NCBI GenBank assembly: GCA_030603395.1
Contig: JAUVXX010000004.1
Location: forward strand, 3,597 to 67,596
Direction of reading: 5' to 3'
DNA: 64,000 bases
From: a bacterium
GTDB lineage: Bacteria; Patescibacteriota; Minisyncoccia; Minisyncoccales; CG1-02-41-26
Translations under genes and position numbers: made by a program
Part shown: positions 1 through 64,000 of the stretch, piece after piece
How positions within the stretch are numbered: the first letter of the stretch is position 1
How the letters are laid out: each line of letters begins with the position of its first letter
The notes under the pieces: model-generated
What the model was told of the DNA's origin: nothing
Seen by the model: only the letters and a program-made list of their open reading frames with translations
The model's database searches: none

Positions 1-26
1 AAGCAACGGCAAGAGCTCTGGAGATA

Positions 27-590
27 GTGGAAGAGAAGAAAAAGGAAGAAGAAGGCAAACCAAAAAAGCCAGAGAAGCCAGAAAAGCCAAAGGAAGAAGA
101 GAAGGTAGACTGGTCGAAGGTAGACTGGGACAAGATGACTCCAAAGAAATTTGCTGAAGCTGTTGACAAAAGAATTGAAGAGAAGGCAGCGGAAAAGGCT
201 GAGGAAATTTCAAAGAGGATTTACTCAGACAGCTCCAAGGCCAGAGATGCAGTAAAATCTGATATCATAGAAGCTCAGAAAGACCATCCTCTCCTCAAAA
301 CCAGCGCAGAGTACCGAGAGTTAGCGCTATCACTTATTGTAGCTGCATCGTCTTCGGGCAAGGAGATTACCTTGAAAGAAGCCTGCACCAAGGTTGATAA
401 ACTTGTTGGGGAAAAGAAGGGAGCGGAAGAGATCAGCAAGGATCAAGAGAAGAAAATAAAGGCAGCAAATGCTGAGGTGGAAACAGAAGGAGGAGCACCG
501 GCAGGCGGAGGAAAGGATACCGAGGCAGAGAAGATCAAGAAGAGAATGTTGGAAGAGGGAGGCAGCGCAGGCGATCTGGGAGGACTCTAA
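27..590 (+). CDS. Phage scaffolding-like protein (K/E-rich, predicted helical)
   Basis: Highly charged 187-aa ORF immediately upstream of the capsid-like gene. The call rests on position and composition only. Confidence 0.45.
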   Translation: MEEKKKEEEGKPKKPEKPEKPKEEEKVDWSKVDWDKMTPKKFAEAVDKRIEEKAAEKAEEISKRIYSDSSKARDAVKSDIIEAQKDHPLLKTSAEYRELALSLIVAASSSGKEITLKEACTKVDKLVGEKKGAEEISKDQEKKIKAANAEVETEGGAPAGGGKDTEAEKIKKRMLEEGGSAGDLGGL

Positions 591-730
591 GTTTAAAAAT
601 TAGAGATCAAAAATTGGGGGAGGAAGCACCCCCGACCGTGAAGCCCTTAACGGGACAACTTACCGACAATCCAAATTGCCCACGAGAAGATTAGTCGAAC
701 TTCTCGGAGTAAGTAAGAATCAACCAAAAT

Positions 731-1903
731 ATGTCCGCAGAAGGCACACGAGGCACAGCCTCAATTTCGGCAAGAAAGTATGATATGGCCGACGTTATTT
801 CGCTATTGGATGTGAACCGCTATCCGCTGTTGGCTATTCTGACCAACGCTGGGAAAGACCCGGTAACCAAGCAAGGCAAGGCGATGAAAAAGAAAGAAAC
901 TACTGACCCTCACTTTAAGTGGCATGAGGATACCCTTGGAACGAGAAAGGTGACTGGAGAAGGAACGGTTGACCCTGATGGCGGAGCTCTTACTCTGGCA
1001 ACCCCTGGTGGCGATGCCATACAAGCAGGAGACATCGTTTTGGTAGCACTTCAGAAATGGGTGTTTGAAGTTATAGCATACGTGAGCGCCACTGAGGTTA
1101 CGGTAGGAGCAGAACTGGGCGGAACAACTGGAGCAGCTGCTTCAGCAGTTGGAGACGTTTGGATTATCGGAAACGCCAACGAGGAAGGAGTTGGACTGAG
1201 GGATATTAAGGGGACAACCCCAGTCGAGAAGAATGGCTATTGCCAGATTTTCAGAACTCCATTCGGTGTCACTGAAACCGCCAAGAACACCCAAGGTCTT
1301 ATTAAGGAAAACGATTTTGACTACCAGAGGAAAAAGAAAGGAATCGAGCACGCAGTGGATATTGAGAGGGCCTTCATCTATGGCATAGCCAGCGCAGACT
1401 TAGGCACTGGAGTAACCCATCCGAAAAGAGCTACTGCCGGGGTGTTGAGCAGGATCACCGTCTATGCGACAGCCAGCGTTGACACGGAAGCAGAGTTTGA
1501 AACCTGGTTGGAAAGCGCTTTTGCCTACGGAAACGTTGAGAAGTATCTCTTCGCTTCCGCACCAGTGATCTCAATGATTAATGGCTGGGCAAAAGGCAAG
1601 CTGGAAGTTTTAGACAAAGCCAAGACCTACGGACTGACAATCCTCAGATACATCTCACCCCATGGCACGGTCAACATCATCAAGCACTCATTGCTGACAG
1701 GAACCGTCTTCGGGAACTACGCCATCATGATTGACATGGAATCCTTGACTTACCGCTACCTGATTAACCGAGACACCAAGCTCTTAACCAATCGACAGAA
1801 TCCAGGAGATGACGAAAGAGTGGATGAGTTCTTGACCGAATGTGGATTGATGATGGAGCAGGACAGCCGACACGCCAAGATGACTAAGGCCGCAGCTCTC
1901 TAA
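731..1903 (+). CDS. Putative major capsid protein
   Basis: 390-aa ORF after the scaffold-like gene, followed by a perfect 10-bp hairpin. Size and synteny are typical of a major capsid gene. Confidence 0.55.
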   Translation: MSAEGTRGTASISARKYDMADVISLLDVNRYPLLAILTNAGKDPVTKQGKAMKKKETTDPHFKWHEDTLGTRKVTGEGTVDPDGGALTLATPGGDAIQAGDIVLVALQKWVFEVIAYVSATEVTVGAELGGTTGAAASAVGDVWIIGNANEEGVGLRDIKGTTPVEKNGYCQIFRTPFGVTETAKNTQGLIKENDFDYQRKKKGIEHAVDIERAFIYGIASADLGTGVTHPKRATAGVLSRITVYATASVDTEAEFETWLESAFAYGNVEKYLFASAPVISMINGWAKGKLEVLDKAKTYGLTILRYISPHGTVNIIKHSLLTGTVFGNYAIMIDMESLTYRYLINRDTKLLTNRQNPGDDERVDEFLTECGLMMEQDSRHAKMTKAAAL

Positions 1904-1940
1904 ACCTAAACGAAAGTAGGATCTAACACTTGCGGTTGGC

Positions 1941-1974
1941 TTCGGGGAGTTTCGTCTCTTTCGGACTCCCCGAA
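1941..1974 (+). terminator. Hairpin after the capsid-like gene (TTCGGGGAGT...ACTCCCCGAA)
   Basis: Perfect 10-bp inverted repeat read directly from the sequence. There is no strong U-tract, so it may be an attenuator or a processing site. Confidence 0.4.
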
Positions 1975-2027
1975 TCAAAGAGACAGTCAACCAAAAATAA
2001 AGGTCGAACAATAAACCAAACAAGATT

Positions 2028-2588
2028 ATGTCATTAGCAAAAAAAGATATCGTCCCAAAATTAAAAGAACTCAAGGTTGAGTTCAATGAGGAAGATTCTG
2101 CCAAAAACCTCGCTAAACTTCTAAAGAAAGCAAATAAAGCGAAGGCAAAAGAGGAGAAACCAAAAGAGAAAGGACCCGAAGGGGCCCCGAGAGAGAAGAA
2201 AGTGAAGAAAGCAAAATACATCTCCCAGTACGCAGAATTGAAGTTGATCAACAAGTCCTCTTACACCAAAGAGGTTGAGGGAAAGGTTGTGGTCGTGGAA
2301 GGGAGTTCAATTCAATTCCACAACGGATTGTTCGAGACCTCTGACCCGAGAGAGATTGAATTCTTGGAGAACAATCCAAACTTGGGGTCTGTTTTTATCA
2401 GAGTGAAGGATCAGGATTTGCAGAAAGCCCGGGAAGAAAAGTTTAAGCCCCTGACAGAAAGACAACAGGAAGAGAAGGCCGAGAAAGAAAAGCTATCAGA
2501 GAAAGAGAAGACATTAGGAGAGGGAGAAGGACTTCCCAAGAAGAGAGGCAAAGGTAAAACATCGAAAAAAGAGAATCCTGCTTTTTAA
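2028..2588 (+). CDS. Phage hypothetical protein with K/E-rich termini
   Basis: 186-aa ORF in the structural block, preceded by the AAAGGTCGAACA motif. Confidence 0.4.
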   Translation: MSLAKKDIVPKLKELKVEFNEEDSAKNLAKLLKKANKAKAKEEKPKEKGPEGAPREKKVKKAKYISQYAELKLINKSSYTKEVEGKVVVVEGSSIQFHNGLFETSDPREIEFLENNPNLGSVFIRVKDQDLQKAREEKFKPLTERQQEEKAEKEKLSEKEKTLGEGEGLPKKRGKGKTSKKENPAF

Positions 2589-2644
2589 GGGCGGGTTTTT
2601 ATTATAAAAGGTCGAACAAAATTAATTAATAGAATTACGTAATT

Positions 2645-2809
2645 ATGCCTCGAAAAGAAAAAGAAAAAACTCAAGAAAAAGAAGAGATGGTTTTGATTTA
2701 TGACCCAGGAAAAGATACCTCCTACGATGTAAAGTTATCATCCGCTTTGAAGTGGATTAAAGAAGCAAAAAAGTTAGAGGCACGACTTAAAGAAGAAGGA
2801 AAAATATGA
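2645..2809 (+). CDS. Small phage protein (54 aa), not in the ORF track
   Basis: ATG at 2645. Its stop overlaps the next start as ATGA (2806-2809), which suggests translational coupling. It is preceded by the AAAGGTCGAACA motif. Confidence 0.35.
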   Translation: MPRKEKEKTQEKEEMVLIYDPGKDTSYDVKLSSALKWIKEAKKLEARLKEEGKI

Positions 2810-3390
2810 ACAATTTAGAAGAAAACGCAAAAGGAAAAGAGAATATTGGAACAGTCCAGGCAAAAGGAATCTTAGAAAGAGCACTTGAGAATGCGGTTTG
2901 GAAAATAGGTAGATGGGCTTCAAAAGCTGATAAGAAAGTAGGGAGAATCTACTCAAAGAAAGAAGCTCTGAGGTTATTTGGAGTACCCCAATTTACAGAA
3001 ATCAAAGGAAATTGTCTTTGTAATGAAGGGATAGAAGAGTGGTTTAAGTTGATTGCCACAACTGGTGCGGTTCAGTATAACAATGCAGGCGCTTATCTGA
3101 TTGTCGGGACCGGCTCGGGTGCGGCAGACCCAACTGATAACCAGGCCACCTTTACTTCTGGAGTGACTAAGGTAATGGAAGCTACCTATCCGCAGGTTGC
3201 GGCGGCAGCCGACCACAAATGCACCTGGAAATCCAGCTACGGTTCTGCTGAAGCCAATCAGGTTTGGGCTGAGTTTGGATTGCTGAACCACGCCACTACA
3301 GGAAAGTTAGCAAACAGGAAGGTATCAGCGCAAGGAACAAAGGCAGCTGGACAGACTTGGGAATTGACTCTTGAGATAACATTAACCTAA
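2806..3390 (+). CDS. Phage hypothetical virion protein
   Basis: 194-aa ORF, co-directional and ATGA-coupled to the upstream small ORF. Confidence 0.4.
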   Translation: MNNLEENAKGKENIGTVQAKGILERALENAVWKIGRWASKADKKVGRIYSKKEALRLFGVPQFTEIKGNCLCNEGIEEWFKLIATTGAVQYNNAGAYLIVGTGSGAADPTDNQATFTSGVTKVMEATYPQVAAAADHKCTWKSSYGSAEANQVWAEFGLLNHATTGKLANRKVSAQGTKAAGQTWELTLEITLT

Positions 3391-3513
3391 AGTTTTTGCT
3401 TTAGGTTTTTGTTTATGAAGGAATGGTTGAAAGAATTTATCCTGAGTTTTGAATAGCTTTACCGATAATAATTTATGCTATTTATCTTTTACAGAAAATA
3501 GCAAGTAGATAAT

Positions 3514-5322
3514 ATGCCTTGGTTAGCGGGTTGGAAAAAAAGAATAAAGCTTGATATTGACTATACCAACAAAATTGGTGCTTCTGTTACTTGGTTTCCT
3601 GTAACTATTCATTTAAAAGATGCGAATGGGGATAGCACTAAAGTTTTTTTAGAAGTTGGAGCAAATTCCAGAAAGATAGCCATCACGAAAGCTGACGGAG
3701 AAACTGAATTAAAGGGAGAGATAGATGAATGGAATTATGACGCTGGAACTCCTGCCAATAGCACAGCAATTATTCACGCAAGCATAGATGGCTGGACTAT
3801 TGATGAAGATACTTCTATCTATCTTTATTACGATAATGACCACGCTGACAATGCCAACATAGGAACTGTTCCAGGTTCTTCTCCTGCTTCGGATGTTTGG
3901 GATGGTAATTTTAGGGGAGTTTGGCACTTGAAGGAAGCAGGAGTATTAAAAGATTCTACTCCTTTTACCAACCCTTCCATTTCAGATAATGTTATCCACG
4001 AGGTAGTTGCGAAAATCGGCAAGGGAATTGAATCCGATGCCGTTAACGAAAGGGTGACTGTGGATGGAGAAGCTGTCAGTCTGAAGATAACGGGACACAT
4101 TACTGTTGAGGGGTGGTTGCGGAGTGAACCAGAAATGCAACCCTACCTTGCCAGTAAGAACTATTCAGCTGAATATGAGTTTAGCTTACGCATTAAGGCC
4201 TCTGGCTATCAATGGCGTTTCTACCGAAACAGTCTTGTTGGACAGATAACTCACCAATCTCCGATAGAAACTTGGTTTCACGCAGTAGCCGTAGATAATG
4301 GAATTAATACTCTTTTCTATGAGGATGGTGACTTGGTAGGAACCACCTCCAGAAGAGATGGTGTGGCTTCAGATGACGATTTGAATTTCGGTAATCGTCC
4401 TGGGATTGAAGTAGGAGCAGAAGCTAAATACGATGAAATTCGCATCTCAGCTTCAGCAAGAAGTGCCGCCTGGATAAAAGGAACTTACAATGCTGGGAAT
4501 GATAGCTTGCTGACTTATGGAGAAGAGGAAACATCAATAACCCAAAAATCAGTTTCAGATGCTGGCTCAGGAGTAGAAATAGTTGGAGTGAAATCAAAAG
4601 TAGGAATTAGTGATTCAGGACAAGGAGCAGAAACTCCAGGAATAAAAGAGCAAATTAGTTTGGCGGAAAGCGGAGTAGGGTCAGATATTATAGCAGCAAT
4701 TACAGGAAAAATACCCGTAACAGACCAAGGAAGTGGAGTAGATATTGCTGCCATTAAACAATTCAGGGAAATTTTAGAAAGCGGAACGGGAAGTGAGACA
4801 TTAAAAATAAAATTAGTAAAAGCGATTACTGATTCAGGAGCAGGACAAGATTTGATTTTAGCCATTAAAGCCAAACTGACTTTACAAGAATCTGGCTCAG
4901 GAGCAGATGTAATCAGTATTTTGTCAAAAATCTTAATTCAGGATAGCGGGTTGGGGCAAGATATAGCTCAAATGCTGGAAATGGTGAACATAAGTGATTC
5001 GGGAATTGGAAACGATATTATTAAAACTATTTTAGCGAAATTACTGATTCAAGACTTGGGATTGGGAGCTGATACATTAAAAGTAGTAGGTATAGAGTTT
5101 ATCCAAGATAGTGGAGTAGGAGCAGACCTGGCAAGTATTTTAGCAAAGATTTTAATTCAGGAGTTGGGAGTAGGATCAGAGAGGGTGAAGGTGCCACCGT
5201 TCTATATCGGCAAATTCACGCCACAGGGCGACGCTTATACTGATAAATTCCCAGAACAAGAAGATGGCTATACTAACAAATATCCAAAACAAAAAACTAA
5301 ATACCAAAATAAATTTTTATGA
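3514..5322 (+). CDS. Fibre or receptor-binding-type protein: N-terminal DUF2341/LamG-like jelly-roll region plus a C-terminal tandem-repeat domain
   Basis: The N-terminus MPWLAGWKKRIKLDIDYTNKIG... resembles the DUF2341 / concanavalin-like lectin arrangement, recalled from memory. About 13 repeats of an x-I/L-x-D-S-G-x-G-x-D unit are visible in the translation. Confidence 0.5.
   Translation: MPWLAGWKKRIKLDIDYTNKIGASVTWFPVTIHLKDANGDSTKVFLEVGANSRKIAITKADGETELKGEIDEWNYDAGTPANSTAIIHASIDGWTIDEDTSIYLYYDNDHADNANIGTVPGSSPASDVWDGNFRGVWHLKEAGVLKDSTPFTNPSISDNVIHEVVAKIGKGIESDAVNERVTVDGEAVSLKITGHITVEGWLRSEPEMQPYLASKNYSAEYEFSLRIKASGYQWRFYRNSLVGQITHQSPIETWFHAVAVDNGINTLFYEDGDLVGTTSRRDGVASDDDLNFGNRPGIEVGAEAKYDEIRISASARSAAWIKGTYNAGNDSLLTYGEEETSITQKSVSDAGSGVEIVGVKSKVGISDSGQGAETPGIKEQISLAESGVGSDIIAAITGKIPVTDQGSGVDIAAIKQFREILESGTGSETLKIKLVKAITDSGAGQDLILAIKAKLTLQESGSGADVISILSKILIQDSGLGQDIAQMLEMVNISDSGIGNDIIKTILAKLLIQDLGLGADTLKVVGIEFIQDSGVGADLASILAKILIQELGVGSERVKVPPFYIGKFTPQGDAYTDKFPEQEDGYTNKYPKQKTKYQNKFL
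4546..5190 (+). repeat. In-frame tandem repeat of about 17-20 aa (DSGxGxD units) inside the fibre-like gene
   Basis: Translation shows SDAGSGVE, SDSGQGAE, AESGVGSD, TDQGSGVD, LESGTGSE, TDSGAGQD, QESGSGAD, QDSGLGQD, SDSGIGND, QDLGLGAD, QDSGVGAD and QELGVGSE. Confidence 0.8.
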
Positions 5323-5987
5323 AATTAAGTGAATTTTTAACAGCATTAAATAATAGAATAGCAGCTGCAAAGGTGAGCGGGTTTTGGACTGATGCCCAGA
5401 AAGAACAATGGATCTACGAATCAGTAGTGAGGGTTTGTAATTGGCAAAGATGGAAAAATTTGGAGCTGGCAAAAAGCACCACGACCAAGGCAAACCAGGA
5501 ATACTATGATTACCCGGCAGAGTTCAAGGCAAACAGCATTTATTACATGGAAGTGGACGGAAAAGAATACATTGAAAAGACCTGGGATGATTACCAGGCC
5601 TTCAGAGCGGCGGGAAGCACTGACAAGATATTCAGCTCGCATAATGGATTTTACTTTATCAATCCAACGCCGGCCACTGAGGGTCTAACCATAGACATCT
5701 GGGGGATTAAAAAACCAGTGGCTTTAGCAACATGGAAAGCAGCCGATAATGATTCGGTGCTTGCAGAAGAATTTGACGAAGCAATAATTAAAATGGCCTT
5801 AGCAACCTGCCTTGATAAAGAAAGGCGAAAGGCAGAAGCAACAGCGGAAAGAAACGAAGTAGAGAGGCCAGCTAACCCAAGAATTGAAGGATCAGGAGGG
5901 ATATTGGCAAAACTGGCCGCCAGAGAAGAAGATGAAGGACCAAAGGGATACATAGGCAAGGCAAAAAGCACAAGGTTCATGATGTAA
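5319..5987 (+). CDS. Phage hypothetical protein
   Basis: 222-aa ORF whose start overlaps the previous stop (ATGA). Confidence 0.4.
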   Translation: MKLSEFLTALNNRIAAAKVSGFWTDAQKEQWIYESVVRVCNWQRWKNLELAKSTTTKANQEYYDYPAEFKANSIYYMEVDGKEYIEKTWDDYQAFRAAGSTDKIFSSHNGFYFINPTPATEGLTIDIWGIKKPVALATWKAADNDSVLAEEFDEAIIKMALATCLDKERRKAEATAERNEVERPANPRIEGSGGILAKLAAREEDEGPKGYIGKAKSTRFMM

Positions 5988-5988
5988 T

Positions 5989-7593
5989 ATGCCAGTCTTA
6001 GATTCATATACAATTGAAAACTTCGCGGGGGGATTAGCAGATGAAGGGAAAAGGGGAGTGCCGGGAGCTTTTAGAAATGGATTCAACCTGAACATTCACA
6101 AAAAGGGAAAGAACACCCTATCTTGTAATCAGAAGTTAAAAAAGATTTCACCAGATTCAGGAGATCACCAAGTAGTGGATAAGGTTATCAAACTTGTCCC
6201 GGTGACAGCCACTAAATCCTATGGGTTTGGAGATGCCGGCAATGTCTATAAGATAGTTAATAGTACAGTTACCAAGATTTATACTGATTCGGGAGCAATC
6301 TTGGATGCCGATTATTTCTACGGTTATCTTGTTTGGACTACCGCTACAAAATTAAGAAAACAAGATGAGACCGTGGCTGATTGGAATGCCACGCCCCCAA
6401 CAGATGTAGGAACACTTACTTCCTGTAGCTACCACCCAATTTTTATAGTGCCAAAAAGCGATTTGATGTGTGTAGGAAACAAGAGATATATAGCAACGGT
6501 AAGTTCCAGTTGGGTATTCAATAATCAGGCATTAGATTTATTCTATGGCTGGATAGCAAAATGTTTAACTCTGATTAAACCCAAACTTTTAATCGGAGCA
6601 ATTAATAATAAAATAGCAGAATTGTTTGACTGGGACTTAACTTCTGAATCTTATGATCCAATAGAGGGCTGGGAGGAGAGAGATATTAATGCATTCCTAA
6701 AAACAATCGGCACAACCTATATTTTTACACCAGACCTTCTTTACTGGTTCAATGAAGGATTATCGGATCGGGCAAAAGAGCTGCCATCAGAAATCAATCA
6801 TGGAGCGTCTGATATTTGGAAAGGCAAAGTGCTTTTCGGGGCAACAAACGGAGTCTATTCTTATCACAAAAAAAACAAGAACTATCCGCTGGCTCTTAAC
6901 CTCGAGTACACTCCTTCTCCGATTACCATAGCGAACTTTGACTCAAAGAGCATAGAGATAGGGGCAGTCCTGGGAAGAGGGGATGACTTGCTTGTCTCGT
7001 GGAAAGACGGCGCGACTTACGGGCTGGATAACATTGATACCAGCAACAAGGCCCAGGCGGTCTATGAGGGATTAGTGTTTGATGCAAAAAAACCATTCCA
7101 GGATAAGCTATTTAGATACATTAAAATCGTAACAAAGCCATTGCCTGGCGGCTGCTCGATCAAAGCTAAATACAGGATGAATGAAGCTGGAGAATGGGTA
7201 AAAGCATACCAGGCGGATGAATCAGAGGCCTTTGATAAAGACGACCATAAAACAGGATCAGTGGCAGTTACTCAAAACTCAAAGACAGTGGCAGGAACAG
7301 GAACAGGATGGGATTCGTCAATGGTGGGAAGGAAATTCAGGGTAGATACCGATGGCGATCTTTACAAAATCGAGGCAGTCGGCTCTGCGACATCTCTCAC
7401 TTTATCAAGGCCTTATCAGGGAACAACGGGAAGCGGAAAGGATTATACGATTCTCGGAGAGACCAAGGTTGTATTCCAAATAGAGGGGGAAGGCGAGGTT
7501 TATGAGGTGAGAGTAGAATTATACCCGAGCGTAAACGACACTCCAGAAATCCTGTCAATCAATTCCTATTTTCAAGCCGAGAGTATTTATTAA
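5989..7593 (+). CDS. Phage hypothetical structural protein (534 aa)
   Basis: Large ORF in the structural block, 1 nt after the previous stop. Confidence 0.4.
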   Translation: MPVLDSYTIENFAGGLADEGKRGVPGAFRNGFNLNIHKKGKNTLSCNQKLKKISPDSGDHQVVDKVIKLVPVTATKSYGFGDAGNVYKIVNSTVTKIYTDSGAILDADYFYGYLVWTTATKLRKQDETVADWNATPPTDVGTLTSCSYHPIFIVPKSDLMCVGNKRYIATVSSSWVFNNQALDLFYGWIAKCLTLIKPKLLIGAINNKIAELFDWDLTSESYDPIEGWEERDINAFLKTIGTTYIFTPDLLYWFNEGLSDRAKELPSEINHGASDIWKGKVLFGATNGVYSYHKKNKNYPLALNLEYTPSPITIANFDSKSIEIGAVLGRGDDLLVSWKDGATYGLDNIDTSNKAQAVYEGLVFDAKKPFQDKLFRYIKIVTKPLPGGCSIKAKYRMNEAGEWVKAYQADESEAFDKDDHKTGSVAVTQNSKTVAGTGTGWDSSMVGRKFRVDTDGDLYKIEAVGSATSLTLSRPYQGTTGSGKDYTILGETKVVFQIEGEGEVYEVRVELYPSVNDTPEILSINSYFQAESIY

Positions 7594-7598
7594 AAAAA

Positions 7599-8993
7599 AT
7601 GCCAGGAAAAACAAAATTTAAAGAGAGAAAGATGAAGGTTTATTATAATCCAGAGATGGAAGACTTGCCATTCCCAGAACTGATGAGCTACAAGCTCCTA
7701 GTGGAGAAGCCCAGCGAATTGAAAGATATTAATGAAACAGAAGGAGTGAAGCTGACAGGGATTGAAGCAGGAGCAGATATAACCGCAACCCATCAGGCAG
7801 CATCAATTGTTGACCAAGGAGACCTGGCAACACTTGACCAAGTAAACACGGCTCAGATTGTTAATGCCGCCATTAAAGAAGCTCAATTAGCAGACCTTGC
7901 TGTTAGCGAGGGGAAGTTAAGGGATGCTGCCGTTGCTTTAGCAAAATTAGCAGACGAAGCAGTTAATGCCGATAAGATCTGGAAGGGTGGCAATGTGATT
8001 ACTTTATCAGCCCAGATCAAAGATGCCATAATTTTGAATGCTCATGTTGATAGCTTGGCCGCCCAAAAAATAACCTCTCAGATAGTGGATGCACAGATAG
8101 CAAACATAGGTTGGGCAAAGATTCTGAACGTGGCAATTGTAGATGCAGATATAGTGAATTTGACCGTAGAAAAATTAATAGGAACTTATCTGACAGGGAA
8201 AACGGTGAGAACAGCAACTTCTGGAGAAAGAGTCCAACTCGATGCTACTTATCACCAAATTGAATTTTATGATACAGCTGGAGCTTTGCAGGGAATTTTA
8301 GATATGTCCACCGAAGGACTCAGGGTAGTCAGTAACATCGCTGCGAAATCTCTAATGTTTTTTGCCAGAACAGCTGGTGGGAGCCTTCAAACAGTTGCCA
8401 CTTTCAAAACCTTGGAATGTCGGTTTTACAAAGATGTGCTGCCTGATGCAAATAATCAAAGAGATTTAGGTTCTCTCTCTTATAGATGGAAAAATCTTTT
8501 TATTGCAGGTGATCTCCTTATTAGTGGTTCCATCTCAGGTCCCTTAAAGCCGGCTGTTGATAACTCCGATTTTATTGGCACTTCTACTTATGGTTGGAAA
8601 AGTCTTTATTTTACAGATACCTATGACCCCAAAATATACAGAGGAGCTTCTATAGAATTAGAATTTGAGGCGGCTAATGTTAAATGCCACAGAAACCTTG
8701 TCACCAACGTCACAACTTTAAATCTTGGAAGCGCTGGAGAATACTGGAATGAGGTTCATTATCAATCCTTACATCCCCATACGCCAAAAATTATTGCTGA
8801 TAAAATAGGGTTTGAAATTCTAAATTCATTAAAAACAAAAAACGGCAGATTAGATGCCGTCAATGTAGATAAGAGGATAAAAGTTAACGGAAGATTAGAA
8901 TTGACTCATTTAGTGATGGCGAACATAGCAGCCACTAAAGACTTGGGAAAAAAAGTGAAAGAATTAGAGTCCACATTGGTTGTTAAAAATTGA
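7599..8993 (+). CDS. Putative tail fibre protein
   Basis: The central region has repeated A-x-I-x-x-A-x-I / DA-x-V heptad-like units (AQIVNAAIKEAQLADLAV, IKDAIILNAHVDSLAAQKI, IVDAQIANI, IVDADIVNL), which are typical of fibre shafts. Confidence 0.45.
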   Translation: MPGKTKFKERKMKVYYNPEMEDLPFPELMSYKLLVEKPSELKDINETEGVKLTGIEAGADITATHQAASIVDQGDLATLDQVNTAQIVNAAIKEAQLADLAVSEGKLRDAAVALAKLADEAVNADKIWKGGNVITLSAQIKDAIILNAHVDSLAAQKITSQIVDAQIANIGWAKILNVAIVDADIVNLTVEKLIGTYLTGKTVRTATSGERVQLDATYHQIEFYDTAGALQGILDMSTEGLRVVSNIAAKSLMFFARTAGGSLQTVATFKTLECRFYKDVLPDANNQRDLGSLSYRWKNLFIAGDLLISGSISGPLKPAVDNSDFIGTSTYGWKSLYFTDTYDPKIYRGASIELEFEAANVKCHRNLVTNVTTLNLGSAGEYWNEVHYQSLHPHTPKIIADKIGFEILNSLKTKNGRLDAVNVDKRIKVNGRLELTHLVMANIAATKDLGKKVKELESTLVVKN

Positions 8994-9446
8994 GTATTGA
9001 GACTTCAAAGATTTAAGTTTATCTGGATGATATCGCCAATCGGCAGGGCGATCATAATCTCTTAATTCTTCTTCTCTATAATGGATACATTCATCAATCC
9101 CAGGAAATGGCATTATTCCGCAGGTTTCCTTAATCTCGATTAGGAGTCGATCCGCTTCCCGGCACGCTTCTTCTTTAGCCAGTTTATCCTCTAACTCAGA
9201 AATGGTTTGTTCTTGTTGCGTGGTAGTTGCTCGAAGCCCAGAAATTATTTCCTCCTGTTCTGCCTGCCTTGTCTCAACGATTCCAACCCTGCCAAAGAGA
9301 TTATCAATTTGGGTAGCAAGAATTTCTACGGCTTCAGAAGGAGTTTTGCCAGCGACAAGAGAAGAGACAAAAGTCCCGCCAAGAGAGATAGTAGGAAGAG
9401 CTACAGCACCGATCAGAACACCAATTAAAAGAGATTTTGCCTTCAT
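8964..9446 (-). CDS. Secreted or membrane-anchored coiled-coil protein. It is the only large reverse-strand gene inside the virion module.
   Basis: Internal start MKAKSLLIGVLIGAVALPTISLGG looks like a signal peptide or TM segment. The ORF-track start at 9479 adds 11 aa. Confidence 0.4.
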   Translation of the reverse strand: MKAKSLLIGVLIGAVALPTISLGGTFVSSLVAGKTPSEAVEILATQIDNLFGRVGIVETRQAEQEEIISGLRATTTQQEQTISELEDKLAKEEACREADRLLIEIKETCGIMPFPGIDECIHYREEELRDYDRPADWRYHPDKLKSLKSQYSIFNNQCGL

Positions 9447-9601
9447 ACAATTTAATAATAACTCTTCGCAAAACACCATGTCAAGAGCAACAATTAAAAA
9501 AATCCTAAAATTTATCTACGAATTTATAGCATTGGGTTATGCGGGGATTTTCTTTAGCGATCAAATAAAAAGGTCGAGCCAAAAACTATTTAAAGACAAT
9601 A

Positions 9602-9817
9602 ATGTTTAATAAAAAATTGAAACAAGAGGATCTGGAAGAATTGAGGAAGAGAACCGAACTGATTAATCAGCATATTTTGATTAGCCAGGCTTTGGAAATG
9701 CAAAAGCGGATTTACATCAAAAATCTTCTCCCGAAATACGGATTAGACATGAACCAGAACTACGAGATTGATTTAGAATCGGGCAAGGTTGAGTTAGCTA
9801 AAGAACCACAAAAATAA
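9602..9817 (+). CDS. Small phage protein (71 aa)
   Basis: ORF preceded by the AAAAGGTCGAGC motif. Confidence 0.3.
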   Translation: MFNKKLKQEDLEELRKRTELINQHILISQALEMQKRIYIKNLLPKYGLDMNQNYEIDLESGKVELAKEPQK

Positions 9818-9818
9818 C

Positions 9819-11027
9819 ATGGCAACAATCGAAGACATTAGAATAACTCTGGAAAAGGCCCGGCAAAAGGCATTAGATGTTCAGGCGGGGATAAAAACAT
9901 TACCGGCCACACCAACCACCCCAACCTTAGGAGCTGGGGTTGGAGCTGGGGAAGGAACGCCACAAGACTACTCAGCCATATGGACAACTGAGTATGGAAA
10001 AGCAGGGCTGGAAGATGTTAAGACCAAGATCGCTGGGATTGACACGGATATATCAACCAGAAAAGCGACAAGAGATAAGGCATTGCTCACGGAAAAAGGC
10101 AAGCCGATTCCCCAATGGATGATTACCGGCAGAAAGAAATTGGAGATAGATGCAGCGACCGGGGATCTCAACCGGCTGATAGACGAGAGAAACACTCTGG
10201 CCGGCCAGTACAACACAGGCATAGAAGAAGTGACCAGGAAGGTCAGCTATAACATAAGCTATCAGCAAGAGATGCGGAGGCAATTAGAGACCACCAGGGC
10301 CTTCGGACTTGAAGAAAAGCTGTACGAATTGAGAAAGACAGAGGCGGAAAAACCAACAGAGTACGCACCACCTGCTTCATATAAGGAATGGGAGCTGGCT
10401 GGCAAGCCAGGGACTTTTGAGGATTGGTTAGCCACAGGTGGAGAAGCGGGAGTGAGTCCAGTTTATGGCAGATACCGGGACAGGCTAGAGGAAGAAATAA
10501 ATAATATGTACTCTGGAGTGTACGGCAAGGAGTTCTCGAGAGAGAAAGTAATTGAAATACTCAAGAGAGAATTCCCAGACACAGATGTGTCAGGAGACGT
10601 TTATGCCCGGGCTCCCGATGGCTATGAGGCAAAAATAGCAGAGGTAGGAGAGAACGTTGATACCTATGCTTGGGCAGTCCTTCGGGGAGAAAAGAGCCTG
10701 ACAAGCGTTCCTGACAGCATAGAGCCACAGGTGATATCGAGGCTGGAGGAGCTGAAGAAAACAGAAAGGGTTTATACCGATGAGCAAATAAAAGCAGATA
10801 TCAGAACTCGGATAGCGGAGACAAAAGCAAAATACGAAGAGGCAACCGATGAAGAGATCAAGGCAGCACTCGTTGATTCAATTACAAGATCGGACTTAAC
10901 CGATCCCGACAGGGAGAGATTCAACTTAATACTCAACGAGATATTGCCAGAGGAAGCAGGCTTTTGGGAAAAGTTCTGGACTCCGCCAAAAACAGTAGCG
11001 AGAAAGATAGGGGAAATATTCAAATAA
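9819..11027 (+). CDS. Phage hypothetical protein (402 aa)
   Basis: ORF in the co-directional block. Confidence 0.4.
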   Translation: MATIEDIRITLEKARQKALDVQAGIKTLPATPTTPTLGAGVGAGEGTPQDYSAIWTTEYGKAGLEDVKTKIAGIDTDISTRKATRDKALLTEKGKPIPQWMITGRKKLEIDAATGDLNRLIDERNTLAGQYNTGIEEVTRKVSYNISYQQEMRRQLETTRAFGLEEKLYELRKTEAEKPTEYAPPASYKEWELAGKPGTFEDWLATGGEAGVSPVYGRYRDRLEEEINNMYSGVYGKEFSREKVIEILKREFPDTDVSGDVYARAPDGYEAKIAEVGENVDTYAWAVLRGEKSLTSVPDSIEPQVISRLEELKKTERVYTDEQIKADIRTRIAETKAKYEEATDEEIKAALVDSITRSDLTDPDRERFNLILNEILPEEAGFWEKFWTPPKTVARKIGEIFK

Positions 11028-11030
11028 AAT

Positions 11031-14000
11031 ATGCCTTCTTTTTGGGAACAATTTAAGAAACCAGTGGTTTCAGCTGGTAGAACTCTTGGTGAATGGCTGA
11101 AGAAAGGAGTGCGATGGAAGCCGCCAGGATACGTGAGCCCCACGGAAAGACCAGAGATAGCAAAGCCGATCAAGATAATGCCTCGCGAGGCAGCGCCACC
11201 GATCACAACGACGTTGGGGAAGCTATTCAGGGGAGAGGAAATACAGATGATCAGGCCCGGGAGCGCCTTGGAAAGAGTGGCCAAAGCTCAGGCGGCAGCC
11301 AGAGAAGAGATCACAGAAAAAATAGGCAAGCCAATTGCTGAAAAGTTAGTGACGGCTCCCAGGGAATTTGCCATACCGGCCGCAAAGGGATTTTTGGGAG
11401 AGCCCATCTACAAGAGAATTCTTGAACCGGTAGTGCCAGAGGCCATGAGAGATCCGAAGGGAAGGATCGTGCCGGCCGCAGGAAAGATAGCAGGATGGAT
11501 GACAGCCTTTGGAAAGGTGGCGGGAGCTCTTGGAAAACTGATGACCACGAGCAAGATAGGCCAGACGCTTATCAGCCACGCACCACGGATATCCCGAGCA
11601 GTCCAGATAGCCGGGGCGGGTTTGACATTAGATCAGGCCCACGCACCCTTAGAATCCACCTTTGAGGAGCGAAAGAAGATATTCACCACCGGCCTGCCTC
11701 GCTGGGCAGGATGGGGAGTCGCTGGCATGATCGCACCAGCCAAGGTTTATGCTTGGCTGCCAACGATTTTTGGTACTCAATATGCTTCGGCAAAACTGGA
11801 GGGGCAGTCGAATGAGGATGCGTTCAAGGACGCATTGACTATGACTGCCATTTTTTCATTATTTAAAATAGCGGATCTGCCAAAAAGTCCTCAACAGATG
11901 CTGAGGGAACAGGCATTTAAAAAACTGAATCTGAAACCAAAGGCAACAGCAGATGAAATCAAGAAAGCCTATCGTGTTTTGGCTCACAAATACCACCCCG
12001 ATAGGCCGGGAGGGGACTTATCAAAATTCAAAGTAATCGCTGATGCTTATAAAATCTTAGACACAACGCCCCGCCAATTCCAAAAAGACATCTTCACCGA
12101 GATCAGGGACTTTTACAAATACCTTCGTTCACCAGAGGGAAAGAAAATGGCTCTGATGATTGTCGAGGAGATGCCGGTAGGGTTTCGAATAAAGGCGGTT
12201 AAGCCAAAAGTCAAACCAGTCACCAAGGAATTAGAATCATTAGTAATATACAGGGGATCAGATGTAAAACTTGATATGGGAAAGATTAAGGGAGCAGTAT
12301 TTTTTAGCACCAATAAAGAAGTTGCTGAAAGATATGCCGAAATTAGTTCAAAGGGAGAGGGAGGAATAATTGAGGAATTTCAAATAGATAAAAATGCTAA
12401 TATATTGAAAGATGTTCCACCAGAATTAAAAAAATATGCTGACCCAGATGCTGTTTTACCGAATAACATAGATTCTATTTTATATAATTATGGTAAAAAA
12501 CACGGACATGATGTTATAGATTTAAGAAAATTTGGACAACTTGCCGAAGAAAAAGAAGTAATTGTTATCAACCCAAAATTTCTTAAAGCTACTAAACCGG
12601 TAGAAGAAGTCAAGCCCGCTGTGACCATGGCCGAGGTATTTAAACCAAAGCCAGAGCCGGTAGCATTGACGGCTAAGGAAGACGCAGAATTAAAGAGAAT
12701 TTACAACAAGGAATTGTCAGAGTTCAAGGTAGAGGGAGAGAAGCAATTATTTAGAGACGTAAAAGACCTTGGCGGTCTGAAAACTCCGAAGGGATTGGAG
12801 GAAGAAATGTCAGAAGTTCCTATTGATATCAGGAGAGTGGATGGATTTACTCCAGACGAAATCATATCAGAGCTGAATGAGATGGGCTACAACTTCAAAA
12901 GCGGGGATGACCTGATAGAAATGATAAAGAGCATCAGGACCATGCCGACCAAATACCAGGCAGGCAAGACCACGCTGGAAAAGAACATTGAGTTTGTCGG
13001 AGCGATAAGTTCTAAGATGCCGAAGGTCATCAAGCCCAAAGTGTCGGCCCGCCTATTGAGAAAACTCTACCGAATAAAATATCCAAAAGTCCCAGCGACC
13101 CTAAAAGCGGCCAGAAGAGCTGTCGAGAAGGGAGTGATAAAAGAGATCCCCGCAGAACTCATAGTGAGGAAGGGCAAGGGTTTTGTAATGGTAGGGGAGA
13201 CCGTAGAGGCAGCGCCAGAACCACCAGCGCCAGCAACCACCAAGCAGGTAAAGTTGGCCCACGTTCTGGCCAAGAGCAAAGCAATGATCGGAGCGAAGGG
13301 AAAAATGAAACCACAATACAGAGCGCTGGCAAAAGCAATAACCGGCGAAACATCAATGAAGTCAATGACAGAAAAAGAAGCAAGCGAGTTCATTGATGCC
13401 CTTAAAAAACTCCCCGAGCCGTACTACGTAAAGGGCAGGTTAATCCCACCCTCGATCTCCAAAGTCACAGCGTTAGTCCCCAAAGGGTTCTTCGAGGGAA
13501 TGAAATTCAAAGAGCCAACGATAGTGAGATACCTAACCCCCCAGACTTATTACTCCCAGATATTAGGAGTGAAGCCTTTGGTCGAGCCCCTGGAGCTGGC
13601 CAAGCAGAGGTTCGATTTGGTCTACCGGGACATGGCCAACGGAGTAGACAAAATGATTAAGGCGATAGATGAAATTGGGGGGACAACTGCCAAAGAAAAG
13701 ATAAAAGCAAAAATAAAGAACATCCCTACGGAGGCAGTTAAAGAGACGAGGAACTTGCTGAACGAATACGAAGAGGCCCCGGCAGACCTGCTCCCGGCCA
13801 AAAAAGAAATCTTCAACTGGTTTAGAAACTTGACCCAGGAAACATGGAGGGCCGAAAACAAGATGCGGGCCAAATTAGATCTGCCACTTATCGAATATCG
13901 CAGAGCATACGTGAAACACACCGCTGATGCTTTGGCTCAGGAAATGCTGCAAGGAAGATATCCATTCCCCGAAGGACTGAAATTCTGGTCTCAGAAGATT

Positions 14001-15488
14001 GTGGGAAAAAAGATATTCAACCCCATGGAACTTCGTAGAAAGCTGGCAGAGGACTTGGAGAAGCTATGGACTGAGGATTTGGCTCTCGCCACGAAATCAA
14101 TGCTCTGGACTGCTTTGAAAGAAATACATTTATCGCAGCCATTGAAATTCTTCAACGAGCAACTGGGAGCGGTTTCGAAGGACTCCCTGATCTACAAAAA
14201 CCTGACCCCAGAGGAGCAGGATATTTACAGCCAGATTAGGACCATGCCGGCCTCCACTAAAAAGTGGCTTGTTGATTATGTGAACCAGGTGATCAAGGGG
14301 CAGGAAACCTGGCTTGACACCCACGTAAATAATGTCGTAACCAAAACAGGATTAAAAGGATTACTCAATAAGGTGCTGGCTCCGTTCGGCAGATCGGTGG
14401 GAAGGAAGCCGATCACCAAAGTCTTCCAGACGGCAGGAAGGATAATGATTCATGGAGTGATGGGACCCCTAAGACCAAAACAGATTATCAGAAACAAATT
14501 CCAGTTGACTCAGAACCTTGCCCTATACACTTTAAAAGCCAACCTGAAAGGATTCTACCCTGTCTCGGTCGACAAGAATTTAGAAAAACTAATGAGAGAG
14601 AGCTTGTTTCTGCAAACCTATACCGGGATGGAGGAATTACCCATAGACATTATGGGAAGATTAGAAAAAGCAAACCTTGCTGGATTTCAATGGTCAGCGA
14701 AATCTAATGTTGCCCAGGGAATGAAGGTGTCCTATTGGGACACGCTGGAGTTGATCACGGATCCAAAGTACAAAGACTTCGGCTGGGCTGACCCAGAGAG
14801 GATCAAACTAAACTACGATGTCCCAGAGGGAAAACTGTACCCGAGCGAAAAAGAAAAGCTCATAAAAGAGATGGAGTTTGGGGCCAGCGCTACTCAGTAC
14901 CATTACATCGCAATGGGGATGCCCGAGGTCTTCCGCCACAAGGCCCTTGTCCCTGTGACAAGACTGCAAAGCTGGTGGATGAATTACTTCTTCAAGTTCA
15001 ACCGGGAAGCGATCATGAGAGGAATCAAGGGAGAGACCGGGTACGGAGCAAAGCTGCCTTGGTCAAGAAGATTAGGATGGTTCAGATATTTGATTATAGG
15101 GGGAATCATCTTAAACACCCTGGGCTACGAAAGGAGCTACCTATGGGGAGCGGCCCCGACAGGAGTTCCTCCGACCGCCCAGTTCGTAACAGGTTTGTAT
15201 ACGTACCTGACGACTCTTCCCAACTTAGACGAAGACTGGGCAAAGAGAAAGAACGCCCAGGCCAAGAACCAAATGTACTACTCAATCAAGACCTTCATCC
15301 CCGGCTACCTGGCCTGGAAAGACTTCATGGGCTTATGGAGCGGAGAGAAATCTTTTGAGGAGTATTTCTTCTACAAGAAAAAGAAGAAGGAGAAGAAGCC
15401 TATCGAGGTAAAACCGATAGGAGGAAAAACAATGGGAGGGATATTCAAGCCAACAAAAAGAATTTTGGAATCCCCGACACTGAGATAA
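11031..15488 (+). CDS. Giant virion protein (1485 aa) with an embedded J-domain and an ADP-ribosyltransferase-like module. It may be an internal or ejected core protein.
   Basis: J-domain signature DEIKKAYRVLAHKYHPDRPGGDLSKFKVIADAYKILD, with HPD at 11994-12002. Downstream motifs are YRG (R at 12252-12254), FFSTN (12306-12314) and EKEVIVINP (12549-12557). Confidence 0.6.
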   Translation: MPSFWEQFKKPVVSAGRTLGEWLKKGVRWKPPGYVSPTERPEIAKPIKIMPREAAPPITTTLGKLFRGEEIQMIRPGSALERVAKAQAAAREEITEKIGKPIAEKLVTAPREFAIPAAKGFLGEPIYKRILEPVVPEAMRDPKGRIVPAAGKIAGWMTAFGKVAGALGKLMTTSKIGQTLISHAPRISRAVQIAGAGLTLDQAHAPLESTFEERKKIFTTGLPRWAGWGVAGMIAPAKVYAWLPTIFGTQYASAKLEGQSNEDAFKDALTMTAIFSLFKIADLPKSPQQMLREQAFKKLNLKPKATADEIKKAYRVLAHKYHPDRPGGDLSKFKVIADAYKILDTTPRQFQKDIFTEIRDFYKYLRSPEGKKMALMIVEEMPVGFRIKAVKPKVKPVTKELESLVIYRGSDVKLDMGKIKGAVFFSTNKEVAERYAEISSKGEGGIIEEFQIDKNANILKDVPPELKKYADPDAVLPNNIDSILYNYGKKHGHDVIDLRKFGQLAEEKEVIVINPKFLKATKPVEEVKPAVTMAEVFKPKPEPVALTAKEDAELKRIYNKELSEFKVEGEKQLFRDVKDLGGLKTPKGLEEEMSEVPIDIRRVDGFTPDEIISELNEMGYNFKSGDDLIEMIKSIRTMPTKYQAGKTTLEKNIEFVGAISSKMPKVIKPKVSARLLRKLYRIKYPKVPATLKAARRAVEKGVIKEIPAELIVRKGKGFVMVGETVEAAPEPPAPATTKQVKLAHVLAKSKAMIGAKGKMKPQYRALAKAITGETSMKSMTEKEASEFIDALKKLPEPYYVKGRLIPPSISKVTALVPKGFFEGMKFKEPTIVRYLTPQTYYSQILGVKPLVEPLELAKQRFDLVYRDMANGVDKMIKAIDEIGGTTAKEKIKAKIKNIPTEAVKETRNLLNEYEEAPADLLPAKKEIFNWFRNLTQETWRAENKMRAKLDLPLIEYRRAYVKHTADALAQEMLQGRYPFPEGLKFWSQKIVGKKIFNPMELRRKLAEDLEKLWTEDLALATKSMLWTALKEIHLSQPLKFFNEQLGAVSKDSLIYKNLTPEEQDIYSQIRTMPASTKKWLVDYVNQVIKGQETWLDTHVNNVVTKTGLKGLLNKVLAPFGRSVGRKPITKVFQTAGRIMIHGVMGPLRPKQIIRNKFQLTQNLALYTLKANLKGFYPVSVDKNLEKLMRESLFLQTYTGMEELPIDIMGRLEKANLAGFQWSAKSNVAQGMKVSYWDTLELITDPKYKDFGWADPERIKLNYDVPEGKLYPSEKEKLIKEMEFGASATQYHYIAMGMPEVFRHKALVPVTRLQSWWMNYFFKFNREAIMRGIKGETGYGAKLPWSRRLGWFRYLIIGGIILNTLGYERSYLWGAAPTGVPPTAQFVTGLYTYLTTLPNLDEDWAKRKNAQAKNQMYYSIKTFIPGYLAWKDFMGLWSGEKSFEEYFFYKKKKKEKKPIEVKPIGGKTMGGIFKPTKRILESPTLR

Positions 15489-15489
15489 C

Positions 15490-15630
15490 TTATTTCATCT
15501 GGCTGCCAAATCTGTCAATCCAAGGTTGATCATAATCTGCTTTCCAGTCAGGCCACATCCAAACACTCATGATGATTACGGCAAAGACGCAGGCAGCGAT
15601 AAAAAAAATTACTTTAATTTTCTCCTTCAT
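15490..15630 (-). CDS. Small membrane protein (46 aa), not in the ORF track
   Basis: Reverse-strand ORF MKEKIKVIFFIAACVFAVIIMSVWMWPDW... with one hydrophobic segment. Confidence 0.2.
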   Translation of the reverse strand: MKEKIKVIFFIAACVFAVIIMSVWMWPDWKADYDQPWIDRFGSQMK

Positions 15631-15658
15631 TTTTCAACATTAAAACAATCAAAACTAA

Positions 15659-15937
15659 TTGTCAAGTATGTCAATAATAGATTACGCACAATTAGGCGGA
15701 GTGATCCTGATGGCGGTTATTCTCTACAAGATAGTGAACAGATTTCTGGACTCCCAGAAAAAGAGAGACGAGCAATTTATAGGATTTATTACAAAACAAG
15801 AAGATAATTTTGACAACCTCGTCAAGAATCATCTACACGAAGACACTAAGGCCAAGCATACTTTAGAGAAATCCCACCTAATATTATCAAATACAATAGA
15901 ACTTCTTCGTCAATGGCTAATGAAGAACGGAAAATAA
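15659..15937 (+). CDS. Small membrane protein, holin-like candidate
   Basis: 92 aa with an N-terminal hydrophobic segment (LGGVILMAVILYKIV), lying upstream of the amidase region. Confidence 0.3.
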   Translation: MSSMSIIDYAQLGGVILMAVILYKIVNRFLDSQKKRDEQFIGFITKQEDNFDNLVKNHLHEDTKAKHTLEKSHLILSNTIELLRQWLMKNGK

Positions 15938-16043
15938 GAAAGGGCACCCGCCAGCGAAAACCCGACAAAAAGTTAACGCTTTTTGGATGCCCGATTTTAG
16001 TTTAACAAATCAAAGTTTTTTTAACAATTAGAGGAGGCGCGAG

Positions 16044-16241
16044 ATGAGAAGTTTTTTAGAGATTATTCAAAGCTGGAAAAGTGGCGGAGAATTGGAGTAT
16101 CGTGGTTTCAGGTGCGGAGACTGCCAAAGACCCATTAGAAAGGCGTGGCACATCACGGTCAAGCATAAGGGGCGAACCTGGGAACTTCATCTCTGCAAGA
16201 AATGCGGCAAGAAATATAACTTAAAAGGAGTAATACAATGA
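16044..16241 (+). CDS. Zinc-ribbon small protein
   Basis: CGDC...CKKC cysteine pairs and a GAGGAGG Shine-Dalgarno sequence upstream. Confidence 0.4.
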   Translation: MRSFLEIIQSWKSGGELEYRGFRCGDCQRPIRKAWHITVKHKGRTWELHLCKKCGKKYNLKGVIQ

Positions 16242-16447
16242 AATGGTGGAAGCACGTTGAATGGTGGTTTCACGACAGAGAGTGGCATCTACATTCGGAC
16301 TTCCGACTGGACTCAGGAATGAAATTTGAAATTAGGGTTGACGGGCAAGCAATCTTGATGCGGACAGTCCCCAGAGATGAGCATTGGAAGGTTCACCTCG
16401 GCGGTTCGTTCCAGCCATACAAAAATCGCCAAGGAGGCGAAAAATGA
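16238..16447 (+). CDS. Small phage protein (69 aa)
   Basis: ATGA overlap with the upstream gene. Confidence 0.35.
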   Translation: MKWWKHVEWWFHDREWHLHSDFRLDSGMKFEIRVDGQAILMRTVPRDEHWKVHLGGSFQPYKNRQGGEK

Positions 16448-16581
16448 TGGTCGTAAGGATGGAGATTAAAAGCAATATGGATTTGATTGATTTGAGGCGG
16501 AGATTGTTGATAGCTCTAAAGAGCAAACGCACCATAAGGTTGACTATCAGGATGTGGCAGAAAAAGATGCCTCCAACGTAA
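16444..16581 (+). CDS. Small basic phage protein (45 aa)
   Basis: ATG at 16444 overlaps the previous stop as ATGA. This is the same frame as track ORF 16384..16581. Confidence 0.25.
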   Translation: MMVVRMEIKSNMDLIDLRRRLLIALKSKRTIRLTIRMWQKKMPPT

Positions 16582-16705
16582 TAACGGGGGGTGTAGGCAA
16601 GAGAGAGCCCGAAAGCGACCTTGCCTACCCCCCGACCAAATAAATCGATTGTAGGGGGAATTTTGAAGCTATTAGAGGAAAAAAAAGTCGGCGGCCGATT
16701 TTACC

Positions 16706-17308
16706 ATGTCAATAAACAATCCAAAATACATACTTGTTCACTGCTCGGCAGTAAGCCGCAAAAAAGCCCCAACGCAATTCTGGGCTATTAATCGCTATCA
16801 CGGAGTAGAAAGAGGATTTCCGATGAGTTCAATGGGCTACTTCGGGGGTTATCATTTCTTTTACGAACCAAACGGAACTGAATTGAGATACAAGAGGGAT
16901 TGGGAAGTGGGAGCTCATTGTAATAGCAAAGTCAATGGAGTCAGTATGAATTTCCAGAGCATTTCATTATGTTGGGGCGGAGACGGGGATAACGAAACAC
17001 CCACTCCGAAACAAACGGAGAATATGAGAATAAGAATTAAGAAACTGGTTGAGAAGTATAATATTCCTCTGACCAATATCTATGTTGGTCCTCACCGACT
17101 ATGGACAAAATGGAAAACCTGCTATGGAAAAATGCTCTCAGATGATTGGGCTTATTTACTGGTGAAACCGAAAGAGAAACTTGCCTACGAAAGAGAAGCG
17201 GAAGAAAAGATCGCAGATATGAAAAGGAAGCTTGATAGGGTAAGAGAGATAATACTTAAAATAATGATTAGATTAAATAAGTTTTTCAAAGGTCGCAAAA
17301 TAAAATAA
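16706..17308 (+). CDS. N-acetylmuramoyl-L-alanine amidase (T7-lysozyme / PGRP type) endolysin
   Basis: ILVHCSA, GYHFF..NG, VGAHC and SISLCWGG line up with the T7 lysozyme motifs IFVHCSAT, GYHFII..DG, VGSHA and IGVCLVGG. Confidence 0.75.
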   Translation: MSINNPKYILVHCSAVSRKKAPTQFWAINRYHGVERGFPMSSMGYFGGYHFFYEPNGTELRYKRDWEVGAHCNSKVNGVSMNFQSISLCWGGDGDNETPTPKQTENMRIRIKKLVEKYNIPLTNIYVGPHRLWTKWKTCYGKMLSDDWAYLLVKPKEKLAYEREAEEKIADMKRKLDRVREIILKIMIRLNKFFKGRKIK

Positions 17309-17317
17309 TATAAAATT

Positions 17318-17542
17318 ATGGCTGAACCAATTACAATTACTATTGAGAATCCAAAGAGTTTAGCATACCGGGTTCTCTTGAGATTTGTTCGAGGTTTTGT
17401 CGCAGGCGGCTTAGCAGCGATGGTATTGGTGGCTCCCTTGGCAGGTTTAAGTTTGACAGATTTGAGGTTCTGGATTCTCGCCTTGATAGGCGCCTTTATG
17501 ACTGGAGGGCTTCAAGCTGTTGGTAAGTGGATTAGAGAATGA
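17318..17542 (+). CDS. Two-TM small membrane protein (holin-like candidate)
   Basis: 74 aa with two hydrophobic stretches, directly after the amidase. Confidence 0.4.
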   Translation: MAEPITITIENPKSLAYRVLLRFVRGFVAGGLAAMVLVAPLAGLSLTDLRFWILALIGAFMTGGLQAVGKWIRE

Positions 17543-17654
17543 AGGATAAAATTCTTAGTGTCTTTTTTAGATGTCTGATTTATTTAGGGAGCGCCACCGC
17601 ATTTCTTTATTGGTGAATTGTCTTGAGAAAGACTTGGTTTTAAAGTTTGAGCGG

Positions 17655-17693
17655 CCCGCCAGTTTTTAGTTAGGGCTATTCTGGCGGGTTTTT
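17655..17693 (+). terminator. Rho-independent terminator ending the lysis block
   Basis: CCCGCCAG...CTGGCGGG stem followed by TTTTT. Confidence 0.7.
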
Positions 17694-17784
17694 ACTTGAC
17701 AATATTTTGGGCTTGAGTAGGATTTGATTATTAAAAGGTCGATTCGTAGCTTTTTAAAGCTCATTCGTGCTGGGCGAATCAATC

Positions 17785-17812
17785 TTGACAAGGATTCCTA
17801 TTATTTTATAAT
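17785..17812 (+). promoter_or_regulatory. Sigma70-type promoter for the integrase gene
   Basis: TTGACA (17785-17790), a 16-nt spacer, then TATAAT (17807-17812). It is embedded in a long palindrome. Confidence 0.55.
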
Positions 17813-17839
17813 AGGAGGAATCCCTGCTCGCCAGCACGA

Positions 17840-18733
17840 GTGGGGATTCTTTTTATGAGATTAAAAGATTACTTTCCAGATTTTTTGGAGTATATGCGGA
17901 AAAAAGGTCTGACAGAGCATACCATCGGAGAGCATAAAAGATTTCTTTATGGAGCGTTGGGGCATTGCCCACTTAAAGACAAAAGAGCAAAGGACTTGAG
18001 ATTGATTGATGTGGCAGATGTAATAGAGGCCGGCAGGCTTCACGGCGAATATGGTCCACAAAGGTCAGTAGTTACCCTGCGAAGATTTCTGAAGTTCTTA
18101 TACGATAGCGGTATCAGATTGCCCTTTGACTGGCAAGAGATTAAAATTCCAATGGTTCCAGAAAAAGAACAGCCCTATTTAACCGAAGGAGAGTTTGATG
18201 GCTTTGTTGAAAAGATACCTCTAAATACCCTATATGGATTAAGAAACCGGGCCTTGTATGAGGTTCTGTTCTCTACCGGGGCAAGAATTGGAGAGATCGT
18301 ATCACTCAAGAGAGATATTATTGATTGGGAAAACAGGGAAGCCAAGATAAAGAATGCGAAGAGCGGAGACGAGGGAATGATTTATTTTTCAGAAAGAAGC
18401 TTAAGGTGGTTGAAAAGATACTTAGACACCCGGGCGGATAATTGCCCTGCTCTATTTATCACCTACGGCTTCCAGGGGATCACTCCGTTGTCTGGGATGA
18501 TGTCAAGAAAACACCTGGCAGCTTACAGGAGAAAGTTGGAGGTCAAGAAAAGAATTACCCACCACGCTTTCAGAAGAAGCTTGGCGACATTGTTATTGGA
18601 GAATGGAGCAACGATAAAAGAAGTTCAGTATCTAATGCGCCATAAATCAGAGAGGACCACTCTAAGATTCTATACAAAGGTAAATAAAAGGAGGGCAAAG
18701 GAAGTCCATCAGAGGATTTTGGACAGGAAATAG
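17840..18733 (+). CDS. Tyrosine recombinase / phage integrase. The ATG at 17855 is an alternative start.
   Basis: GARIGEI (Arg), HHAFRRSLAT (HxxR) and MRHKSERTTLRFY (His...Tyr) match the catalytic signature. Confidence 0.85.
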   Translation: MGILFMRLKDYFPDFLEYMRKKGLTEHTIGEHKRFLYGALGHCPLKDKRAKDLRLIDVADVIEAGRLHGEYGPQRSVVTLRRFLKFLYDSGIRLPFDWQEIKIPMVPEKEQPYLTEGEFDGFVEKIPLNTLYGLRNRALYEVLFSTGARIGEIVSLKRDIIDWENREAKIKNAKSGDEGMIYFSERSLRWLKRYLDTRADNCPALFITYGFQGITPLSGMMSRKHLAAYRRKLEVKKRITHHAFRRSLATLLLENGATIKEVQYLMRHKSERTTLRFYTKVNKRRAKEVHQRILDRK

Positions 18734-18761
18734 GGCTGTGGATAACTCTTGTCAAAGGTGC

Positions 18762-18790
18762 TTGACAAAGTGTCTTAGGCAGCTTAAAAT
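18762..18790 (+). promoter_or_regulatory. Promoter with an overlapping operator-like inverted repeat
   Basis: TTGACA, 17 nt, then TAAAAT. The -35 element forms an inverted repeat with TTGTCAA at 18749-18755. Confidence 0.4.
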
Positions 18791-18808
18791 GGAAGATGTA
18801 AGATAGAT

Positions 18809-18964
18809 ATGCCAAAAACAAAAACAACTAAAAAGAAAATAAAGATTGGGGTAGAGCAGGCAAAATATAGAAAGATGATGAGGAGAGAACAACAAATAAT
18901 GAGAGTCAAGGCCTACATTAGGGAGGCATGGAGGATTTTGACTAAAATGGAAAAGGTTAATTGA
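18809..18964 (+). CDS. Small basic protein (51 aa), possibly a DNA-binding or excision accessory protein. Not in the ORF track.
   Basis: MPKTKTTKKKIKIG... ORF downstream of the promoter above. No homology was recognised. Confidence 0.25.
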   Translation: MPKTKTTKKKIKIGVEQAKYRKMMRREQQIMRVKAYIREAWRILTKMEKVN

Positions 18965-19117
18965 TGTTTCTTAAAAATTAGATTATAATTAAAGTATAAA
19001 CTCATTTAGATTCTGGCTGGGGAATTACTAAAGAGCGCCACAATGGAGCAAGAGGTAAAGCAACCTTCCACAGTGGTCAAAGAGATAAAGTTCGACTGAT
19101 AAACTCCCTTAACCAAT

Positions 19118-19810
19118 ATGTTAAAAGAATTAATTGACAAATTTTATTTGGACAGAGAACATGATAGAGGTCAGGACCACTTTTATATCACCGATGCTGG
19201 CAAGTGCGCACGGTCAATTTTCTTTAAATTTAAAAAAGCCCCCCGAAAAGAATTAGAGGCCAGAGTTTTGAGAATGTTTGACCATGGTAACCACATTCAC
19301 CAGCTTATTATGAAGGCCTTGTCTGCGGTAAGAAGGATTCACGTAGTGGCTGCTGAAATCAACATACCTCCCCAAGAGATAATTTCAGGAAGAGCCGATG
19401 CTATTTTAAGTTTAGATAACGAACTTTATATTCTTGACATCAAAAGCATTAACAGCATGATTTTTGGTAAATTAGAAGCCCCCAAAGAAGACCACAACAA
19501 CCAACTCCAACTTTATTTACACTTTTTTAATATACCCAAGGGAATCATACTTTATGTTAGTAAAGACACTCAAGACCTCAAAGAATTTCTAGTTCCTTAT
19601 GACGCCAAGGTAGCTGAAAAACTCCTCAAGAACCTCCAGGACCTTAAAACAAAGATTGAGACAGATACCATTCCCCAGCCACTTCCTGAAAGGCCTGACA
19701 ATTGGCAGTGTAAGTATTGCCAGTTTGCCGACGTCTGTGCTAAGGTTGGCGAAAAAGAACTTAGCTGGGGAGAGTTTAAAAAGCAAATTGAAGCTGAAGA
19801 AATCCGGTAA
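19118..19810 (+). CDS. Cas4-like / RecB-family PD-(D/E)XK nuclease with an Fe-S cysteine set
   Basis: GRADAIL...LDIKS (D...DxK), QLQLY (QxxxY), an N-terminal Cys (GKCAR) and C-terminal CKYCQFADVC. Confidence 0.6.
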   Translation: MLKELIDKFYLDREHDRGQDHFYITDAGKCARSIFFKFKKAPRKELEARVLRMFDHGNHIHQLIMKALSAVRRIHVVAAEINIPPQEIISGRADAILSLDNELYILDIKSINSMIFGKLEAPKEDHNNQLQLYLHFFNIPKGIILYVSKDTQDLKEFLVPYDAKVAEKLLKNLQDLKTKIETDTIPQPLPERPDNWQCKYCQFADVCAKVGEKELSWGEFKKQIEAEEIR

Positions 19811-19817
19811 GAGAAGA

Positions 19818-21173
19818 CTAAGGTACTAATTTTTCTGAAACGTAGAGAATGTTTTCCGAAAGGATATACAATTTTTTATCCCCTTGATTAAAGAATATCT
19901 CGGGGTTTTTAAATTCTCCCAGATTGACCATATTAAGGTAATCCCGATTATCAATTTCAGTTATTTTTATTTCATCTCCAAGCTTAAATAACAGATAATG
20001 GGGAGTGAGCCAGGAGATTGATTGGGGACTTTTTGAGAAGCGGTTGAGGAATAAAGTCACCTTTTCTCCCTTAGATTCTTTCAGAAGCCAAATTTCATTT
20101 TCTTGCCAAAAAGTTGCCTGTGCCAAGTTGGGAGAAATTTCAAGACCCCTCACCTCCTCAAAAATCTTATTGAGTTTACCGTCCTCCCTGAGAAGATAGA
20201 GGCCTTCTGGGGTTGAAACAAGCACCTCTTCCTTCCAGGCCCTTATGTCATAATTTTCTCCTTGCCTTAAAGAGAGCGGCTCTTTGTTTAAAATTTCTTT
20301 CCTTTCTCCATTAAAACCGGATTTTAAAAGAAACCCAGAATCAGATAGCCAAAACAAATTTCCATTCTCGATTTCAAACCAGGCCACGCCCGGCAGAAAG
20401 ATTTCCTCTCTTTGGTTTCCATCAAAGTTTTTCCTGATTAAATTATTTCCTCGCAAACACAAAACCTCTCCCTTAACTGCTGGTGTGAACGAGATTTTTT
20501 TGATATCTCCCAGTAAGGTTAAATTGAAAAGTTGTTTCTCTGGTAAAAAATCGTAATTTAAGATGAAAAATTTCTGAATTTCAGTATTGTCGCTTTCCAA
20601 TAAAATCTCTTTTTCTTGCTCGTGCCAGGCGACGGGTGTTATCCCTACCTTTCCCTCAAACTCTCTTTCAGAAAAAATTTCTCTTTCTCTTGAAGTTAAA
20701 AGATTTAAAAGTAGAAATCTCCAGCCCTCCTCATTACTTTCTTTTAATAGTAAATCTTCGCCATCTTCTGAGACCAAAAAATCTTCAACGTTTCTTCTCA
20801 AAACCTTGAACTGAACCTCCTCTTCTATCAAGAGGATATTTTTTGCCTGCACTACCTCTCCCTCCTTTATCTCCAGGGTTTTCTGCCAGGGAAAATAGCC
20901 CGTCTTTTTAATCTCTATGTCATATTTTTGGGGAGAGAGGTTTCTAATCAGAACTGAATTACCCCAAATACCCGTTTTTTCCTGCAAAGAGCCATTGAGA
21001 TAAATTCCAGCTGAGTTTTGCAGGACATTAAAATAGAAGCCACCGGTTCTTAAAATCCTCTGTTCGCCAAATCTAATTCTTATTCCCTGGGAATAAAGCA
21101 AAAGCAGGGGAGCGATAATAAAAAACAGCAGCAAACCCAAAATAAAAATAATCTTTCTGGTTTTCTTTTCCAT
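19818..21173 (-). CDS. Membrane-anchored protein with a PEGA-like domain and beta-rich C-terminal region
   Basis: N-terminal TM (IIFILGLLLFFIIAPLLLLY). YDIEIKKTGYFPWQKTLEIKEGEVV resembles a PEGA domain. Confidence 0.4.
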   Translation of the reverse strand: MEKKTRKIIFILGLLLFFIIAPLLLLYSQGIRIRFGEQRILRTGGFYFNVLQNSAGIYLNGSLQEKTGIWGNSVLIRNLSPQKYDIEIKKTGYFPWQKTLEIKEGEVVQAKNILLIEEEVQFKVLRRNVEDFLVSEDGEDLLLKESNEEGWRFLLLNLLTSREREIFSEREFEGKVGITPVAWHEQEKEILLESDNTEIQKFFILNYDFLPEKQLFNLTLLGDIKKISFTPAVKGEVLCLRGNNLIRKNFDGNQREEIFLPGVAWFEIENGNLFWLSDSGFLLKSGFNGERKEILNKEPLSLRQGENYDIRAWKEEVLVSTPEGLYLLREDGKLNKIFEEVRGLEISPNLAQATFWQENEIWLLKESKGEKVTLFLNRFSKSPQSISWLTPHYLLFKLGDEIKITEIDNRDYLNMVNLGEFKNPEIFFNQGDKKLYILSENILYVSEKLVP

Positions 21174-21288
21174 GCTATTTTCTTATTCTAAGCTAAAATT
21201 CCCCCTTTGCCAACCGCACGAGGTTTGACCTCGTGCGATTAATTTCTCTTGATAAATTTTGGGTTTTAGGATAAAGTAAAGTATAAAT

Positions 21289-22548
21289 ATGGCTGAGAAA
21301 TTTGTCATTGAAGGTGGCAAGAAACTTGAGGGTGAGATTGAGGTGAGGGGTTCAAAAAATGCGGCAGGCGCCATATTGGCGGCCACCCTACTTACCGATA
21401 AAGAATGTCTCATTGATAATCTTCCTTTGATTTCTGATATTTTAAATCTCATTGATATCTTGAAAGAAATGGGAGCAGAGGTTGAGTGGACAAGTGACAG
21501 GCAAGTTAAAATCAGAGCCGGCAAGGACGTTAGCCCCGAAAAGATGGATTTTGAAAAAGTTTCCAAATCAAGGGTCTCAGTGCTTTTAATGGGCGGGCTT
21601 TTGCCTCGATTCAAAGAATTTAAGATTTCCAGGCCGGGGGGAGACAGAATTGGAGTTCGACCCATCACTACTCACTTGCAAGCCCTGAAAGGATTAGGAG
21701 TTGATATTGAGGAGAAAGGCGATTTTTATTATATCAAATCTCAGGGACTCCGTGCCAAAGAAATTATTTTGCCAGAATTCAGCGTAACCGCCACCGAGAA
21801 TTTAATGATGAGTTCTGTGTTAACTGAAGGAGAAACTATTATCAAGGGAGCGGCTCAAGAGCCCCAGGTTCAGGACCTCTGTAAAATGTTGCAGGAGATG
21901 GGAGCCAAAATTGAAGGAACAGGAACCCACACCCTAAAAATTCAAGGAGTGAAAACATTGAAGGGATGTCACCACAGGATTATGCCTGACTTGATTGAAG
22001 CGGGAACATTTTTGGCCATTGGTGCTGGCACAGGCACGAAAGTTAAGGTAAAAAACCTTATTCCTGACCATTTAGATTCCTTTTTAGCCAAACTTCAGGA
22101 GCTCGGAGTGGAGTTTAAAAAAGACAATAATTCCATCGAAATCTTTGGAGCCACCAATTTAAAACCTGGCAAAGTCCAGGCTCTTCCTTATCCCGGCTTC
22201 CCAACCGATTTGCTTCCTCTGGTAGTGCCCCTGTTAACCCAGGCTAAAGGGAAAAGTTTAATTCACGACCCTTTATACGATTACCGCTTCAATTACATCC
22301 AAGAGTTGAGAAAGATGGGAGCTGACATTGAGATAGTTGACCCTCATCGAGCTATTGTCTTTGGACCAACGCCGCTCTCCGGGGTAACTATTGAATCCTG
22401 GGACATCAGAGCGGGAGCCAGCTTAGTGGTGGCCGGTCTGATGGCTCAAGGTCAAACCATTATTGAGAACGTGGAGCAAATAGATAGAGGATATGAAAAA
22501 ATAGAAGAGAGATTACAGCAAATCGGAGCTAACATTAAGCGAGTATAA
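21289..22548 (+). CDS. murA: UDP-N-acetylglucosamine 1-carboxyvinyltransferase
   Basis: Full-length similarity in pattern to MurA (GSKNAA..., PGGDRIGVRPI, FPTD). Confidence 0.9.
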   Translation: MAEKFVIEGGKKLEGEIEVRGSKNAAGAILAATLLTDKECLIDNLPLISDILNLIDILKEMGAEVEWTSDRQVKIRAGKDVSPEKMDFEKVSKSRVSVLLMGGLLPRFKEFKISRPGGDRIGVRPITTHLQALKGLGVDIEEKGDFYYIKSQGLRAKEIILPEFSVTATENLMMSSVLTEGETIIKGAAQEPQVQDLCKMLQEMGAKIEGTGTHTLKIQGVKTLKGCHHRIMPDLIEAGTFLAIGAGTGTKVKVKNLIPDHLDSFLAKLQELGVEFKKDNNSIEIFGATNLKPGKVQALPYPGFPTDLLPLVVPLLTQAKGKSLIHDPLYDYRFNYIQELRKMGADIEIVDPHRAIVFGPTPLSGVTIESWDIRAGASLVVAGLMAQGQTIIENVEQIDRGYEKIEERLQQIGANIKRV

Positions 22549-22552
22549 AGAT

Positions 22553-23560
22553 ATGTTTGTTACTAAAATAGCCGTAGATTTAGGAACTTGTAATTGTTTG
22601 GTTTTTGTCCCTAAAAGGGGGGTTGTTTTGCAAGAGCCCTCGGTGGTGGCTGTTACCCAACCAGAGAACAGGATTCTGGCCGTGGGACAGGAGGCTAAGC
22701 TGATGATTGGTCGAACTCCCGACTCCATCAGGGTTTATCGACCCTTGAAAGACGGGGTTATTGCTGATTATCGGGCAACCCAGGCCATGCTTCGACATTT
22801 CATCCGGAAAGCCCAGGGAACTTTTTCCCTTTTCCGGCCGGAGCTCGTCATTTCAGTTCCTGCGGGGAGTACCTCCACCGAAAGAAGGGCGGTCATTGAA
22901 GCTGCCATCTCTTCGGGAGCCAAGGTTGCTTTTGTGGCTAAAGAGCCAATTTTGGCTGCCATTGGAGCCGGTATTCCTATTAATTCTTGCCAGGGCAATA
23001 TGATTATTGATATTGGAGGAGGAACTTCAGAAATTGCTGTGATTTCTCTTGGTGGCATTGTTACTTCACATTCGGTTAGGGTGGGGGGAGATAGAATGGA
23101 TGAAGCCATCGCTGAATATATCAAGAGAGAACATAATTTGGCGGTGGGGAGCCAGTCGGCAGAGGAGATAAAAATAAGAATTGGCCGGGCTTTTCCGCGG
23201 AAAAAGGAGGATTTCTTTGAAATCAGAGGTAGAGATTTGGTTTCCGGGCTTCCCCGCAATATCAAAGTTTCTTCAAATGAGGTGGCGGGAGCCATCAAGG
23301 ATGTTCTAAATGAGATAATTACGGCGGTCAAGCTGGTTCTCCGTGATACCCCTCCAGAACTTTCAGCCGATATTATGAATAAGGGCATGGTTTTGACCGG
23401 TGGAGGAGCTTTATTGAGAGATATTGATACTCTCGTAGCCAGGGTTACCGGCGTGCCATGTTTTCGCGGAGAAGAACCGCTCCTTTCGGTAGTTAAGGGA
23501 ACGGGCGTTGTTCTTGAAAATTTGGAAACCTATAAAAAAAGTTTAATGTCAAAAAAGTAA
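22553..23560 (+). CDS. mreB: Rod-shape protein MreB (paralog 1)
   Basis: Actin-fold motifs DLGT, DIGGGT and LTGGGALL. Confidence 0.85.
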   Translation: MFVTKIAVDLGTCNCLVFVPKRGVVLQEPSVVAVTQPENRILAVGQEAKLMIGRTPDSIRVYRPLKDGVIADYRATQAMLRHFIRKAQGTFSLFRPELVISVPAGSTSTERRAVIEAAISSGAKVAFVAKEPILAAIGAGIPINSCQGNMIIDIGGGTSEIAVISLGGIVTSHSVRVGGDRMDEAIAEYIKREHNLAVGSQSAEEIKIRIGRAFPRKKEDFFEIRGRDLVSGLPRNIKVSSNEVAGAIKDVLNEIITAVKLVLRDTPPELSADIMNKGMVLTGGGALLRDIDTLVARVTGVPCFRGEEPLLSVVKGTGVVLENLETYKKSLMSKK

Positions 23561-23561
23561 T

Positions 23562-24524
23562 ATGATACTTGGTCATCAATCTCAATGGGAATTTTTACAG
23601 AGAATAGCCAGAGCTGACAGGATTCCTCAAGCTCTACTTTTTGCAGGCTCTTGCCATTTGGGTAAAAAGAAAGTGGCTTTGGAGTTTATAAAACTTTTGA
23701 ATTGTTCTCAAATCTCTCGTCAAGATTTTGAAAGACCCTGTCAGAAATGTTTTTCTTGTCAGAGCATTAACAAAGAGAGATACCCGGATTTGAGCATGGT
23801 GCTGCCCCAAAAAAAAATGATTCAGATTTCCCAGATTAGAGACCTGCAAAGTACTTTAAATCTTGGAGCTCAAATTTCCTCTATCAAATCAGTGATTATT
23901 GATAGTGCGGAAACCATGAATATTGCTGCTCAAAATTGTCTTTTAAAAACCTTAGAAGAACCCAAAGGAAAAACCCTTTTAATTCTTATTTCTTCTCAGC
24001 CAGCTATGTTAGCCCCCACCATCATTTCAAGAACCCAGCTGTTAAAATTTTATCCTCTGAGGCCCTCAGAAATAGAGGAATATTTTAAGGGAAAGGTGTC
24101 TCAGGATTCCTTGAAAAAATTGGTTTGGCTTGCAGAAGGACTCCCCGGAAAAGCAATGGAGTTTTTTAAGAACCCTGAAAAGTTAGAGATAGAGCTCGGA
24201 AGATACCAATTTTGGCAGAAAATTTTGGACTCAAGTCTGGGACAGAGATTTTATTATCTCAACCAACTTTTTAGCAAAAAACAAGAGTTTCCTCAAAATT
24301 TAGGAGCTTTCCTGGAGATTTTACTAAGACATTTAAGGAGACTTTTACTTGAAAAATTGGGAGTTAAAAAAAACCAATTAACTTCTTTCCAGAGAACTAG
24401 TCGGGATTATTCGCTCCTCAACCTAGAAAAAATGATTAAGGCCGTCCAGGATTTAAGCTCTGCAATTTTCCAGACCAATATCAATCCAAAGTTAGCTTTA
24501 GAGAACCTAATTCTTTACCTATGA
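23562..24524 (+). CDS. holB: DNA polymerase III delta-prime subunit
   Basis: AAA+-like N-terminus with a degenerate P-loop (GSCHLGKKK) and a zinc module (CQKCFSCQ). Confidence 0.65.
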   Translation: MILGHQSQWEFLQRIARADRIPQALLFAGSCHLGKKKVALEFIKLLNCSQISRQDFERPCQKCFSCQSINKERYPDLSMVLPQKKMIQISQIRDLQSTLNLGAQISSIKSVIIDSAETMNIAAQNCLLKTLEEPKGKTLLILISSQPAMLAPTIISRTQLLKFYPLRPSEIEEYFKGKVSQDSLKKLVWLAEGLPGKAMEFFKNPEKLEIELGRYQFWQKILDSSLGQRFYYLNQLFSKKQEFPQNLGAFLEILLRHLRRLLLEKLGVKKNQLTSFQRTSRDYSLLNLEKMIKAVQDLSSAIFQTNINPKLALENLILYL

Positions 24525-25078
24525 GCTATCAAGAAATTATTGATAAAATTAAACCCGAACTGAGAAATCTTGTTGAATTATTAAAGGAAGAACTAATGAA
24601 AATCCGGGCTTCCCGCGTCTCTGCCGCCTTAATTGAAGATATTGAGGTAGAGATTGAGGGAAGTTCCGTACCCCTGAAAGGTTTGGGGGCAATCTCTTCT
24701 CTTTCAGCCAGAGAACTTACCGTGCAGCCCTGGGATAAGTCATACATTGAACCCATCATAAGCTCAATTGAGAGGGCAGGAGTTGGCCTGACTCCGGTGG
24801 TGGACAAAGATACCATCCGTTTAGTCAGTCCTTCCTTGACTGAAGAGACCAAGAAAAACTTAGTCCGAATTTTGAACCAGAAAAAAGAAGAGACCTTTCA
24901 AGATATCCGGCATCTGAGAGACAAAACTTGGAAGGAAATTCAAGAGGGATTTCAGAAAGGAGAGATTAGGGAAGATGATAAGTTTCGAGGTAAAGATAAG
25001 TTAGAGGAGGTTGTTAAAGAATACAAAGATGAGATAGAAGAGATAGTCGAAAGAAAGATAAAAGAAATAGAGGGATGA
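24521..25078 (+). CDS. frr: Ribosome recycling factor
   Basis: 185 aa with a typical RRF pattern (LRASRVSAALIEDI..., IRLVSPSLTEE). Confidence 0.9.
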   Translation: MSYQEIIDKIKPELRNLVELLKEELMKIRASRVSAALIEDIEVEIEGSSVPLKGLGAISSLSARELTVQPWDKSYIEPIISSIERAGVGLTPVVDKDTIRLVSPSLTEETKKNLVRILNQKKEETFQDIRHLRDKTWKEIQEGFQKGEIREDDKFRGKDKLEEVVKEYKDEIEEIVERKIKEIEG

Positions 25079-25080
25079 GT

Positions 25081-25157
25081 GCTCGCTAACTCAAACATTT
25101 TTTCAGCGCCCCCACCCTCCCACGCGCCATGCTGAAAAAATGTTGATTAGCTCGCCC
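25081..25157 (+). other. Long hairpin with a C-rich loop (element X1) between frr and rseP
   Basis: AACATTTTTTCAGC (25094-25107) pairs with GCTGAAAAAATGTT (25131-25144). The loop is GCCCCCACCCTCCCACGCGCCAT. Outer arms GCTCGCTAA / TTAGCTCGC extend the helix. Confidence 0.6.
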
Positions 25158-25175
25158 TGCTTAAATTTTTTCACT

Positions 25176-26294
25176 ATGATAATAACTATTTTAATTGTTT
25201 TTTTCACCTTGATTGGCTTGTTGGTTTTGCATGAACTGGGACATTTTTTATTAGCCAAGAAGTTTGGAGTTGAAGTTGAAGAGTTCGGGGTTGGTTACCC
25301 GCCAAGGATTTTTGGTAAAAAGATTGGGAAAACCATTTATTCTTTGAACCTTCTGCCTTTTGGCGCCTTTGTTAGAATCAGGGGAGAGGAAGGAAAGCTC
25401 GGAGTTGAAGATGCCAGAAGTTTTTCCGGTAAACCCATTTGGCAGAGAGCCTTGATTTTAATTGGAGGAGTGGTTACTTTTTGGTTAATCGGATTTTTGA
25501 TTTTCACTGTTATTGCAGCATCCTGGGGGTTGCCAGTCTCAGTTGCTGAAGATTTTCAGCCCGAAGATTTAAAACAGAATATTCAAATAGTTGAGGGACC
25601 TCTGGTACAGATTATTGGTGTAAGTTCAGGTTCACCAGCTGAATTAGCGGGACTCTTGGTAGGGGACATCATAATGAGTGTCGAAGCTCAAATATCAAAT
25701 GTCAAAAAAATTGATAAAGTTGGACAGATTCAAGAATTTACTCAAGAACATTTGGGTCAGGAAGTTGTTTTGACCATTAAAAAAGGAGAGGATATTTCTG
25801 AGATTTCGGTAATTCCCCGGACTTCTCCACCCGAAGGAGAGGGAGCTATGGGCATAGCTTTAGCCAGGGTTGCCAAATTCAGGTATCCCTGGTACGGGGC
25901 TCCCTTGCAAGGGGTTCTGGTGACTGCCCAACAGACGGTGGCTATGCCAATGATTTTAGGCCGGGTAATAGTGAAGGCAATTCAGGGAGAAAAAGTTGAG
26001 GGGGTGAAGTTTGTCGGACCCATTGGCATAGGGGAAATGATGGGTCGGAGTTTGAAAATTGGCTTTGATAGTTTTTTACTTCTGGTGGCTATGATTTCAA
26101 TTTGGCTGGCTCTCTTTAACCTTTTACCCATTCCGGCTGTTGATGGGGGACGGCTTCTGTTCCTGGGTATCGAGAAGGTTAGGGGGCGTCCCGTCAATCC
26201 CAGTATTGAGAGAAACATCACCGCCTTATTTTTCGCCATTTTGGTCGGTCTGATGGTCTTTATCACCGTCAAAGATATCGTTAGATTATTTTAA
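25176..26294 (+). CDS. rseP: RIP metalloprotease RseP (site-2 protease, M50)
   Basis: HELGH, a PDZ-like middle region and NLLPIPAVDGG. The start was moved to ATG 25176 because the track start at 25140 lies inside hairpin X1. Confidence 0.8.
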   Translation: MIITILIVFFTLIGLLVLHELGHFLLAKKFGVEVEEFGVGYPPRIFGKKIGKTIYSLNLLPFGAFVRIRGEEGKLGVEDARSFSGKPIWQRALILIGGVVTFWLIGFLIFTVIAASWGLPVSVAEDFQPEDLKQNIQIVEGPLVQIIGVSSGSPAELAGLLVGDIIMSVEAQISNVKKIDKVGQIQEFTQEHLGQEVVLTIKKGEDISEISVIPRTSPPEGEGAMGIALARVAKFRYPWYGAPLQGVLVTAQQTVAMPMILGRVIVKAIQGEKVEGVKFVGPIGIGEMMGRSLKIGFDSFLLLVAMISIWLALFNLLPIPAVDGGRLLFLGIEKVRGRPVNPSIERNITALFFAILVGLMVFITVKDIVRLF

Positions 26295-26298
26295 CAAC

Positions 26299-27546
26299 AT
26301 GTTACAATCACAACTTTTTACCGAAACAACTAAAGAGGCCCCGCGGGATGAAAAAAGTTTGAATGCCAAGTTATTAATTAGAGCTGGATTTGTCCACAAA
26401 GAAATGGCCGGAGTCTATTCTTATTTGCCTTTGGGCTTGCTGGTTTTAAGAAAGATTCAAGATATTATCAGGGAAGAGATGGAGAAGATCGGTGGTCAGG
26501 AGATTTTAATGTCAGTTTTTCAACCGAAAGATCTTTGGTTGAAGACCGATCGCTGGTCAAAGGGAATTGGAAAAGATATGTTTAAATGTAAGCTGAACGG
26601 AAGTGAAGTTGGCTTAGGTCCGACACATGAGGAGATAGTGACTCGCATTTTGAAAAGTTATCTTAGTTCTTACCGAGATTTGCCTAAGTCTGTTTTTCAA
26701 ATCCAAACCAAGTTTAGAAAAGAATTACGAGCAAAATCAGGATTACTCCGAGGCAGAGAATTTGATATGAAAGACCTTTATAGCTTCCATAGCTCTGAAG
26801 AGGATTTTGAAAAATACTATAAAATTGTTATAAAATCTTATCATAAAGTTTTAGGAAGATGTGGACTTCGAGCCATCTTAACCGAGGCCTCAGGAAAAGG
26901 ATTTACCTCAAGCACTCCTCATGAGTTTCAGGTTATTGCTCCTGCAGGAGAGGATACAATTTTCTACTGCCTCGGAGGAGATTTTTCTCAAAACAAAGAA
27001 GTTGCTAAAGTAAAAGCTGGAGACAAATGTCCAATTTGCCAAAAAACTTTAATTGAGGAAAAGTCAATTGAGGTTGGCAATATCTTCCCCCTGGGAATTA
27101 AGTATTCAGAGGCCCTGGGAGCTTACTTTACTGATAAGGATGGAAAGAAAAAACCAATTACCATGGGATGCTATGGATTGGGTCCTTCTAGGATTATGGG
27201 AGCCGCTGTTGAGATTCACCATGATTCAAAGGGAATTATCTGGCCCGGAGAGATAGCTCCTTTCCAGGTTCATTTAATTCAATTACAAGAGAATCCTGAG
27301 ATCAAGAAAAAGAGCAGGGAAATCTACGATACTTTACTTAAAACAGGGATTGAAGTATTATATGATGACAGAGATGGTAAATCGCCAGGAGAGAAGTTTG
27401 CCGATGCTGATTTAATAGGCATACCCTGGAGAATTGTGGTTAGCGAGAGAACCTTAGAGAAAGATTCGGTGGAATTAAAGAGAAGAGATAAAGAGGAAAT
27501 AAAATTAGTAAAAACGAAAGAACTGCAAACTTTTTTTAAATCTTAA
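26299..27546 (+). CDS. proS: Prolyl-tRNA synthetase, short form without the INS editing domain
   Basis: Class II motifs, 415 aa. Confidence 0.85.
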   Translation: MLQSQLFTETTKEAPRDEKSLNAKLLIRAGFVHKEMAGVYSYLPLGLLVLRKIQDIIREEMEKIGGQEILMSVFQPKDLWLKTDRWSKGIGKDMFKCKLNGSEVGLGPTHEEIVTRILKSYLSSYRDLPKSVFQIQTKFRKELRAKSGLLRGREFDMKDLYSFHSSEEDFEKYYKIVIKSYHKVLGRCGLRAILTEASGKGFTSSTPHEFQVIAPAGEDTIFYCLGGDFSQNKEVAKVKAGDKCPICQKTLIEEKSIEVGNIFPLGIKYSEALGAYFTDKDGKKKPITMGCYGLGPSRIMGAAVEIHHDSKGIIWPGEIAPFQVHLIQLQENPEIKKKSREIYDTLLKTGIEVLYDDRDGKSPGEKFADADLIGIPWRIVVSERTLEKDSVELKRRDKEEIKLVKTKELQTFFKS

Positions 27547-27574
27547 ATCATAAATCTTAAGTCATAAATCAATC

Positions 27575-28627
27575 ATGTTTTCTAAACTTCTGTCATATTT
27601 CAGCGAAGATATTGCCATTGATTTGGGTACGGCCTACTCTTTGGTTTATGTTCGGGGAAGGGGAATTGTTATTAACGAACCATCGGTGGTCGCTCTCAAC
27701 AAAAAAACCGGACAGATTTTAGCTATCGGAGAGGAAGCAAAAAAGATGGTTGGCAGAACTCCCTCTTACGTTCAAGCTATCCGACCCTTACAGCGAGGGG
27801 TAATTTCTGACTTTGAGGTTACCGAACAGATGCTTAAATATTTTATTGACAGGGCTCACCGAAAAAGAGTTTTTCCTCTTTCTTGGCCTAGGGTGATTAT
27901 TGGTATTCCCTGCGGGGTAACCGAGGTTGAAAAGAAAGCGGTGGAAGACGCAGCTAAGTCAGCGGGAGCCAGAGAAGTTTATTTAATTGAAGAACCAGTG
28001 GCGGCTGCCATCGGAGCGCGACTCCCCATTCAGGAGCCCAAAGGAAATTTTTTGGTTGACATTGGAGGAGGAACAACTGAGGTAGCTATAATTTCTCTGG
28101 GAGGCATAGTTACCTCCAAAAGCTTAAAAATTGCTGGAGACAAGCTGGACGAAGACATTATTGAGTATGTAGGACAGAAATACAAGATTCTGGTTGGGAC
28201 CAGAACCGCCGAAGACATCAAAATCAGTATTGGTTCGGCTCTTCCCTTGAGAGAGAAGAAAGAGGCGCCGCTTCGGGGCAGGAATTTGGTCACCGGGCTT
28301 CCTGAGGAGATTATCATCAATTCAGAAGACATTAGAAAGGCCTTGGAGAAATCAATCAATCAAATTGTTGAAGCAATTAAACTAACCATTGAACAAACTC
28401 CTCCCGAGTTACTATCTGATGTGATGACCGACGGCATTTATCTGGTTGGGGGAGGTTCTTTATTAAGGGGATTGGATAAGTTGATAAGCACCACCACCAA
28501 AATGCCAGTTAAAATTATTGAAGATCCTTTAACAGCCGTGGTTCGGGGTGGTGGGATAGTTTTGGAAAACCTTGACGAACTAAGAGAAATATTAACTGAA
28601 ACAGAATCGGAAGGACTGATAAAATAA
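27575..28627 (+). CDS. mreB: Rod-shape protein MreB (paralog 2)
   Basis: DLGTA, DIGGGTTE and LVGGGSLL. Confidence 0.85.
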   Translation: MFSKLLSYFSEDIAIDLGTAYSLVYVRGRGIVINEPSVVALNKKTGQILAIGEEAKKMVGRTPSYVQAIRPLQRGVISDFEVTEQMLKYFIDRAHRKRVFPLSWPRVIIGIPCGVTEVEKKAVEDAAKSAGAREVYLIEEPVAAAIGARLPIQEPKGNFLVDIGGGTTEVAIISLGGIVTSKSLKIAGDKLDEDIIEYVGQKYKILVGTRTAEDIKISIGSALPLREKKEAPLRGRNLVTGLPEEIIINSEDIRKALEKSINQIVEAIKLTIEQTPPELLSDVMTDGIYLVGGGSLLRGLDKLISTTTKMPVKIIEDPLTAVVRGGGIVLENLDELREILTETESEGLIK

Positions 28628-28630
28628 TTT

Positions 28631-28921
28631 ATGATTTCTAAAAAAGAAGTAGAACATGTGGCTAAGCTGGCTCGGCTTGGCTTGACCTGGAAAGAAATTG
28701 AGAAAATGCAAAAGGAATTGACTTTAATCTTAGATTATTTTGATTTACTAAAAGAGGTTGACGTTTCTCAGGTTCAACCAACCTCTCACTCAATTTTATT
28801 GGAGAACGTAGACCGAGAGGATATTGTCAAAAAAGAAAGCTTAGAGACAGTTAATAAAATTCTAGACGGGGCTCCAGCCAGAGAAAAAGGACACGTTAGG
28901 GTTAAAGGAATACTAAAGTAA
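28631..28921 (+). CDS. gatC: Glu/Asp-tRNA amidotransferase subunit C
   Basis: [10 protein letters not shown]... and position upstream of gatA. Confidence 0.85.
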
Positions 28922-28949
28922 TTCTCAATTTTTAATTATCAATTTTCAA

Positions 28950-30371
28950 ATGGTCAAGGGTCTTACAATTTCTGACATTCATCAGGGTTTGCGAAAGAAA
29001 GAATTTTCAGCCCAGGAATTAGCCCAGAGTTATTTTAAAAAAATAAATTCCCTGGATGAAAAATTGGGGGCTTTTTTGGAAATTACCCAAAACGAGGCAT
29101 TGTCACAAGCTAAAAGAGTGGATGAATTAATTTCTCAAGGAAAAAAAGTTTCTTTGATGACTGGAATACCCATGGCTATTAAAGATAATATTTTGGTCAA
29201 GGATGTAAAATGCACAGCCGCCTCAAAAATCCTTGAGGAATATCTGGCTCCCTATGAGGCAACTTCGGTTAAGAAGTTAAGAGGAGAGGGTGCTGTTTTT
29301 TTGGGTAAAACCAATCTGGATGAGTTTGGCATGGGAGCCTCAACCGAAAATTCAGCCTTCAAAAAGACGCGCAATCCTCACGACCCATCTCGAGTGCCCG
29401 GCGGCTCCTCGGGGGGCTCGGCGGTGGCGGTGGCGGCTGACGAGTCTTGCTGTGCTTTGGGTTCTGATACTGGTGGTTCGGTCCGTCAGCCAGCTGCCTT
29501 TTGTGGAGTAGTTGGACTGAAACCAACCTACGGAGCTGTTTCTCGCTACGGTTTAATAGCTTTCGCTTCTTCCCTCGACCAAATAGGTCCGATAGCAAAG
29601 AATGTGGAAGATTGTGAGATTGTTTTTAATGCTATTAAAGGAAAAGACCCTCTTGATTCAACTTCGGTTGAATCAAAATTTTCAATTTCCCATTTTCAAT
29701 TTTCAAACCCAAAAATAGGGGTTCCTAAAGAATATTTCGGAGAGGGGATTGAGCCGGGCGTAGAGAAAATTATCAAAGAAACCATTAAAAAAGTAGAAAA
29801 AGAAGGTGCTAAAATTGAAGAAATTTCTCTGCCTCACACCAAATATGCTTTAGCTTGCTATTATATCATCGCCACTTCCGAAGCAAGCGCCAATTTGGCA
29901 AGGTACGACGGAATAAAATATGGGTTGTCAAAGGATGATGAGCAAAAATCAGACCTTTTAGATGTTTATCTTAAAACAAGAGAAGAGGGATTTGGCCCGG
30001 AAGTTAAAAGAAGAATAATGCTTGGCACCTACACCTTATCGGCTGGCTATTACGAGGCCTATTATCTGAGAGCTCAAAAAGTGAGAACTTTAATCAAGCA
30101 GGATTTTGAGAAAGCTTTTCAAAAAGTGGATGTTATCTTCACCCCGGTCTCTCCTTTTGCTGCTTTCAAAATCGGCGAGAAAGTTAAAGACCCTCTGGCC
30201 ATGTATCTTTCAGATGTTTTTACTGCCTCGGTAAATTTGGCAGGCCTGCCAGCCCTTTCTCTGCCTTGCGGCAAGGTTCGCAAATTGCCGGTAGGGCTTC
30301 AAATAATTGGCAGACCGTTCCGAGAATCAGAAATTTTCCAGGTTGGCAAATTCGTCGAAAAAATAGTTTAA
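28950..30371 (+). CDS. gatA: Glu/Asp-tRNA amidotransferase subunit A
   Basis: Amidase signature [13 protein letters not shown]. Confidence 0.9.
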
Positions 30372-30383
30372 GCAACTAATAAC

Positions 30384-30947
30384 ATGCCCCCAGAAGCTCC
30401 CTCAGGGACAATTGATATCAGACAACTTATCCAGGAAGTTAAAGAAGCTTTCCAGTTTCTAATTTCTTCTCAATTTCAAGAGAGGATTCTTATTCTTAAA
30501 ATAATTTTTATGGTCGTTTCTGTTTTGTTTTTTTTGGCTCTTTTGTATCTTCTTTCAAAAAGCAGTTATCTCGCAGATGCCTACTTTGATGACATGGGAG
30601 ACCTCTCGGCTTTTCGTGAGTTTGGCCAGAAAAAAATAGTTAAGAGATGGACCAAAATTAAAAAGCGTTTGGAAAGAGGTTCTGGGGCCCAACAAAAACT
30701 TAGTTTAATTGAAGCGTTGCAAATGTTTGATGGGGTCTTGGTCAGAGCAGGATACGGAGGGGAAAATTTAGATGAGAGATTGGAAAAACTGACTGAAAAA
30801 GATATGACTAATCTTGAATCAGTACGAGGGGCTCTCCAGACCTGCCAAGATATTGCCCGCGATCCTGATTACCGATTGTCTCGAGAAAGAGCTGAGGAGA
30901 TTTTGAATATTTTTGAGAAAGCCTTCACTGACTTAGAGGTATTTTAG
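30384..30947 (+). CDS. Hypothetical membrane protein
   Basis: 187-aa ORF with one TM segment (IIFMVVSVLFFLALLYLL). Confidence 0.35.
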   Translation: MPPEAPSGTIDIRQLIQEVKEAFQFLISSQFQERILILKIIFMVVSVLFFLALLYLLSKSSYLADAYFDDMGDLSAFREFGQKKIVKRWTKIKKRLERGSGAQQKLSLIEALQMFDGVLVRAGYGGENLDERLEKLTEKDMTNLESVRGALQTCQDIARDPDYRLSRERAEEILNIFEKAFTDLEVF

Positions 30948-30984
30948 GGGTTGAATTTCCTCAGAGTTTAGTATAGGATAGACT

Positions 30985-31055
30985 CGCGGGGTGGAGAAGT
31001 AGTATCTTGCGAGGCCCATAACCTCGAGACGTCAGTGCAATTCTGGCCCCCGCAA
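30985..31055 (+). tRNA. Initiator-like tRNA-Met (CAU) with atypical D and T loops
   Basis: CGCGGGG...CCCCGCA-A acceptor with a C1:A72 mismatch, as in bacterial tRNA-fMet. Anticodon loop is CCCAUAA. The D-loop lacks GG and the T-loop reads TGCAATT. Confidence 0.55.
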
Positions 31056-31088
31056 CAGGAAACATTTTTCGTATAGCGAAAAATGCAC

Positions 31089-31224
31089 AGGAGGGGTCGG
31101 GAGGATTGGGTATCCTCCCGTGTAGGAAAACAGGCTTTCGCCGAAGGCGAAAACGTTAGAAACCGAGGGTGTCTAAGGAGCGGTGTTAGCGCACTCGCTC
31201 AAGGCGAGTGTCGCGTGCCGCGAC
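31089..31224 (+). ncRNA. Unclassified structured RNA motif, copy 1
   Basis: Shares five conserved blocks and two covarying helices with 39529-39640. It abuts the 5' end of the next tRNA. Confidence 0.5.
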
Positions 31225-31297
31225 GCCGGTGTAGCTCAGTGGTAGAGCAGAGTCTTCATAAGGCTAAGGTCGTTGGGTTCAAATCCCACCACCGGCA
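31225..31297 (+). tRNA. tRNA with CAU anticodon (elongator Met or Ile2)
   Basis: GCCGGTG/CACCGGC acceptor, TAGCTCAGTGGTAGAGC D-arm, TTCATAA anticodon loop and GGTTCAAATCC T-arm. Confidence 0.8.
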
Positions 31298-31300
31298 CAT

Positions 31301-31376
31301 GGTCGCGTAGTGTAGCCCGGTCAAACACATCTCCTTGTCACGGAGAAGATCACGGGTTCAAATCCCGTCGCGACCG
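31301..31376 (+). tRNA. tRNA-Asp (GUC)
   Basis: GGTCGCG/CGCGACC acceptor, CTCC-TTGTCAC-GGAG anticodon arm and GGGTTCAAATCCC T-arm. Confidence 0.85.
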
Positions 31377-31402
31377 CAAAAGTTTTCAAGCTCATTTTGG
31401 GG

Positions 31403-31431
31403 TTGACTTTTTTGTTTGGGACTGATAAAAA
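31403..31431 (+). promoter_or_regulatory. Island promoter, copy 1 (GGGGTTGACTT-N15-TAAAAAGAA)
   Basis: TTGACT, a 17-nt spacer, then TAAAAA. The architecture is nearly identical to 33393-33421. Confidence 0.5.
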
Positions 31432-31530
31432 GAAAGTTAGAACCTAAGTGAGTTCATTAAGATTTAAATAGGGAAAGTGAAGATAAAGAAAGAGAAGAAA
31501 TGATTAATATTAAATACGGAGGTGAATTAA

Positions 31531-31896
31531 ATGGGATTAGACATCGGGTTAGATAGCGAAGACAAGCAGCCAAAACGTGGACCATGTCCGTTTTTTGGCA
31601 TAGAAGAAGGATCATTTTCTTGCGAAATTAGGGTGAAAGTTTGCAATCATGATGACAATGTTTCTTCTAGGTGTACAAAGTACCGGATATTAGGGAATAG
31701 ATTAATGCATGAGGTACGGGCAAGATGTGTAGTCTGTCAGAGGGTAGAATTTGAAAATGAATGGCTCAAGCCCGAAGAAATTATCATCCCTAACAGCAAC
31801 AATCCCATACCCTTAGATATCTGGGAGAAATTTGGAGATTTACCAAATGTCTTTTGCCTAGATCCAAAATGTCGGCCAAAAAAGGAGGGGGAATGA
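31531..31896 (+). CDS. Cys-rich small protein (121 aa, 8 Cys) coupled to the radical SAM gene
   Basis: GGAGGTG Shine-Dalgarno sequence. The stop lies 1 nt before the next ATG. CVVC and CLDPKC motifs suggest metal binding. Confidence 0.45.
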   Translation: MGLDIGLDSEDKQPKRGPCPFFGIEEGSFSCEIRVKVCNHDDNVSSRCTKYRILGNRLMHEVRARCVVCQRVEFENEWLKPEEIIIPNSNNPIPLDIWEKFGDLPNVFCLDPKCRPKKEGE

Positions 31897-31897
31897 A

Positions 31898-33109
31898 ATG
31901 ACTACAAAGAAGGCGAGATCAATGTCTAAGAAGTTTTTAGGCAAAACAGTGCAGTTGTATACCACTAGTCTGTGTAAAATGAACTGTCCACATTGCAGTT
32001 CAAGATTACAGATGATACCAGACATGATACTAGCGACATTCAAGCACGTAGTGAAAGACGTAGAAGTAAATGGTGCTCGGCGCATAGAGCTGTTCGCGAA
32101 TGATCCGCTCTTGCACCCCGAAATTGAGGAGCAAGTCGAGGTGCTTAATAAAAGCGGACTTGGCTACGCGATCCTAACCGTCGGTGCCAGCCCGAGAGAT
32201 TCAAGGGATTCAAGTGTAAGGGAACGTTTCTTTCGCGTAATGAGAAAGATTAATCGAGAAAGAGGTGCTTTTGTATTTTCGGTAGATCTCACTGAGGAGA
32301 CTGCCAAAAAGATCCTGACTAAAGGAGGCACGGACGAGAATACGTCGTATGCTTTCAAGGCGAATACATTTTGGGAGTTAGCCCCTCTACTCCAGATGGA
32401 GCAGATCCCTGTGCGCATCAACGTTGTCATTAGTCGATACAATATTGATGAAGTAGTGACAATCATGTGCCGAGCAACAGAAATGGGTTTCGCCGCATCG
32501 TTTTGTTTTGTACAAAACACCGACGCGAAGTTCGATGAACTTTCGCGTAAGGGGCTTACGCCAAAGCTCGAACAGGGCTTCCGTAACTACTTGCACTCCT
32601 CTGGTCTTCTGAGCACTTCCGAAGTTGACCAGATTATTGCGGATACTCACAAGGTTGTAGCAGACAACGAACTGGAAGATAAGAAAAACACAAGCGGCAA
32701 CGTGATTGAACAAAGTCCGTTCAACGCATTCCGTGGCAACGACCGTAGCGAGGGTAGAATTTCCATCATACAACTTGCAAAGCTACGGCGTGATATCCTT
32801 GCCCTCAAAAACAAGTTGAAAGAGAAGATACTTCCGAGTGATGATTTCATTTACGAAATTGGTAATCGTGGTTTCGGATGTATCAAGCTTCTCAAACAAA
32901 ATCAGTTTCCACAAATGAAAATTGGGTCGGAAGGTCAGATGATTTTTTGCTGTGATCTACATGACCCCTGCACCAGCAGGTATTCTATCAATGAGATGGA
33001 TGAAGACAAAAGGAGGGACTCATTTCTTGAAATGATTCGAACCAACCCGTACATTTGGACCTGTCTCTATTTCAATCCGTGTGACTTCAGTGTGAACCAT
33101 GTTGTCTAA
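31898..33109 (+). CDS. Radical SAM enzyme with a C-terminal Cys cluster (possible SPASM/twitch-like auxiliary domain)
   Basis: CKMNCPHC is a CX3CX2C motif. NDPLLHPEI resembles the GGEPLL box. C-terminal cysteines include GCIKL, FCCDLHDPC and WTCLYFNPC. Confidence 0.7.
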   Translation: MTTKKARSMSKKFLGKTVQLYTTSLCKMNCPHCSSRLQMIPDMILATFKHVVKDVEVNGARRIELFANDPLLHPEIEEQVEVLNKSGLGYAILTVGASPRDSRDSSVRERFFRVMRKINRERGAFVFSVDLTEETAKKILTKGGTDENTSYAFKANTFWELAPLLQMEQIPVRINVVISRYNIDEVVTIMCRATEMGFAASFCFVQNTDAKFDELSRKGLTPKLEQGFRNYLHSSGLLSTSEVDQIIADTHKVVADNELEDKKNTSGNVIEQSPFNAFRGNDRSEGRISIIQLAKLRRDILALKNKLKEKILPSDDFIYEIGNRGFGCIKLLKQNQFPQMKIGSEGQMIFCCDLHDPCTSRYSINEMDEDKRRDSFLEMIRTNPYIWTCLYFNPCDFSVNHVV

Positions 33110-33268
33110 GACGCTGGTAGGTGATGCGGGAGAGAGAAATATTTCCGTGGAAACTCACTCGCCAATTTCACGAAGATTCGGTATATATTCAGTGATGCCC
33201 AATGGTTGCACCTCAAATATCTACTTGAAAAGACAAACAGAAATAAGAAGTAAAATGTACAGTCATGA

Positions 33269-33311
33269 CCCGCTGGAGAATCTCATATGAGATCCCAGCG
33301 GGACATTTTTA
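33269..33311 (+). terminator. Rho-independent terminator of the radical SAM unit
   Basis: CCCGCTGG...CCAGCGGG around an internal ATCTCATATGAGAT palindrome, followed by a T-run. Confidence 0.7.
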
Positions 33312-33329
33312 TTAAAATGTTTTTACTTG

Positions 33330-33393
33330 ACCCCGTTAGAAGTCCGAATCAAAGATTCGGCAGTCGCCTCAGGCGACTTACTTTTAACGGGGT
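33330..33393 (+). other. Three-way-junction-capable element overlapping the -35 of the second island promoter
   Basis: 14-bp closing helix ACCCCGTTAGAAGT / ACTTTTAACGGGGT encloses CCGAATC-AAA-GATTCGG and GTCGCC-TCA-GGCGAC. Confidence 0.5.
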
Positions 33394-33421
33394 TGACTTC
33401 CTTGTTTTAACGTGGTAAAAA
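33393..33421 (+). promoter_or_regulatory. Island promoter, copy 2
   Basis: TTGACT, a 17-nt spacer, then TAAAAA, with the same flanks as copy 1. Confidence 0.5.
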
Positions 33422-33456
33422 GAAGAATCAAACTAAAAGAGGAGGTGCTCGTTAAA

Positions 33457-34050
33457 ATGTTAATAATTCATCGTGTCATTTCTCCCGAGGAAGCAAAGAG
33501 GATAAGAAGCATATGGGAACGAATGGGGGCGGTTAAAGCAGAGAGTAAGAGAGAGGCAATCTGTATTGAAAGAGAAGGTAAGCTCCTTGTCTTTGTTGAT
33601 GAAACCAACAATGGTCAAAACTGCCTTCCCCAAGAAAAGAGAGCTAAGCTTTTTGATTTGGAGAGACTTAATAAATGGCCAGAGACTTATGAGGTGAGAT
33701 ACATTCAACCCAAAGTCACACATCTTTGTGGGGCGAGTAAGGTCTGGAATGAGCTACGGGTAGAAGCAGCTGAGGAAGCAATCAGTATTGATGCTTCACT
33801 CAGAACAGACGGACCTTACTGGGCAAGAATGGTGAAGGAAAGTTTCTTGACTGGAACAGTGCCTAAAATAATTGATAAGCATGAATCAATGGGGGACTGC
33901 AGCTGTGAGAAGGGAGAGAAAATAAGAGAGATAGAAGAACTACTTAAATCATTAGAAGAGATTGACGTCGAGTCTCACCAGATTGATAATCTCTATACTG
34001 GTTTAGAGCGGCTACTCGACCTTAAAGTGCCAGAGCTGCTGACTATCTGA
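33457..34050 (+). CDS. Hypothetical protein (197 aa)
   Basis: ATG with GAGGAGGTG upstream. The track start at 33412 (GTG) lies inside the promoter. No family was recognised. Confidence 0.4.
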   Translation: MLIIHRVISPEEAKRIRSIWERMGAVKAESKREAICIEREGKLLVFVDETNNGQNCLPQEKRAKLFDLERLNKWPETYEVRYIQPKVTHLCGASKVWNELRVEAAEEAISIDASLRTDGPYWARMVKESFLTGTVPKIIDKHESMGDCSCEKGEKIREIEELLKSLEEIDVESHQIDNLYTGLERLLDLKVPELLTI

Positions 34051-34090
34051 ACTACAGGTTGGGAAAAGTAGATTCCAAAAGAGTATCATG

Positions 34091-34127
34091 GCCTATCGCG
34101 AGAACATTCTCGCGATAGGTCCTTTTT
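34091..34127 (+). terminator. Rho-independent terminator closing the island
   Basis: CCTATCGCGAGA...TCTCGCGATAGG followed by TTTTT. Confidence 0.75.
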
Positions 34128-34191
34128 GTTGGATTTGTGGATAAATCGGGCTTGAATTTGGGCTGAATTTTAGGTAAAATAAAGGAATAAT

Positions 34192-35175
34192 ATGGATCTG
34201 AAAAAGCTGAAAATTGAGGCAGAAAAAGGAGTAAAAAAGGCATCAAATTTGAAAGAATTGGACAAGATTTTTAAGAAATATTTGGGTAAAAAAGGTGAGA
34301 TTGCCCGAGTTTTTAATTCCTTGAAAAAACTTTCAAAGAACGAGAAAAAGAAAAAGGGCAAGGAGGCCAATCTGGCCAAAATTGGCATTGAGAGAATAAT
34401 CAAAGAGAAATCCAAGAAACTCAAGGAAGAGACAAGGAAACTTAAACTCAAAAAAGAAAGGATTGACGTAACGAGACCTGGCAAAAAAATAGAGGTAGGG
34501 CACTTACACCCCTTAACTTTGGTTCAAAGAGAGGTTGAAGAGATATTTGAATCGATGGGATTTTCGGTTATTCAGGGTCCTGAAGTTGAAACAGAGTGGT
34601 ACAATTTTGACGCTTTAAACATTCCTAAAGACCATCCAGCCAGAGATATCTGGGACACTTTTTGGCTCAAAAACCAGAGGCTTTTGCTGCGCACCCATAC
34701 CTCACCGGTTCAAATTCATTATATGGAAAAACACCACCCGCCCTTGAGAATTATTGTACCGGGAAGATGTTTCCGGCACGAAGCAACCGATGCCTCACAT
34801 GGCGTTCAATTCTATCAGCTTGAGGGACTAATGGTGGATAAAAACATTTCCGTCGCCAATTTTAAGGCCGTCATTGAGGAATTTTTAAAAAGATTCTATA
34901 AAGCAAAAGTTGAGATTCAATTAAGACCGAGTTATTTCCCTTTCACTGAACCAAGCTTTGAGATAGATGTCAGGAAGGGAAAAGGGAAATGGGTTGAGAT
35001 GATGGGGGCTGGTATGGTTCATCCCAATGTTTTAAAAGCAGCCAAAATCAATCCCAAAAACTGGCAGGGGTTTGCCTTTGGGGTGGGCTTAGATAGATTG
35101 GCTATGGTCAGGTATAAGATTGAAGACATTCGCTTATTTTACAGCGGCGACCTGCGCTTTCTAAAACAATTCTAA
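34192..35175 (+). CDS. pheS: Phenylalanyl-tRNA synthetase alpha subunit
   Basis: Class II core (FRHEATDASH, FPFTEPS, GAGMVHPNV). Confidence 0.9.
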   Translation: MDLKKLKIEAEKGVKKASNLKELDKIFKKYLGKKGEIARVFNSLKKLSKNEKKKKGKEANLAKIGIERIIKEKSKKLKEETRKLKLKKERIDVTRPGKKIEVGHLHPLTLVQREVEEIFESMGFSVIQGPEVETEWYNFDALNIPKDHPARDIWDTFWLKNQRLLLRTHTSPVQIHYMEKHHPPLRIIVPGRCFRHEATDASHGVQFYQLEGLMVDKNISVANFKAVIEEFLKRFYKAKVEIQLRPSYFPFTEPSFEIDVRKGKGKWVEMMGAGMVHPNVLKAAKINPKNWQGFAFGVGLDRLAMVRYKIEDIRLFYSGDLRFLKQF

Positions 35176-35178
35176 TTT

Positions 35179-37224
35179 ATGTTGTTTTCTTACAATTGGT
35201 TGAAGGATTATCTAAAAGGCAAAACGCCAACTCCTCAAAAATTGGCAGAGATTTTGACCAGGCACAGCTTTGAGGTGGAGAGCGTTGTTAAAAAAGGCAA
35301 TGATTTTGTCTTGGATATTGATGTTCTGTCCAACCGGGCACCCGATTGCCTATCGCATTTGGGAATTGCTCGGGAAATAGCAGCTATTCTTAACTCCGAA
35401 CTCCAATCTCCAGATTCTAAGTTCAAAGAAGACAAAAAATTAAAAGCCAGAAATTTTGTTAGCATAGAAGTTAAAAACAAAGCTGATTGTCCCCGTTACA
35501 GCGCCAAAGTAATTTCAGGAGTGAGAGTGAAATCCGCGCCCGGATGGATTCAAGAAAGATTGAGGGCTTGCGGGCTTCAGCCGATTAATAATATCGTTGA
35601 CATCACCAATTACGTAATGTTGGAAACCGGCCAGCCAATCCATGCTTTTGACCTTGATAAAGTTGGCAAGAAAATTGTGGTCAGAAGAGCCAGGAAGGGA
35701 GAGAGAATAAAAGCTTTGGACGATAAAACTTATAACTTAGATGGAGATATCTTGGTGATAGCTGACTCAAAAAGACCCATAGCTATTGCTGGCATCAAAG
35801 GGGGGGAGAGAACCGGCATTGATTCTAAAACAAAGAAGATTGTTGTTGAAGCCGCCAATTTCAACCAGAAAGTGGTTCGTCAGGGTTCCAAGAAATTAAA
35901 ACTAAGAACTGATGCTTCTTGGCGATTTGAAAATGGCCTCACACCCGAACTGGTTGACCTCGCCCAGGAGAGAGTTGCCTTTTTGATTCAAAAGATAGCC
36001 GAAGGGAAAGTAGCTCAAGGATTGGTTGATTTTTACCCAAAAAAGATTCTTCCCAAGAAAATAAACCTTGATTTAAATTATGTTGAGAGATTACTGGGAA
36101 TTAAAGTTTCAAAAAATAAAGTAAAGAATATCCTTCAAAAATTAGGATTTAAAGTGACAGAGACCCGACCTCCTCAACTGAAAGTGGAGGTGCCGACCAG
36201 GAGATTGGACATTTCAATCCAAGAAGATTTAATTGAGGAGATAGGGAGGATTATTGGCTTTCAAAACATTCCCTCAATTTTTCCTCAAGCCGCTTTAATT
36301 TCTCCCAAGAAAAATGAAGAGCTTTTTTGGCAAAGAAATATCAAAAACATTTTAAAAGAAGCAGGCTTCTCCGAAGTTTATAATTACTCTTTTATGGGAG
36401 ATAAGGAAAAGGGGATTTTCGGCCGGAGAAAGCATAACCTGATAGAATTGGCCAATCCGATGAGTTCCTTTAATAAGTATTTGAGGCCAAGCTTGATTTC
36501 CAATTTGTTAAGAAATATTAAAGACAACTTAAAATATTTTGACCAGATAAAACTTTTTGAACTTGGAAAAGTTTTTATCAAAAAACAAAACTTATGGGAA
36601 AGGAAAATGTTGACAGGGATTTTAACAAGAGAGGGCATCAAAGATGAGGGTTTTTATGAATTGAAAGGGATAGTTGATTCTTTACTGGCTAAATTGGGCA
36701 TAGCTGATGTCTGGTATGATGATTACCGCCAGACCCCCGAGTACTCAGAAGCAGAAATCTGGCATCCTCAAAAATCAGCCGAGATTAAAAGCAACGGAGA
36801 GGAAATTGGCTTTTTGGGAGAAATTCACCCTAAGGTCACAGAAATCCTGGACATCAAAGAAAGAGTGTTTGTTTTTGATGTCAGCTTTGAGAAATTACTG
36901 AAACTTGCCTCAGAAGAGCAGGTATATCAACCTATTTCTGCTTACCCAGCGGCCATTCGTGACTTAGCTATTTTGGTTCCCCAAGGAACGAAAGTGGTTG
37001 AGATTTTAAACAAAATGAATATCGGGGGAGGGAAATTGGTTCGAGATATTGACCTTTTTGATGTTTACAGTGGCGAGGGAATTCCTCAGGGTAAAGAAAA
37101 TTTTGCTTTTCACATTATTTACCAAGCTCGAGATAGAACTTTATCTTCTAAAGAAATTGATAAAGTTCACCAAAGAATAACTGAAACTCTGGAGGAGAAT
37201 CCGGCCTGGGAAGTAAGAAGATAA
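35179..37224 (+). CDS. pheT: Phenylalanyl-tRNA synthetase beta subunit (short, 681 aa)
   Basis: MLFSYNWLKDYL N-terminus with B3/4, B5 and FDX-ACB-like regions. Confidence 0.9.
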   Translation: MLFSYNWLKDYLKGKTPTPQKLAEILTRHSFEVESVVKKGNDFVLDIDVLSNRAPDCLSHLGIAREIAAILNSELQSPDSKFKEDKKLKARNFVSIEVKNKADCPRYSAKVISGVRVKSAPGWIQERLRACGLQPINNIVDITNYVMLETGQPIHAFDLDKVGKKIVVRRARKGERIKALDDKTYNLDGDILVIADSKRPIAIAGIKGGERTGIDSKTKKIVVEAANFNQKVVRQGSKKLKLRTDASWRFENGLTPELVDLAQERVAFLIQKIAEGKVAQGLVDFYPKKILPKKINLDLNYVERLLGIKVSKNKVKNILQKLGFKVTETRPPQLKVEVPTRRLDISIQEDLIEEIGRIIGFQNIPSIFPQAALISPKKNEELFWQRNIKNILKEAGFSEVYNYSFMGDKEKGIFGRRKHNLIELANPMSSFNKYLRPSLISNLLRNIKDNLKYFDQIKLFELGKVFIKKQNLWERKMLTGILTREGIKDEGFYELKGIVDSLLAKLGIADVWYDDYRQTPEYSEAEIWHPQKSAEIKSNGEEIGFLGEIHPKVTEILDIKERVFVFDVSFEKLLKLASEEQVYQPISAYPAAIRDLAILVPQGTKVVEILNKMNIGGGKLVRDIDLFDVYSGEGIPQGKENFAFHIIYQARDRTLSSKEIDKVHQRITETLEENPAWEVRR

Positions 37225-37234
37225 AAATTTCTAA

Positions 37235-39211
<1,977 letters not shown>

Positions 39212-39236
39212 AGATGGCTAAATTCCAAAGGAGGGG

Positions 39237-39265
39237 TTGACAAGTTTAGAGAAGGGCTTTAATAT
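39237..39265 (+). promoter_or_regulatory. Promoter upstream of secE
   Basis: GGGGTTGACA, a 17-nt spacer, then TAATAT. Confidence 0.55.
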
Positions 39266-39301
39266 TGATTTAGAGCCCGAGAGGGCTTTTTTTAAAAAAC
39301 A

Positions 39302-39496
39302 TTGATGAATTTTTTAACTAAAATTAAAACTTTCTTTAAAGAAGTTTGGATTGAAGGCAAGAAGGTTGACTGGCCAACTCGTCAGCAAACTTTCAGATAC
39401 ACCTTGATTATTATTGGGATTTCGGCGGCCGTGGCTGCCTTTTTAGGAATTTTGGACTTCGGATTTCTTAAGATTTTAAACAGAATCATCTTTTGA
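39302..39496 (+). CDS. secE: Preprotein translocase subunit SecE
   Basis: 64 aa with a single C-terminal TM, a KKVDWPT motif and position upstream of nusG. Confidence 0.7.
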   Translation: MMNFLTKIKTFFKEVWIEGKKVDWPTRQQTFRYTLIIIGISAAVAAFLGILDFGFLKILNRIIF

Positions 39497-39528
39497 AGAG
39501 TCCGTTAGATTTGAGTAGTCTATTAGAT

Positions 39529-39640
39529 AGGAGAGGGGTCGGGAGAACCGCAGGTTCTCCCGTGTAGGAAAAGATTAAAAACCGAGGGTTTTTAAAGAGC
39601 GGTGTTAGCGCCCCGCCACAGCGGGGGTGCGTGCCGCGAC
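39529..39640 (+). ncRNA. Unclassified structured RNA motif, copy 2 (nusG 5' leader)
   Basis: Homologous to 31089-31224 with compensatory changes in two helices. It ends 18 nt before the nusG ATG. Confidence 0.5.
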
Positions 39641-39658
39641 TTACTCCCTGGCACCATT

Positions 39659-40204
39659 ATGCCAAAGCAAAAAATACAACAAGGTAAAAATTGGTATGTT
39701 CTCCATACCTATCCCGGAGAAGAGGATGCGGTGGCTCGGAATTTAAAACAACGTATTGAAAGTTTGAGCATGGAAGATAAAATCTTCAATGTTTTGGTAC
39801 CCAAAGAAAAAAAGATTAAGATTAAAAACGGCAAAAGGAAAGTAGTTGAGGAAAAGATTTATCCGGGGTATATCTTGGTTGAGATGGTGGTTACTGACGA
39901 CTCTTGGTATGTGGTCAGGAATACCCCTCGAGTGACCGGATTTATTGGGGCAGGGACCACTCCCGTTCCCGTTTCTTCCCAAGAAATAGATATTCTTAAG
40001 AAGAGAATGGGGGTTGAAGCTCCTCAATACAAGATTGATGTTACTCCCGGAAGTTTAATCAGGATTACCGATGGTTCGTTTAAAGATTTTGAGGGAAAGG
40101 TTTCAGAGATTGATGAGGAGAGAGGAAAAATTAAAGTTTTGGTAAATATTTTTGGCAGAGATACTCCGGTGGAGGTTGACTCTCTGCAAGTCAAAAAGTT
40201 ATAA
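39659..40204 (+). CDS. nusG: Transcription termination/antitermination factor NusG
   Basis: WYVLHTYPGEE, a KOW region. The start was set at MPKQK because the track start at 39602 lies within the RNA motif. Confidence 0.9.
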   Translation: MPKQKIQQGKNWYVLHTYPGEEDAVARNLKQRIESLSMEDKIFNVLVPKEKKIKIKNGKRKVVEEKIYPGYILVEMVVTDDSWYVVRNTPRVTGFIGAGTTPVPVSSQEIDILKKRMGVEAPQYKIDVTPGSLIRITDGSFKDFEGKVSEIDEERGKIKVLVNIFGRDTPVEVDSLQVKKL

Positions 40205-40348
40205 GCGCTCGGGTAGCTTGCCTCGGGGAGCAAACGGTCATTTGGGTGTTTGACAGAATAGTTTCCTTGAACGCCAAGTACATAAAAGTTCTCATGTTCG
40301 GTCATCCCCACCCGCCCTCCATGCTCTCCTCGGCAACTACCCTCGCCC
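40205..40348 (+). other. Long-range hairpin with a C-rich tract (element X2) in the nusG-rplK spacer
   Basis: GCGCTCGGGTAGCTTGCC... (40205-40231) pairs with ...GGCAACTACCCTCGCC (40323-40347). The tract CCCCACCCGCCCTCCATGC resembles the X1 loop. Confidence 0.5.
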
Positions 40349-40367
40349 TTAATTACCTTATCTTAAT

Positions 40368-40790
40368 ATGGCTAAAAAAGTAGCAGCAACAGTAAAACTT
40401 CATATTCCGGCTGGTAAAGCGACGCCAGCCCCACCTATCGGGCCTGCTTTGGCTCAGCATGGCGTAAATATCGGGGATTTTTGTCAGAAATTTAATGAGG
40501 CCAGTAAAGGACAGGAGGGTTTTACTCTTCCGGTAGAGGTTAGCATTTACCAAGATAGAACTTTTGATTTTAAATTGAAGACCCCTTTGGCCTCAGAACT
40601 AATAAAGAAAGCGGCTGGCATTGAAAAAGGTTCTGGTGAACCCAATAAAACCAAGGTTGGTAAAATTACCAAAGCTCAGTTAAGAGAGATTGCTCAAAAA
40701 AAGATACCTGATTTAAATACTGAAAATATTGACAAAGCCATGAAAATAATAGAAGGCACCGCCAAGAATATGGGAGTTACGGTCGAGTAA
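40368..40790 (+). CDS. rplK: 50S ribosomal protein L11
   Basis: MAKKV..., [22 protein letters not shown]. Confidence 0.95.
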
Positions 40791-40805
40791 TTCACACTTT
40801 TAAAT

Positions 40806-41381
40806 ATGATACTTTCCGACAAAGACATAAAAAAATATATCAAAGAGGGAAAGATTAAAATTACACCTAAGCCCAATTTCAAAGAACAATTAGGGCCTTG
40901 CTCTCTGGATTTGCATTTGGGTAATATTTTTAAAACTTTCAAGCCCTCTCAATATCCCTATTTAGACCTCAAAAGGATGGTCAATTTCGAGAAGTTTATG
41001 GAGGAAGTGAAGATACAGGACGATGCTCCTTTTATCTTACAGCCCAAAGAGTTTGTTTTGGCCATCACCAAAGAAGAGATTGCTTTGAGTAATGATTTGA
41101 TGGCTCGACTTGATGGTAGAAGTTCCATTGGCAGATTGGGAGTGGTTGTTCATTCAACAGCAGCCCGTTTTGACCCGGGCTGGCAAGGAAAGGCAGTCAT
41201 GGAACTTGGTAATTTGGGAATTATGCCAGTCGTTTTATATTCTGGGATGCGGATTTGTGCCCTAACTTTCGAAACTCTTTCTTCTCCCTGCGAGACCCCT
41301 TACTCAAAAAAGAAAGCCCAGAAATACGCTAAACAGAAATCACCCAGAGCTAGCAGAATAAATCAAGAATTTAAAAAATAA
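40806..41381 (+). CDS. dcd: dCTP deaminase
   Basis: LDGRSSIGRLGVVVH and DPGWQG match Dcd (E. coli LDGRSSLARLGLMVH, DPGWSG). Confidence 0.9.
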   Translation: MILSDKDIKKYIKEGKIKITPKPNFKEQLGPCSLDLHLGNIFKTFKPSQYPYLDLKRMVNFEKFMEEVKIQDDAPFILQPKEFVLAITKEEIALSNDLMARLDGRSSIGRLGVVVHSTAARFDPGWQGKAVMELGNLGIMPVVLYSGMRICALTFETLSSPCETPYSKKKAQKYAKQKSPRASRINQEFKK

Positions 41382-41394
41382 TTAATAAAAGCCC

Positions 41395-42258
41395 ATGGCA
41401 GAAGACCTCAAAAACTGGCCGCCGGTTGAGGGAAGATACGTCTTGGGAAATAAGAAATCTCCCATAGCTGTTTGTACCAATGCCACGGTTGAAGGAATCA
41501 AAGTGGACATGAAAAAGGTGGCTATTATTGGGAAATGCGCTACCGAAAATATTGGTGTTGAGAAGATAATTCAAAATATTGTTTCTAATCCCAACATCAG
41601 GTATCTGGTTCTTTGCGGAAAGCCATCAAAGGGTCATTTTGTTGCTCAAGCCATTGAAAGTCTAATCAAGAACGGAGTTGATGAGAAAAAAAGAATTACT
41701 GGAGCTAAGGGCAACATGCCTTATTTAAAAAATATTGCCAAAGAATTGATTGAGAGATTTAGAAAGCAAATTACTCCGGTAAATCTTATGGGAGAGACCA
41801 CTTCTCAAGGAATTATGGGTGTGATAGACGAACTTTTGGCAACGAAACCCGAGGAATTTAAACACGGGGCAATTAAAATTAAAAAAGTTGAGGAGATAGA
41901 AGCTCACCCTTGTCCTGACTGGATCCCTGACCCCAAGGGATTTTTCGTTGTCTCCATTGATAGAGCAAGAAACAAGCTATTGGTTGAACACTACCAGGAT
42001 AATAAACTAAAAAATAAGATAATCGGGGATTCAGCAGAAGGTATTTGCAAGACAATCGCCAACCTTAATTTGATAGGGGATTTTGGCGGGACTTTGGAAC
42101 ACTCAATGTATTTAGCCAGAGAGCTTCAAAAAGCCGAACTTGCTCTGAGCAGCAATTCGGATTATGAGCAGGACGGAGAGCTCAAGATGAAAAAAGGTAA
42201 AGAAAAAAAAGAAACATTAAAAGAAGAACCAGTCGGTGAATACGACTGGCACGACTAA
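41395..42258 (+). CDS. Soluble MtrA-like (corrinoid-binding methyltransferase subunit A family) protein with a DUF4346-like C-terminal region
   Basis: WPPVEGRYVLGNKKSPIAVCT, CATENIGVEKIIQNIVSNPNIRYLVLCGKPSKGHFVAQAIESLIKNGVD follows the MtrA pattern as recalled, including the His in the GH motif. There is no C-terminal TM helix. Confidence 0.6.
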   Translation: MAEDLKNWPPVEGRYVLGNKKSPIAVCTNATVEGIKVDMKKVAIIGKCATENIGVEKIIQNIVSNPNIRYLVLCGKPSKGHFVAQAIESLIKNGVDEKKRITGAKGNMPYLKNIAKELIERFRKQITPVNLMGETTSQGIMGVIDELLATKPEEFKHGAIKIKKVEEIEAHPCPDWIPDPKGFFVVSIDRARNKLLVEHYQDNKLKNKIIGDSAEGICKTIANLNLIGDFGGTLEHSMYLARELQKAELALSSNSDYEQDGELKMKKGKEKKETLKEEPVGEYDWHD

Positions 42259-42262
42259 AACC

Positions 42263-43039
42263 ATGTACGAAACAAAAATAATTGAGGCAAAAACTTTAGG
42301 TGAGGCCTGGGAAAAGGCCTGTATCTTAATGCTCAAAGAAGGACATAACCGTTATGTCCAGGCTCCGGAGTATCAGATAGAGACCAAAGATTTACCTTTA
42401 ATGATTAAGGTTGCTGAACCCTTTTCAGAACCAAGATTAAGCGATAAGGCCAGCACCAATAAAGAGCAAGCCGATGACTATGCCAAAAAGTTTATCGGGG
42501 GCTCGGGAAAAGAGCAGGAGAACAGTTTTGATTACACTTATTACTCCCGACTTAGATGTTATCCCGATTGCCGAGTCAGGGCTTTTTTGCCAAGCGTAAC
42601 TGACTCTGAGGAGGAATTGCGAAAGCACGTGAAAAAGATTTCTCCTGAGGGAAAATGCGTGGTTGAACGAATTGACCAGGTAGAGAAAGCCATTAAAATT
42701 TTGAAGAGAGACCCAACCAGGAGAACCGTAGTTATGCATACCTGGATTCCCTTTCGGGACCTAATGAAGTTTGGCCCCAAGAGGGAAGATACTTCCTCGC
42801 CCTGCGTTCTCTTGTTTTATCCTCAACTGGTAGACGGGAAATTACATATGTTTGTGGTTATGAAAACCAATGATTTATATAACGCTTGGCCAGAAAATGC
42901 TTATGCCTTCACTTGCTTACAAAAATATATGGCAGATGAACTTAAGGTGGCCACCGGAACTTACACTCATTTTTCAATAAGCATGCAAATCTACAAGGAT
43001 ATGTACGAGGAGGCAAAAAAGAAATTTAATCTGACATAG
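42263..43039 (+). CDS. Divergent thymidylate synthase (ThyA superfamily) homolog. GTG at 42236 is an alternative start.
   Basis: IDQVEKAIKILKRDPTRRTVV, SPCVLLFYPQLVDGKLHMFVVMKTNDLYNAWPEN aligns with ThyA IDQ...DP.SRR, PCH..FQFYV.DGKL...QRSCD...G.PFN. Confidence 0.6.
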   Translation: MYETKIIEAKTLGEAWEKACILMLKEGHNRYVQAPEYQIETKDLPLMIKVAEPFSEPRLSDKASTNKEQADDYAKKFIGGSGKEQENSFDYTYYSRLRCYPDCRVRAFLPSVTDSEEELRKHVKKISPEGKCVVERIDQVEKAIKILKRDPTRRTVVMHTWIPFRDLMKFGPKREDTSSPCVLLFYPQLVDGKLHMFVVMKTNDLYNAWPENAYAFTCLQKYMADELKVATGTYTHFSISMQIYKDMYEEAKKKFNLT

Positions 43040-43041
43040 TT

Positions 43042-43713
43042 ATGAGAAAAATTAATCCAGCAAAAATCATTGACCATACCAACATAGACCTTTCTGCAAC
43101 CGCCAGAGACATTAAAAAAACCTGCCAGGAAGCCAAGAGATATGGTTTCCGGGGAGTTTGCGTCAACCCAGAGTGGGTGAGTTTGGTGAGCCGAGAATTA
43201 AAAGGAAAGAAAATTAAGATTTGTGTTTTAATTGACCCGCCTATGGGTCTGAGTCCGCATTCCAAAAGAGTTGAGGTCGCCAAAGAAGCAAAAAAAGATG
43301 GGGCAGACGAGCTGGATGTTGTGATGAATGTTATTGACCTGAAATACGAAAGATATGACGAAATCTCAGCTGACCTAAAAGAGATTTGTCGGACTTTACC
43401 AACCAAGGTGATTATCGGCTCAGGATACCTAACCGACCAAGAAATCAGTAAAGCTTCAGAAATAGTTAAAAAAGCTGGGGCTTTTTGCGTGAAAACAGCC
43501 ACGGAAAAAGACCCCTTGGAGCACATTGAACTGAAAGAAAAAGCCAAACATCTTCAGATTATGGCTACCGCAGCTCCCGGCTTGAAGATTAAAGCTTCTG
43601 GTAAAATTAAAACTTACCAAGATGTTATCAAGGTGGTTGAAGCGGGAGCTGATATTGTAGGAAGTAGTTCTTCGGTTAAGATTATACAAGGATATAGGAG
43701 GAGAAAAACGTAA
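43042..43713 (+). CDS. deoC: Deoxyribose-phosphate aldolase
   Basis: IDHTNIDLSATARDIKKTCQEAKRYGFRGVCVNPEWV and FCVKTAT (Schiff-base Lys region). Confidence 0.85.
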   Translation: MRKINPAKIIDHTNIDLSATARDIKKTCQEAKRYGFRGVCVNPEWVSLVSRELKGKKIKICVLIDPPMGLSPHSKRVEVAKEAKKDGADELDVVMNVIDLKYERYDEISADLKEICRTLPTKVIIGSGYLTDQEISKASEIVKKAGAFCVKTATEKDPLEHIELKEKAKHLQIMATAAPGLKIKASGKIKTYQDVIKVVEAGADIVGSSSSVKIIQGYRRRKT

Positions 43714-43752
43714 ATTTCTAATTTCTAATTTCTAATTTCCAATTTCCAATTT
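43714..43752 (+). repeat. G-free heptad tandem repeat forming the whole deoC-gatB spacer
   Basis: ATTTCTA x3 and ATTTCCA x2, then ATTT, ending at the gatB ATG. Confidence 0.9.
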
Positions 43753-45234
43753 ATGTACAAGCCAATAATTGGTCTTGAGATTCACGTTGAGCTGAAAACA
43801 AAGTCCAAGCTGTTTTGTGCTTGCAGTAACAATCCGGACGAAACGAAGCCCAATGTAAACATTTGCCCTATTTGTATGGGGCATCCAGGAGTTCTTCCTG
43901 TAATTAATAAAGAGGCAGTAAAAAAAATAGTTAAAGCTGCTTTAGCTTTGAATTGTGAGATTGCTAAAAGTTCTGAGTTTTACCGAAAACTTTATTTTTA
44001 TCCTGACCTGCCCAAGGGATATCAGATAAGCCAGGACATCTCTCCTTTAGCCAAAAATGGTTTTATCAAAATTGACGGTAAAAAAATACGCGTTCATGAA
44101 ATTCACTTAGAAGAAGATGTGGCCAAATTAGTTCACCCCCAGGGAGAAGATTATTCTTTAGTGGATTTTAATCGGGCAGGGATTCCTCTAATAGAATTGG
44201 TAACAGAGCCAGACATTAATTCAGCGTTAGTAGCAAGAAGATTCGCCCAGGAGTTGCAGCTGATTTTAAGGTATTTGAATGTTTCTGATGCTAATATGGA
44301 AAAGGGCCAAATGCGAGTTGAAGTCAATGTTTCACTTTCTTCCGAACATAGCAAAAAATTAGGCACTAAGGTTGAAATTAAGAATTTAAATTCTTTCCGG
44401 GCGGTAAACGAGGCAACAAATTTTGAAATTGCCAGACAAAAAAAACTATTGGAAGAAAATAAAAAAGTAGTTCCCGAAACAATGGGCTGGGATGACGAAA
44501 AAAGATTGACATTTTCTCAGAGAGAAAAAGGAGGAGGCGCCTTTTCTACAGAAGATTTTCATGCGCCAGAACCCAACCTTTTTCCGCTTCGTCTTACAGA
44601 TACCTACATTGAAAAAATTCGGTCAGAGATTCCAGAATTACCTTCTCAAAGAGAAGAAAGGTTTAAAAAAGAATACCATCTTTCAGGTAAAGAGATAGGG
44701 CTTTATGTTATTCAAAAGGATTTAGGGGAATATTTTGAAAAAGTGGTTTCGGAATTGAACAATTGGGTCAAAGCCAAGAAATTAAAAGAGAAAATCACCG
44801 GAAATGAATTTAAAAAATTAGTTAAATTGGCTTCAAATTATATCTCAACCGATCTCCAGGGTCTTTTGAGGGGGGCTTCGGCTAGGGGAGAGGATTTTTT
44901 AATTACTCCTGAAAACTTTGCTGAATTTATCAGTATGATTTATTTGGGTGAGATTTCAAGCAAGATTGCCAAAACTTTGTTAAAAGAAATGTTTGGTGCA
45001 GGAGGAGACCCTTCTCAAATTATTGAAGAGAAAGGATTGCGCCAGATTACCGATGAAACAGAGCTTGAGAAAATTGCTAAGGACGTGATTAAAAAGAACC
45101 CCAAGCCGGTTGGAGATTACCAGAAAGGCAAAGAGGAGGCATTGCAATTTTTAGTGGGACAGATTATGGCTCAAACTAAAGGGAAGGCCAATCCCGAGAA
45201 AATAAATAAAATCTTGCGAAAATTATTAAGTTAA
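43753..45234 (+). CDS. gatB: Glu/Asp-tRNA amidotransferase subunit B
   Basis: IGLEIHVEL, CPICMGHPGVLP and a C-terminal YqeY-like tail. Confidence 0.9.
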   Translation: MYKPIIGLEIHVELKTKSKLFCACSNNPDETKPNVNICPICMGHPGVLPVINKEAVKKIVKAALALNCEIAKSSEFYRKLYFYPDLPKGYQISQDISPLAKNGFIKIDGKKIRVHEIHLEEDVAKLVHPQGEDYSLVDFNRAGIPLIELVTEPDINSALVARRFAQELQLILRYLNVSDANMEKGQMRVEVNVSLSSEHSKKLGTKVEIKNLNSFRAVNEATNFEIARQKKLLEENKKVVPETMGWDDEKRLTFSQREKGGGAFSTEDFHAPEPNLFPLRLTDTYIEKIRSEIPELPSQREERFKKEYHLSGKEIGLYVIQKDLGEYFEKVVSELNNWVKAKKLKEKITGNEFKKLVKLASNYISTDLQGLLRGASARGEDFLITPENFAEFISMIYLGEISSKIAKTLLKEMFGAGGDPSQIIEEKGLRQITDETELEKIAKDVIKKNPKPVGDYQKGKEEALQFLVGQIMAQTKGKANPEKINKILRKLLS

Positions 45235-45237
45235 ATT

Positions 45238-46308
45238 ATGCGAGAATTAGTCAAAGAGGCGGTTTTTGGGAAAGATAAAGAAAAAGCTCGAGAGAAAATA
45301 AAAAAAACAGCCCAACAAAAAGGGATATTTTTATCTTCAACACAAAAAATATACGAAAGGATGACCGAAGGGGGCCGTGGAGAATTCACTGTCCCTGCTT
45401 TTAATATTAGAACCCTAACCTTTGATGTTGCCAGAGCCCTTTTCCGGGCAGTAAAAAAAGAGAAGGTAGGTGCTTTTATTGTTGAATTAGCCAACTCCGA
45501 AATGGCTTATACCGACCAATCATCCCAAGAATATGTTGGTTGCGTTTTAGCGGCGGCTCTCAAGGAGAAATTCAAAGGACCTCTTTTTCTTCAAGGCGAC
45601 CATTTTCGCCCAGACCCTAAGAATCCAAGAGGTTTAGAAGATTTAATTAGGGAAGTGATTGAAGCTGGCTTTTATAACATTGATATTGATTGCTCTGCTT
45701 TTCCGATGAAGGATAACTTTACCCAAACAGCATACTTTACTAATTTTATCAGGCAAATAGAGTCAAAAGGATTGACAATTTCAGTTGGTGGTGAGATAGG
45801 GGAGATAGGGAGCGAGAATACAACACTTGAAGAATTGGAGGACTTTATAGTAGGTTATAAAAAGGAAGTTTCTGGATACGGCAATATAAAAGGAATAATA
45901 AAGGCGGCTGTTCAAACAGGCACTTCTCATGGAAAGGGAGGAAAGATGGATTTTGAACTTTTACTTCAGCTTTCAGAAAAAACCAAAGAACATAACCTGG
46001 CAGGGATAGTTCAGCACGGCGCTTCAACCTTACCAGAGGACCAATTCAAAAAATTTCCCGGAGCAGGCACTTTAGAAATTCATCTAGCAACCGAATTTCA
46101 AAATATAATTTTTAACAGCGATTATTTCCCCCAGGAATTAAAAGAAAAAGTCACCAAAAAAGTACTTGGTAACTTCAAAAAAGAAATCTGGGAGATACCC
46201 CAGAAAAACATTGATAAAATTTGTCAAGAATTAGAAGAGAAATTTACCTTCTTTTTCAAAGCATTAAATGTTTCTGGCACCTCGGATTTAACTGAAAAAT
46301 TATTTTAA
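45238..46308 (+). CDS. Class II ketose-bisphosphate aldolase-like protein
   Basis: VPAFNIRTL and LQGDHF motifs resemble class II FBA. The assignment is tentative. Confidence 0.5.
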   Translation: MRELVKEAVFGKDKEKAREKIKKTAQQKGIFLSSTQKIYERMTEGGRGEFTVPAFNIRTLTFDVARALFRAVKKEKVGAFIVELANSEMAYTDQSSQEYVGCVLAAALKEKFKGPLFLQGDHFRPDPKNPRGLEDLIREVIEAGFYNIDIDCSAFPMKDNFTQTAYFTNFIRQIESKGLTISVGGEIGEIGSENTTLEELEDFIVGYKKEVSGYGNIKGIIKAAVQTGTSHGKGGKMDFELLLQLSEKTKEHNLAGIVQHGASTLPEDQFKKFPGAGTLEIHLATEFQNIIFNSDYFPQELKEKVTKKVLGNFKKEIWEIPQKNIDKICQELEEKFTFFFKALNVSGTSDLTEKLF

Positions 46309-46310
46309 AC

Positions 46311-47216
46311 CTACCTGCCGGTAGGCAGAAATTCTCTAATTAATTTTTCTGCTTCTCTTTGATTTTTTAGCCAGTTAATTCTTTTGTCTTTCTTGAACCA
46401 GGTCATCTGGCGTTTAGAGAAATTTTCAAGTTCTTTAAGAGATTTTTCTATCATTTCATTATATTTCATTTTTCCCTGTAGGTACTGGGCGACACAGCGA
46501 TAATGGAGTCCAAATTCTTCTATTTTTTTCCAAGAGAGTCCAGATTTTTTCAATTTTCTTACCTCTTCAATAAACCCTCTCTTCAGCCATTTTAAAAACC
46601 TCTTTTTAATTAATTCTTTCAGTTCTCCTTTTGGTTTCCTAATCCCAATTAGCAAGCAATCAAATTGGGGACTTTTTTTCAAGAGAGGAACTTTCCCTAA
46701 AATTTTAGCAATCTCAATCGCCCTGACCAATCTTCTCTTATTTTCTCTTTCTATCTGGGCTGCCCTTTTGGGGTCAAGTTTTTTCAAGATATTAAAAAGT
46801 TCTTTAACCGATTTTTTTTCCAATATTTTTCTTAATTTTTGGTCTGCTTTTAATTGAGGGAAAACCCAACCCTCAACCACCGCATAAATATAAAAGGGAG
46901 AACCACCTACCAGGAAGGGGATTTTATTTTTTGCCAGAATTCCATTAATGGCACCGAAAGCCAATTTCTGATATTGAGCCACTGAAAATCTTCTCTTTGG
47001 TGAGGCCACGTCCAAAAGATAATGGGGGATTCTCCCCATCTCTTTTTTGATTATTTTGGCTGTGCCAATATTCATTCCTTGATAAACCTGTCTTGAGTCA
47101 GCTGAAACAATTTCCCCCTCAAGTTTTTGGGCAAGTTTTATTGACAAAGCAGTTTTACCTGAAGCCGTTGGTCCCAAAATAACAATTAGTTTTTTAAAAG
47201 ATATTTTTTTTGACAT
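46311..47216 (-). CDS. miaA: tRNA dimethylallyltransferase
   Basis: GPTASGKT P-loop, DSRQVYQGMNIGTAK. Confidence 0.9.
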   Translation of the reverse strand: MSKKISFKKLIVILGPTASGKTALSIKLAQKLEGEIVSADSRQVYQGMNIGTAKIIKKEMGRIPHYLLDVASPKRRFSVAQYQKLAFGAINGILAKNKIPFLVGGSPFYIYAVVEGWVFPQLKADQKLRKILEKKSVKELFNILKKLDPKRAAQIERENKRRLVRAIEIAKILGKVPLLKKSPQFDCLLIGIRKPKGELKELIKKRFLKWLKRGFIEEVRKLKKSGLSWKKIEEFGLHYRCVAQYLQGKMKYNEMIEKSLKELENFSKRQMTWFKKDKRINWLKNQREAEKLIREFLPTGR

Positions 47217-47288
47217 GCGATTTTAAAAAGAGTAAGATGATTACTGTTTGAATTGTGTTCTTTAAAATAAAGTTAACAGGAGAGTTAC

Positions 47289-47972
47289 ATGCACAAGAAA
47301 AGAATTAAAGATGTTCTTGGTTTTTTAAAGGGTTTCCTGGTTTCAACGTTAAAGACCTTCTTTTATGGAGCAATTACCTTAATTCCTATACTGTTTGTCT
47401 TCTGGCTTTTCAATATGTTTTTAGGAGGAGAGGTAGTTGATCTGAGGTGGATTTTAGAAACGATTTTAGGAATGATTTTTCCGGGAATAAAGGTACCTGG
47501 ATGGATAGTCGTGCTAACTCTATTTCTGATTATTGTCGGAATAGGAGGTTTATCTCCCGTACTCAGTAAGAAGATGTACTCCTGGATCGGAAAATTAATC
47601 CAAAAGCTTTTGTGGGGAAGGGTGAAGAAAAAAGGTAAAGCTACGGTAATATATGAACCCTATAGAAAGGGCTTTTGGAAAGTAGGAATCGTTGTCGGTC
47701 ATCTGCAGGGGACTGAACATCTGATAGGAGGGAGGGTGCTAAAAATTTTCCAAGCGAGCGTTCCTATTCCAGTAACTGGTCCTGCTCCAGACCTGGTGCA
47801 GGAGAAAGATGTAGTATACGTTGATTTACCGGCTCACGAAGTGCTGAATACCTATACTTCGGCTGGTATCTTATCTCCCAAGAAAATACCAGAACTGGTA
47901 GCGGAATTGGAACGGAGAGAAAAAGAGCTTTCAGAAGAAGACAGAAAAAAGCTTTTAAGGGCGGCCAAGTAA
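47289..47972 (+). CDS. Membrane protein (DUF502-like)
   Basis: Two N-terminal TM segments. The family guess is from the general pattern only. Confidence 0.35.
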   Translation: MHKKRIKDVLGFLKGFLVSTLKTFFYGAITLIPILFVFWLFNMFLGGEVVDLRWILETILGMIFPGIKVPGWIVVLTLFLIIVGIGGLSPVLSKKMYSWIGKLIQKLLWGRVKKKGKATVIYEPYRKGFWKVGIVVGHLQGTEHLIGGRVLKIFQASVPIPVTGPAPDLVQEKDVVYVDLPAHEVLNTYTSAGILSPKKIPELVAELERREKELSEEDRKKLLRAAK

Positions 47973-49243
47973 TTTAAGGCAGTCCTTTCCATTTTCTTTC
48001 CCTTTAATCCCCAGGGCTGGGCATCAATAATTTCTACTTTAACAAATTTGCCGATTAAATTCTTCCCTCCTTTAAATTTTACGGTTTTGTAATGAAAAGA
48101 TTTACCAGTTAAAAAGCCATCTTTATATGCCATGGGAAGAACTTCCACGGTTTTTCCAAGATATTTTTTGTTTTTGGCTTCAGCGCTTTTCTTTAAAATT
48201 TCAGTTAGCATTTTTTCTCTTTGTTTCTTTTCTTCTTGAGAAACATTGTCTTTCAGTTTTGCTGCCACCGTGCCTGGTCTCGAAGAATACTGGGCAAGAT
48301 AAGCCATGTCAAATTTAATTTCCTCGAATAATTTAGCAGTGTTTTGAAACTGCTTTTTGGTTTCACCAGGAAAGCCAACAATAACATCAGTGGATAGAGT
48401 AATCTCTGGGATTTTTTTTCGTATTTCTTCAACAAGTTTTCGGTAATCCTCAGCTTTGTAAGGGCGATTCATCTTTCTTAAAATTTCATCATCTCCCGAT
48501 TGAACCGGCAAATTCAAGTAGGGAGTCACTTTTTTACAGCGGGACATTGCCTCAATTAATTCATCAGAAAAATCTTTAGGATGAGAAGAGGTGAAGCGAA
48601 GCCAAAACTCTCCCGGGATGTCATTGGCCATCCTTAAGAGTTTCGGGAAGTTCATCCTTTCTGAAACGTAGGAATTGACGTTTTGGCCCAGCAGCCAGAG
48701 CTCTTTATAATTCTGCTCAACCAAACTTTTTACCTCAGCTGCAATTTCTTCCTTTGGCCGACAGATTTCTCGACCTCTGACATACGGAACAACGCAGTAA
48801 GAACAAAAATTATTACAGCCAGTAGAAATAGGCACGAAGCCCATCGGAAAAGAAGAGCATTTGGGTGGAATTTTTAAATAATCCAGGCAAGCTTCAACTT
48901 CTTTGGATTTGGGTTTAAGGTATTTCTGCCAGCTTGGGAGGTCTTTTACGTCTAAAATATAGTCAAAAGATTCAGCGAATTTTCTCCTGTCTTTTTTAAG
49001 AATACAACCGGTCAGGACAGTTTTTAGTTTGTGGTTGTTGGTTTTTAGTTTTTTAAATTTTGATTGAAGTCCATAGACTCTATCAACGGCTGATTGCCTG
49101 ACCGAACACATATTGACTACCATCAAATCCGCCCTCTCTATCCGAGGGGCTTTTTTGTAGCCAATTTTCTCTAAAACTTGGGCAATTCGTTCCGAATCGC
49201 TTTTATTCATCTGACAACCATAGGTAATAATAGAATATTCCAT
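47852..49243 (-). CDS. miaB: tRNA methylthiotransferase (MiaB family radical SAM)
   Basis: UPF0004 N-domain, CNNFCSYCVVP and a TRAM-like C-terminus. Confidence 0.85.
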   Translation of the reverse strand: MEYSIITYGCQMNKSDSERIAQVLEKIGYKKAPRIERADLMVVNMCSVRQSAVDRVYGLQSKFKKLKTNNHKLKTVLTGCILKKDRRKFAESFDYILDVKDLPSWQKYLKPKSKEVEACLDYLKIPPKCSSFPMGFVPISTGCNNFCSYCVVPYVRGREICRPKEEIAAEVKSLVEQNYKELWLLGQNVNSYVSERMNFPKLLRMANDIPGEFWLRFTSSHPKDFSDELIEAMSRCKKVTPYLNLPVQSGDDEILRKMNRPYKAEDYRKLVEEIRKKIPEITLSTDVIVGFPGETKKQFQNTAKLFEEIKFDMAYLAQYSSRPGTVAAKLKDNVSQEEKKQREKMLTEILKKSAEAKNKKYLGKTVEVLPMAYKDGFLTGKSFHYKTVKFKGGKNLIGKFVKVEIIDAQPWGLKGKKMERTALNYLAALKSFFLSSSESSFSLRSNSATSSGIFLGDKIPAEV

Positions 49244-49336
49244 AACCTAATATCTTACACTATTTTTCTTTAATTTAAAAGGGTTTTGGGCTTCTTTTAT
49301 GGAATCACCCAAAACCCTTTTGAAAAGAGTTCAAAT

Positions 49337-51070
49337 TTATTTTTTGTACTCAATTTCTATTCTCACCTCTCTTAAAAACTTTGTCAAGGATGTCTCGCCA
49401 ATATCTCCTTTTCCTCTTTCCCTCACCCGAACGTTTTTCTTTTTCATTTCTCTATCGCCGACCACCAGAAGATAGGGGATTTTCTGGATTTCTCCCTCTC
49501 TTATTTTTTTGGAAACCGTTTCAGCTTCGGTTTTTGCTTCAACGCGGAAACCCTCCGATTCTAACTTTTCAGCAATCTCACCCGCATATTTTCGATGATT
49601 GGAACCCACCGGAATCACCCAAACCTGTTCCGGAGATAACCATAAAGGCAAAGCTCCAGCAAAATGTTCTATCAAGATGCCAATAAATCTTTCCAGAGAG
49701 CCGTAAATAACTCTATGAATAACTACTGGAGTTTTCTTTCTTCCCTTGGTATCAGTATACTTGAGGTCAAAATTCTTTGGTATTTGAAAGTCCAATTGGA
49801 TAGTGCCTGTTTGCCATTCTCGACCAATGGAGTCTTTCATTAAAATATCAATTTTAGGACCATAAAAAGCACCATCACCCTCCAAAATTGTGTATTCTTC
49901 ACCACTCTCTTTGAGAATTTCTTTTAATGCCTTCTCTGCCTTATCCCACGACTTTTTATCTCCCATGAATTTTTCTGGGCGAGTGCCCAAACGGAAAGAA
50001 TATCTCAGATTAAATACGGAATAGAATCGCTTAACTATCTCCAATATTTCTTTGTATTCGCTTTTAATTTGCTCTTCAGTAAGGAAGATATGAGCGTCGT
50101 CTTGACGGAATTCTCGCACCCGAAAAAGTCCATAAAGAGTGCCTGAACGTTCAGACCGATGTATGGTGTCAATATCACTAAATCTCAAGGGCAGTTCTTT
50201 GTAAGACCTTGACCTCTGGCTATAAACTATCATGGCATTGGGGCAGTTCATTGCTTTTATTCCGTATGTCTCCTCCTCCTCGGTTTTTACGGTAAACATC
50301 TCTTCTTTATAATGTTCCCAGTGTCCCGAAGTTTCATAGAGTTCTTTTTTGTTGAGTAAGGGGGTAACGATTTCCTGATAACCTCTTTTTTTGTGTTCCT
50401 CTCGCCAGAAATTTATTAATTCGTTGTAAATAATTACTCCTTTAGGCAGCCAATAGGGCATGCCGGGGGCGGTCTCATGGAGGAAAAATAGTTCTAATTT
50501 CTTGCCTAATTTTCTGTGGTCACGTTCTTCGGCTTCTTTCATCATTTTAAAATAATTGTCTAACTCTTTCTTGGTTTTAAATGCTATTCCATAAATCCGG
50601 GTGAGCATGGGATTTTTTTCACTGCCTCGCCAATAAGCCCCGGCAGTTTTAGTAAGTTTAAATGCCTTAGGATCTATCTCCTTGGTTGATTTAATATGCG
50701 GTCCCTTGCACAAATCAACAAAATCGCCAACCCGATATGTAGAGATTGACAGAGGACTGTCCTCTGTAAGTTCTTTTATGAGTTCAATTTTATATTTTTG
50801 ATTCTCTTTTATTTTAAAAAATGTAATTGCTTGTCTACGAGACCATTTCTTTTTTTCGAATTTCAAATTCATCTTAATAATCTCTTTCATTTTCTTTTCA
50901 ATTTTGGGAAGGTCCTCTGGTGAAATAGGGGAGGGGAAGTCAAAATCATAATAAAAGCCATTCTCAATGGCGGGACCAATACCAAACTTAACTTTAGGGT
51001 ACATTTCCTGAACCGCAGCAGCTAGTATATGAGATAAGGAGTGTCTAATGGTATCAATTTTTGTTAGCAT
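49337..51070 (-). CDS. thrS: Threonyl-tRNA synthetase (lacks the N-terminal TGS domain)
   Basis: HSLSHILA second-additional-domain motif, class II core and an anticodon-binding domain. Confidence 0.9.
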   Translation of the reverse strand: MLTKIDTIRHSLSHILAAAVQEMYPKVKFGIGPAIENGFYYDFDFPSPISPEDLPKIEKKMKEIIKMNLKFEKKKWSRRQAITFFKIKENQKYKIELIKELTEDSPLSISTYRVGDFVDLCKGPHIKSTKEIDPKAFKLTKTAGAYWRGSEKNPMLTRIYGIAFKTKKELDNYFKMMKEAEERDHRKLGKKLELFFLHETAPGMPYWLPKGVIIYNELINFWREEHKKRGYQEIVTPLLNKKELYETSGHWEHYKEEMFTVKTEEEETYGIKAMNCPNAMIVYSQRSRSYKELPLRFSDIDTIHRSERSGTLYGLFRVREFRQDDAHIFLTEEQIKSEYKEILEIVKRFYSVFNLRYSFRLGTRPEKFMGDKKSWDKAEKALKEILKESGEEYTILEGDGAFYGPKIDILMKDSIGREWQTGTIQLDFQIPKNFDLKYTDTKGRKKTPVVIHRVIYGSLERFIGILIEHFAGALPLWLSPEQVWVIPVGSNHRKYAGEIAEKLESEGFRVEAKTEAETVSKKIREGEIQKIPYLLVVGDREMKKKNVRVRERGKGDIGETSLTKFLREVRIEIEYKK

Positions 51071-51107
51071 ATTTTAAGTTTGAAAATTGAAAATTGATAA
51101 TTGAAAA

Positions 51108-54100
51108 TTACTTTTCTACGATTTCCTCAATGTCTTCGCAGATTAGTTTTGGAGGGTCGTGCCAGTGTTCTGCCTTGCCGGTAACAAAAACAATTTTGTT
51201 TTCCTGAAACAAAGAGGGGTTTCTTTCAATGACTCCCGGGAAAACCACCACTTCCACCTTATCAGTTAAATCTTCCAGTTTCATAAAAAGCATAGGTTGG
51301 CCTTTTTTGGTTAAGATTTTTTTGATACTGGAAATTATCCCGCCTACTCTTATTTGCTGGTCAAAAATGCCATTTCTGATTTCTTTCAGAGGAAGAGTTT
51401 TCTTTTCCAAGATATTTTTAAATCTCTCCAGGGGATGAGAGGAGATGTAAAGTCCCAAAAGTTCTTTTTCCCATAAGAGATTCTGCTCAGAATCGGAGGG
51501 AGCCGTCGCCTTTAATTTGAAAGAGGGAATGATATTTGAGATTTTACCAAATAAGCTTTTTTGGCCATTGAGTTGAACTTTTTGCATCTCTCGGTTGAAA
51601 TCCAAAATATCTTCAAGGTTAGCCAATAATTTATTTCTTCCCTCAAATTTGTCAAAAACCCCTGTCTTGATTAAGCTTTCCAAAGATTTTTTGTTTAAAT
51701 CTTTGGAATTAATCCTTGAGATAAAACCAGCAAATGACTTATAGGGTCCCTTCTCTTTTCTTTCCTGGATAATTGCCTCAACCACATTATGTCCCACGTT
51801 TTTAATGGCTAAGAGCCCAAACCTTATTTTCTTTTGCTTGGGCACCACCGAAAAGTTTCGGAAGCTCTCGTTAACATCGGGCGGTAAAACCTCAATTCCC
51901 ATGCTTTTGCATTCTTCTATAAAAAAGGCAATCCTCTCAATATCGGCCTTCTCTGAAGTTAAAAGGGCAGCCATAAATTCAACTGGGAAATGGGCTTTTA
52001 AGTAAGCTGTTTGATAGGCGATCATTCCGTAAGCCACGCTGTGACTTTTATTGAACCCGTAGCTGGCGAAGGGTAAAATCCAGTCCCAAATTCTCTGAGC
52101 AATTTCTTTTTTTATTTCATTTTTTATCATACCCTGGATAAATCTCTCTCTTTGGCTGATAAGTAGACTTTCTATTTTTTTACCAACTGCTTTTCTCAAA
52201 ACATCAGCTTCAGATAAAGTGAAACCGGCCAACCTCTGAGCAATTTGCATTAATTGTTCCTGAAAAATACAAATTCCATGGGTTTTTTCTAAAATCGGTT
52301 TGAGTTTTGGGTGTAAATATTCCACTTTTTTCCTTTTGTGGGCTCTGGCAATATATTCGGGGATAAACTGTATGGGGCCTGGCCGGTAAAGGGCAACCAT
52401 AGCCACAATATCTTCAAATTCTGTTGGCTTTAATTCTTTTAGATATCTCTTCATCCCTTCGCTCTCTAATTGAAATACACCTGTACTTTTGCCTTCCTGT
52501 AAAAGTTTGTAAGTTTTTTTATCATCAAAGGGAATTTGCTCCATGTCTATTTTTTTATTTTGAACTTTATAGATTCGAGCCAGGGTATCTTCAATGATGG
52601 TTAAATTTTTTAACCCCAAAAAGTCCATTTTTAAGATTCCCAGGTCTTCAATGGAGTGCATTTCATATTGGGTGACAATAGTTTGGTCGTTTTGGGTTGG
52701 ATATTGCAAAGGAACAATGTCCGAGAGAGGTTCAGCAGAAATGACTACTCCGCAGGCGTGAGTTGAGGCATGACGGGCGACTCCCTCAAGTTTTTTTGAA
52801 AAATCAATCAGTTCTCGGGCAGTTTTGTCGGTGTCGTAGAGCTGGCGGAACTCAGCAACTTTATCCAGACAGTCCTGCAAAGTGAAACCAAAAGGAATCA
52901 TTTTGGCAATTCTATCGCAATAGTCATAACTTAATTTCGTACTCCTTCCTACATCTCTGATCACAGCACGGGCAGCCATTGTCCCAAAGGTGATAATCTG
53001 GGCCACCCTGTCTCTGCCGTATTTTTCAGCCACATAATCTATTACTTCGTCTCGTCTTCGGTCAGTAAAATCAATATCAAAATCTGGCATAGAGACGCGC
53101 TCTGGATTCAGAAAACGCTCAAATATTAATCCATATTTCATTGGATCGATATCAGTAATATTCAAAAGATAACATGCTAACGAACTGGCATCAGAGCCTC
53201 GACCCGGTCCTACGACAATCCTGCTCTGTTTTGCCCAATTGACAAAGTCCTGAACAATCAGGAAATAGGGAGCAAAACCGGTCTGGCTGATAACTGAAAG
53301 TTCATACTCTAATCTATCAATTGCCTTTTTTTCGTCTTTGATTTGTGATTTATGACTTTTTAAACCTTGGTAGCAAAGGTCTTTTAAGTATTGATTAGGA
53401 GTTTTGCCACCGGGAACCTCAAAATGGGGGAGTTTTATTTCGCCTAACTTAAAATTGAAATTACAAAGCTCGGCGATCTTTTGGGTGTTTGCTATGGCTC
53501 CCGGGACTTCTCGGAAGCTCTCTATCATTTTTTGGGGAGTGCGCATGGAAAAATCATCAGCTTTCATGGTTAGTCTTTCGGGGTCGTCTTCTTTGGCTCC
53601 GGTGTTTATTAACATCAGAATATCTTGGGCCTTGGCATCCTCCGGCTTCAAGTAGTGGACATCATTGGTGGCGACCAGCGGGATATTCAACTCCTTGGAA
53701 AACCCCATTAAAACTTGATTTACTTTCTTTTGCTCTCGGAGATTGGGGTGGTCTTGAATTTCCAGATAAAAATTGTCTTTGCCGAAAATCTCTTGATATT
53801 TTGCGGCAACCTTTTGGGCTTCCTCAATTTTACCCCTCATGATTAATTGAGGAATTTTCCCCTGCAAACAACCGGACAATCCAATAAGTCCCGAAGAATA
53901 TTCGGCCAAAAGTTCTTCATCAATTCTTGGTTTGTAATAAAAACCCTCCAGATGGGCTTGAGTGGAAAGTTTGACTAAATTCTTATAGCCCTTCTCATCC
54001 TTTACCAAAAGAACCAGATGATATCTTTTATCATCTATGTTCGGTCTCTTCTGCGTCATGCTTTCTTGAGCCAGGTAAACTTCTGCTCCAAGAATGGGCT

Positions 54101-54278
54101 TTATTCCTTTTTTGATGGCTTTTTTGTAAAATTCAACTGCCCCGTATAGAACTCCGTGGTCAGTCAAAGCCACCGAATCCATACCCTGTTCCTTGACATA
54201 ATCCAAAAGTTCATCAATTTTCGGCAAACCGTCAAGTAAGGAATAGTGGCTATGTACGTGTAAATGGGTAAAATTCAT
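51108..54278 (-). CDS. dnaE: DNA polymerase III alpha subunit
   Basis: PHP domain (FTHLHVHSHYSLLDG), a palm region (PDFDIDF) and an OB-fold C-terminus. Confidence 0.95.
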   Translation of the reverse strand: MNFTHLHVHSHYSLLDGLPKIDELLDYVKEQGMDSVALTDHGVLYGAVEFYKKAIKKGIKPILGAEVYLAQESMTQKRPNIDDKRYHLVLLVKDEKGYKNLVKLSTQAHLEGFYYKPRIDEELLAEYSSGLIGLSGCLQGKIPQLIMRGKIEEAQKVAAKYQEIFGKDNFYLEIQDHPNLREQKKVNQVLMGFSKELNIPLVATNDVHYLKPEDAKAQDILMLINTGAKEDDPERLTMKADDFSMRTPQKMIESFREVPGAIANTQKIAELCNFNFKLGEIKLPHFEVPGGKTPNQYLKDLCYQGLKSHKSQIKDEKKAIDRLEYELSVISQTGFAPYFLIVQDFVNWAKQSRIVVGPGRGSDASSLACYLLNITDIDPMKYGLIFERFLNPERVSMPDFDIDFTDRRRDEVIDYVAEKYGRDRVAQIITFGTMAARAVIRDVGRSTKLSYDYCDRIAKMIPFGFTLQDCLDKVAEFRQLYDTDKTARELIDFSKKLEGVARHASTHACGVVISAEPLSDIVPLQYPTQNDQTIVTQYEMHSIEDLGILKMDFLGLKNLTIIEDTLARIYKVQNKKIDMEQIPFDDKKTYKLLQEGKSTGVFQLESEGMKRYLKELKPTEFEDIVAMVALYRPGPIQFIPEYIARAHKRKKVEYLHPKLKPILEKTHGICIFQEQLMQIAQRLAGFTLSEADVLRKAVGKKIESLLISQRERFIQGMIKNEIKKEIAQRIWDWILPFASYGFNKSHSVAYGMIAYQTAYLKAHFPVEFMAALLTSEKADIERIAFFIEECKSMGIEVLPPDVNESFRNFSVVPKQKKIRFGLLAIKNVGHNVVEAIIQERKEKGPYKSFAGFISRINSKDLNKKSLESLIKTGVFDKFEGRNKLLANLEDILDFNREMQKVQLNGQKSLFGKISNIIPSFKLKATAPSDSEQNLLWEKELLGLYISSHPLERFKNILEKKTLPLKEIRNGIFDQQIRVGGIISSIKKILTKKGQPMLFMKLEDLTDKVEVVVFPGVIERNPSLFQENKIVFVTGKAEHWHDPPKLICEDIEEIVEK

Positions 54279-54279
54279 T

Positions 54280-54951
54280 TTACTTTATTATCTCTTTATA
54301 TTTGGCTCCCTCCAAAGCTATCTCGCCTTTGATTTTAGCTTCTTTTAAAATCAAAAACTCCTGAACATTAACCCCTTTTAAATCAACCTCTCTTCCGATA
54401 AAAGCTTTGAGCATATCCAGGGAGCCCTCAACGAAAGAATCGGTTATCAGAAGAGAGCCCGCAATCACCGCCTCTCTTAAATAGACATCTCCTTTAATAA
54501 TTAATCCAGCATGGTAGGAGTCATTAACTTTTATTCCTCGGAGGTCAACGTCTCTTTCAACCTGGGTTTTAGCTAAACTCAGAAAACCCGTTATGCTTAA
54601 TCCTTCAAAATTTAAGCTACCCCTTATTTTAGCTCCTACCAAGTTTACCACCCCTTTGGCCGTGGCTCCATTTAAACTTAAATCTCCATTAAGTATGCCA
54701 GAGCCAAAATAAAATGATTTTCTCATAATGGTCTGCCCGAGGTTTAAGTTGCCATTGATGGTTGTTCCTTCAAAAGAAATCGGACCCAAAATAATGGAGG
54801 CGGTAAGGTCTAAACCGGTTTCAATTGTTCTCTCAGAAAGAAAAAGTCCCGAGAGAATCTTTCCTCTGAAATCGATTTCTCTCTTCTCAATTTCAGCCCT
54901 TCTCACTTCCTCTTCTATGTCAGTCTGAGAAAGTATATTTTTATCTGGCAT
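54280..54951 (-). CDS. Beta-helix-type repeat protein (bactofilin- or pentapeptide-like), function unknown
   Basis: Periodic G-x-L/V-x-L/F repeats throughout. It is tightly coupled to dnaE with a 1-nt gap. Confidence 0.45.
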   Translation of the reverse strand: MPDKNILSQTDIEEEVRRAEIEKREIDFRGKILSGLFLSERTIETGLDLTASIILGPISFEGTTINGNLNLGQTIMRKSFYFGSGILNGDLSLNGATAKGVVNLVGAKIRGSLNFEGLSITGFLSLAKTQVERDVDLRGIKVNDSYHAGLIIKGDVYLREAVIAGSLLITDSFVEGSLDMLKAFIGREVDLKGVNVQEFLILKEAKIKGEIALEGAKYKEIIK

Positions 54952-55014
54952 TATTTAAGGTAAAATAAATTTAAATTACTCCATTATACCCCTTTTTCAA
55001 AATGTATTGCAAAT

Positions 55015-55614
55015 ATGACTACAAGAAAATTTAAAGTTATAGCAGGAATAGACGAAGCTGGGCGAGGACCCTTGGCTGGACCGGTGGTGGCGGCTGCGGT
55101 AGTAATAAAAAATCCGAAATTCAAGATTCAAAACCTAAAAGATTCAAAAAAATTAAGTCCTAAAAAAAGGGAAGAGATTTTTGAAATTTTAAAAAATCAT
55201 CCAGAGGTTGAATGGGGGACAGGAAGGGTTTCAGAGAGAGTCATTGATAAAATAAATATTCTCCAGGCTACCAAATTGGCTATGGAGAGAGCGGTCAGAA
55301 ATTTGGAAAAGAAAGTTAAGAAGAAAACAGATTTTTTGCTGATTGACGGTAATTTTGGGATAGCTTCAGATATTCCTCAAAAATCAGTCATTCGGGGAGA
55401 TGAGAAAATTTTCTTAATAAAAGTTGCCTCCATTGCGGCCAAGGTAACCAGGGATAGGGCCATGTTGAGATATCATCGTCAATATCCCCAATACCGATTT
55501 GACAAACACAAGGGCTATGGCACGAAGTTGCATATGGCGATGCTAAAGGAGCATGGACCATGCAGGTTGCACCGCCGAAGTTTTTCACCAATAAAAAACT
55601 ATTGTAAAATTTAA
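55015..55614 (+). CDS. rnhB: Ribonuclease HII
   Basis: GIDEAGRGPLAGPVV. Confidence 0.9.
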   Translation: MTTRKFKVIAGIDEAGRGPLAGPVVAAAVVIKNPKFKIQNLKDSKKLSPKKREEIFEILKNHPEVEWGTGRVSERVIDKINILQATKLAMERAVRNLEKKVKKKTDFLLIDGNFGIASDIPQKSVIRGDEKIFLIKVASIAAKVTRDRAMLRYHRQYPQYRFDKHKGYGTKLHMAMLKEHGPCRLHRRSFSPIKNYCKI

Positions 55615-55637
55615 TTTTATATGATAAGTTATTCTAT

Positions 55638-55931
55638 ATGGCCGTTCCAAAGCAAAGACATACAAAATCTCGAAGGAATAAAAGAAGGATGCATATTTTT
55701 TTGCAAGCCCCTTCTTTGGTTGTCTGTCCCAAATGCGGAAAGCCGACTCGTCCCCACACCGTTTGTCAAAACTGCGGCTTCTACAAGGGAACGGAGTTTA
55801 TTGATGTTTTAAAGAAACTTGAAAAGAAAGAGCGAAAAAAGAAGGAAAAAGAAATAAAAGAGAAAGAAAAAACCGAGAAAGGAAGAGAAAAACCATTAAC
55901 TCTGGAAGAACTTTCCAAAAAGAAATTTTAA
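55638..55931 (+). CDS. rpmF: 50S ribosomal protein L32 with a K/E-rich C-terminal extension
   Basis: MAVPKQRHTKSRRNKRR and CPKCG...CQNCG. Confidence 0.85.
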   Translation: MAVPKQRHTKSRRNKRRMHIFLQAPSLVVCPKCGKPTRPHTVCQNCGFYKGTEFIDVLKKLEKKERKKKEKEIKEKEKTEKGREKPLTLEELSKKKF

Positions 55932-55934
55932 TTT

Positions 55935-56363
55935 ATGGCCTCACGTCATCTTGCTCGTTCCATAGTTCTCCAATCATTGTTTGAATGGGATTTTTACCAG
56001 GGGAAGTTTGATTTGGATAAAATTATCAAGAGAAACATTAAAAAATTTGGTGGAAATTTTGATGAAAAGCAATTTACCCAGAATTTAGCCGAAGGGGTGA
56101 TGAAAAATTTTGCCAAAATAGACAAAGTTATTAAGAATTCGGCCACCGAGCGTCCCATTGAGCAATTGAGCACTGTTGATAGAAATGTTTTAAGGATTGG
56201 ACTTTTTGAGCTTTTGTACGGCAACAAAAAAGAGGTTCCACCAAAAGTTGCCATTAACGAAGCAATTGAATTAGCCAAGAATTTTGGAGGAGAGAGTTCG
56301 GGAAGATTTGTCAACGGAGTTTTGGGCACCGTCTACAAAGAAATAGAAAAGGAGACAACATGA
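55935..56363 (+). CDS. nusB: Transcription antitermination factor NusB
   Basis: [14 protein letters not shown]..., [10 protein letters not shown]. Confidence 0.8.
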
Positions 56364-57049
56364 AAGATTTTTCTCAATTAGAAAAAAAGTTGGGTTTAAA
56401 ATTCAAGAATAAAGATCTTTTAATTCAAGCTTTTATTCACCGTTCCTACCTGAACGAGAACCCCAAATTTTATTTAGACCATAACGAAAGATTAGAGTTT
56501 TTAGGGGATGCCGTCTTGGAAATAGTCGTTACCAAATATCTTTATCAGAAATATCCTAAAAAATCCGAAGGAGAACTTACCAATTGGAGGGCGGCTTTGG
56601 TCAATGCCCAAAGTTTATCAAAGATTGCCAAAAACCTTGGGTTTGGAGAATATCTTTTGCTTTCCCGGGGAGAGACCAAAGACACTGGCAAAGCTCGCCA
56701 ATATATTTTAGCCAACACTTTTGAAGCATTTTTGGGGGCTTTTTATCTTGACCAGGGATTGGAAAAAGTTCGGCAGTTTGTCAAAACTCATTTAATTAAA
56801 GAATTAGCCAAAATTTTAAAAGAAGGACTTTGGCGAGACGCTAAATCAAGTTTTCAAGAAGAGGGCCAGGAGAGAGCAAGAATTACCCCCAATTATAAAG
56901 TTTTAAAAGAATGGGGACCAGACCATGCCAAACATTTTGTGATCGGAGTGTTCCTGGGAAAAGAATTGGTGGCTGAAGGAGAGGGTTCTTCCAAACAAGA
57001 AGCCGAAGAGAAAGCCGCCCAAGCAGCCTTAAGAGCCAAAAACTGGTAA
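56360..57049 (+). CDS. rnc: Ribonuclease III
   Basis: [12 protein letters not shown] signature and a C-terminal dsRBD. Confidence 0.9.
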
Positions 57050-57055
57050 AAAAAT

Positions 57056-57514
57056 ATGTTAGTTATTCGTTTTTTAAGAGCAGGCAAAAAAAATCAACCA
57101 TTTTTCAGGATTGTCGTTACCGACAAAAAGAATCCACCCAGAGGCGGCAGGTTTTTAGAAGTGGTTGGCTTTTTTAATCCCTTAACCAAAGAAAAGAAGT
57201 TGAAGAAAGAGCGAATTAAATATTGGCTCAGCGTTGGCGCTCAACCTTCCGACACTGTCCATAATTTATTGGTAGGGGAGAAAATTATTGAGGGTAAAAA
57301 AATAGACGTCCACAAAAAGCCCAAGAAAAAGGAGAAACCGGAAGAAGAAAAACCAGCAGAGAAACCAAAGGAAGAGATGAAAGAAGAGAAAAAGGAAGAG
57401 AAGCCAAAAGAAGAAGAGAAATCAAAAGAGGAAAAGCCATCTGAAGAAAAGCCAAAAGAAAAACCCAGGGAAGAGGAAAAACCAGAAAGACCCCCTCAAC
57501 CCCTTGACAAATAA
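57056..57514 (+). CDS. rpsP: 30S ribosomal protein S16 with a roughly 70-aa K/E/P-rich tail
   Basis: [23 protein letters not shown]. Confidence 0.9.
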
Positions 57515-57531
57515 TATAGCTATGCTATAAT
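57504..57531 (+). promoter_or_regulatory. Consensus sigma70-type promoter overlapping the rpsP 3' end
   Basis: TTGACA (57504-57509), a 16-nt spacer, then TATAAT (57526-57531). Confidence 0.5.
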
Positions 57532-57537
57532 ACAAGC

Positions 57538-57664
57538 ACAAGAAGAAAAATAGAATGACTAAATTTTGGAGAGAGGATTTAGTCAAATTTAATCGATAGA
57601 TATCTACTGATTAGAAATTTATTCGCAACAGGCGACTCTCTCTGGAGAGTCGCCTGTTGCTTTG
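57538..57664 (+). ncRNA. Candidate small RNA, or a structured rpsP 3' UTR, ending in a 16-bp terminator hairpin
   Basis: Promoter above, GACTAAAT...ATTTAGTC hairpin, and the perfect stem GCAACAGGCGACTCTC/GAGAGTCGCCTGTTGC (57625-57660) followed by TTTG. There is no ORF longer than 14 codons. Confidence 0.35.
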
Positions 57665-57884
57665 TAAAAATATGTATCAAACTCTTCTCAGAAGCCCTAT
57701 TTAAGGTTTCTGGGGAGAAGGATGGAGGGGAGAGAGAAAAGCTCGAATTAGGCCGTCTCGGCTGTTCGCCAGCCGATCAGACGAATACCTAAATCAAGCA
57801 AATAAAAATGTTCTTCTCCATCCTTCTCTTGAACAGCATATTTTTTAAAAAAAAGATATCAAAGATATCAGAAAGGTGATAAAA

Positions 57885-58028
57885 ATGACGGTAGTCGACC
57901 ACAATCACCACAGTCCTTCCAACAGAGATGTCAGATGGGCGGTGGATACCCGGACGGGTCAAGTTCTCCCTCCCCGAGAACTTGAAGATCGTCTACAAGA
58001 GCGGACTTCGTGGCGAGTAAAGAATTAG
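57885..58028 (+). CDS. Small protein (47 aa), not in the ORF track
   Basis: AAAGGTGAT Shine-Dalgarno sequence 5 nt upstream of the ATG. It is preceded by a nested-helix leader. Confidence 0.25.
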   Translation: MTVVDHNHHSPSNRDVRWAVDTRTGQVLPPRELEDRLQERTSWRVKN

Positions 58029-58276
58029 GATCTGTCAGGTGGGGCCCCGAAGAGCCGCGCCTGAAAACAGAAGGACTTGCACTTTTCAGAAAAAATAAGG
58101 GAAGGAGGAAAGAGCTTTTGCTCGTTATTATTTCTCCTTCCCTGGTCTCCCAAGTTCAGAATTTGCAGAGGACAGTCCTCCGTAAGCTCAATTCTGGATT
58201 TAGGAGATTGGATGTAGATTAAAAAATAAAAAATAAGGAAAAAGCTCGCCGCCGTAGGTGGGCAGGAGGAAAGAAA

Positions 58277-58678
58277 ATGAAAGAAAAGAAAAGGCAAGAA
58301 ATTCAGGGAAAAACTAGTTGGAATGGAGTGAATTATCTAAGGCGAAGGGTAGTCATTGACGACTATCCAGAGGGATACGAGATAAGGTGTTTTAGAAAAG
58401 ATGAGCTTCATCTTTCTGTAGAAGATCGTCCCAACTATGTTTTTTTCCGGAGGCATGCTAATTTCCTAAGCATTATACGTTTAATAGGGATTTTCTTAGG
58501 AGATATAATCTTAGGAGGGGAAGTGAATGGTATTTGCTGGTGTGGAAGTAAAAAACACCACCATTTCACTTTTCATGATGAAACAGAAGAGGATATTTGG
58601 GACACTGTAAATAAATACATTTGTCCCAACTGCGGCGATATAGGAAGAAGTATCAGTAAGCCGGAGCACTCTGACTAG
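58277..58678 (+). CDS. Hypothetical protein with a C-terminal zinc-ribbon-like motif (CWCG...CPNCG)
   Basis: 133-aa ORF with AGGAGGAAAG upstream. Confidence 0.4.
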   Translation: MKEKKRQEIQGKTSWNGVNYLRRRVVIDDYPEGYEIRCFRKDELHLSVEDRPNYVFFRRHANFLSIIRLIGIFLGDIILGGEVNGICWCGSKKHHHFTFHDETEEDIWDTVNKYICPNCGDIGRSISKPEHSD

Positions 58679-59024
58679 CTGTAAAATAGGACCATCGGTC
58701 AGTGCAAGGCTAATATTGAAATATTGCACCCTCCAGATATGCAGGTATAGTCTGGTTGTATGGGAGAAAACGCCCGCACTATATCGTGATTCCCAAGAGG
58801 TGGATATAGTGTATGAAGCGTCCCTGCCTTTTTAAGGCATTCTTCTTTTTTCACCATAGCCGGAGTGCCCTGGCCGGCTGCAAAACAGAAGGGTCGAAAT
58901 TCTATGTGGAGAGAGTGAGGTATACTCCTCTCTCCACCCACTTTCCCAGTTCCTTACCAGGTAGGGGATTGAGAAAGTGGGGAAAGTACATTTTATTCAA
59001 AAAAATAAATAAGGAGAAGTTATA

Positions 59025-59420
59025 ATGACACCAAGAAATCTTGAAGAGGTGAGAAAGGAAGTTGAAAAAATAAGAGATAACTTTGGAAAACCTGTTGAGG
59101 GAAAGATAAAGCCATTGGTGATTGGCTTGCGAAGATGGGGGATAAAAACAAGGCAGTCATGTGAAGGTCATCTGTCTCGTGCTCTCTCTTATCCTTGGGT
59201 ATCAATTTCTAAAAGACAAGTTAGCAGGGTAGTTAAAATAATGGGTCGGCATAATGGACTAAGACTTCCGGATGGGAAGAAGAATAGAAATATTTGGGTA
59301 TTGAGGCCTGGTGGAGTACTACGTTTAATGCCAGAGGAGAAAAATCGAGATTTAGAGGGAATGCAAAAAGATGCCATTGAACGCGGACTCTTTTTGCAAA
59401 ATCTTCCGGATGAATGGTGA
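59025..59420 (+). CDS. Hypothetical protein (131 aa)
   Basis: AAGGAGAAG Shine-Dalgarno sequence, followed by a 10-bp hairpin and a T-run. Confidence 0.4.
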   Translation: MTPRNLEEVRKEVEKIRDNFGKPVEGKIKPLVIGLRRWGIKTRQSCEGHLSRALSYPWVSISKRQVSRVVKIMGRHNGLRLPDGKKNRNIWVLRPGGVLRLMPEEKNRDLEGMQKDAIERGLFLQNLPDEW

Positions 59421-59713
59421 TAAATAGATGAGAAAAAATGAGAGAGGTAGGGGTTACTTATTTCTCTGCCTCTCTAGTTTTTCTTCGGAGAGTTGCCAGT
59501 GAGATAGATCGGACATTAGTTAGGAAGTTTTGGCGATTTTCGCCAAAATCTCTCTCCTCATTCTTCAAAACTGATGTTCGAATAATTCTATATTTGCTGG
59601 CAGCTTTCTGGGGAAAACTTGACATTTTTCTTCAGCAGAGTAAGATATTCAATAGAAGAGTAGCTTTTCAAGATTATTTGCCGATTCTCTGAATTGCTGA
59701 AAGAGAGAATCGC

Positions 59714-59742
59714 TTGAAAGGTCGGGCTACTGATCGGATAAT
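59714..59742 (+). promoter_or_regulatory. Promoter for the KH-domain gene and trmD
   Basis: TTGAAA, a 17-nt spacer, then GATAAT. Confidence 0.4.
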
Positions 59743-59763
59743 TGAATTCAAACGAAAAGAATT

Positions 59764-60084
59764 ATGGCAACTAAAGATTCCGATAAAGAATTTCTGGAGT
59801 ATGTAATCAAAGCTCTAGTTGACAATCCTGACGATGTAAAACTTGACCGAAAAGTTGACGAGATGGGGGTTTTGCTTTCTTTGAAAGTTAATCCTGAAGA
59901 CATGGGTCAAATCATTGGAAAGGATGGAGCAACTGCCAGAGCAATCCGAAATCTTGTCCGGATTGTGGGACTCAAAAATCACGCAAGAGTTAACTTGAAG
60001 ATTGAAGAGCCCGTTGGTGGAAGAGGCGGAACAAGAGAAAAAGCTGCAGAAAAGAAAGGAGATTTGGAGGATTTGAAACTCTAA
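59764..60084 (+). CDS. KH-domain RNA-binding protein (YlqC/UPF0109 family)
   Basis: GQIIGKDGATARAIRNLV contains the GxxG KH motif. The gene sits in the usual position between rpsP and trmD. Confidence 0.8.
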   Translation: MATKDSDKEFLEYVIKALVDNPDDVKLDRKVDEMGVLLSLKVNPEDMGQIIGKDGATARAIRNLVRIVGLKNHARVNLKIEEPVGGRGGTREKAAEKKGDLEDLKL

Positions 60085-60152
60085 AAGAAATCTTCCAGTT
60101 GAATTTTCCGGAAACGGTGCTACTATAGAAAGGTAGCGCCGTTTTCGTTTCC

Positions 60153-60848
60153 ATGAAGTTTGACATTATTACAATCTTTCCGGAGATTTTTGATTTTTAC
60201 TTCAAGCATTCCATTATTAAAAAAGCTCAAGAAAAAGGAGTAATAAAGATTCAAGTTCACAATCTTAGAGATTTCACGGGGGACAGACACAAAACCGTTG
60301 ATGACAAACCCTTCGGTGGTGGCAGAGGCATGGTACTCAAGCTGGAACCAATATTTAAGGCGGTTTCCAGCTTGAAAAATCCCAAATCCCAAATCCTAAA
60401 TCCCAAAAAGTTGAAGAAGAAAATGAAAGTGATTCTTTTTACCCCGAGAGGGAAGAAATTTAATCAGAAAATGGCTACTCGCTTGGCAAAACTTGACCAG
60501 ATTATTCTAATTTCTGGCAGATATGAAGGGGTGGACGAAAGGGTAGCCAAGCATCTCTGCGATGAAAAAATTTCCATGGGGGATTACGTTTTAATGGGTG
60601 GGGATTTACCGGCTTTAACATTAATTGAAACGGTGGCCAGATTAATTCCCGGGGTGATTGGCAAATCTGAACTGTTAAAGGAGAGAATTACCAAACAGAA
60701 AGGATTTATAGAATATCCCCAATATACCAGACCAGAGGTATTTGAATCTAAACCAAAAGTAAAATGGCGGGTGCCCAAAATTCTTTTGTCCGGCAACCAT
60801 AAAAAGATTGAGGAATGGCGGAAGAAACAGGGCAAAATCATTGAATAA
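60153..60848 (+). CDS. trmD: tRNA (guanine37-N1)-methyltransferase
   Basis: [38 protein letters not shown]. Confidence 0.9.
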
Positions 60849-60877
60849 AACGAAATTTTTTGGTAGAATCTCAAGAA

Positions 60878-60960
60878 GGGTAGGTACCTAAGTGGTCAAA
60901 GGGGGCTGACTGTAAATCAGCTGGCTTCGGCCTTCGGGGGTTCGAATCCCTCCCTGCCCA
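60878..60960 (+). tRNA. tRNA-Tyr (GUA), long variable arm
   Basis: GGGTAGG/CCTGCCC acceptor, GCTGA-CTGTAAA-TCAGC anticodon arm, a variable stem-loop and GGTTCGAATCC. Confidence 0.85.
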
Positions 60961-60966
60961 CAATTT

Positions 60967-61040
60967 GCCAGGATAGCTCAGACGGTTAGAGCACGTCATT
61001 GGTAATGACGAGGTCGGCGGTTCAACTCCGCCTCCTGGCT
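60967..61040 (+). tRNA. tRNA-Thr (GGU)
   Basis: GCCAGGA/TCCTGGC acceptor, CGTCA-TTGGTAA-TGACG anticodon arm. Confidence 0.85.
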
Positions 61041-61049
61041 CATATTTCT

Positions 61050-61211
61050 ATGGCAAAAAAGAAGAAACCATTTATAAAACTTCAGTGTTCTGAATGTAAA
61101 AGAATCAATTATTTCACCAGCAAATCAAGGCAAGCTGAGGGTAAGTTAGAATTGAAAAAGTTCTGTAAATTTTGTAGAAAGCATACCTTACACAAAGAGA
61201 TGAAAAAGTGA
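61050..61211 (+). CDS. rpmG: 50S ribosomal protein L33
   Basis: [25 protein letters not shown]...[13 protein letters not shown]. The track start at 60999 overlaps tRNA-Thr. Confidence 0.85.
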
Positions 61212-61217
61212 ATCATT

Positions 61218-61289
61218 GGGGGTATAAGCTTAATGGTAAACTGCGGCTCTCCAAAAGCCGACTTCCGGGTTCGAATCCTGGTACCCCCG
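61218..61289 (+). tRNA. tRNA-Trp (CCA)
   Basis: GGGGGTA/TACCCCC acceptor, CGGCT-CTCCAAA-AGCCG anticodon arm and GGTTCGAATCC. Confidence 0.85.
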
Positions 61290-61290
61290 C

Positions 61291-61596
61291 ATGCCAGGGA
61301 AAAAATCAAATTCCATAAACGATTTACTTCTTTTTATTCTTTTCTCCTCAACCAAGGATGGGAAATGTTCATTTCAGAAGTTGGTCAAGGAGTTTTTTGA
61401 TGCTTTCCCTGAAATTTCCTCCCTCAAAGGTTATCCTCAATGGCCCGACACTAGAAAACTTGATCGACCTTTAAGAATGTTGAGAAAGAAAAAGCTAATT
61501 AAGGGCGACCCCAAAACTTTCTTTACCTTAACACCCCAGGGCAAGAGAGAAGCGAAAGACATTGCCAAGGTTCTGGGACAAAAGAAACTCCTCTAA
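61291..61596 (+). CDS. Hypothetical protein (101 aa)
   Basis: ORF abutting the next gene. No family was recognised. Confidence 0.35.
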   Translation: MPGKKSNSINDLLLFILFSSTKDGKCSFQKLVKEFFDAFPEISSLKGYPQWPDTRKLDRPLRMLRKKKLIKGDPKTFFTLTPQGKREAKDIAKVLGQKKLL

Positions 61597-61980
61597 ATGC
61601 AACAAGCTGCCTTTGAAAAATTAGTCCAAAAAGCTCTTTTGACCTTGCCAGAATATATCCGTCAGAAAATGGAAAATGTTGCTATTTGTATTGAGCGAGA
61701 GCCATCGGCTGAGCAATTTAGAAAATCCGGTACCAGGATTTCAAATTTTCTTTTAGGCCTCTATCAGGGAATACCCAAAACAGCTTGGGGCAGGGAAAGT
61801 TCTCCTGGTAGAATCCCAGATAAAATTACCATTTTCCAAAGACCAATTGAAAACTTAACTGGTTCAGAGAAAGAAGTTGAAGAATTGGTTAGAATGGTGG
61901 TCTGGCACGAAATTGCCCACCACTTCGGTTTTTCGGAAGCCAAAGTAAGAGAGCTTGAGAGAAAATGGAAACAAGCTTAA
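61597..61980 (+). CDS. Zincin-like metallopeptidase family protein (DUF1025-like)
   Basis: WHEIAHHFG contains an HExxH motif. Size is about 127 aa. Confidence 0.55.
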   Translation: MQQAAFEKLVQKALLTLPEYIRQKMENVAICIEREPSAEQFRKSGTRISNFLLGLYQGIPKTAWGRESSPGRIPDKITIFQRPIENLTGSEKEVEELVRMVVWHEIAHHFGFSEAKVRELERKWKQA

Positions 61981-62002
61981 GATTAAACAAACTAAAATTA
62001 AT

Positions 62003-62030
62003 TTGACAATTTAACAAAATCTATTATACT
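62003..62030 (+). promoter_or_regulatory. Promoter upstream of the FabZ-like gene
   Basis: TTGACA, a 16-nt spacer, then TATACT. Confidence 0.5.
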
Positions 62031-62181
62031 AAAAATAGTTTTTTAAATATCTTTTTTGGAGGGAATAGAGAAATGAAAGAAATTAAGATAAAGAGCAAAA
62101 ATAAGGGATGTGGTGGAGCTTTTTGTTTCTTGGTAGAAATTATGACAGGAGCTACGAAAGCTCTAAGGGAGGAAGAAAGCC

Positions 62182-62673
62182 ATGAGTGTAAGATTAGAAC
62201 AGCAACAGCCCGTTTTGACCAAAAGGCAGATAGAAAAGATTCTGCCTCATCGGGAAAATTGGCTATTGATTGACAGAGTATTGATGCTGACTAAAGAGGG
62301 AATTGTGACAGAGGCAAGCATTCCCGAAGAGATGTGTCAAGGACATTTTCCAGGTAATCCTATTGTACCGGGTTCTCTTTTAGCTGAGGCGATGAGTCAA
62401 GCGGTTGCCATATTAGGGTCTAGAAGAGTGTTTCCTAATGAATTATCCTCTCTGGAATTCAGATTAAGGGGTTACAAAGTGATAAGGTTCTGGGGAGAGG
62501 TTCGCCCGGGAGAGATGATAACAGTCTCAGCAAAAAAACCAAAACCTAGACAACTAAAAATACTAAGAGGAAATAAGGGTTTTGATGGTAAATTCGAGGC
62601 TGAAGTTCATCAGAATGGAAAAAGGGTGGCTTGGGGAATAATTGTTGGGGTTGCCAGAATAAAAGAAGCTTAA
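62182..62673 (+). CDS. FabZ/FabA-like hotdog-fold dehydratase
   Basis: LPHRENWLLIDRV..GHFPGNPIVPGSLLAEAMSQ matches the FabZ active-site region (LPHR.P.LL.D, GHFP..P..PGVL..EA..Q). Confidence 0.65.
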   Translation: MSVRLEQQQPVLTKRQIEKILPHRENWLLIDRVLMLTKEGIVTEASIPEEMCQGHFPGNPIVPGSLLAEAMSQAVAILGSRRVFPNELSSLEFRLRGYKVIRFWGEVRPGEMITVSAKKPKPRQLKILRGNKGFDGKFEAEVHQNGKRVAWGIIVGVARIKEA

Positions 62674-62703
62674 ATAGACAGGAACCTTGTCGGACAGAAT
62701 GTA

Positions 62704-62745
62704 GAAAGCCCTCTCGCTTTTGAACGCTTGAGGGCTTTTCGCTTG
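62704..62745 (+). terminator. Rho-independent terminator after the FabZ-like gene
   Basis: AAGCCCTC...GAGGGCTT followed by TTTCGCTT. Confidence 0.6.
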
Positions 62746-62777
62746 ATAAAAATTATCAAGGGTTTATAATATTAAAT

Positions 62778-63845
62778 ATGTCACTCTCGGTTGGTATTTT
62801 GGGTTTGCCCAATGTCGGCAAATCAACTCTTTTTCAGGCCCTGACCAAAAAGCAAGTTAATATCTCAAACTATCCTTTTTGTACGGTTGAGCCGAATATA
62901 GGTGTAGTTCAAGTTCCCGATGAGAGGTTGGAAAAGTTAGCTGAAATTACCAAACCCAAGAAAGTATTACCCTCAATTATTAAGTTTGTTGATGTGGCTG
63001 GTTTGGTCAGAGGAGCCCACAAGGGAGAAGGTTTGGGTAATCAATTTTTAGCCCATTTGAGAGAAACTGACGCTTTATTGCATATTGTCAGGTGTTTCCA
63101 GAATGAAAATATTGCCCACGTGGATGGTGAAATAAATCCTCTAAGGGACATCGAGACGATAAAAAGCGAATTAATTTTAAAGGATTTAGAAACAGTTGAG
63201 AAAAGGTTGGAGAAAGTTGAAAAAGATTTGAAAGCCAACAAAAAAGAGGTAGGGGTTGAATTTGAAGTTCTAAACTCTTTGAAAGAAAAATTGAGGCAGG
63301 AAGAAACAGCAATCTCTTTTTTTAAGAACCTTGAGCCAGAGAAAAAGGGAGCAGTTGACTCTCTTTTTTTATTGACTGCCAAACCCCAAATCTATCTTTT
63401 GAATTGTCCTGAAAAAGAAATTCCAGAAGATTTAAAAAGAGAACTGGCCGGAGAGGGAAGTAGCTGGCTTCATTTGGATTTAAGGGAAGAACTGGATAAA
63501 TCAGAGCTTAATCAGGAAGAAAGGAAAGAGCTTGGTTTGGGAGAGTCAAAACTTGACACTCTAATTAAAAAATGCTATGAAGTATTAAACTTAATCACTT
63601 TCTTTACCATTGTCGGCACAGAGGAGACTCGCGCCTGGCCCATAGAGAAAGGAAGCACGATTTTAGAAGGAGCTGGTAAGGTTCACAGTGACTTCCAGGA
63701 AAAGTTTGTCAGGGCCGAAGTTATTAATTGGCAGAGATTGCTTGAAATTGGCAACTGGAAGAAGGGCTCAGAGCTCGGGCTCTTGAAAACAGTCGGTAAA
63801 GATTATATTTTAGAAGATGGTGATGTAGTTGAGGTAAAAATATGA
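62778..63845 (+). CDS. ychF: Ribosome-binding ATPase YchF
   Basis: GILGLPNVGKST, FCTVEPN, a TGS-like C-terminus. Confidence 0.9.
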   Translation: MSLSVGILGLPNVGKSTLFQALTKKQVNISNYPFCTVEPNIGVVQVPDERLEKLAEITKPKKVLPSIIKFVDVAGLVRGAHKGEGLGNQFLAHLRETDALLHIVRCFQNENIAHVDGEINPLRDIETIKSELILKDLETVEKRLEKVEKDLKANKKEVGVEFEVLNSLKEKLRQEETAISFFKNLEPEKKGAVDSLFLLTAKPQIYLLNCPEKEIPEDLKRELAGEGSSWLHLDLREELDKSELNQEERKELGLGESKLDTLIKKCYEVLNLITFFTIVGTEETRAWPIEKGSTILEGAGKVHSDFQEKFVRAEVINWQRLLEIGNWKKGSELGLLKTVGKDYILEDGDVVEVKI

Positions 63846-63952
63846 TAAGAACAATTGACATTATAGTAATAGTCGCTTTTTTTATAATCGCTGCTTGGTT
63901 TTTAATTAAAGGTTATCCTGAGACAATAGGAGCCTTTATTGGGGGTTTTTAG
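63842..63952 (+). CDS. Small membrane protein (36 aa), not in the ORF track
   Basis: ATGA overlap with the ychF stop and a hydrophobic core (IIVIVAFFIIAAWFLI). Confidence 0.25.
   Translation: MIRTIDIIVIVAFFIIAAWFLIKGYPETIGAFIGGF

Positions 63953-64000: not shown

Follow-up and report, generated by a model that had tools for sequence, protein, structure and literature searches.

A widespread structured RNA family of Parcubacteria-type genomes, with a leader form that ends at start codons and tRNA genes

Two related sequences in a 64-kb window, by which we mean the whole stretch of bacterial DNA that was analyzed (64,000 nucleotides), belong to a widespread, strongly structured RNA family, a larger finding than the two-copy motif of the original prediction. 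The family is absent from Rfam and from the literature that we searched. Sequence comparison shows its predicted fold to be a four-way junction of helices P1 to P4. The common form, represented in the window by copy 2, is shown by its position to be a portable 5′ leader cassette, consisting of the junction domain and a tail; the rarer form, represented by copy 1, is tail-less and stands alone. The general picture first proposed, a tRNA-linked small RNA of about 135 nt, does not carry over to the family, which is mainly a cis-acting 5′ leader and in which copy 1 is in the minority.

The five blocks of shared sequence from which the motif was recognized were found as listed at 31089–31224 and 39529–39640, although copy 2 proved to be longer than first drawn, starting at about 39528 and continuing as a tail to the ATG of nusG. 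Within the 64 kb, a 15-mer (GAGCGGTGTTAGCGC) and a 14-mer (CCCGTGTAGGAAAA) occur only at these two sites with two to three mismatches allowed, and no third copy was found in the window by a covariance model run with its filters off. Identity between the copies is 78%, with the differences clustered at compensating helix positions; as proposed, the two named helices (here P2 and the distal part of P4) differ by compensatory changes. The identity of 78% and the unrelated flanks argue against a recent segmental duplication, the explanation that had been set against a functional fold. Both copies gave better folds than shuffled sequence, with z-scores of −3.65 and −3.43. The compensatory changes, together with a conserved U·G pair that works only on the plus strand, support the reading as a structured RNA.

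Copy 1 lies in a cluster of tRNA genes, with the following features.

30985–31056, plus strand: initiator-type tRNA-Met (C1:A72), upstream of copy 1 (ARAGORN, Rfam)
31063–31085, plus strand: 10-bp 5′ hairpin ahead of copy 1, CAUUUUUCG UAUAG CGAAAAAUG
31089–31224, plus strand: copy 1, tail-less stand-alone form (covariance model, 91.6 bits)
31096–31098 with 31222–31224, plus strand: P1 of copy 1
31099–31106 with 31112–31119, plus strand: P2 of copy 1
From 31120, plus strand: joining strand of copy 1, GUGUAGGAAAA
31136–31152, plus strand: P2a of copy 1, extra hairpin
About 31156–31176, plus strand: P3 of copy 1
31180–31221, plus strand: P4 of copy 1
31225–31298, plus strand: tRNA-Met (CAU), elongator (ARAGORN, Rfam)
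31301–31377, plus strand: tRNA-Asp (GUC), last gene of the tRNA cluster (ARAGORN, Rfam)

The extra hairpin noticed in copy 1 is real and corresponds to P2a at 31136–31152. The contact with the tRNA was also confirmed: the final base of copy 1, 31224, is followed immediately by +1 of tRNA-Met at 31225, and the initiator-type tRNA lies at 30985–31056. Deduced from the tRNA call, the 3′ end of copy 1 would be set by RNase P cleavage at 31224/31225. A hairpin is found at the same place 5′ of the element in further stand-alone copies, with a different sequence. In relatives, the gap between the initiator tRNA and tRNA-Met is occupied by an unrelated spacer of 13 to 67 nt or, in one relative, by an unrelated 229-nt sequence. 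The adjacency of copy 1 to a tRNA exemplifies a wider rule, under which the element stops exactly at +1 of the next feature.

Copy 2 lies between secE and nusG.

39237–39265: sigma-70-like site ahead of secE, TTGACA-17-TAATAT (consensus match)
39302–39496, plus strand: secE, the upstream gene
39528–39640, plus strand: copy 2 junction domain, leader form (covariance model, 123.2 bits)
Part of the closing helix, which begins at about 39528, plus strand: purine-rich 5′ strand of copy 2, AGGAGAGGGGUCG
39540–39549 with 39553–39562, plus strand: P2 of copy 2
After P2, plus strand: joining strand of copy 2, GUGUAGGAAAAGA
39575–39583 with 39587–39595, plus strand: P3 of copy 2
39599–39637, plus strand: P4 of copy 2
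Ending at 39640, plus strand: 3′ strand of P1 of copy 2
39641–39658, plus strand: spacer and conserved tail of copy 2, 18 nt, UUACUCCCUGGCACCAUU
39659–40204, plus strand: nusG, the gene led by copy 2, with its ATG at 39659 (Pfam NusG, KOW)

Within the spacer and tail of copy 2, ACUCCCUGG pairs back to the 5′ purine strand, and the final 7 nt (CACCAUU) are single-stranded and reach the start codon. Judging from the promoter consensus match, secE, the leader, and nusG may form one transcription unit.

A search of species-representative genomes with a gapped pattern of three blocks identified 5 loci, all of them in Patescibacteria or in MAGs labeled "Saccharibacteria." The same approach applied to metagenomes gave 56 loci, 52 of them true and 4 (L015, L039, L054, and L060) rejected as chance pattern matches. 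The covariance model, R1, recovered 53 distinct copies at 55 to 161 bits, well above what chance would give, and locus L067 adds two more, which brings the family to at least 55 distinct copies; the hosts are Parcubacteria/Pacebacteria-type genomes and metagenomes. Invariance of the three blocks is partly imposed by the search patterns. Eight copies were found by the model only, unselected by the patterns, and all of them keep UAGGAAAA and AAACCG(A/U)GGGU; they carry either a "type B" P4 (GAGCGA-GCCC...GGGC-GAGCGA) or a base change in the tip of P3.

The original prediction could place the motif in no known family, and this was borne out by Rfam 15, in which the window reaches gathering thresholds only for tRNAs. 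With E values of up to 10 allowed, the best non-tRNA matches of the two copies score 10 to 19 bits, against thresholds of 34 to 69, and the five homologous loci L001 to L005 gave nothing on the motif. No Rfam match was obtained to the small self-cleaving ribozymes (hammerhead, twister, twister-sister, pistol, hatchet, HDV, and hairpin); the sole match to a ribozyme family, twister-sister, lies on the opposite strand and scores 15.8 bits where the threshold is 34. Regarding a tRNA, tRNA-like, or tmRNA identity, ARAGORN and RF00005 call the flanking tRNAs only, and a normal tmRNA is found elsewhere (L028:543–904). Group I introns end in G, and domain 5 of group II introns is 34 nt long; the last base of the element is U and the length of its P4 varies. 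These two properties, the lack of an Rfam match to group I or group II introns, and a position outside genes together argue against either intron class. The stand-alone form was considered as RNase P RNA, tmRNA, 6S RNA, or SRP RNA and rejected, with no Rfam match and with conserved regions that are dissimilar by eye. Mimicry of rRNA (L1 stalk, 530 loop, or 5S loop E) was likewise rejected, as the model matches nothing in the E. coli rrn operon. Words shared with E. coli 23S rRNA, including several 9-mers, are scattered over unrelated positions, so that the L1-stalk words carry no weight. A search of viral contigs gave 0 matches, and a phage origin was rejected on that basis. Literature searches did not find a prior description of the element.

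The fold was examined in alignment A4, which contains 40 distinct copies aligned with MAFFT and supports P0, a hairpin described below, as well as P1, P2, P3, and P4. Covarying homologs of the motif proved to be many: among the 40 copies, 92.5% of pair cells are standard pairs, compared with 39 to 53% when the partner columns are slid, changes on both sides occur in 16 pairs, and the observed values are attained in 0 of 500 shuffles. The structure statistics are similar on the set of 53 sequences, and RNAalifold independently yields P2, P3, and P4. Most compensatory changes fall in P2, the outer part of P3, and distal P4. P1 (GUC/GAC) is the weakest helix, with zero covariation and with its pairing broken in three copies. 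In P4, 39 of 40 copies keep the U·G pair, and this identifies the plus strand as the one that folds. The extra hairpin P2a is optional, and insertions are tolerated in P2 and distal P4. Almost no variation is seen in the unpaired strand UAGGAAAA or in the P3 tip AAACCGAGGGU, and about 45 unpaired nucleotides around the multihelix junction are conserved to this degree.

Two further parts flank the junction domain. On its 5′ side, most copies have the small hairpin P0, with the consensus CCCAY AUCGGAG RUGGG and compensating variants CCCAC/GUGGG, CCUCU/AGAGG, and CCCUUU/AAAGGG. On its 3′ side is the tail, 17 to 19 nt long, conserved, G-poor, and single-stranded, with the consensus CUNACUNNGUAnUACCAYU. 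The subgroup to which copy 2 belongs is arranged differently: its 5′ purine strand (GGAGAG) is paired with CUCUCU or CUCCCU in the spacer, forming a long closing helix that leaves about 7 nt free before the AUG. Conservation of the tail is high (U134 in 47 of 47 copies, A138 and A141 in 46, and U143 in 45), and its columns showed no covariation with any column. As possible pairing partners of the tail, the core, P0 loop, 5′ flank, and P4 internal loop were all rejected for want of mutual information; copies with a type B P4 lack GUUAG, yet the spacer sequence is kept in them. An acceptor-like helix between the 5′ flank (AAUAAC) and GGUAUU was inconsistent among copies on inspection. Complementarity of the tail to tRNA D-loops (AGUGGUA) was dismissed: it is implausible on steric grounds, and AGUGGUA is absent from the D-loops of the downstream tRNAs. 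An alternative pairing between the 5′ purine strand and the 3′ strand of P2 is possible in most copies and is no better than in controls.

The position of the leader form is exact. Among the 47 leader-type copies, the tail is followed at 0 nt by an ATG in 35, by a start codon at +1 to +9 in 5, and by a tRNA in 4; one copy (L018, before L10) has a probable UUG start overlapping the tail by 2 nt, and 2 copies have no ORF after the tail. In all four tRNA-linked copies (Tyr in L011 and L012, Glu in L036 and L061), +1 of the tRNA, as called by ARAGORN, lies at 0 nt from the tail. Position +1 is always a purine, conservation continues to position −1, and P1 and the AUG are separated by a constant 17 to 19 nt. 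Every leader-type copy with a downstream gene or tRNA is in the orientation of that gene or tRNA. The downstream set is broadly housekeeping, with more than 25 unrelated genes in all, and is enriched for the first genes of ribosomal-protein operons. Thirteen different ribosomal-protein genes are preceded by the element (S12, S13, S11, S4, S18, and S20 [four times]; L10, L14 [three times], L16, L20, L27, L32, and L33), and others encode NusG, MreB, ClpB, Hsp20, HisRS, an Asp/Lys-type synthetase, Pol III delta, PCMT, a NUDIX protein, and a nuclease, among others. Sites within operons are also used (S17/L14 and S3/L16), and the copy designated L051a has nothing coding downstream. At several loci, TTGACA-17-TAnnnT sites were seen by eye in the flanks, 10 to 70 nt upstream of the element; these sigma-70-type sites suggest that the element is probably cotranscribed with the gene.

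Six copies are tail-less (copy 1 of the window, L006, L038, L031b, L001, and L029). They lack the conserved loop of P0, contain P2a, have a P3 richer in G-C, and are closed by other helices. The L029 copy has its own TGGTATAAT box and a U-tract, adjoins tRNA-Gln, and is closed by an inverted repeat of a sequence resembling a tRNA 3′ end.

Comparison of close relatives shows that the cassette is portable between near-identical genomes. Locus L067 and the window encode NusG proteins that are 99% identical, and their coding DNA is 95 to 97% identical; the three intergenic sites around nusG and rplK compare as follows.

secE/nusG: cassette (copy 2) in the window; no cassette in L067, where the spacer is ACT
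nusG/rplK: unrelated 154-nt spacer in the window; cassette in L067
rplK/dcd: 18-nt spacer in the window; cassette in L067

Filled sites end at the ATG, and the whole spacer is replaced rather than inserted into. Neither a duplication nor inverted termini were found when filled and empty sites were compared, nor were terminal inverted repeats, target-site duplications, a transposase, or a reverse transcriptase seen in the flanks. More distant relatives, with NusG 81 to 88% identical, have zero copies in 20 kb. The copy of L005 is missing from its relative L075, in which serS is preceded by a "mini" version of 80 nt; this has retained the 5′ end, the spacer, the tail, and a minimal P4 and has no P2, joining strand, or P3. 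At L008, S11 is preceded by (CUAA)5 and the tail alone; in both L075 and L008, a perfect tail thus stands at an ATG without the core. The copies at L041 (before L14) and L051a (without a gene) are 96% identical, and the loci are unrelated. The closest relatives of a given copy mostly precede different genes, and the same genes (S20, L14, S12, S13, tRNA-Tyr, and tRNA-Glu) bear the cassette in different genomes. Of the properties of MITEs and IS-derived repeats, the element has multiple copies, polymorphism in close relatives, and internal-deletion derivatives, and shows neither terminal inverted repeats nor a target-site duplication. Taken together, the differences between sites, the derivatives, and the unrelated loci indicate that the element duplicates, moves, and decays quickly.

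The NusG homologs retrieved are annotated as Pacebacteria, Parcubacteria, or Gribaldobacteria. Any Shine-Dalgarno (SD) core is found upstream of only 10 of the 59 ORFs in the window. Downstream of rplK, the window and every relative have dcd or other genes, and in no case is rplA the next gene. In a published survey (PMC9297842), uL1 and the anti-SD motif are both reported to be missing from one subgroup of Parcubacteria, and the lineage of the window, without rplA, fits that subgroup. No 16S gene was found in any motif-bearing locus, and rRNA-adjacent look-ups gave 23S and 5S only. The cassette possibly serves as a stand-in for the ribosome-binding sites that Parcubacteria rarely use.

We infer tentatively, as the reading ranked first, that the cassette may set the 5′ end of the downstream RNA by way of a cut at the tail/+1 junction. 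The transcript would be cut there by the RNA itself or by an RNase that recognizes the tail or the element; the product would be a leaderless mRNA, or a tRNA with a mature 5′ end, in an SD-poor lineage; and the cassette would spread by duplication among intergenic sites. RNase P removes any tRNA leader, and for that reason zero spacing to a tRNA would be under no selection if the RNA were uncut. If it were cut, selection for exact abutment would be expected, since a leftover leader of 1 to 2 nt is a poor RNase P substrate and a leaderless mRNA requires a 5′-terminal AUG. Cleavage would account for the abutment of both mRNAs and tRNAs, hence its rank, and the tRNA-linked copies make translation insufficient as an explanation. 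Several observations speak against cleavage, however: the UUG of L018 overlaps the last 2 nt of the tail, five copies are spaced by 1 to 9 nt, docking of the tail on the core is invisible (the tail columns covary with nothing), and copy 1 has no tail. A ribozyme in particular is disfavored by the lack of a match to any known self-cleaving ribozyme; moreover, cleavage at a ribozyme's own 3′ edge is not known unless the ribozyme pairs with sequence farther downstream. The mini version at L075 and the tail-only version at L008 would not suit a core-dependent ribozyme and would suit a host RNase that recognizes the tail. The fullest version of the cleavage reading, which we regard as unlikely as a whole, is that of a mobile self-processing RNA, either a new ribozyme class or a guide for a host RNase, which would cut exactly at its own 3′ edge, make leaderless mRNAs and mature tRNA 5′ ends after the loss of SD pairing, and spread at the 5′ ends of abundant RNAs.

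In another reading, the uncut RNA could dock on the 30S subunit or the ribosome, with the fixed-length tail setting the AUG in the P site, and act as an SD-independent, IRES-like or standby leader for highly expressed genes; we consider this possible but rather unlikely. The genome is SD-poor, and loss of the anti-SD sequence in uL1-less Parcubacteria has been reported (PMC9297842). The spacing from tail to AUG has a sharp peak at 0 nt, the distance of 17 to 19 nt from P1 to the AUG is constant, genes for ribosomal proteins and other highly expressed products are overrepresented downstream, and even the tail-only version still stands at an ATG, all of which would be consistent with docking. 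Structural IRESs likewise have a sharply fixed spacing to the AUG. Against docking, four leader-type copies with intact tails adjoin tRNAs, for which translation plays no part, no gene lies downstream of L051a, and stand-alone forms occur. A regulatory aptamer appears improbable: it would be a riboswitch for a global signal (e.g., a nucleotide alarmone) or an operator for an RNA-binding protein, coregulating the translation apparatus, with the stand-alone copies as decoys. The nearly invariant unpaired nucleotides, about 45 at a multihelix junction, are aptamer-like, and the genes concerned, with ribosomal proteins, tRNAs, NusG, and aminoacyl-tRNA synthetases among them, look like a growth-rate regulon, but they also include ClpB, Hsp20, NUDIX, and nucleases. 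A switch could be provided if the 5′ purine strand paired alternatively with the 3′ strand of P2, which is possible in most copies but is at control level; neither a terminator nor an obvious sequestering helix was seen. Sites turn over between 95 to 97% identical genomes, unlike those of known riboswitches or ribosomal-protein operators, and the mini version keeps its position without the supposed aptamer.

A selfish interspersed repeat, either MITE-like or a retroelement (a mobile ribozyme), whose structure would serve its own propagation and whose position at gene starts would follow from the insertion mechanism or host tolerance, is in our judgment also improbable. It would explain the presence/absence polymorphism between near-identical genomes, the patchy occurrence among relatives, the near-identical copies at unrelated loci (one of them geneless), and internal-deletion derivatives that retain both ends. 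It is at odds with flanks that lack terminal inverted repeats, target-site duplications, transposase, and reverse transcriptase, with replacement of the whole spacer at filled sites, and with an orientation shared with every downstream gene or tRNA; in addition, S20, L14, S12, S13, tRNA-Tyr, and tRNA-Glu carry the cassette in different genomes, and persistence in streamlined genomes argues for some benefit. Least credible, and very improbable, is that the 19-bp tail is a DNA promoter firing at +1 to give leaderless mRNAs and tRNAs, with the structured RNA belonging to the upstream transcript. Conservation up to −1, the invariable purine at +1, exact abutment for mRNAs and tRNAs alike, and the existence of a tail-only version are in keeping with a promoter, and we take the length of the tail and its CACTAT ending to resemble those of a phage-type promoter. 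There is, however, no −35 element, the best −10-like hexamer (TAnTAC) is without the final T and lies only 4 nt from +1, canonical TTGACA/TATAAT sites are used elsewhere in these organisms, and no terminator separates the domain from the tail. We know of no single-subunit RNA polymerase in these organisms.

The element shares properties with several known systems and coincides with none of them. Like the leaders of ribosomal-protein operons (L10, L20, S15, and L1), it is a cis-acting structured 5′ RNA on the sense strand that covaries and heads operons (S12, S13, L14, L10, L20, and others). In contrast to those leaders, one structure precedes more than 25 unrelated genes as well as tRNAs, its end lies at the start codon and does not cover an SD site, its sites turn over even among near-identical genomes, and no rRNA mimicry was detectable; a single element shared by 13 ribosomal-protein genes does not behave as an autoregulatory rRNA mimic. 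Like the MIRU, ERIC, BOX, and Correia repeats, it is multicopy, lies between operon genes, is polymorphic, and has deletion derivatives, and like MIRU it has a fixed orientation relative to genes. Rather than a simple palindrome, the element is a four-way junction with about 45 nearly invariant unpaired bases, has no inverted terminal repeats, and ends exactly at the downstream +1, and one stand-alone element has its own promoter and U-tract (L029). The R2 HDV-like and lariat-capping ribozymes are also compact conserved domains just upstream of an ORF and associated with mobility, and by analogy the element could release an RNA with a defined 5′ end; unlike them, it matches no ribozyme family, and its presumed cut would lie 17 to 19 nt 3′ of the domain. 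The CrPV IGR, the HCV IRES, and T4 gene 38 offer folded RNA at a fixed distance from the start codon, and by analogy the element might allow SD-independent placement of the start; it differs in being bacterial and in occurring also before tRNAs or without a gene, and its contact with the ribosome is conjectural. As with mitochondrial tRNA punctuation and tRNA-like structures, the element is found between genes of a polycistron and beside tRNAs, its boundary is the 5′ end of the next RNA, and its tail contains ACCA, but tRNA models miss it and the acceptor-like helix of the tail is unsupported.

CPR bacteria (Patescibacteria) make up a large share of bacterial diversity, and their gene expression is almost unknown; in part of the Parcubacteria, the anti-SD sequence has been lost. 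A conserved, portable module located exactly at the 5′ end of ribosomal-protein mRNAs and tRNAs is a testable candidate for a role in translation start or in the maturation of RNA 5′ ends. Self-cleavage, if it occurs, would make the element a new class of ribozyme, unusual in its geometry, and a natural "insulator" part for synthetic biology; docking on the ribosome, if that occurs, would make it an IRES of bacteria. Were it only a repeat, it would still be a marker that improves the annotation of gene starts and operons in CPR genomes, and the covariance model R1 can seed an Rfam family.

Most leader-type copies of the four-way-junction element (for example, at loci L023, L041, and L059) share about 8 conserved nucleotides 5' of the hairpin P0, AAUAACAU, followed by CCC. 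This stretch bears a loose likeness to the end of the tail, where UACCACU precedes AUG, and may mark the element's own 5' end. Two loci carry reduced versions.

L075:12600-12682, mini version of the element, 80 nt, before serS

The mini version retains the 5' end, the spacer, and the tail, around a minimal GCCC-GAAA-GGGC hairpin with GAGCGA on either side; P2, the joining strand, and P3 are missing. Upstream of the S11 gene in L008 (∼520-590) there is no structured domain, only (CTAA)5 and the tail GTATTACCACT, then ATG, whereas S11 in L032 has the full element.

The stand-alone, tail-less form was found within a larger RNA at two loci.

L029:∼390-600, minus strand, stand-alone form inside a larger RNA
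L001:∼3270-3500, minus strand, stand-alone form inside a larger RNA

At both loci, an inverted repeat that resembles tRNA 3'-end sequence closes the larger RNA, which is ∼230 nt long as estimated by eye. The L029 RNA also includes a TGGTATAAT box of its own and a U-tract, and tRNA-Gln lies directly upstream of it.

In the window, the stand-alone copy 1 (31089-31224) follows an initiator tRNA that has counterparts in relatives.

Window 30985-31056, initiator tRNA
L063:2803-2874, initiator tRNA
L064:3628-3700, initiator tRNA
L068:1641-1712, initiator tRNA
L071:4027-4098, initiator tRNA

Its D-loop reads AGUAGUA, without the usual GG, and its T-loop UGCAAUU in place of UUCRANY; both unusual loops are kept across the relatives. 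The interval between tRNA-Asp and pheS (window ∼31400-34100) contains three ORFs, all with strong Shine-Dalgarno sites; one is radical-SAM-like, and relatives L063 and L071 have none of the three at the corresponding position. The segment is probably an acquired island; it lies directly 3' of copy 1 and the tRNA cluster.

The nusG/rplK spacer of the window (40211-40364) is 154 nt long, C-rich in its 3' half, and unrelated to the motif, which stands in its place in the near-identical contig L067; the spacer may be another leader type. In no case does rplA follow rplK (window 40368-41381; loci L063-L087), and the window and all relatives are members of the uL1-less Parcubacteria. Some relatives have an intein in GyrB.

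L068:6008-9676, L073:6003-9611, and L075:5564-6286, GyrB intein or possible 23S intron or insertion loci

Downstream of the L075 23S rRNA gene come a LAGLIDADG ORF and a long gap ahead of the 5S gene, an arrangement suggestive of an intron or insertion.

Tandem heptamer repeats, with AATTTCT, AATTTTC, or TTAAATC as the unit in three to six copies, occur at five sites in the window.

27536-27570, tandem heptamer repeats
28920-28949, tandem heptamer repeats
37226-37243, tandem heptamer repeats
43713-43752, tandem heptamer repeats
51080-51109, tandem heptamer repeats

The start codons of unrelated genes, gatA and gatB among them, directly abut the repeat ends. These repeats look like a second, unstructured leader type in a Shine-Dalgarno-poor genome.

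Follow-up and report, generated by a model that had tools for sequence, protein, structure and literature searches.

The window, the 64,000-nucleotide stretch of DNA analyzed here, carries on its forward strand two tRNA-Met genes and a tRNA-Asp gene, followed by genes for a 121-aa Cys-rich protein and a 403-aa radical SAM (rSAM) enzyme, the remnant of a UPRTase-like gene (ΨUPRTase), a gene for a 197-aa protein and then pheS (Table 1). An earlier note on this DNA had placed the protein genes in two terminator-bounded units under a duplicated promoter, with the 8-Cys protein separated from the rSAM enzyme by a 1-nt gap, and each of these elements was recovered. The promoter duplication is a pair of promoter-like 36-mers that are 78% identical and provide the only zero-mismatch matches to their core pattern; a sequence like P1 also lies 5′ of the rSAM gene in the closest relative, L019. 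The terminator-like hairpin of unit 1 (33268-33302, followed by TTTTTATT) has a folding energy of −24.4 kcal/mol (z −5.7), and its sequence is 88% identical to positions 5273-5340 of the sister contig L025, where it stands 3′ of pyrF. The hairpin of unit 2 (34090-34121, followed by CTTTTTGTTG) has a 14-bp stem with 8 GC pairs.

Table 1. Features of the locus, in window coordinates.
Feature	Coordinates	Strand	Basis
tRNA-Met, tRNA-Met, tRNA-Asp cluster	30985-31056, 31225-31298, 31301-31377	+	ARAGORN, Rfam
Hairpin-rich 169-bp insertion between the two tRNA-Met genes	31056..31224	.	Window-specific
Putative promoter P1 (TTGACT, 17 nt, TAAAAA)	31399..31434	+	Repeat family D1
Cys-rich protein, 121 aa	31531..31896	+	ORF; all 8 Cys conserved, including CxxC...CxxxxC
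Variable cassette, rSAM + ΨUPRTase	31889..33264	+	blastn against L025
rSAM enzyme, 403 aa, gene intact	31898..33109	+	CKMNCPHC, profiles, AF2 fold
Pseudogene remnant (ΨUPRTase), C-terminal ~44 codons of UPRTase-like partner	33113..33241	+	tblastn, frame reading
Terminator-like hairpin + T-run, end of unit 1	33268..33310	+	Fold, L025 comparison
Palindromic (MITE-like) 61-bp insertion, 5-bp TTGAC duplication at flanks	33327..33397	.	Missing from L025
Putative promoter P2, second 36-mer copy	33389..33424	+	Kept in L025
Orphan protein, 197 aa, lineage-restricted	33457..34050	+	L025 orthologue
Intrinsic-terminator-like site, end of unit 2, 5′ of pheS	34090..34131	+	Stem + T-run

Two small insertions distinguish the window from L025. 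The 169-bp insertion is missing from L025, where both tRNA-Met genes abut, and its segment 31060-31200 folds with −50.5 kcal/mol (z −3.6). The 61-bp palindrome, whose TTGAC duplication is visible on comparison with L025, sits in the −35 box of putative promoter P2, is predicted to fold into a three-way junction (−40 kcal/mol, z −8.45) and occurs as a single copy within the window. The 197-aa ORF is preceded by AGGAGG and has an L025 orthologue at 65-66% identity (dN/dS 0.57). Its family comprises 3 proteins among 5.8 billion and, in line with the earlier reader's failure to recognize a family, it has no match in Pfam, NCBIfam, PADLOC or the PDB. By this comparison it is an unrelated, fast-evolving flank gene outside the cassette described below.

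The locus had also been described as a GC-rich island spanning 31377-34130 and acquired horizontally beside a tRNA gene. This description does not hold. The segment has a GC content of 0.423, the window as a whole averages 0.410 (z = 0.58), and 24% of same-size windows equal or exceed the segment; several 1-kb bins elsewhere in the window lie at 0.47-0.50, and GC3 is raised, mildly (0.49), in the rSAM gene only. The ORF list and a repeat search revealed no integrase or direct repeats at the locus, in agreement with the earlier reading, and L025 keeps the tRNAs, the Cys-rich gene and the 197-aa gene at the same place, with 87-89% nucleotide identity. The tRNA cluster is a conserved flank and no integration site. 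In blastn comparison of the window with L025, homology stops at 31888 and resumes at 33265, and the segment that really varies is 31889-33264. It has been exchanged between close relatives, with one set of genes standing in place of another, and is not an insertion. Aligned in this way, the Cys-rich gene is a conserved flank outside the swapped cassette and, like the 197-aa gene, lies outside any acquired unit. The rSAM(+UPRTase) pair also fills the same slot between gatA and pheS in the more distant relatives L004 and L015, which indicates that the pair has long resided there.

The 403-aa protein belongs to the radical SAM superfamily, as its CxxxCxxC motif and a confident AF2 model (pLDDT 92.6) that superposes on rSAM enzymes reveal. 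The motif, CKMNCPHC (C26/C30/C33), is at least 90% conserved in the family alignment. The match to PF04055 (E 3e-6, 27.8 bits) falls just below the gathering score of 29.5, most relatives carry a precomputed PF04055 match, and Pfam, scanned at E <= 1, gave no family but PF04055. The best NCBIfam match, viperin_w_prok (NF038283), reaches 29.1 bits against a cut-off of 180. These scores leave the enzyme outside the well-known housekeeping families, in line with the earlier view, and the family is rare, small, sharply bounded, found in Patescibacteria and without a curated family. The nearest folds found with Foldseek were viperin, PqqE, SkfB and MoaA (E ~1e-7); of the near folds, viperin, MoaA and BlsE are rSAM enzymes that act on nucleotides or nucleosides.

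The C-terminus had been likened to SPASM/twitch domains on account of its Cys cluster, and the cluster is real: C203, C328, C351, C352, C389 and C395 are conserved in the family alignment, the last five within the C-terminal cluster. These five to six extra Cys would be enough for an auxiliary cluster, and binding of a C-terminal [4Fe-4S] is plausible. The specific likeness to SPASM did not stand, as PF13186 gave no match to the enzyme and the motif CX2CX5CX3C was not found in the family alignment, which instead shows the spacing GC(328)...FCC(351/352)D...C(389)x5C(395). SPASM/twitch enzymes (AhbD, MftC, BtrN, DesII, BlsE) likewise possess a Cys-rich C-terminal extension with a possible auxiliary [4Fe-4S], and weak profile or fold matches were obtained to PqqE, AhbD, SkfB, SuiB, BlsE and DesII.

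Directly 3′ of the rSAM stop codon lies a feature overlooked earlier, the ΨUPRTase. Its identity is revealed by the genes that accompany rSAM elsewhere. In 14 of 17 distinct loci the rSAM gene adjoins or is fused with a divergent UPRTase-family gene: a PF14681 gene is adjacent in L001, L002, L004, L005, L010-L014, L016, L018, L019 and L020, and fusions are found in L015/P0008, P0009 and P0052. These partners share with Upp the PRPP loop (DPMLATG), the PGLGDAGxK motif and a PF14681 score of 48-98 bits, above the gathering score of 27, and match the Upp structure 3dmp (E 6e-20). They differ from Upp in falling below both NCBIfam equivalog cut-offs (NF001097, <=102 against 114; TIGR01091, <=98 against 208), in their frequent fusion to rSAM and in a distinct N-terminus of ~100 residues, the profile being alignable over its C-terminal two-thirds only.

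Using partners from L020, L004 and L005 as queries, tblastn matched 33113-33241 with E values from 4.8e-9 to 1e-5. The remnant reads LVGDAGE, a +2 frameshift, KYFRGNSLANFTKIRYIFSDAQWLHLKYLLEKTN; with ~44 codons, the frameshift and stop codons, it is no full-length PRTase with a PRPP loop. A deletion of ~0.7 kb took out the partner gene and spared its last ~44 codons. Comparison with L019 and L020 suggests that the TAA stop codon of rSAM arose where the deletion joined the two ends.

The Cys-rich protein (Cys 19, 31, 38, 48, 66, 69, 109 and 114) belongs to a family of 4 clusters among 5.8 billion proteins. Its AF2 model is unreliable (pLDDT 45), and PADLOC gave no match for the 121-aa or 212-aa proteins. 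Gene neighborhoods were compared over at most 17 kb at each locus. The gene always adjoins either rSAM (the window, L008/9, L021/22) or pyrD (L023/24, L025). The link to rSAM proposed earlier is borne out by adjacency in two different gene orders; in L025 the Cys-rich gene is translationally coupled to pyrD, and in L023 it stands inside pyrK-pyrD-x-pyrF, both without rSAM. Because it is a companion of either enzyme, the protein is best viewed as an accessory and no RiPP precursor, most likely a metal-binding accessory of the dihydroorotate-oxidizing step.

These neighborhoods contain two cassette swaps. In the first, between the Cys-rich gene and the common terminator, L025 has pyrD (360 bits against a cut-off of 269) followed by a 177-aa gene and pyrE-like and pyrF-like genes where the window has rSAM+ΨUPRTase. 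In the second, at another locus, L008 has rSAM in place of the pyrK-pyrD of L023, with flanks that are 92-94% identical; pyrF is present in L023 only, without a counterpart in L008. A dihydroorotase gene also lies directly 5′ of the rSAM/UPRTase pair in L002 (TIGR00856, E 9e-72; full-length, class II, in the same operon orientation as the pair) and in L010 (TIGR00857, E 4e-55), and the two enzymes are of different classes and non-orthologous. Other neighbors of the pair are tmk, NT5C, HD/YfbR-like, RNR and dNK-like genes.

The two swaps and the two adjacent dihydroorotases suggest dihydroorotate as the substrate and UMP as the product. That the L002 class II dihydroorotase shares the operon orientation of the pair points to dihydroorotate specifically. 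We regard it as evenly balanced whether the rSAM and UPRTase-like enzymes turn dihydroorotate into UMP, replacing PyrD, PyrE and PyrF, with the window holding a copy that lacks the transferase. More tentatively, and with the balance leaning somewhat against it, the pair may constitute a flavin-independent two-enzyme shunt in some Patescibacteria, whereby rSAM decarboxylates dihydroorotate or its ribotide oxidatively to the uracil level and a dedicated UPRTase-family enzyme adds the ribose phosphate. PyrD, PyrE and PyrF would not be needed at all, and the 8-Cys protein would serve dihydroorotate oxidation in the classical and radical routes alike.

In the likeliest chemistry of this two-enzyme module, which would stand in for PyrD(+PyrK), PyrE and PyrF, the dihydroorotate produced by dihydroorotase would be attacked by the 5′-deoxyadenosyl radical, which would take H from C5; the C6 carboxylate would be lost as CO2 and one electron would pass to a putative C-terminal auxiliary Fe-S cluster, forming uracil. 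This would be an oxidative decarboxylation of the HemN/AhbD type. The SPASM/twitch oxidative decarboxylases and dehydrogenases likewise follow H-abstraction by CO2 or electron loss, but the present proposal has a pyrimidine ring as substrate. The UPRTase-like partner would then convert uracil and PRPP to UMP. Possible variants are that the transferase acts first and rSAM on the nucleotide, or that rSAM merely dehydrogenates dihydroorotate to orotate. The Cys-rich protein would serve whichever enzyme oxidizes dihydroorotate, rSAM or PyrD, and is probably a small subunit that binds metal and acts in redox chemistry or regulation. The classical enzymes, which in sister genomes fill this very slot beside the same Cys-rich accessory, are the proposed functional equivalent, with no sequence or fold kinship: a flavoenzyme, an OPRTase and an OMP decarboxylase on one side, an rSAM enzyme and a uracil-type PRTase on the other. 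In the literature searched, rSAM enzymes were not linked with dihydroorotate or UPRTase, and no radical SAM alternative to PyrD/PyrE/PyrF was described. Several observations count against the pathway: in L008 and L009 no transferase adjoins the intact rSAM, and a dihydroorotase is adjacent at only 2 of the 17 rSAM loci. To these are added four points taken up below, namely the salvage habit of Patescibacteria, the viperin profile matches with kinase neighbors as in L005, the nonsense codons in both cassette types and the missing transferase of the window.

The state of the window copy is a separate question. With the transferase missing, the window module may do nothing, and its rSAM could be a decaying relic, functionless since the partner was deleted and its remnant frameshifted, in which damage has not yet accumulated. 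Nonsense codons interrupt rSAM in L021/22 and pyrD in L023/24, indicating that both cassettes are being lost in related lineages, where the pathway as a whole is under weak selection. The window rSAM, by contrast, is uninterrupted, deviates at 1 of 98 conserved columns (family median, 4) and has a dN/dS of 0.17 against L019. Its relative rates are symmetrical with 5 of 7 outgroups tested, the exceptions being P0003 (23:11) and P0004 (39:8), against which there are more window-specific changes. The gene is intact and, judged from these substitution patterns, purifying selection has acted on it, so that either it lost its partner recently or a transferase gene at another place in the genome serves it; L008 and L009 likewise retain an intact rSAM with no transferase beside it. 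We consider the relic reading possible but doubtful. It concerns the window's present state and is compatible with the dihydroorotate-to-UMP explanation for the rSAM family.

It is unlikely, in our estimation, that the module serves pyrimidine salvage or modification without dihydroorotate, converting another pyrimidine to uracil or modifying UMP, with adjacency to pyr genes reflecting only a common theme. Candidate rSAM substrates would be dihydrouracil, a 5-substituted uracil or a pseudouridine-derived base. Patescibacteria are generally regarded as nucleotide salvagers, which allows for a salvage instead of a de novo role. As a uracil-type PRTase whose base and PRPP motifs resemble those of Upp, the partner would suit such a role, as would the tmk, NT5C, HD/YfbR-like and RNR neighbors, and the L010 amidohydrolase also matches dihydropyrimidinase and allantoinase models, at lower score. 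Against salvage stand the two independent cases in which pyrD(+pyrK) and pyrF take the place of the module in situ, and the full-length dihydroorotase of L002.

Less probable still is a viperin-like antiviral enzyme that makes a chain-terminating nucleotide analogue (e.g. ddhUTP) from UMP supplied by the UPRTase-like partner. Viperin and pVip (NF038283, PDLC02903) have the same partial-barrel rSAM core with CxxxCxxC and a nucleotide-related context, and they are the best profile matches, pVip scoring 38.7 bits (E 1.8e-10) in PADLOC. The best fold match is viperin 5vsl (E 1e-7, 13% identity). Some prokaryotic viperins have kinases that supply the nucleotide substrate; the L005 pair is flanked by thymidylate-kinase-like genes, which would also fit a viperin-like system, and an AbiEii module adjoins the pair in L004. 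Viperins are ~260-300 aa long, carry a C-terminal extension that binds NTP and lack an auxiliary Cys cluster. The family studied here instead adds a C-terminal domain of ~130 residues with five conserved Cys, and the profile matches, at 29-39 bits where the cut-off is 180, cover the generic rSAM core alone (residues 17-193; 17-192 for NF038283), with TM-scores of just 0.46 (query) and 0.66 (target). With its 403 aa, extra Cys and low score, the enzyme was rejected as a viperin or pVip. Unlike viperin, it has a UPRTase-like partner or fusion, is interchangeable with pyrD/E/F, adjoins dihydroorotases and holds a conserved position among housekeeping genes. For the anti-phage module suggested earlier, PADLOC offers one weak pVip match, limited to the rSAM core, and no other defense model. 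As for the notion, also from the earlier note, that rSAM modifies the 121-aa protein in a RiPP or protein-maturation system, the coupled genes, their adjacency in two orders and the fold matches to the maturases SkfB, SuiB and PqqE are outweighed by the occurrence of the Cys-rich family beside pyrD without rSAM (L025, L023), the 14 of 17 rSAM loci with a transferase but no Cys-rich neighbor, among them the closest relative L019 (promoter-rSAM-UPRTase), and the absence of any SPASM, RRE or peptide-maturase match in Pfam and NCBIfam, making it highly improbable.

The best reading of the region is therefore that it is no foreign GC island, RiPP cluster or defense locus but a partly deleted copy of an rSAM/UPRTase-like module, and for the window its value is a corrected annotation. 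The PyrD, PyrE and PyrF steps of de novo pyrimidine synthesis are considered near-universal, and CPR/Patescibacteria without pyrD/E/F are usually scored as pyrimidine auxotrophs. If the dihydroorotate-to-UMP pathway is true, it would represent a new reaction in central metabolism; the presence of one cassette or the other at a single site in sister genomes would be a clear instance of non-orthologous displacement observed in progress, and the nucleotide autonomy of CPR/Patescibacteria would have to be inferred differently from their genomes.

The region at 31889-33264 carries an undescribed module of a radical SAM (rSAM) enzyme and a UPRTase-like partner, in a copy from which part has been deleted. 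The earlier note had described the locus as a GC-rich island, suggested horizontal acquisition and pointed to a resemblance to RiPP-like and some anti-phage modules. Its sequence features are real: the three ORFs (121, 403 and 197 aa), the hairpin and T-run that close each transcription unit and the duplicated promoter were all recovered (see table). The reading drawn from them, however, is largely wrong. A windowed check put the GC content of the region at 42.3%, where the window averages 41.0% (z = 0.58); 24% of segments of this size equal or exceed it. Rfam models detected three tRNAs and nothing more across 30900-34300. A 212-aa, GTG-start version of the unit 2 gene was rejected, as the ATG at 33457 carries the AGGAGG site and the protein collection holds only the 197-aa form.

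Features of the region in the window, and of the replacing genes in its sister contig L025
Feature	Contig	Position	Details
Hairpin-rich insertion	window	31056-31224	169 bp, GC-rich, four or five hairpins; between two tRNA-Met genes
tRNA-Asp	window	3' end 31377	downstream of two tRNA-Met genes
Promoter-like sequence P1	window	start 31399	36 nt; TTGACT, 17 nt, TAAAAA; 78% identical to P2
Cys-rich protein gene (unit 1)	window	31531-31896	ORF; 121 aa, 8 Cys
rSAM gene (unit 1)	window	31898-33109	ORF; 403 aa, motif CKMNCPHC; 1-nt gap after Cys-rich gene
Partner remnant	window	33113-33241	final ~44 residues of UPRTase-like partner
Terminator, unit 1	window	33268-33302	hairpin and T-run; -24.4 kcal/mol, z -5.7
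Palindromic element	window	33327-33397	61 bp, perfect stem; three-way-junction fold, -40 kcal/mol, z -8.45
Promoter-like sequence P2	window	start 33389	36 nt; TTGACT, 17 nt, TAAAAA; 78% identical to P1
197-aa protein gene (unit 2)	window	33457-34050	ORF; AGGAGG ahead of start
Terminator, unit 2	window	34090-34121	hairpin and T-run
pyrD	L025		NF005574, 360 bits (cut-off 269); 4-nt overlap with Cys-rich gene
pyrE-like gene	L025		88 bits
pyrF-like gene	L025		100 bits

The rSAM protein belongs to no curated family. Its PF04055 match (27.8 bits) lies under the gathering score, its top NCBIfam match, viperin_w_prok, reaches 29 bits where the cut-off is 180, and PADLOC pVip scores 38.7 bits; all three cover the N-terminal core only. 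Among 5.8 billion proteins, a word-indexed search returned 42 relatives, the few with named sources being labelled as Patescibacteria group, Candidatus Pacebacteria or unclassified "bacterium". When 1.84 billion representatives were searched exhaustively with a profile, 16 full-length members scored at least 455 bits; the next match was at 145 bits, followed by generic rSAM cores at 60-70 bits. Scans with the rSAM profile revealed no relatives in viral contigs and one true locus only in genome contigs. Residues C26/C30/C33, C203, C328, C351, C352, C389, C395 and several basic residues are conserved across the family. The AF2 model is confident (pLDDT 92.6) and its structural neighbours are all distant; these are viperin (E 1e-7; TM 0.46 by query, 0.66 by target), PqqE, SkfB, SuiB, MoaA, BlsE and DesII. 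The weak profile matches and distant folds therefore indicate that the rSAM family is a distinct clade, close to viperin and the SPASM/twitch enzymes but outside both groups. One relative, P0015, is named by its source as a peptidoglycan/xylan/chitin deacetylase (PgdA/CDA1 family); this label is probably a misannotation, because the protein is 52% identical to the rSAM protein and matches PF04055.

The rSAM gene was seen at 17 distinct loci. In 13 of these (L001, L002, L004, L005, L010-L014, L016, L018, L019 and L020) a PF14681 UPRTase-family gene lies directly beside it, and in L015 the two form a single fused protein (P0008). P0009 and P0052 are two more fusions, for which only the protein sequence is available. 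The partners score above the Pfam threshold and below the Upp equivalog cut-offs, and the Upp profile aligns to their C-terminal two-thirds only, where the PRPP loop and PGLGDAGxK segment of true Upps are retained; the match to structure 3dmp has an E of 6e-20. P0052, an rSAM C-terminus fused to a UPRTase-like domain, has Trp at conserved Gly positions throughout (PWLWDFWDKW for PGLGDxGDKx). Such a pattern suggests that the source lineage decodes UGA as Gly (code 25) and that translation used the wrong table, and thus Gracilibacteria- or Absconditabacteria-like organisms would also have the fusion. The pair in L020 adjoins a ribonucleotide reductase gene with an intein and HNH domain (2314-6282). 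The downstream ORF in the window was considered as a divergent UPRTase and showed no similarity.

What the window retains of the partner begins right after the rSAM stop codon and encodes LVGDAGE, a +2 (AG) frameshift and then KYFRGNSLANFTKIRYIFSDAQWLHLKYLLEKTN. In tblastn this remnant matched the L020 partner with an E of 4.8e-9 and the L004 and L005 partners at 1e-5. In L019, the closest relative (83% DNA identity over the rSAM gene), the junction reads ...GTTGTCTACGATGCC... running into YDASVAKV-stop, after which the partner gene is intact, while that of the window reads ...GTTGTCTA joined to AGACGCTGGTAGGTGAT.... The comparison therefore makes it appear that the TAA stop of the window rSAM was created where a ~0.7 kb deletion joined. 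As judged from its sequence, the rSAM gene itself displays no decay. It deviates at one of 98 conserved columns (family median 4), and its dN/dS relative to L019 is 0.17, compared to 0.155 for gatA between window and L025. Five of the seven outgroups gave symmetrical relative rates and hence no sign of faster evolution of the orphaned gene; a window-specific excess of changes was found with P0003 (23:11) and P0004 (39:8), the latter discounted because P0004 has segments near-identical to P0002. With its transferase missing, the module of the window may be inactive.

The gatC-gatA-187aa ... pheS-pheT-gyrB surroundings recur around the pair in L004 (Pacebacteria) and, as a fusion, in L015; thus the rSAM-UPRTase pair is old at this position. 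In L004 a DUF6922/AbiEii toxin-antitoxin-like pair (8422-9316) lies between the UPRTase-like gene and pheS. Alignment of the window to L025, a sister contig, gives 87-89% nucleotide identity in four stretches (29470-31055, 31225-31888, 33265-33331 and 33393-38079), so that the tRNAs, P1, the Cys-rich gene, terminator 1, P2, the 197-aa gene and pheST form a common backbone, which argues against the acquired island of the earlier note. The only differing segment is 31889-33264, where L025 carries four genes: pyrD, a 177-aa gene, a pyrE-like gene and a pyrF-like gene. The sole match of the 177-aa protein was a non-significant one to MESH1/HDDC3 (E 0.24), and no relationship to the HD/YfbR-like neighbours of rSAM-UPRTase pairs was found.

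Other differences between the two contigs were observed. The palindromic element sits exactly in the P2 -35 box with a 5-bp TTGAC target duplication, is single-copy within the window and is not in L025; it resembles a miniature mobile element. The hairpin-rich insertion had no Rfam match, and in L025 the two tRNA-Met genes directly abut. Values of dS are uneven: the 187-aa gene and the Cys-rich gene have ~0.12, gatA and pheS on either side 0.54-0.56. The low-dS stretch (window 30384-31896, L025 918-2274) suggests recent recombination that stopped at the edge of the cassette. The L025 pheT (7112-9187) is called as two ORFs of 98 and 564 aa, and that of the window (35179-37224; 681 aa) is intact.

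A second, independent swap is found at a different locus, where the Cys-rich proteins are 33-41% identical to that of the window. Flanks of L008/L009/L021 and L023 (263-aa gene, tmk, DUF5667 gene) are 92-94% identical and their Cys-rich genes 82% identical, with L008 arranged as epimerase-rSAM-Cys-rich and L023 as pyrK-pyrD-Cys-rich-61aa-pyrF. Genes for an Rrf2 regulator, a cysteine desulfurase and NifU-type Fe-S assembly (L008 1874-3820; also L021/L022) lie just upstream of the rSAM/Cys-rich pair, with one epimerase gene (3835-4761) between.

Dihydroorotase genes provide a further type of context. In L002, the gene immediately preceding rSAM-UPRTase, in the same orientation, encodes a full-length class II enzyme (TIGR00856, E 8.7e-72); in L010 the immediate upstream neighbour, transcribed divergently, encodes one of the other class (TIGR00857, E 4e-55). 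Three independent kinds of context, the obligatory uracil-type PRTase partner or fusion, the two swaps with pyrD(+pyrK) and pyrF, and the two non-orthologous dihydroorotases, thus point the same way, linking rSAM to pyrimidine synthesis between dihydroorotate and UMP. On this genomic evidence, comparative genomics places the rSAM-UPRTase-like module in late pyrimidine biosynthesis. The most economical chemistry would be an oxidative decarboxylation of dihydroorotate to uracil, in which rSAM would abstract the hydrogen at C5, CO2 would leave from C6 and the electron would pass to an auxiliary cluster; the partner would then convert uracil and PRPP to UMP. HemN and AhbD are oxidative decarboxylases, and the reaction proposed for rSAM would be of their type. 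Such a decarboxylation would account for pyrF accompanying pyrD but not rSAM. Alternatively, the transferase step may come first, or rSAM may merely dehydrogenate dihydroorotate to orotate. The literature searched contained no paper connecting rSAM enzymes with dihydroorotate or UPRTase. A salvage role that does not use dihydroorotate is possible. A viperin-like antiviral role, suggested by the best, though weak, rSAM matches and by the kinase neighbours in L005, leaves the pyr swaps and dihydroorotases unexplained. Checked as a possible phage, L005 gave PHROGs matches to kinase and methyltransferase families alone and to no structural genes.

The Cys-rich family comprises only four 90%-identity clusters among 5.8 billion proteins; its gene always lies beside this rSAM or beside pyrD, and all eight Cys are conserved. 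These properties fit an accessory of the dihydroorotate-oxidising step, which could be an electron carrier or a regulatory Zn/Fe protein, and they argue against a RiPP precursor. A rubredoxin-like or Zn ribbon label would derive from CxxC/CPxC spacing alone, because the AF2 model (pLDDT 45.5) was too poor for a fold search and a profile search of the PDB gave no match. The 197-aa protein, said to lack a recognisable family, indeed matched nothing in Pfam, NCBIfam, PADLOC or the PDB; with three homologues in total and a dN/dS of 0.57, it is the product of a fast-evolving flank gene.

Both alternative cassettes are undergoing inactivation in natural populations. A single in-frame TAA replaces the invariant Gln206 of rSAM in two independent samples (L021 5174, L022 4998), and a single in-frame TGA lies at pyrD codon 156 in two others (L023 1168, L024 320). 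An alternative genetic code was rejected for the split genes of L021 and L023, as each contains just one TAA or TGA and no effect on other genes was seen. The nonsense codons therefore make both the proposed rSAM route and the pyrD route to pyrimidines appear dispensable at times in related lineages.

Follow-up and report, generated by a model that had tools for sequence, protein, structure and literature searches.

A structured RNA element in the secE–nusG spacer of a Patescibacteria genome: a candidate family of mobile cassettes outside Rfam

The secE–nusG spacer and its RNA motif

The stretch of DNA studied here, hereafter called the window, is 64,000 nt long and contains the genes secE and nusG, followed by rplK after a further spacer of 163 nt (secE-to-rplK region, 39302–40790). 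The coordinates of the features are collected in Table 1. A promoter-like, sigma-70-like sequence, TTGACA-17-TAATAT, is located upstream of secE at 39237–39265. Because neither promoter-like nor terminator-like sites were found inside the secE–nusG spacer, it is probable that secE, the spacer and nusG form a single transcript; no terminator was found just after the spacer either. The ATG at the 3' edge of the spacer gives a NusG of 181 residues, which is the length of nearly all of its 120 best homologues (those with names belong to Pacebacteria, Parcubacteria and Gribaldobacteria). The initial annotation was therefore right to reject the GTG at 39602 as the start of nusG; the false extended ORF that begins there is accounted for by the cassette discussed below. 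The organism itself belongs to the Parcubacteria type of Patescibacteria.

Table 1. Features of the secE–nusG region and of the tRNA-Met site in the window
Feature	Coordinates	Strand	Basis
secE ORF, 64 aa	39302–39496	+	Stop TGA 39494–39496; PF00584 (SecE) on syntenic ORFs of relatives
secE–nusG spacer, 162 nt, read as the inserted cassette	39497–39658	+	Alignment with L005; blastn breakpoints at 39497 and 39658
nusG, 181 aa, ATG 39659	39659–40204	+	Lengths of NusG homologues; alignment with L005
Tandem 18-nt direct repeat in the 5' flank of the core, TTTGAAGAGTCCGTTAGA / TTTGAGTAGTCTATTAGA	39492–39527	+	Repeat search, 78% identity
Motif core, copy 2, about 112 nt, multi-helix	39529–39640	+	Covariance-model matches of 122 and 119 bits; fold z = −4.2
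P2 hairpin, CGGGAGAACC / GGTTCTCCCG, 10 bp, 3-nt loop	39540–39562	+	Inverted repeat; fold; three P2 pairs changed on both sides in the family
J2/3, (G)UGUAGGAAAA, conserved unpaired junction	39563–39574	+	Invariant in every full-length copy, partly forced because the scan pattern required J2/3
P4 hairpin, TTAAAAACC / GGTTTTTAA, 9 bp, loop GAG	39575–39595	+	Inverted repeat; covariation of one pair from A-U to G-C, seen in 10 of 27 sequences
3' domain, GAGCGGUGUUAGCG, variable P6 hairpin, GCGUGCCGCGAC	39596–39640	+	P5 invariant; six P6 pairs changed on both sides
18-nt tail, TTACTCCCTGGCACCATT	39641–39658	+	CUCC 39644–39647 pairs with GGAG 39530–39533, last ~9 nt mostly unpaired (both predicted)
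Copy 1 cassette, 169 nt	31056–31224	+	Alignment with the empty site of L060
Copy 1 core, extra P3 hairpin at 31134–31155, no tail	31087–31224	+	Covariance-model match of 157 bits
tRNA-fMet	30985–31056		tRNA search
Elongator-type tRNA-Met	31225–31298		tRNA search

An RNA motif had been proposed to fill this spacer and to end 18 nt before the nusG start codon, and both the covariance models and the predicted fold agree with that placement. The two scores of copy 2 were obtained with covariance models made from other copies, and its folding energy is −62.9 kcal/mol, the z value being calculated against 200 dinucleotide shuffles. The core begins with the purine-rich strand AGGAGAGGGG, continues through P2, J2/3, P4 and P5–P6, and finishes with GCCGCGAC. 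The sequence of the P2 hairpin has no chance expectation in shuffles of the window, and the only inverted repeats that a repeat search finds in the element are the internal hairpins P2 and P4. The 18 nt between the core and the ATG hold no GGAGG-like element, as had been remarked; this absence is real, but it is special neither to nusG nor to the motif, being the norm in this genome and lineage. Most ORFs of the window, and of the ribosomal-protein operon at locus L031, are likewise preceded by A/U-rich sequence without a GGAGG-like element. The pairing suggested at first between CTCCC of the tail and the GGGAG arm is not the one predicted, because GGGAG is already paired within P2; the partner of the tail CUCC in the predicted fold is the GGAG at the 5' edge of the core.

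The other copy in the window, copy 1, precedes an elongator-type tRNA-Met gene. Its last base directly adjoins the +1 of this tRNA, and the insertion lies between the discriminator base of tRNA-fMet and that +1. It also folds more stably than its shuffles (z = −3.9). Copies 1 and 2 are 78% identical overall; where they differ in the hairpins P2, P4 and P6, the changes are compensatory. The repeat search relates 39568–39611 to 31149–31192 at 86% identity, and the alignment widens to 39529–39640 versus 31087–31224. The P3 hairpin is optional, being present in the window only in copy 1.

Family, architectures and downstream genes

This RNA family is undescribed in Rfam 15. With its 4227 models at gathering thresholds, only five tRNAs were matched in the whole window; a search of 39200–40400 at E ≤ 10 gave only chance-level matches over the motif (16 bits at most), and none fell on the motif at ten other motif-bearing loci searched at E ≤ 5. 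Full-text literature searches found no description of the motif either. It is called as a tRNA neither by ARAGORN nor by the Rfam tRNA model. Among the models of known self-cleaving ribozymes (hammerhead, twister, twister-sister, pistol, hatchet, HDV-like and hairpin) none matches the motif, the sole ribozyme-model match being to twister-sister on the opposite strand, with 15.8 bits and E = 3.6. Likenesses seen by eye to loop B of the hairpin ribozyme, the L11-binding region of 23S rRNA, the 530 loop of 16S rRNA, conserved regions of RNase P and domain 5 of group II introns were discarded, as they consist of short words set in a different topology.

The family was searched for with a pattern made from two conserved blocks and then with covariance models. 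The pattern matched 5 loci among 4 Patescibacteria genomes of GTDB and a further 35 in metagenomes, and the models confirmed all 5 of the former and 31 of the latter at 48–141 bits. The remaining metagenome matches (L026, L039, L048 and L052) reach 15 bits at best and were rejected, as were those on viral contigs (L009–L016), which are chance matches within genes; BLAST searches of phage and plasmid collections gave no match. The family amounts to some 40 copies in Patescibacteria contigs, with all confirmed loci Patescibacteria-like, and in several cases (L005, L027, L031 and L037) two copies are found at one locus. In two members, the 5' half and the tail are those of the family but a different 3' domain has taken the place of the usual one; the family must therefore be wider than the scans could detect. 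The hairpins P2, P3 and P6, and even the whole 3' domain, vary among the copies of a single genome.

Covariation supports the helices P2, P4 and P6. In 27 distinct sequences, 97.9% of the cells are in standard pairs (41–53% in slid controls), 10 pairs are changed on both sides (3 in P2, 1 in P4 and 6 in P6) and the covariation score is reached by none of 500 shuffles, all these figures being somewhat inflated because the alignment was fitted to the model. With compensatory substitutions in its helices, the motif is a structured RNA in the generic sense, and its G-U pairs point to an RNA read from the + strand. P1 (GUC/GAC) is weak and broken in some members, and P5 is invariant. Long unpaired stretches, namely GUGUAGGAAAA (J2/3), GGUGUUAGCG and GUGCCGCGAC, are also invariant, which for the first two is partly circular since the pattern scans forced them. 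The 5' edge of the core is the conserved purine-rich (A/C)GGAGRGGGG.

All the copies lie on the same strand as the gene downstream, and they come in two architectures. Class A is a bare core, with neither a 5' closing hairpin nor a tail; it is found only before tRNAs and flush with their +1, at four loci (tRNA-Met twice, tRNA-Ala and tRNA-Gly). Class B adds to the core a closing helix for the purine-rich strand and a tail of 17–19 nt. This helix is formed either by an upstream hairpin P0, CCCNC/GNGGG, with the compensatory variants CCUCU/AGAGG and CCCAU/AUGGG, or, as in the window, by GGAGAG paired with CUCUCU/CUCCCU of the tail. The tails are homologous in at least 20 copies, with the consensus CUNACUNNGUAUUACCACU; in about 20 of the 22 ORF contexts the tail is followed directly by the start codon, which is ATG in every one of these, and at two loci (tRNA-Ala and tRNA-Tyr) directly by the tRNA +1. 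The junction is not flush in L030, with 4 extra nt, nor in L029 and L020, with 27 and 86 nt before the ATG, and in L023 a tail without a core stands upstream of rpsK. Over their final 9 nt, the tails have a predicted unpaired fraction of 60–78%, and they place A at −3 and −6.

The genes that follow the element code for the ribosomal proteins S20, S12, L27, L14, L16, S18, S13 and L33, plus L11 (read directly in L005), for four tRNA species, and for NusG, dCTP deaminase, a ClpB-like ATPase, GPI, a PD-(D/E)XK nuclease, DivIC, an O-antigen ligase, a Mur ligase and a DegT aminotransferase, the proteins having been named by Pfam, by reading, or through the annotations of relatives. Ribosomal proteins represent 9 of the 22 distinct protein contexts, compared to an expectation of about 7% estimated from typical gene counts (binomial p ~ 1e-5), and this enrichment could reflect function rather than an insertion bias. 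Several copies have canonical sigma-70-like promoters (TTGACA-17-TATAAT) 0–25 nt upstream, and others are internal to the S10-spc ribosomal-protein operon, where they precede rplP and rplN. It follows that the element is part of transcripts, as their leader or between two cistrons. In the window, promoters seem to be placed such that transcription of the first tRNA of an operon begins within about 1–2 nt of +1.

Several other roles or partners for the tail and its surroundings were considered and rejected. As a promoter starting at the ATG or at the tRNA +1, the tail would have the −12 to −7 hexamer nGTAtT, with G at the critical position −11; TATTAC, the other possible hexamer, is separated from +1 by only 4 nt, and several copies have canonical promoters upstream. 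Pairing of the 5' flank with the tail gives RNAduplex energies no better than those of shuffles, at inconsistent positions. For a pseudoknot between URNUACC of the tail and GGUGUUA, only one-sided changes are visible since the pattern fixed GGUGUUA, and the two copies without GGUGUUA still have the tail. CCAC of the tail, as another partner of GNGGG, shows no covariation, unlike the upstream strand of P0. A suspected second family of C-rich elements dissolved into tRNA-like remnants (L041) and cases unrelated to one another.

Presence and absence among relatives

Relatives are taken here as contigs encoding a NusG that is 81–99% identical to that of the window. The gene order gyrB-secE-nusG-rplK is kept in them, with SecE recognized by PF00584 on the syntenic ORFs. 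The secE–nusG spacers measure 15, 2, 3, 3 and 23 nt in L001, L003, L005, L006 and L007, respectively, and the motif is in none of the five; the motif covariance model has no match in L001, L003, L004 or L006–L008. The idea that the motif is a conserved leader of the nusG/L11 operon does not survive this comparison, since five relatives of the same gene order do without it at this place.

The closest relative is L005, with a NusG 99% identical to that of the window and coding DNA 93–97% identical. When the window is aligned with L005 and with L060, a contig from the same sample, homology breaks exactly at intergenic spacers. In the place of the secE–nusG cassette, L005 has TAAACTATG, which reads TAA-ACT-ATG and thus leaves a spacer of 3 nt (ACT); the stop codon of secE is TAA in L005 versus TGA in the window, and the second codon of nusG is GCA versus CCA. 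Compared with L005, the entire spacer of the window is extra sequence. L005 has two copies of its own within 5 kb, one before rplK and the other before dcd (dCTP deaminase), and at these sites the window has an unrelated 163-nt hairpin and a 15-nt spacer, respectively. In L060, the genes of tRNA-fMet and tRNA-Met abut, which represents the empty site of copy 1; compared with it, the filled site shows a clean insertion of 169 nt, without duplication and without inverted ends. The four motif sites are all polymorphic between the genome of the window and that of L005/L060, at about 95% identity. At three of them the native spacer is 0, 3 or 15 nt, and at two sites the element stands in place of the native spacer instead of splitting it.

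Three more distant syntenic relatives have 5–19 nt between the two tRNA-Met genes and lack the motif. It is present at the same tRNA-Met site in L021, whose GatA is 66% identical to that of the window, which hints at either long retention or a hot spot. As judged from these alignments, the secE–nusG gap of the window is a recently acquired copy and not a conserved control leader of nusG. In our opinion, structured spacers shared by different operons should be checked in relatives before they are called conserved regulators.

Possible nature and role of the element

We think that the secE–nusG spacer is a copy of an undescribed Patescibacteria family of mobile, non-coding, RNA-structured insertion cassettes of about 105–175 nt, a reading to which we give a probability of roughly 0.5. 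The cassettes would be co-transcribed with the downstream gene, would be gained and lost over short time scales, and would settle in very short spacers directly before tRNA genes and start codons. Class A may be tolerated only before tRNAs, where the cut of RNase P at the tRNA +1 would restore the correct 5' end. In class B, the tail may work as a start-codon adaptor, which would keep the stable fold about one ribosome footprint away from the AUG and would supply the A(−3)/A(−6) context in place of the translational coupling destroyed by the insertion, so that the downstream cistron could remain translatable without a Shine-Dalgarno sequence. In the window, the cassette would have replaced a 3-nt coupling spacer, with nusG now starting from the cassette tail, and it would not be a nusG-specific regulator. 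The conserved fold would most likely serve the propagation of the element itself or a generic cis role in processing or stability, and the data fit an RNA fold under selection within the cassette. No gene for mobility, be it of a transposase, a reverse transcriptase or another enzyme, was linked to the element. Two tailed copies are exactly flush with a tRNA +1, which the adaptor idea does not require. The invariant unpaired stretches, which one would sooner expect in a functional RNA than in a parasite, count against a mobile cassette.

Small, non-coding, multi-copy elements in intergenic or intercistronic positions are well represented by the MITE-like repeats ERIC/IRU, REP/BIME, the Correia elements of Neisseria and RUP/BOX of pneumococcus. 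These resemble the present element in that their presence varies between strains, they are transcribed with their neighbours and they fold as RNA. However, each of them is a long imperfect palindrome bounded by terminal inverted repeats, usually with target-site duplications, and they are found in both orientations, whereas the element described here has a multi-branch fold with invariant unpaired junctions, a strict orientation and a fixed place directly 5' of the next gene. It shares with MITEs and REPs the multiple non-coding copies that differ in presence between close strains, but the filled and empty sites of copy 1 reveal neither terminal inverted repeats nor a target-site duplication. 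Patescibacteria have tiny genomes with almost no spacers, and this lineage lacks Shine-Dalgarno sequences; a cassette that comes to lie again and again between packed translation genes, whose expression survives, would show how such genomes tolerate mobile DNA, and its tail would be an example of a minimal start-site context that is portable. Being outside Rfam, well supported by covariation, invariant in its junctions and represented by some 40 copies, the family is a ready candidate for a new class of RNA.

A host-beneficial role as a punctuation module is possible, even if we consider it unlikely. Core and tail would be cut at the 3' boundary, by an endonuclease or by the RNA itself, releasing leaderless AUG mRNAs and mature tRNA 5' ends, and the fold would remain as a 3' cap that protects the upstream RNA. 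Such arrangements have precedents. In mitochondrial tRNA punctuation, cleavage at the edge of a folded RNA makes the next 5' end, including those of leaderless mRNAs, and the 5S rRNA of haloarchaea has upstream a tRNA-like element that is cut by tRNase Z. The likeness lies in a folded RNA flush with the 5' end of the next functional RNA; unlike these cases, the fold here is not a recognisable tRNA, and cleavage of the copies before ORFs is hypothetical. The punctuation role is favoured by a 3' boundary that coincides with the tRNA +1 (6 loci) or with the A of an ATG start, by the copies placed between cistrons of operons, by bare cores that end exactly at the RNase P site, by tRNA transcripts that seem to begin so close to +1, and by the conserved tail of fixed length, which together with the junction nucleotides resembles a substrate strand docking on the core. 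Nevertheless, the known self-cleaving ribozymes offer no match, and no small ribozyme is known to cut at its 3' boundary unless it pairs with the sequence that follows. Close relatives dispense with the element, the three junctions that are not flush (L030, L029 and L020) do not suit a cut at the start of the next gene, and neither does the coreless tail that still precedes an ATG in L023. Moreover, flush junctions are largely forced because the native spacers are only 0–15 nt; with spacers this short and tRNA transcripts that seem to start within 1–2 nt of +1, almost any tolerated insertion would be nearly flush.

Another role, which we hold to be rather improbable, is that of a leader selected for highly expressed genes, which would promote initiation of translation independently of a Shine-Dalgarno sequence or stabilise the mRNA: a compact fold that shields the 5' side or attracts the ribosome would hold the AUG at a fixed distance. 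In Bacteroidetes, starts independent of Shine-Dalgarno sequences are Kozak-like, with A at −3, −6 and −12. The end of the tail, A(−6)CCA(−3)CU-AUG, before genes without Shine-Dalgarno sequences is similar, but here the start context is carried by the portable 17–19 nt tail of a structured element, and its effect on initiation is putative. The constant distance of 17–19 nt between core and AUG, the unpaired tail end, the enrichment of ribosomal-protein genes, the genomes without Shine-Dalgarno sequences and the conserved purine-rich GGAGRGGGG at the 5' edge of the core would all suit such a leader. It is at odds with the same element standing before tRNAs, which are not translated and would gain no protection once RNase P has cleaved; also, closely related strains express the same genes without the element, and other genes of the same operons have A/U-rich spacers of 2–30 nt. 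It is very unlikely, in turn, that the copies serve as sources of a stable small RNA acting in trans, freed by RNase P and other enzymes from tRNA and ribosomal-protein transcripts, with a level coupled to the translation apparatus. Cut out of tRNA operons, bare cores would indeed yield discrete RNAs of about 140 nt, the complex junction has conserved unpaired bases, and the same tRNA-Met site is occupied in the distant genome of L021; but most relatives lack the element, including the closest one at that very site, the copies before ORFs have no evident signal for forming a 3' end, and copies from a single genome differ in P2, P3, P6 and even the entire 3' domain.

The initial annotation favoured a conserved regulatory leader common to tRNA operons and the nusG/L11 operon, acting through antitermination, growth-rate control or an autoregulatory site, and this has become highly improbable. 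Part of it holds: a real structured RNA is common to a tRNA operon and the nusG-rplK region, and the family is strongly associated with tRNA and ribosomal-protein genes. What does not hold is a conserved control point of nusG/L11, given its absence from all five relatives of the same gene order. For processive antitermination, Rfam gives no match to the put/EAR models at the window or the locus, the spacer has no boxA-like sequence on the + strand (matches to the boxA consensus in the window are at chance level, 29 versus 36 expected), and there is no terminator-like site to override. Rfam families of riboswitches, leaders and antitermination elements are without a match, and a riboswitch is further opposed by bare cores lying 0 nt from the tRNA +1, which leave no room for an expression platform, by the lack of a terminator and by the heterogeneous set of genes. 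Ribosomal-protein leaders such as those of L10, L20, S15 or L1/L11 are also structured RNAs directly upstream of their genes, as is the motif before rplK in L005; however, each of them is single-copy, belongs to one operon, is conserved across relatives and mimics one rRNA site, while the motif is found in front of at least 9 different ribosomal-protein genes as well as of tRNAs and unrelated genes, and close relatives do without it. As the motif stands before at least 22 different genes, which form no coherent regulon, no single protein ligand is implied, and one autoregulatory protein could not account for so diverse a set; an autoregulatory leader of one operon is equally at variance with the lack of conservation at the locus.

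Returning to mobile cassettes, their spread could be combined with a punctuation role: an RNA that sets the next 5' end, by self-cleavage or by guiding a nuclease, and that moves like a SINE through an RNA intermediate. We regard this combination as fairly improbable, and the RNA intermediate is conceived purely by analogy. Such a spread would explain the strict orientation, the clean junctions at RNA-processing sites and the bias towards highly transcribed genes; if the fold does define RNA 5' ends or moves via RNA, this would be a new mechanism. The element has in common with the tRNA-derived SINEs and other non-autonomous retroelements of eukaryotes a short structured RNA without an ORF, a specific orientation and highly transcribed contexts. 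Unlike in SINEs, no reverse transcriptase partner, poly-A or target duplication is seen. The topology is that of a four-way junction similar to a tRNA, with the 3' strand of P5 continuing straight into the 3' strand of P1, and the word GUGUAG is common to the element and the start of the adjacent tRNA.

Boundaries of the cassette before nusG

At the 5' edge of the cassette (the folded-RNA motif with its flanks), an 18-nt tandem duplication covers both the secE stop codon and the sequence that flanks the motif on its 5' side. If this duplication were absent, the distance from the TGA to the start of the cassette would be 14 nt; in L005, the closest relative of the window, the distance is similar (10 nt). 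At the other edge, UGGCA in the tail that abuts the nusG start codon is complementary to UGCCA, formed by the UG of the start codon and the new second codon, CCA, and their pairing could form a small predicted hairpin across the nusG start. Among ORFs located downstream of the motif, approximately 40% start with ATGCC; among the ORFs of the window, the share is approximately 18%.

Features in the window and in related loci (window coordinates unless a locus is named)
Feature	Position	Remark
Tandem duplication	39492-39527	18 nt
UGGCA/UGCCA	39649-39664	
Region with TAGGAT	30948-30985	hexamer 5 nt before tRNA-fMet +1
Region with TGGTAGAAT	60850-60878	hexamer 8 nt before tRNA-Tyr +1
GGGGTTGA(C/A)	31399, 33389, 63252, 39233, 30947	
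AATTTCTAATTTCTAATT leader	28920-28952, 37226-37261, 43720-43755, ~51070 (minus strand)	repeat families D6 and D9
gyrB	37259-39211	650 aa
gyrB of two relatives	L006:6003-9611, L007:6008-9676	~1200 aa
Imperfect hairpin	40205-40367	163 nt, -54 kcal/mol
rplK and the dCTP deaminase gene after it	40368-41381	
rpmG (L33)	61050-61212	9 nt 3' of tRNA-Thr
Motif variant	L027:3529-3838	
Insert at tRNA-fMet/tRNA-Met	L007:1713-1941	229 nt

Promoters and other leaders

The -10-like hexamers TAGGAT and TGGTAGAAT would place the transcription start within approximately 1-2 nt of the mature 5' end of tRNA-fMet and tRNA-Tyr, respectively, and because of this short predicted distance the first tRNAs of both operons may be almost leaderless. 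The recurrent block GGGGTTGA(C/A), which comprises repeat family D11 plus the regions upstream of secE and tRNA-fMet, looks like an extended -35 element common to promoters of this genome. There is also a second conserved type of leader, AATTTCTAATTTCTAATT..., which is A/U-rich, lacks a Shine-Dalgarno sequence and, in several genes, extends all the way to the ATG; these are gyrB, gatA and the ORF that starts at 43753. The gyrB gene of the window has no intein, whereas an intein (PF14890) is present in that of two relatives.

The nusG-rplK spacer and the genes after rplK

The nusG-rplK spacer consists of a long imperfect hairpin unrelated to the motif, and no second copy of it was found, either elsewhere in the window or in the loci retrieved for comparison. 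The spacer measures -4 (overlapping), 5, 6, 26 or 77 nt in relatives, and in L005 it is occupied by the motif itself. The hairpin looks like a second insertion, different from the motif. Directly after rplK, the dCTP deaminase gene takes the place of rplA (L1), which is also missing from this position in relatives L001 and L003-L007. A subgroup of Parcubacteria without L1 has been reported, and the gene order found here fits such a subgroup.

tRNA-linked sites and contig ends

In the window, a small rpmG lies between tRNA-Thr and tRNA-Trp. The matching position in the motif-bearing locus L027 holds a motif variant whose 3' domain is of another type. A tailed copy of the motif is also present at tRNA-Tyr in that locus. 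The tRNA-fMet/tRNA-Met junction, where copy 1 lies in the window, carries a different inserted sequence in the relative L007, in which the covariance model built from the motif copies gave no match; the junction seems to be an insertion hot spot. Several metagenome contigs (L023, L049 and L056) end within or beside the motif, the outcome expected if a multi-copy repeat breaks assemblies.
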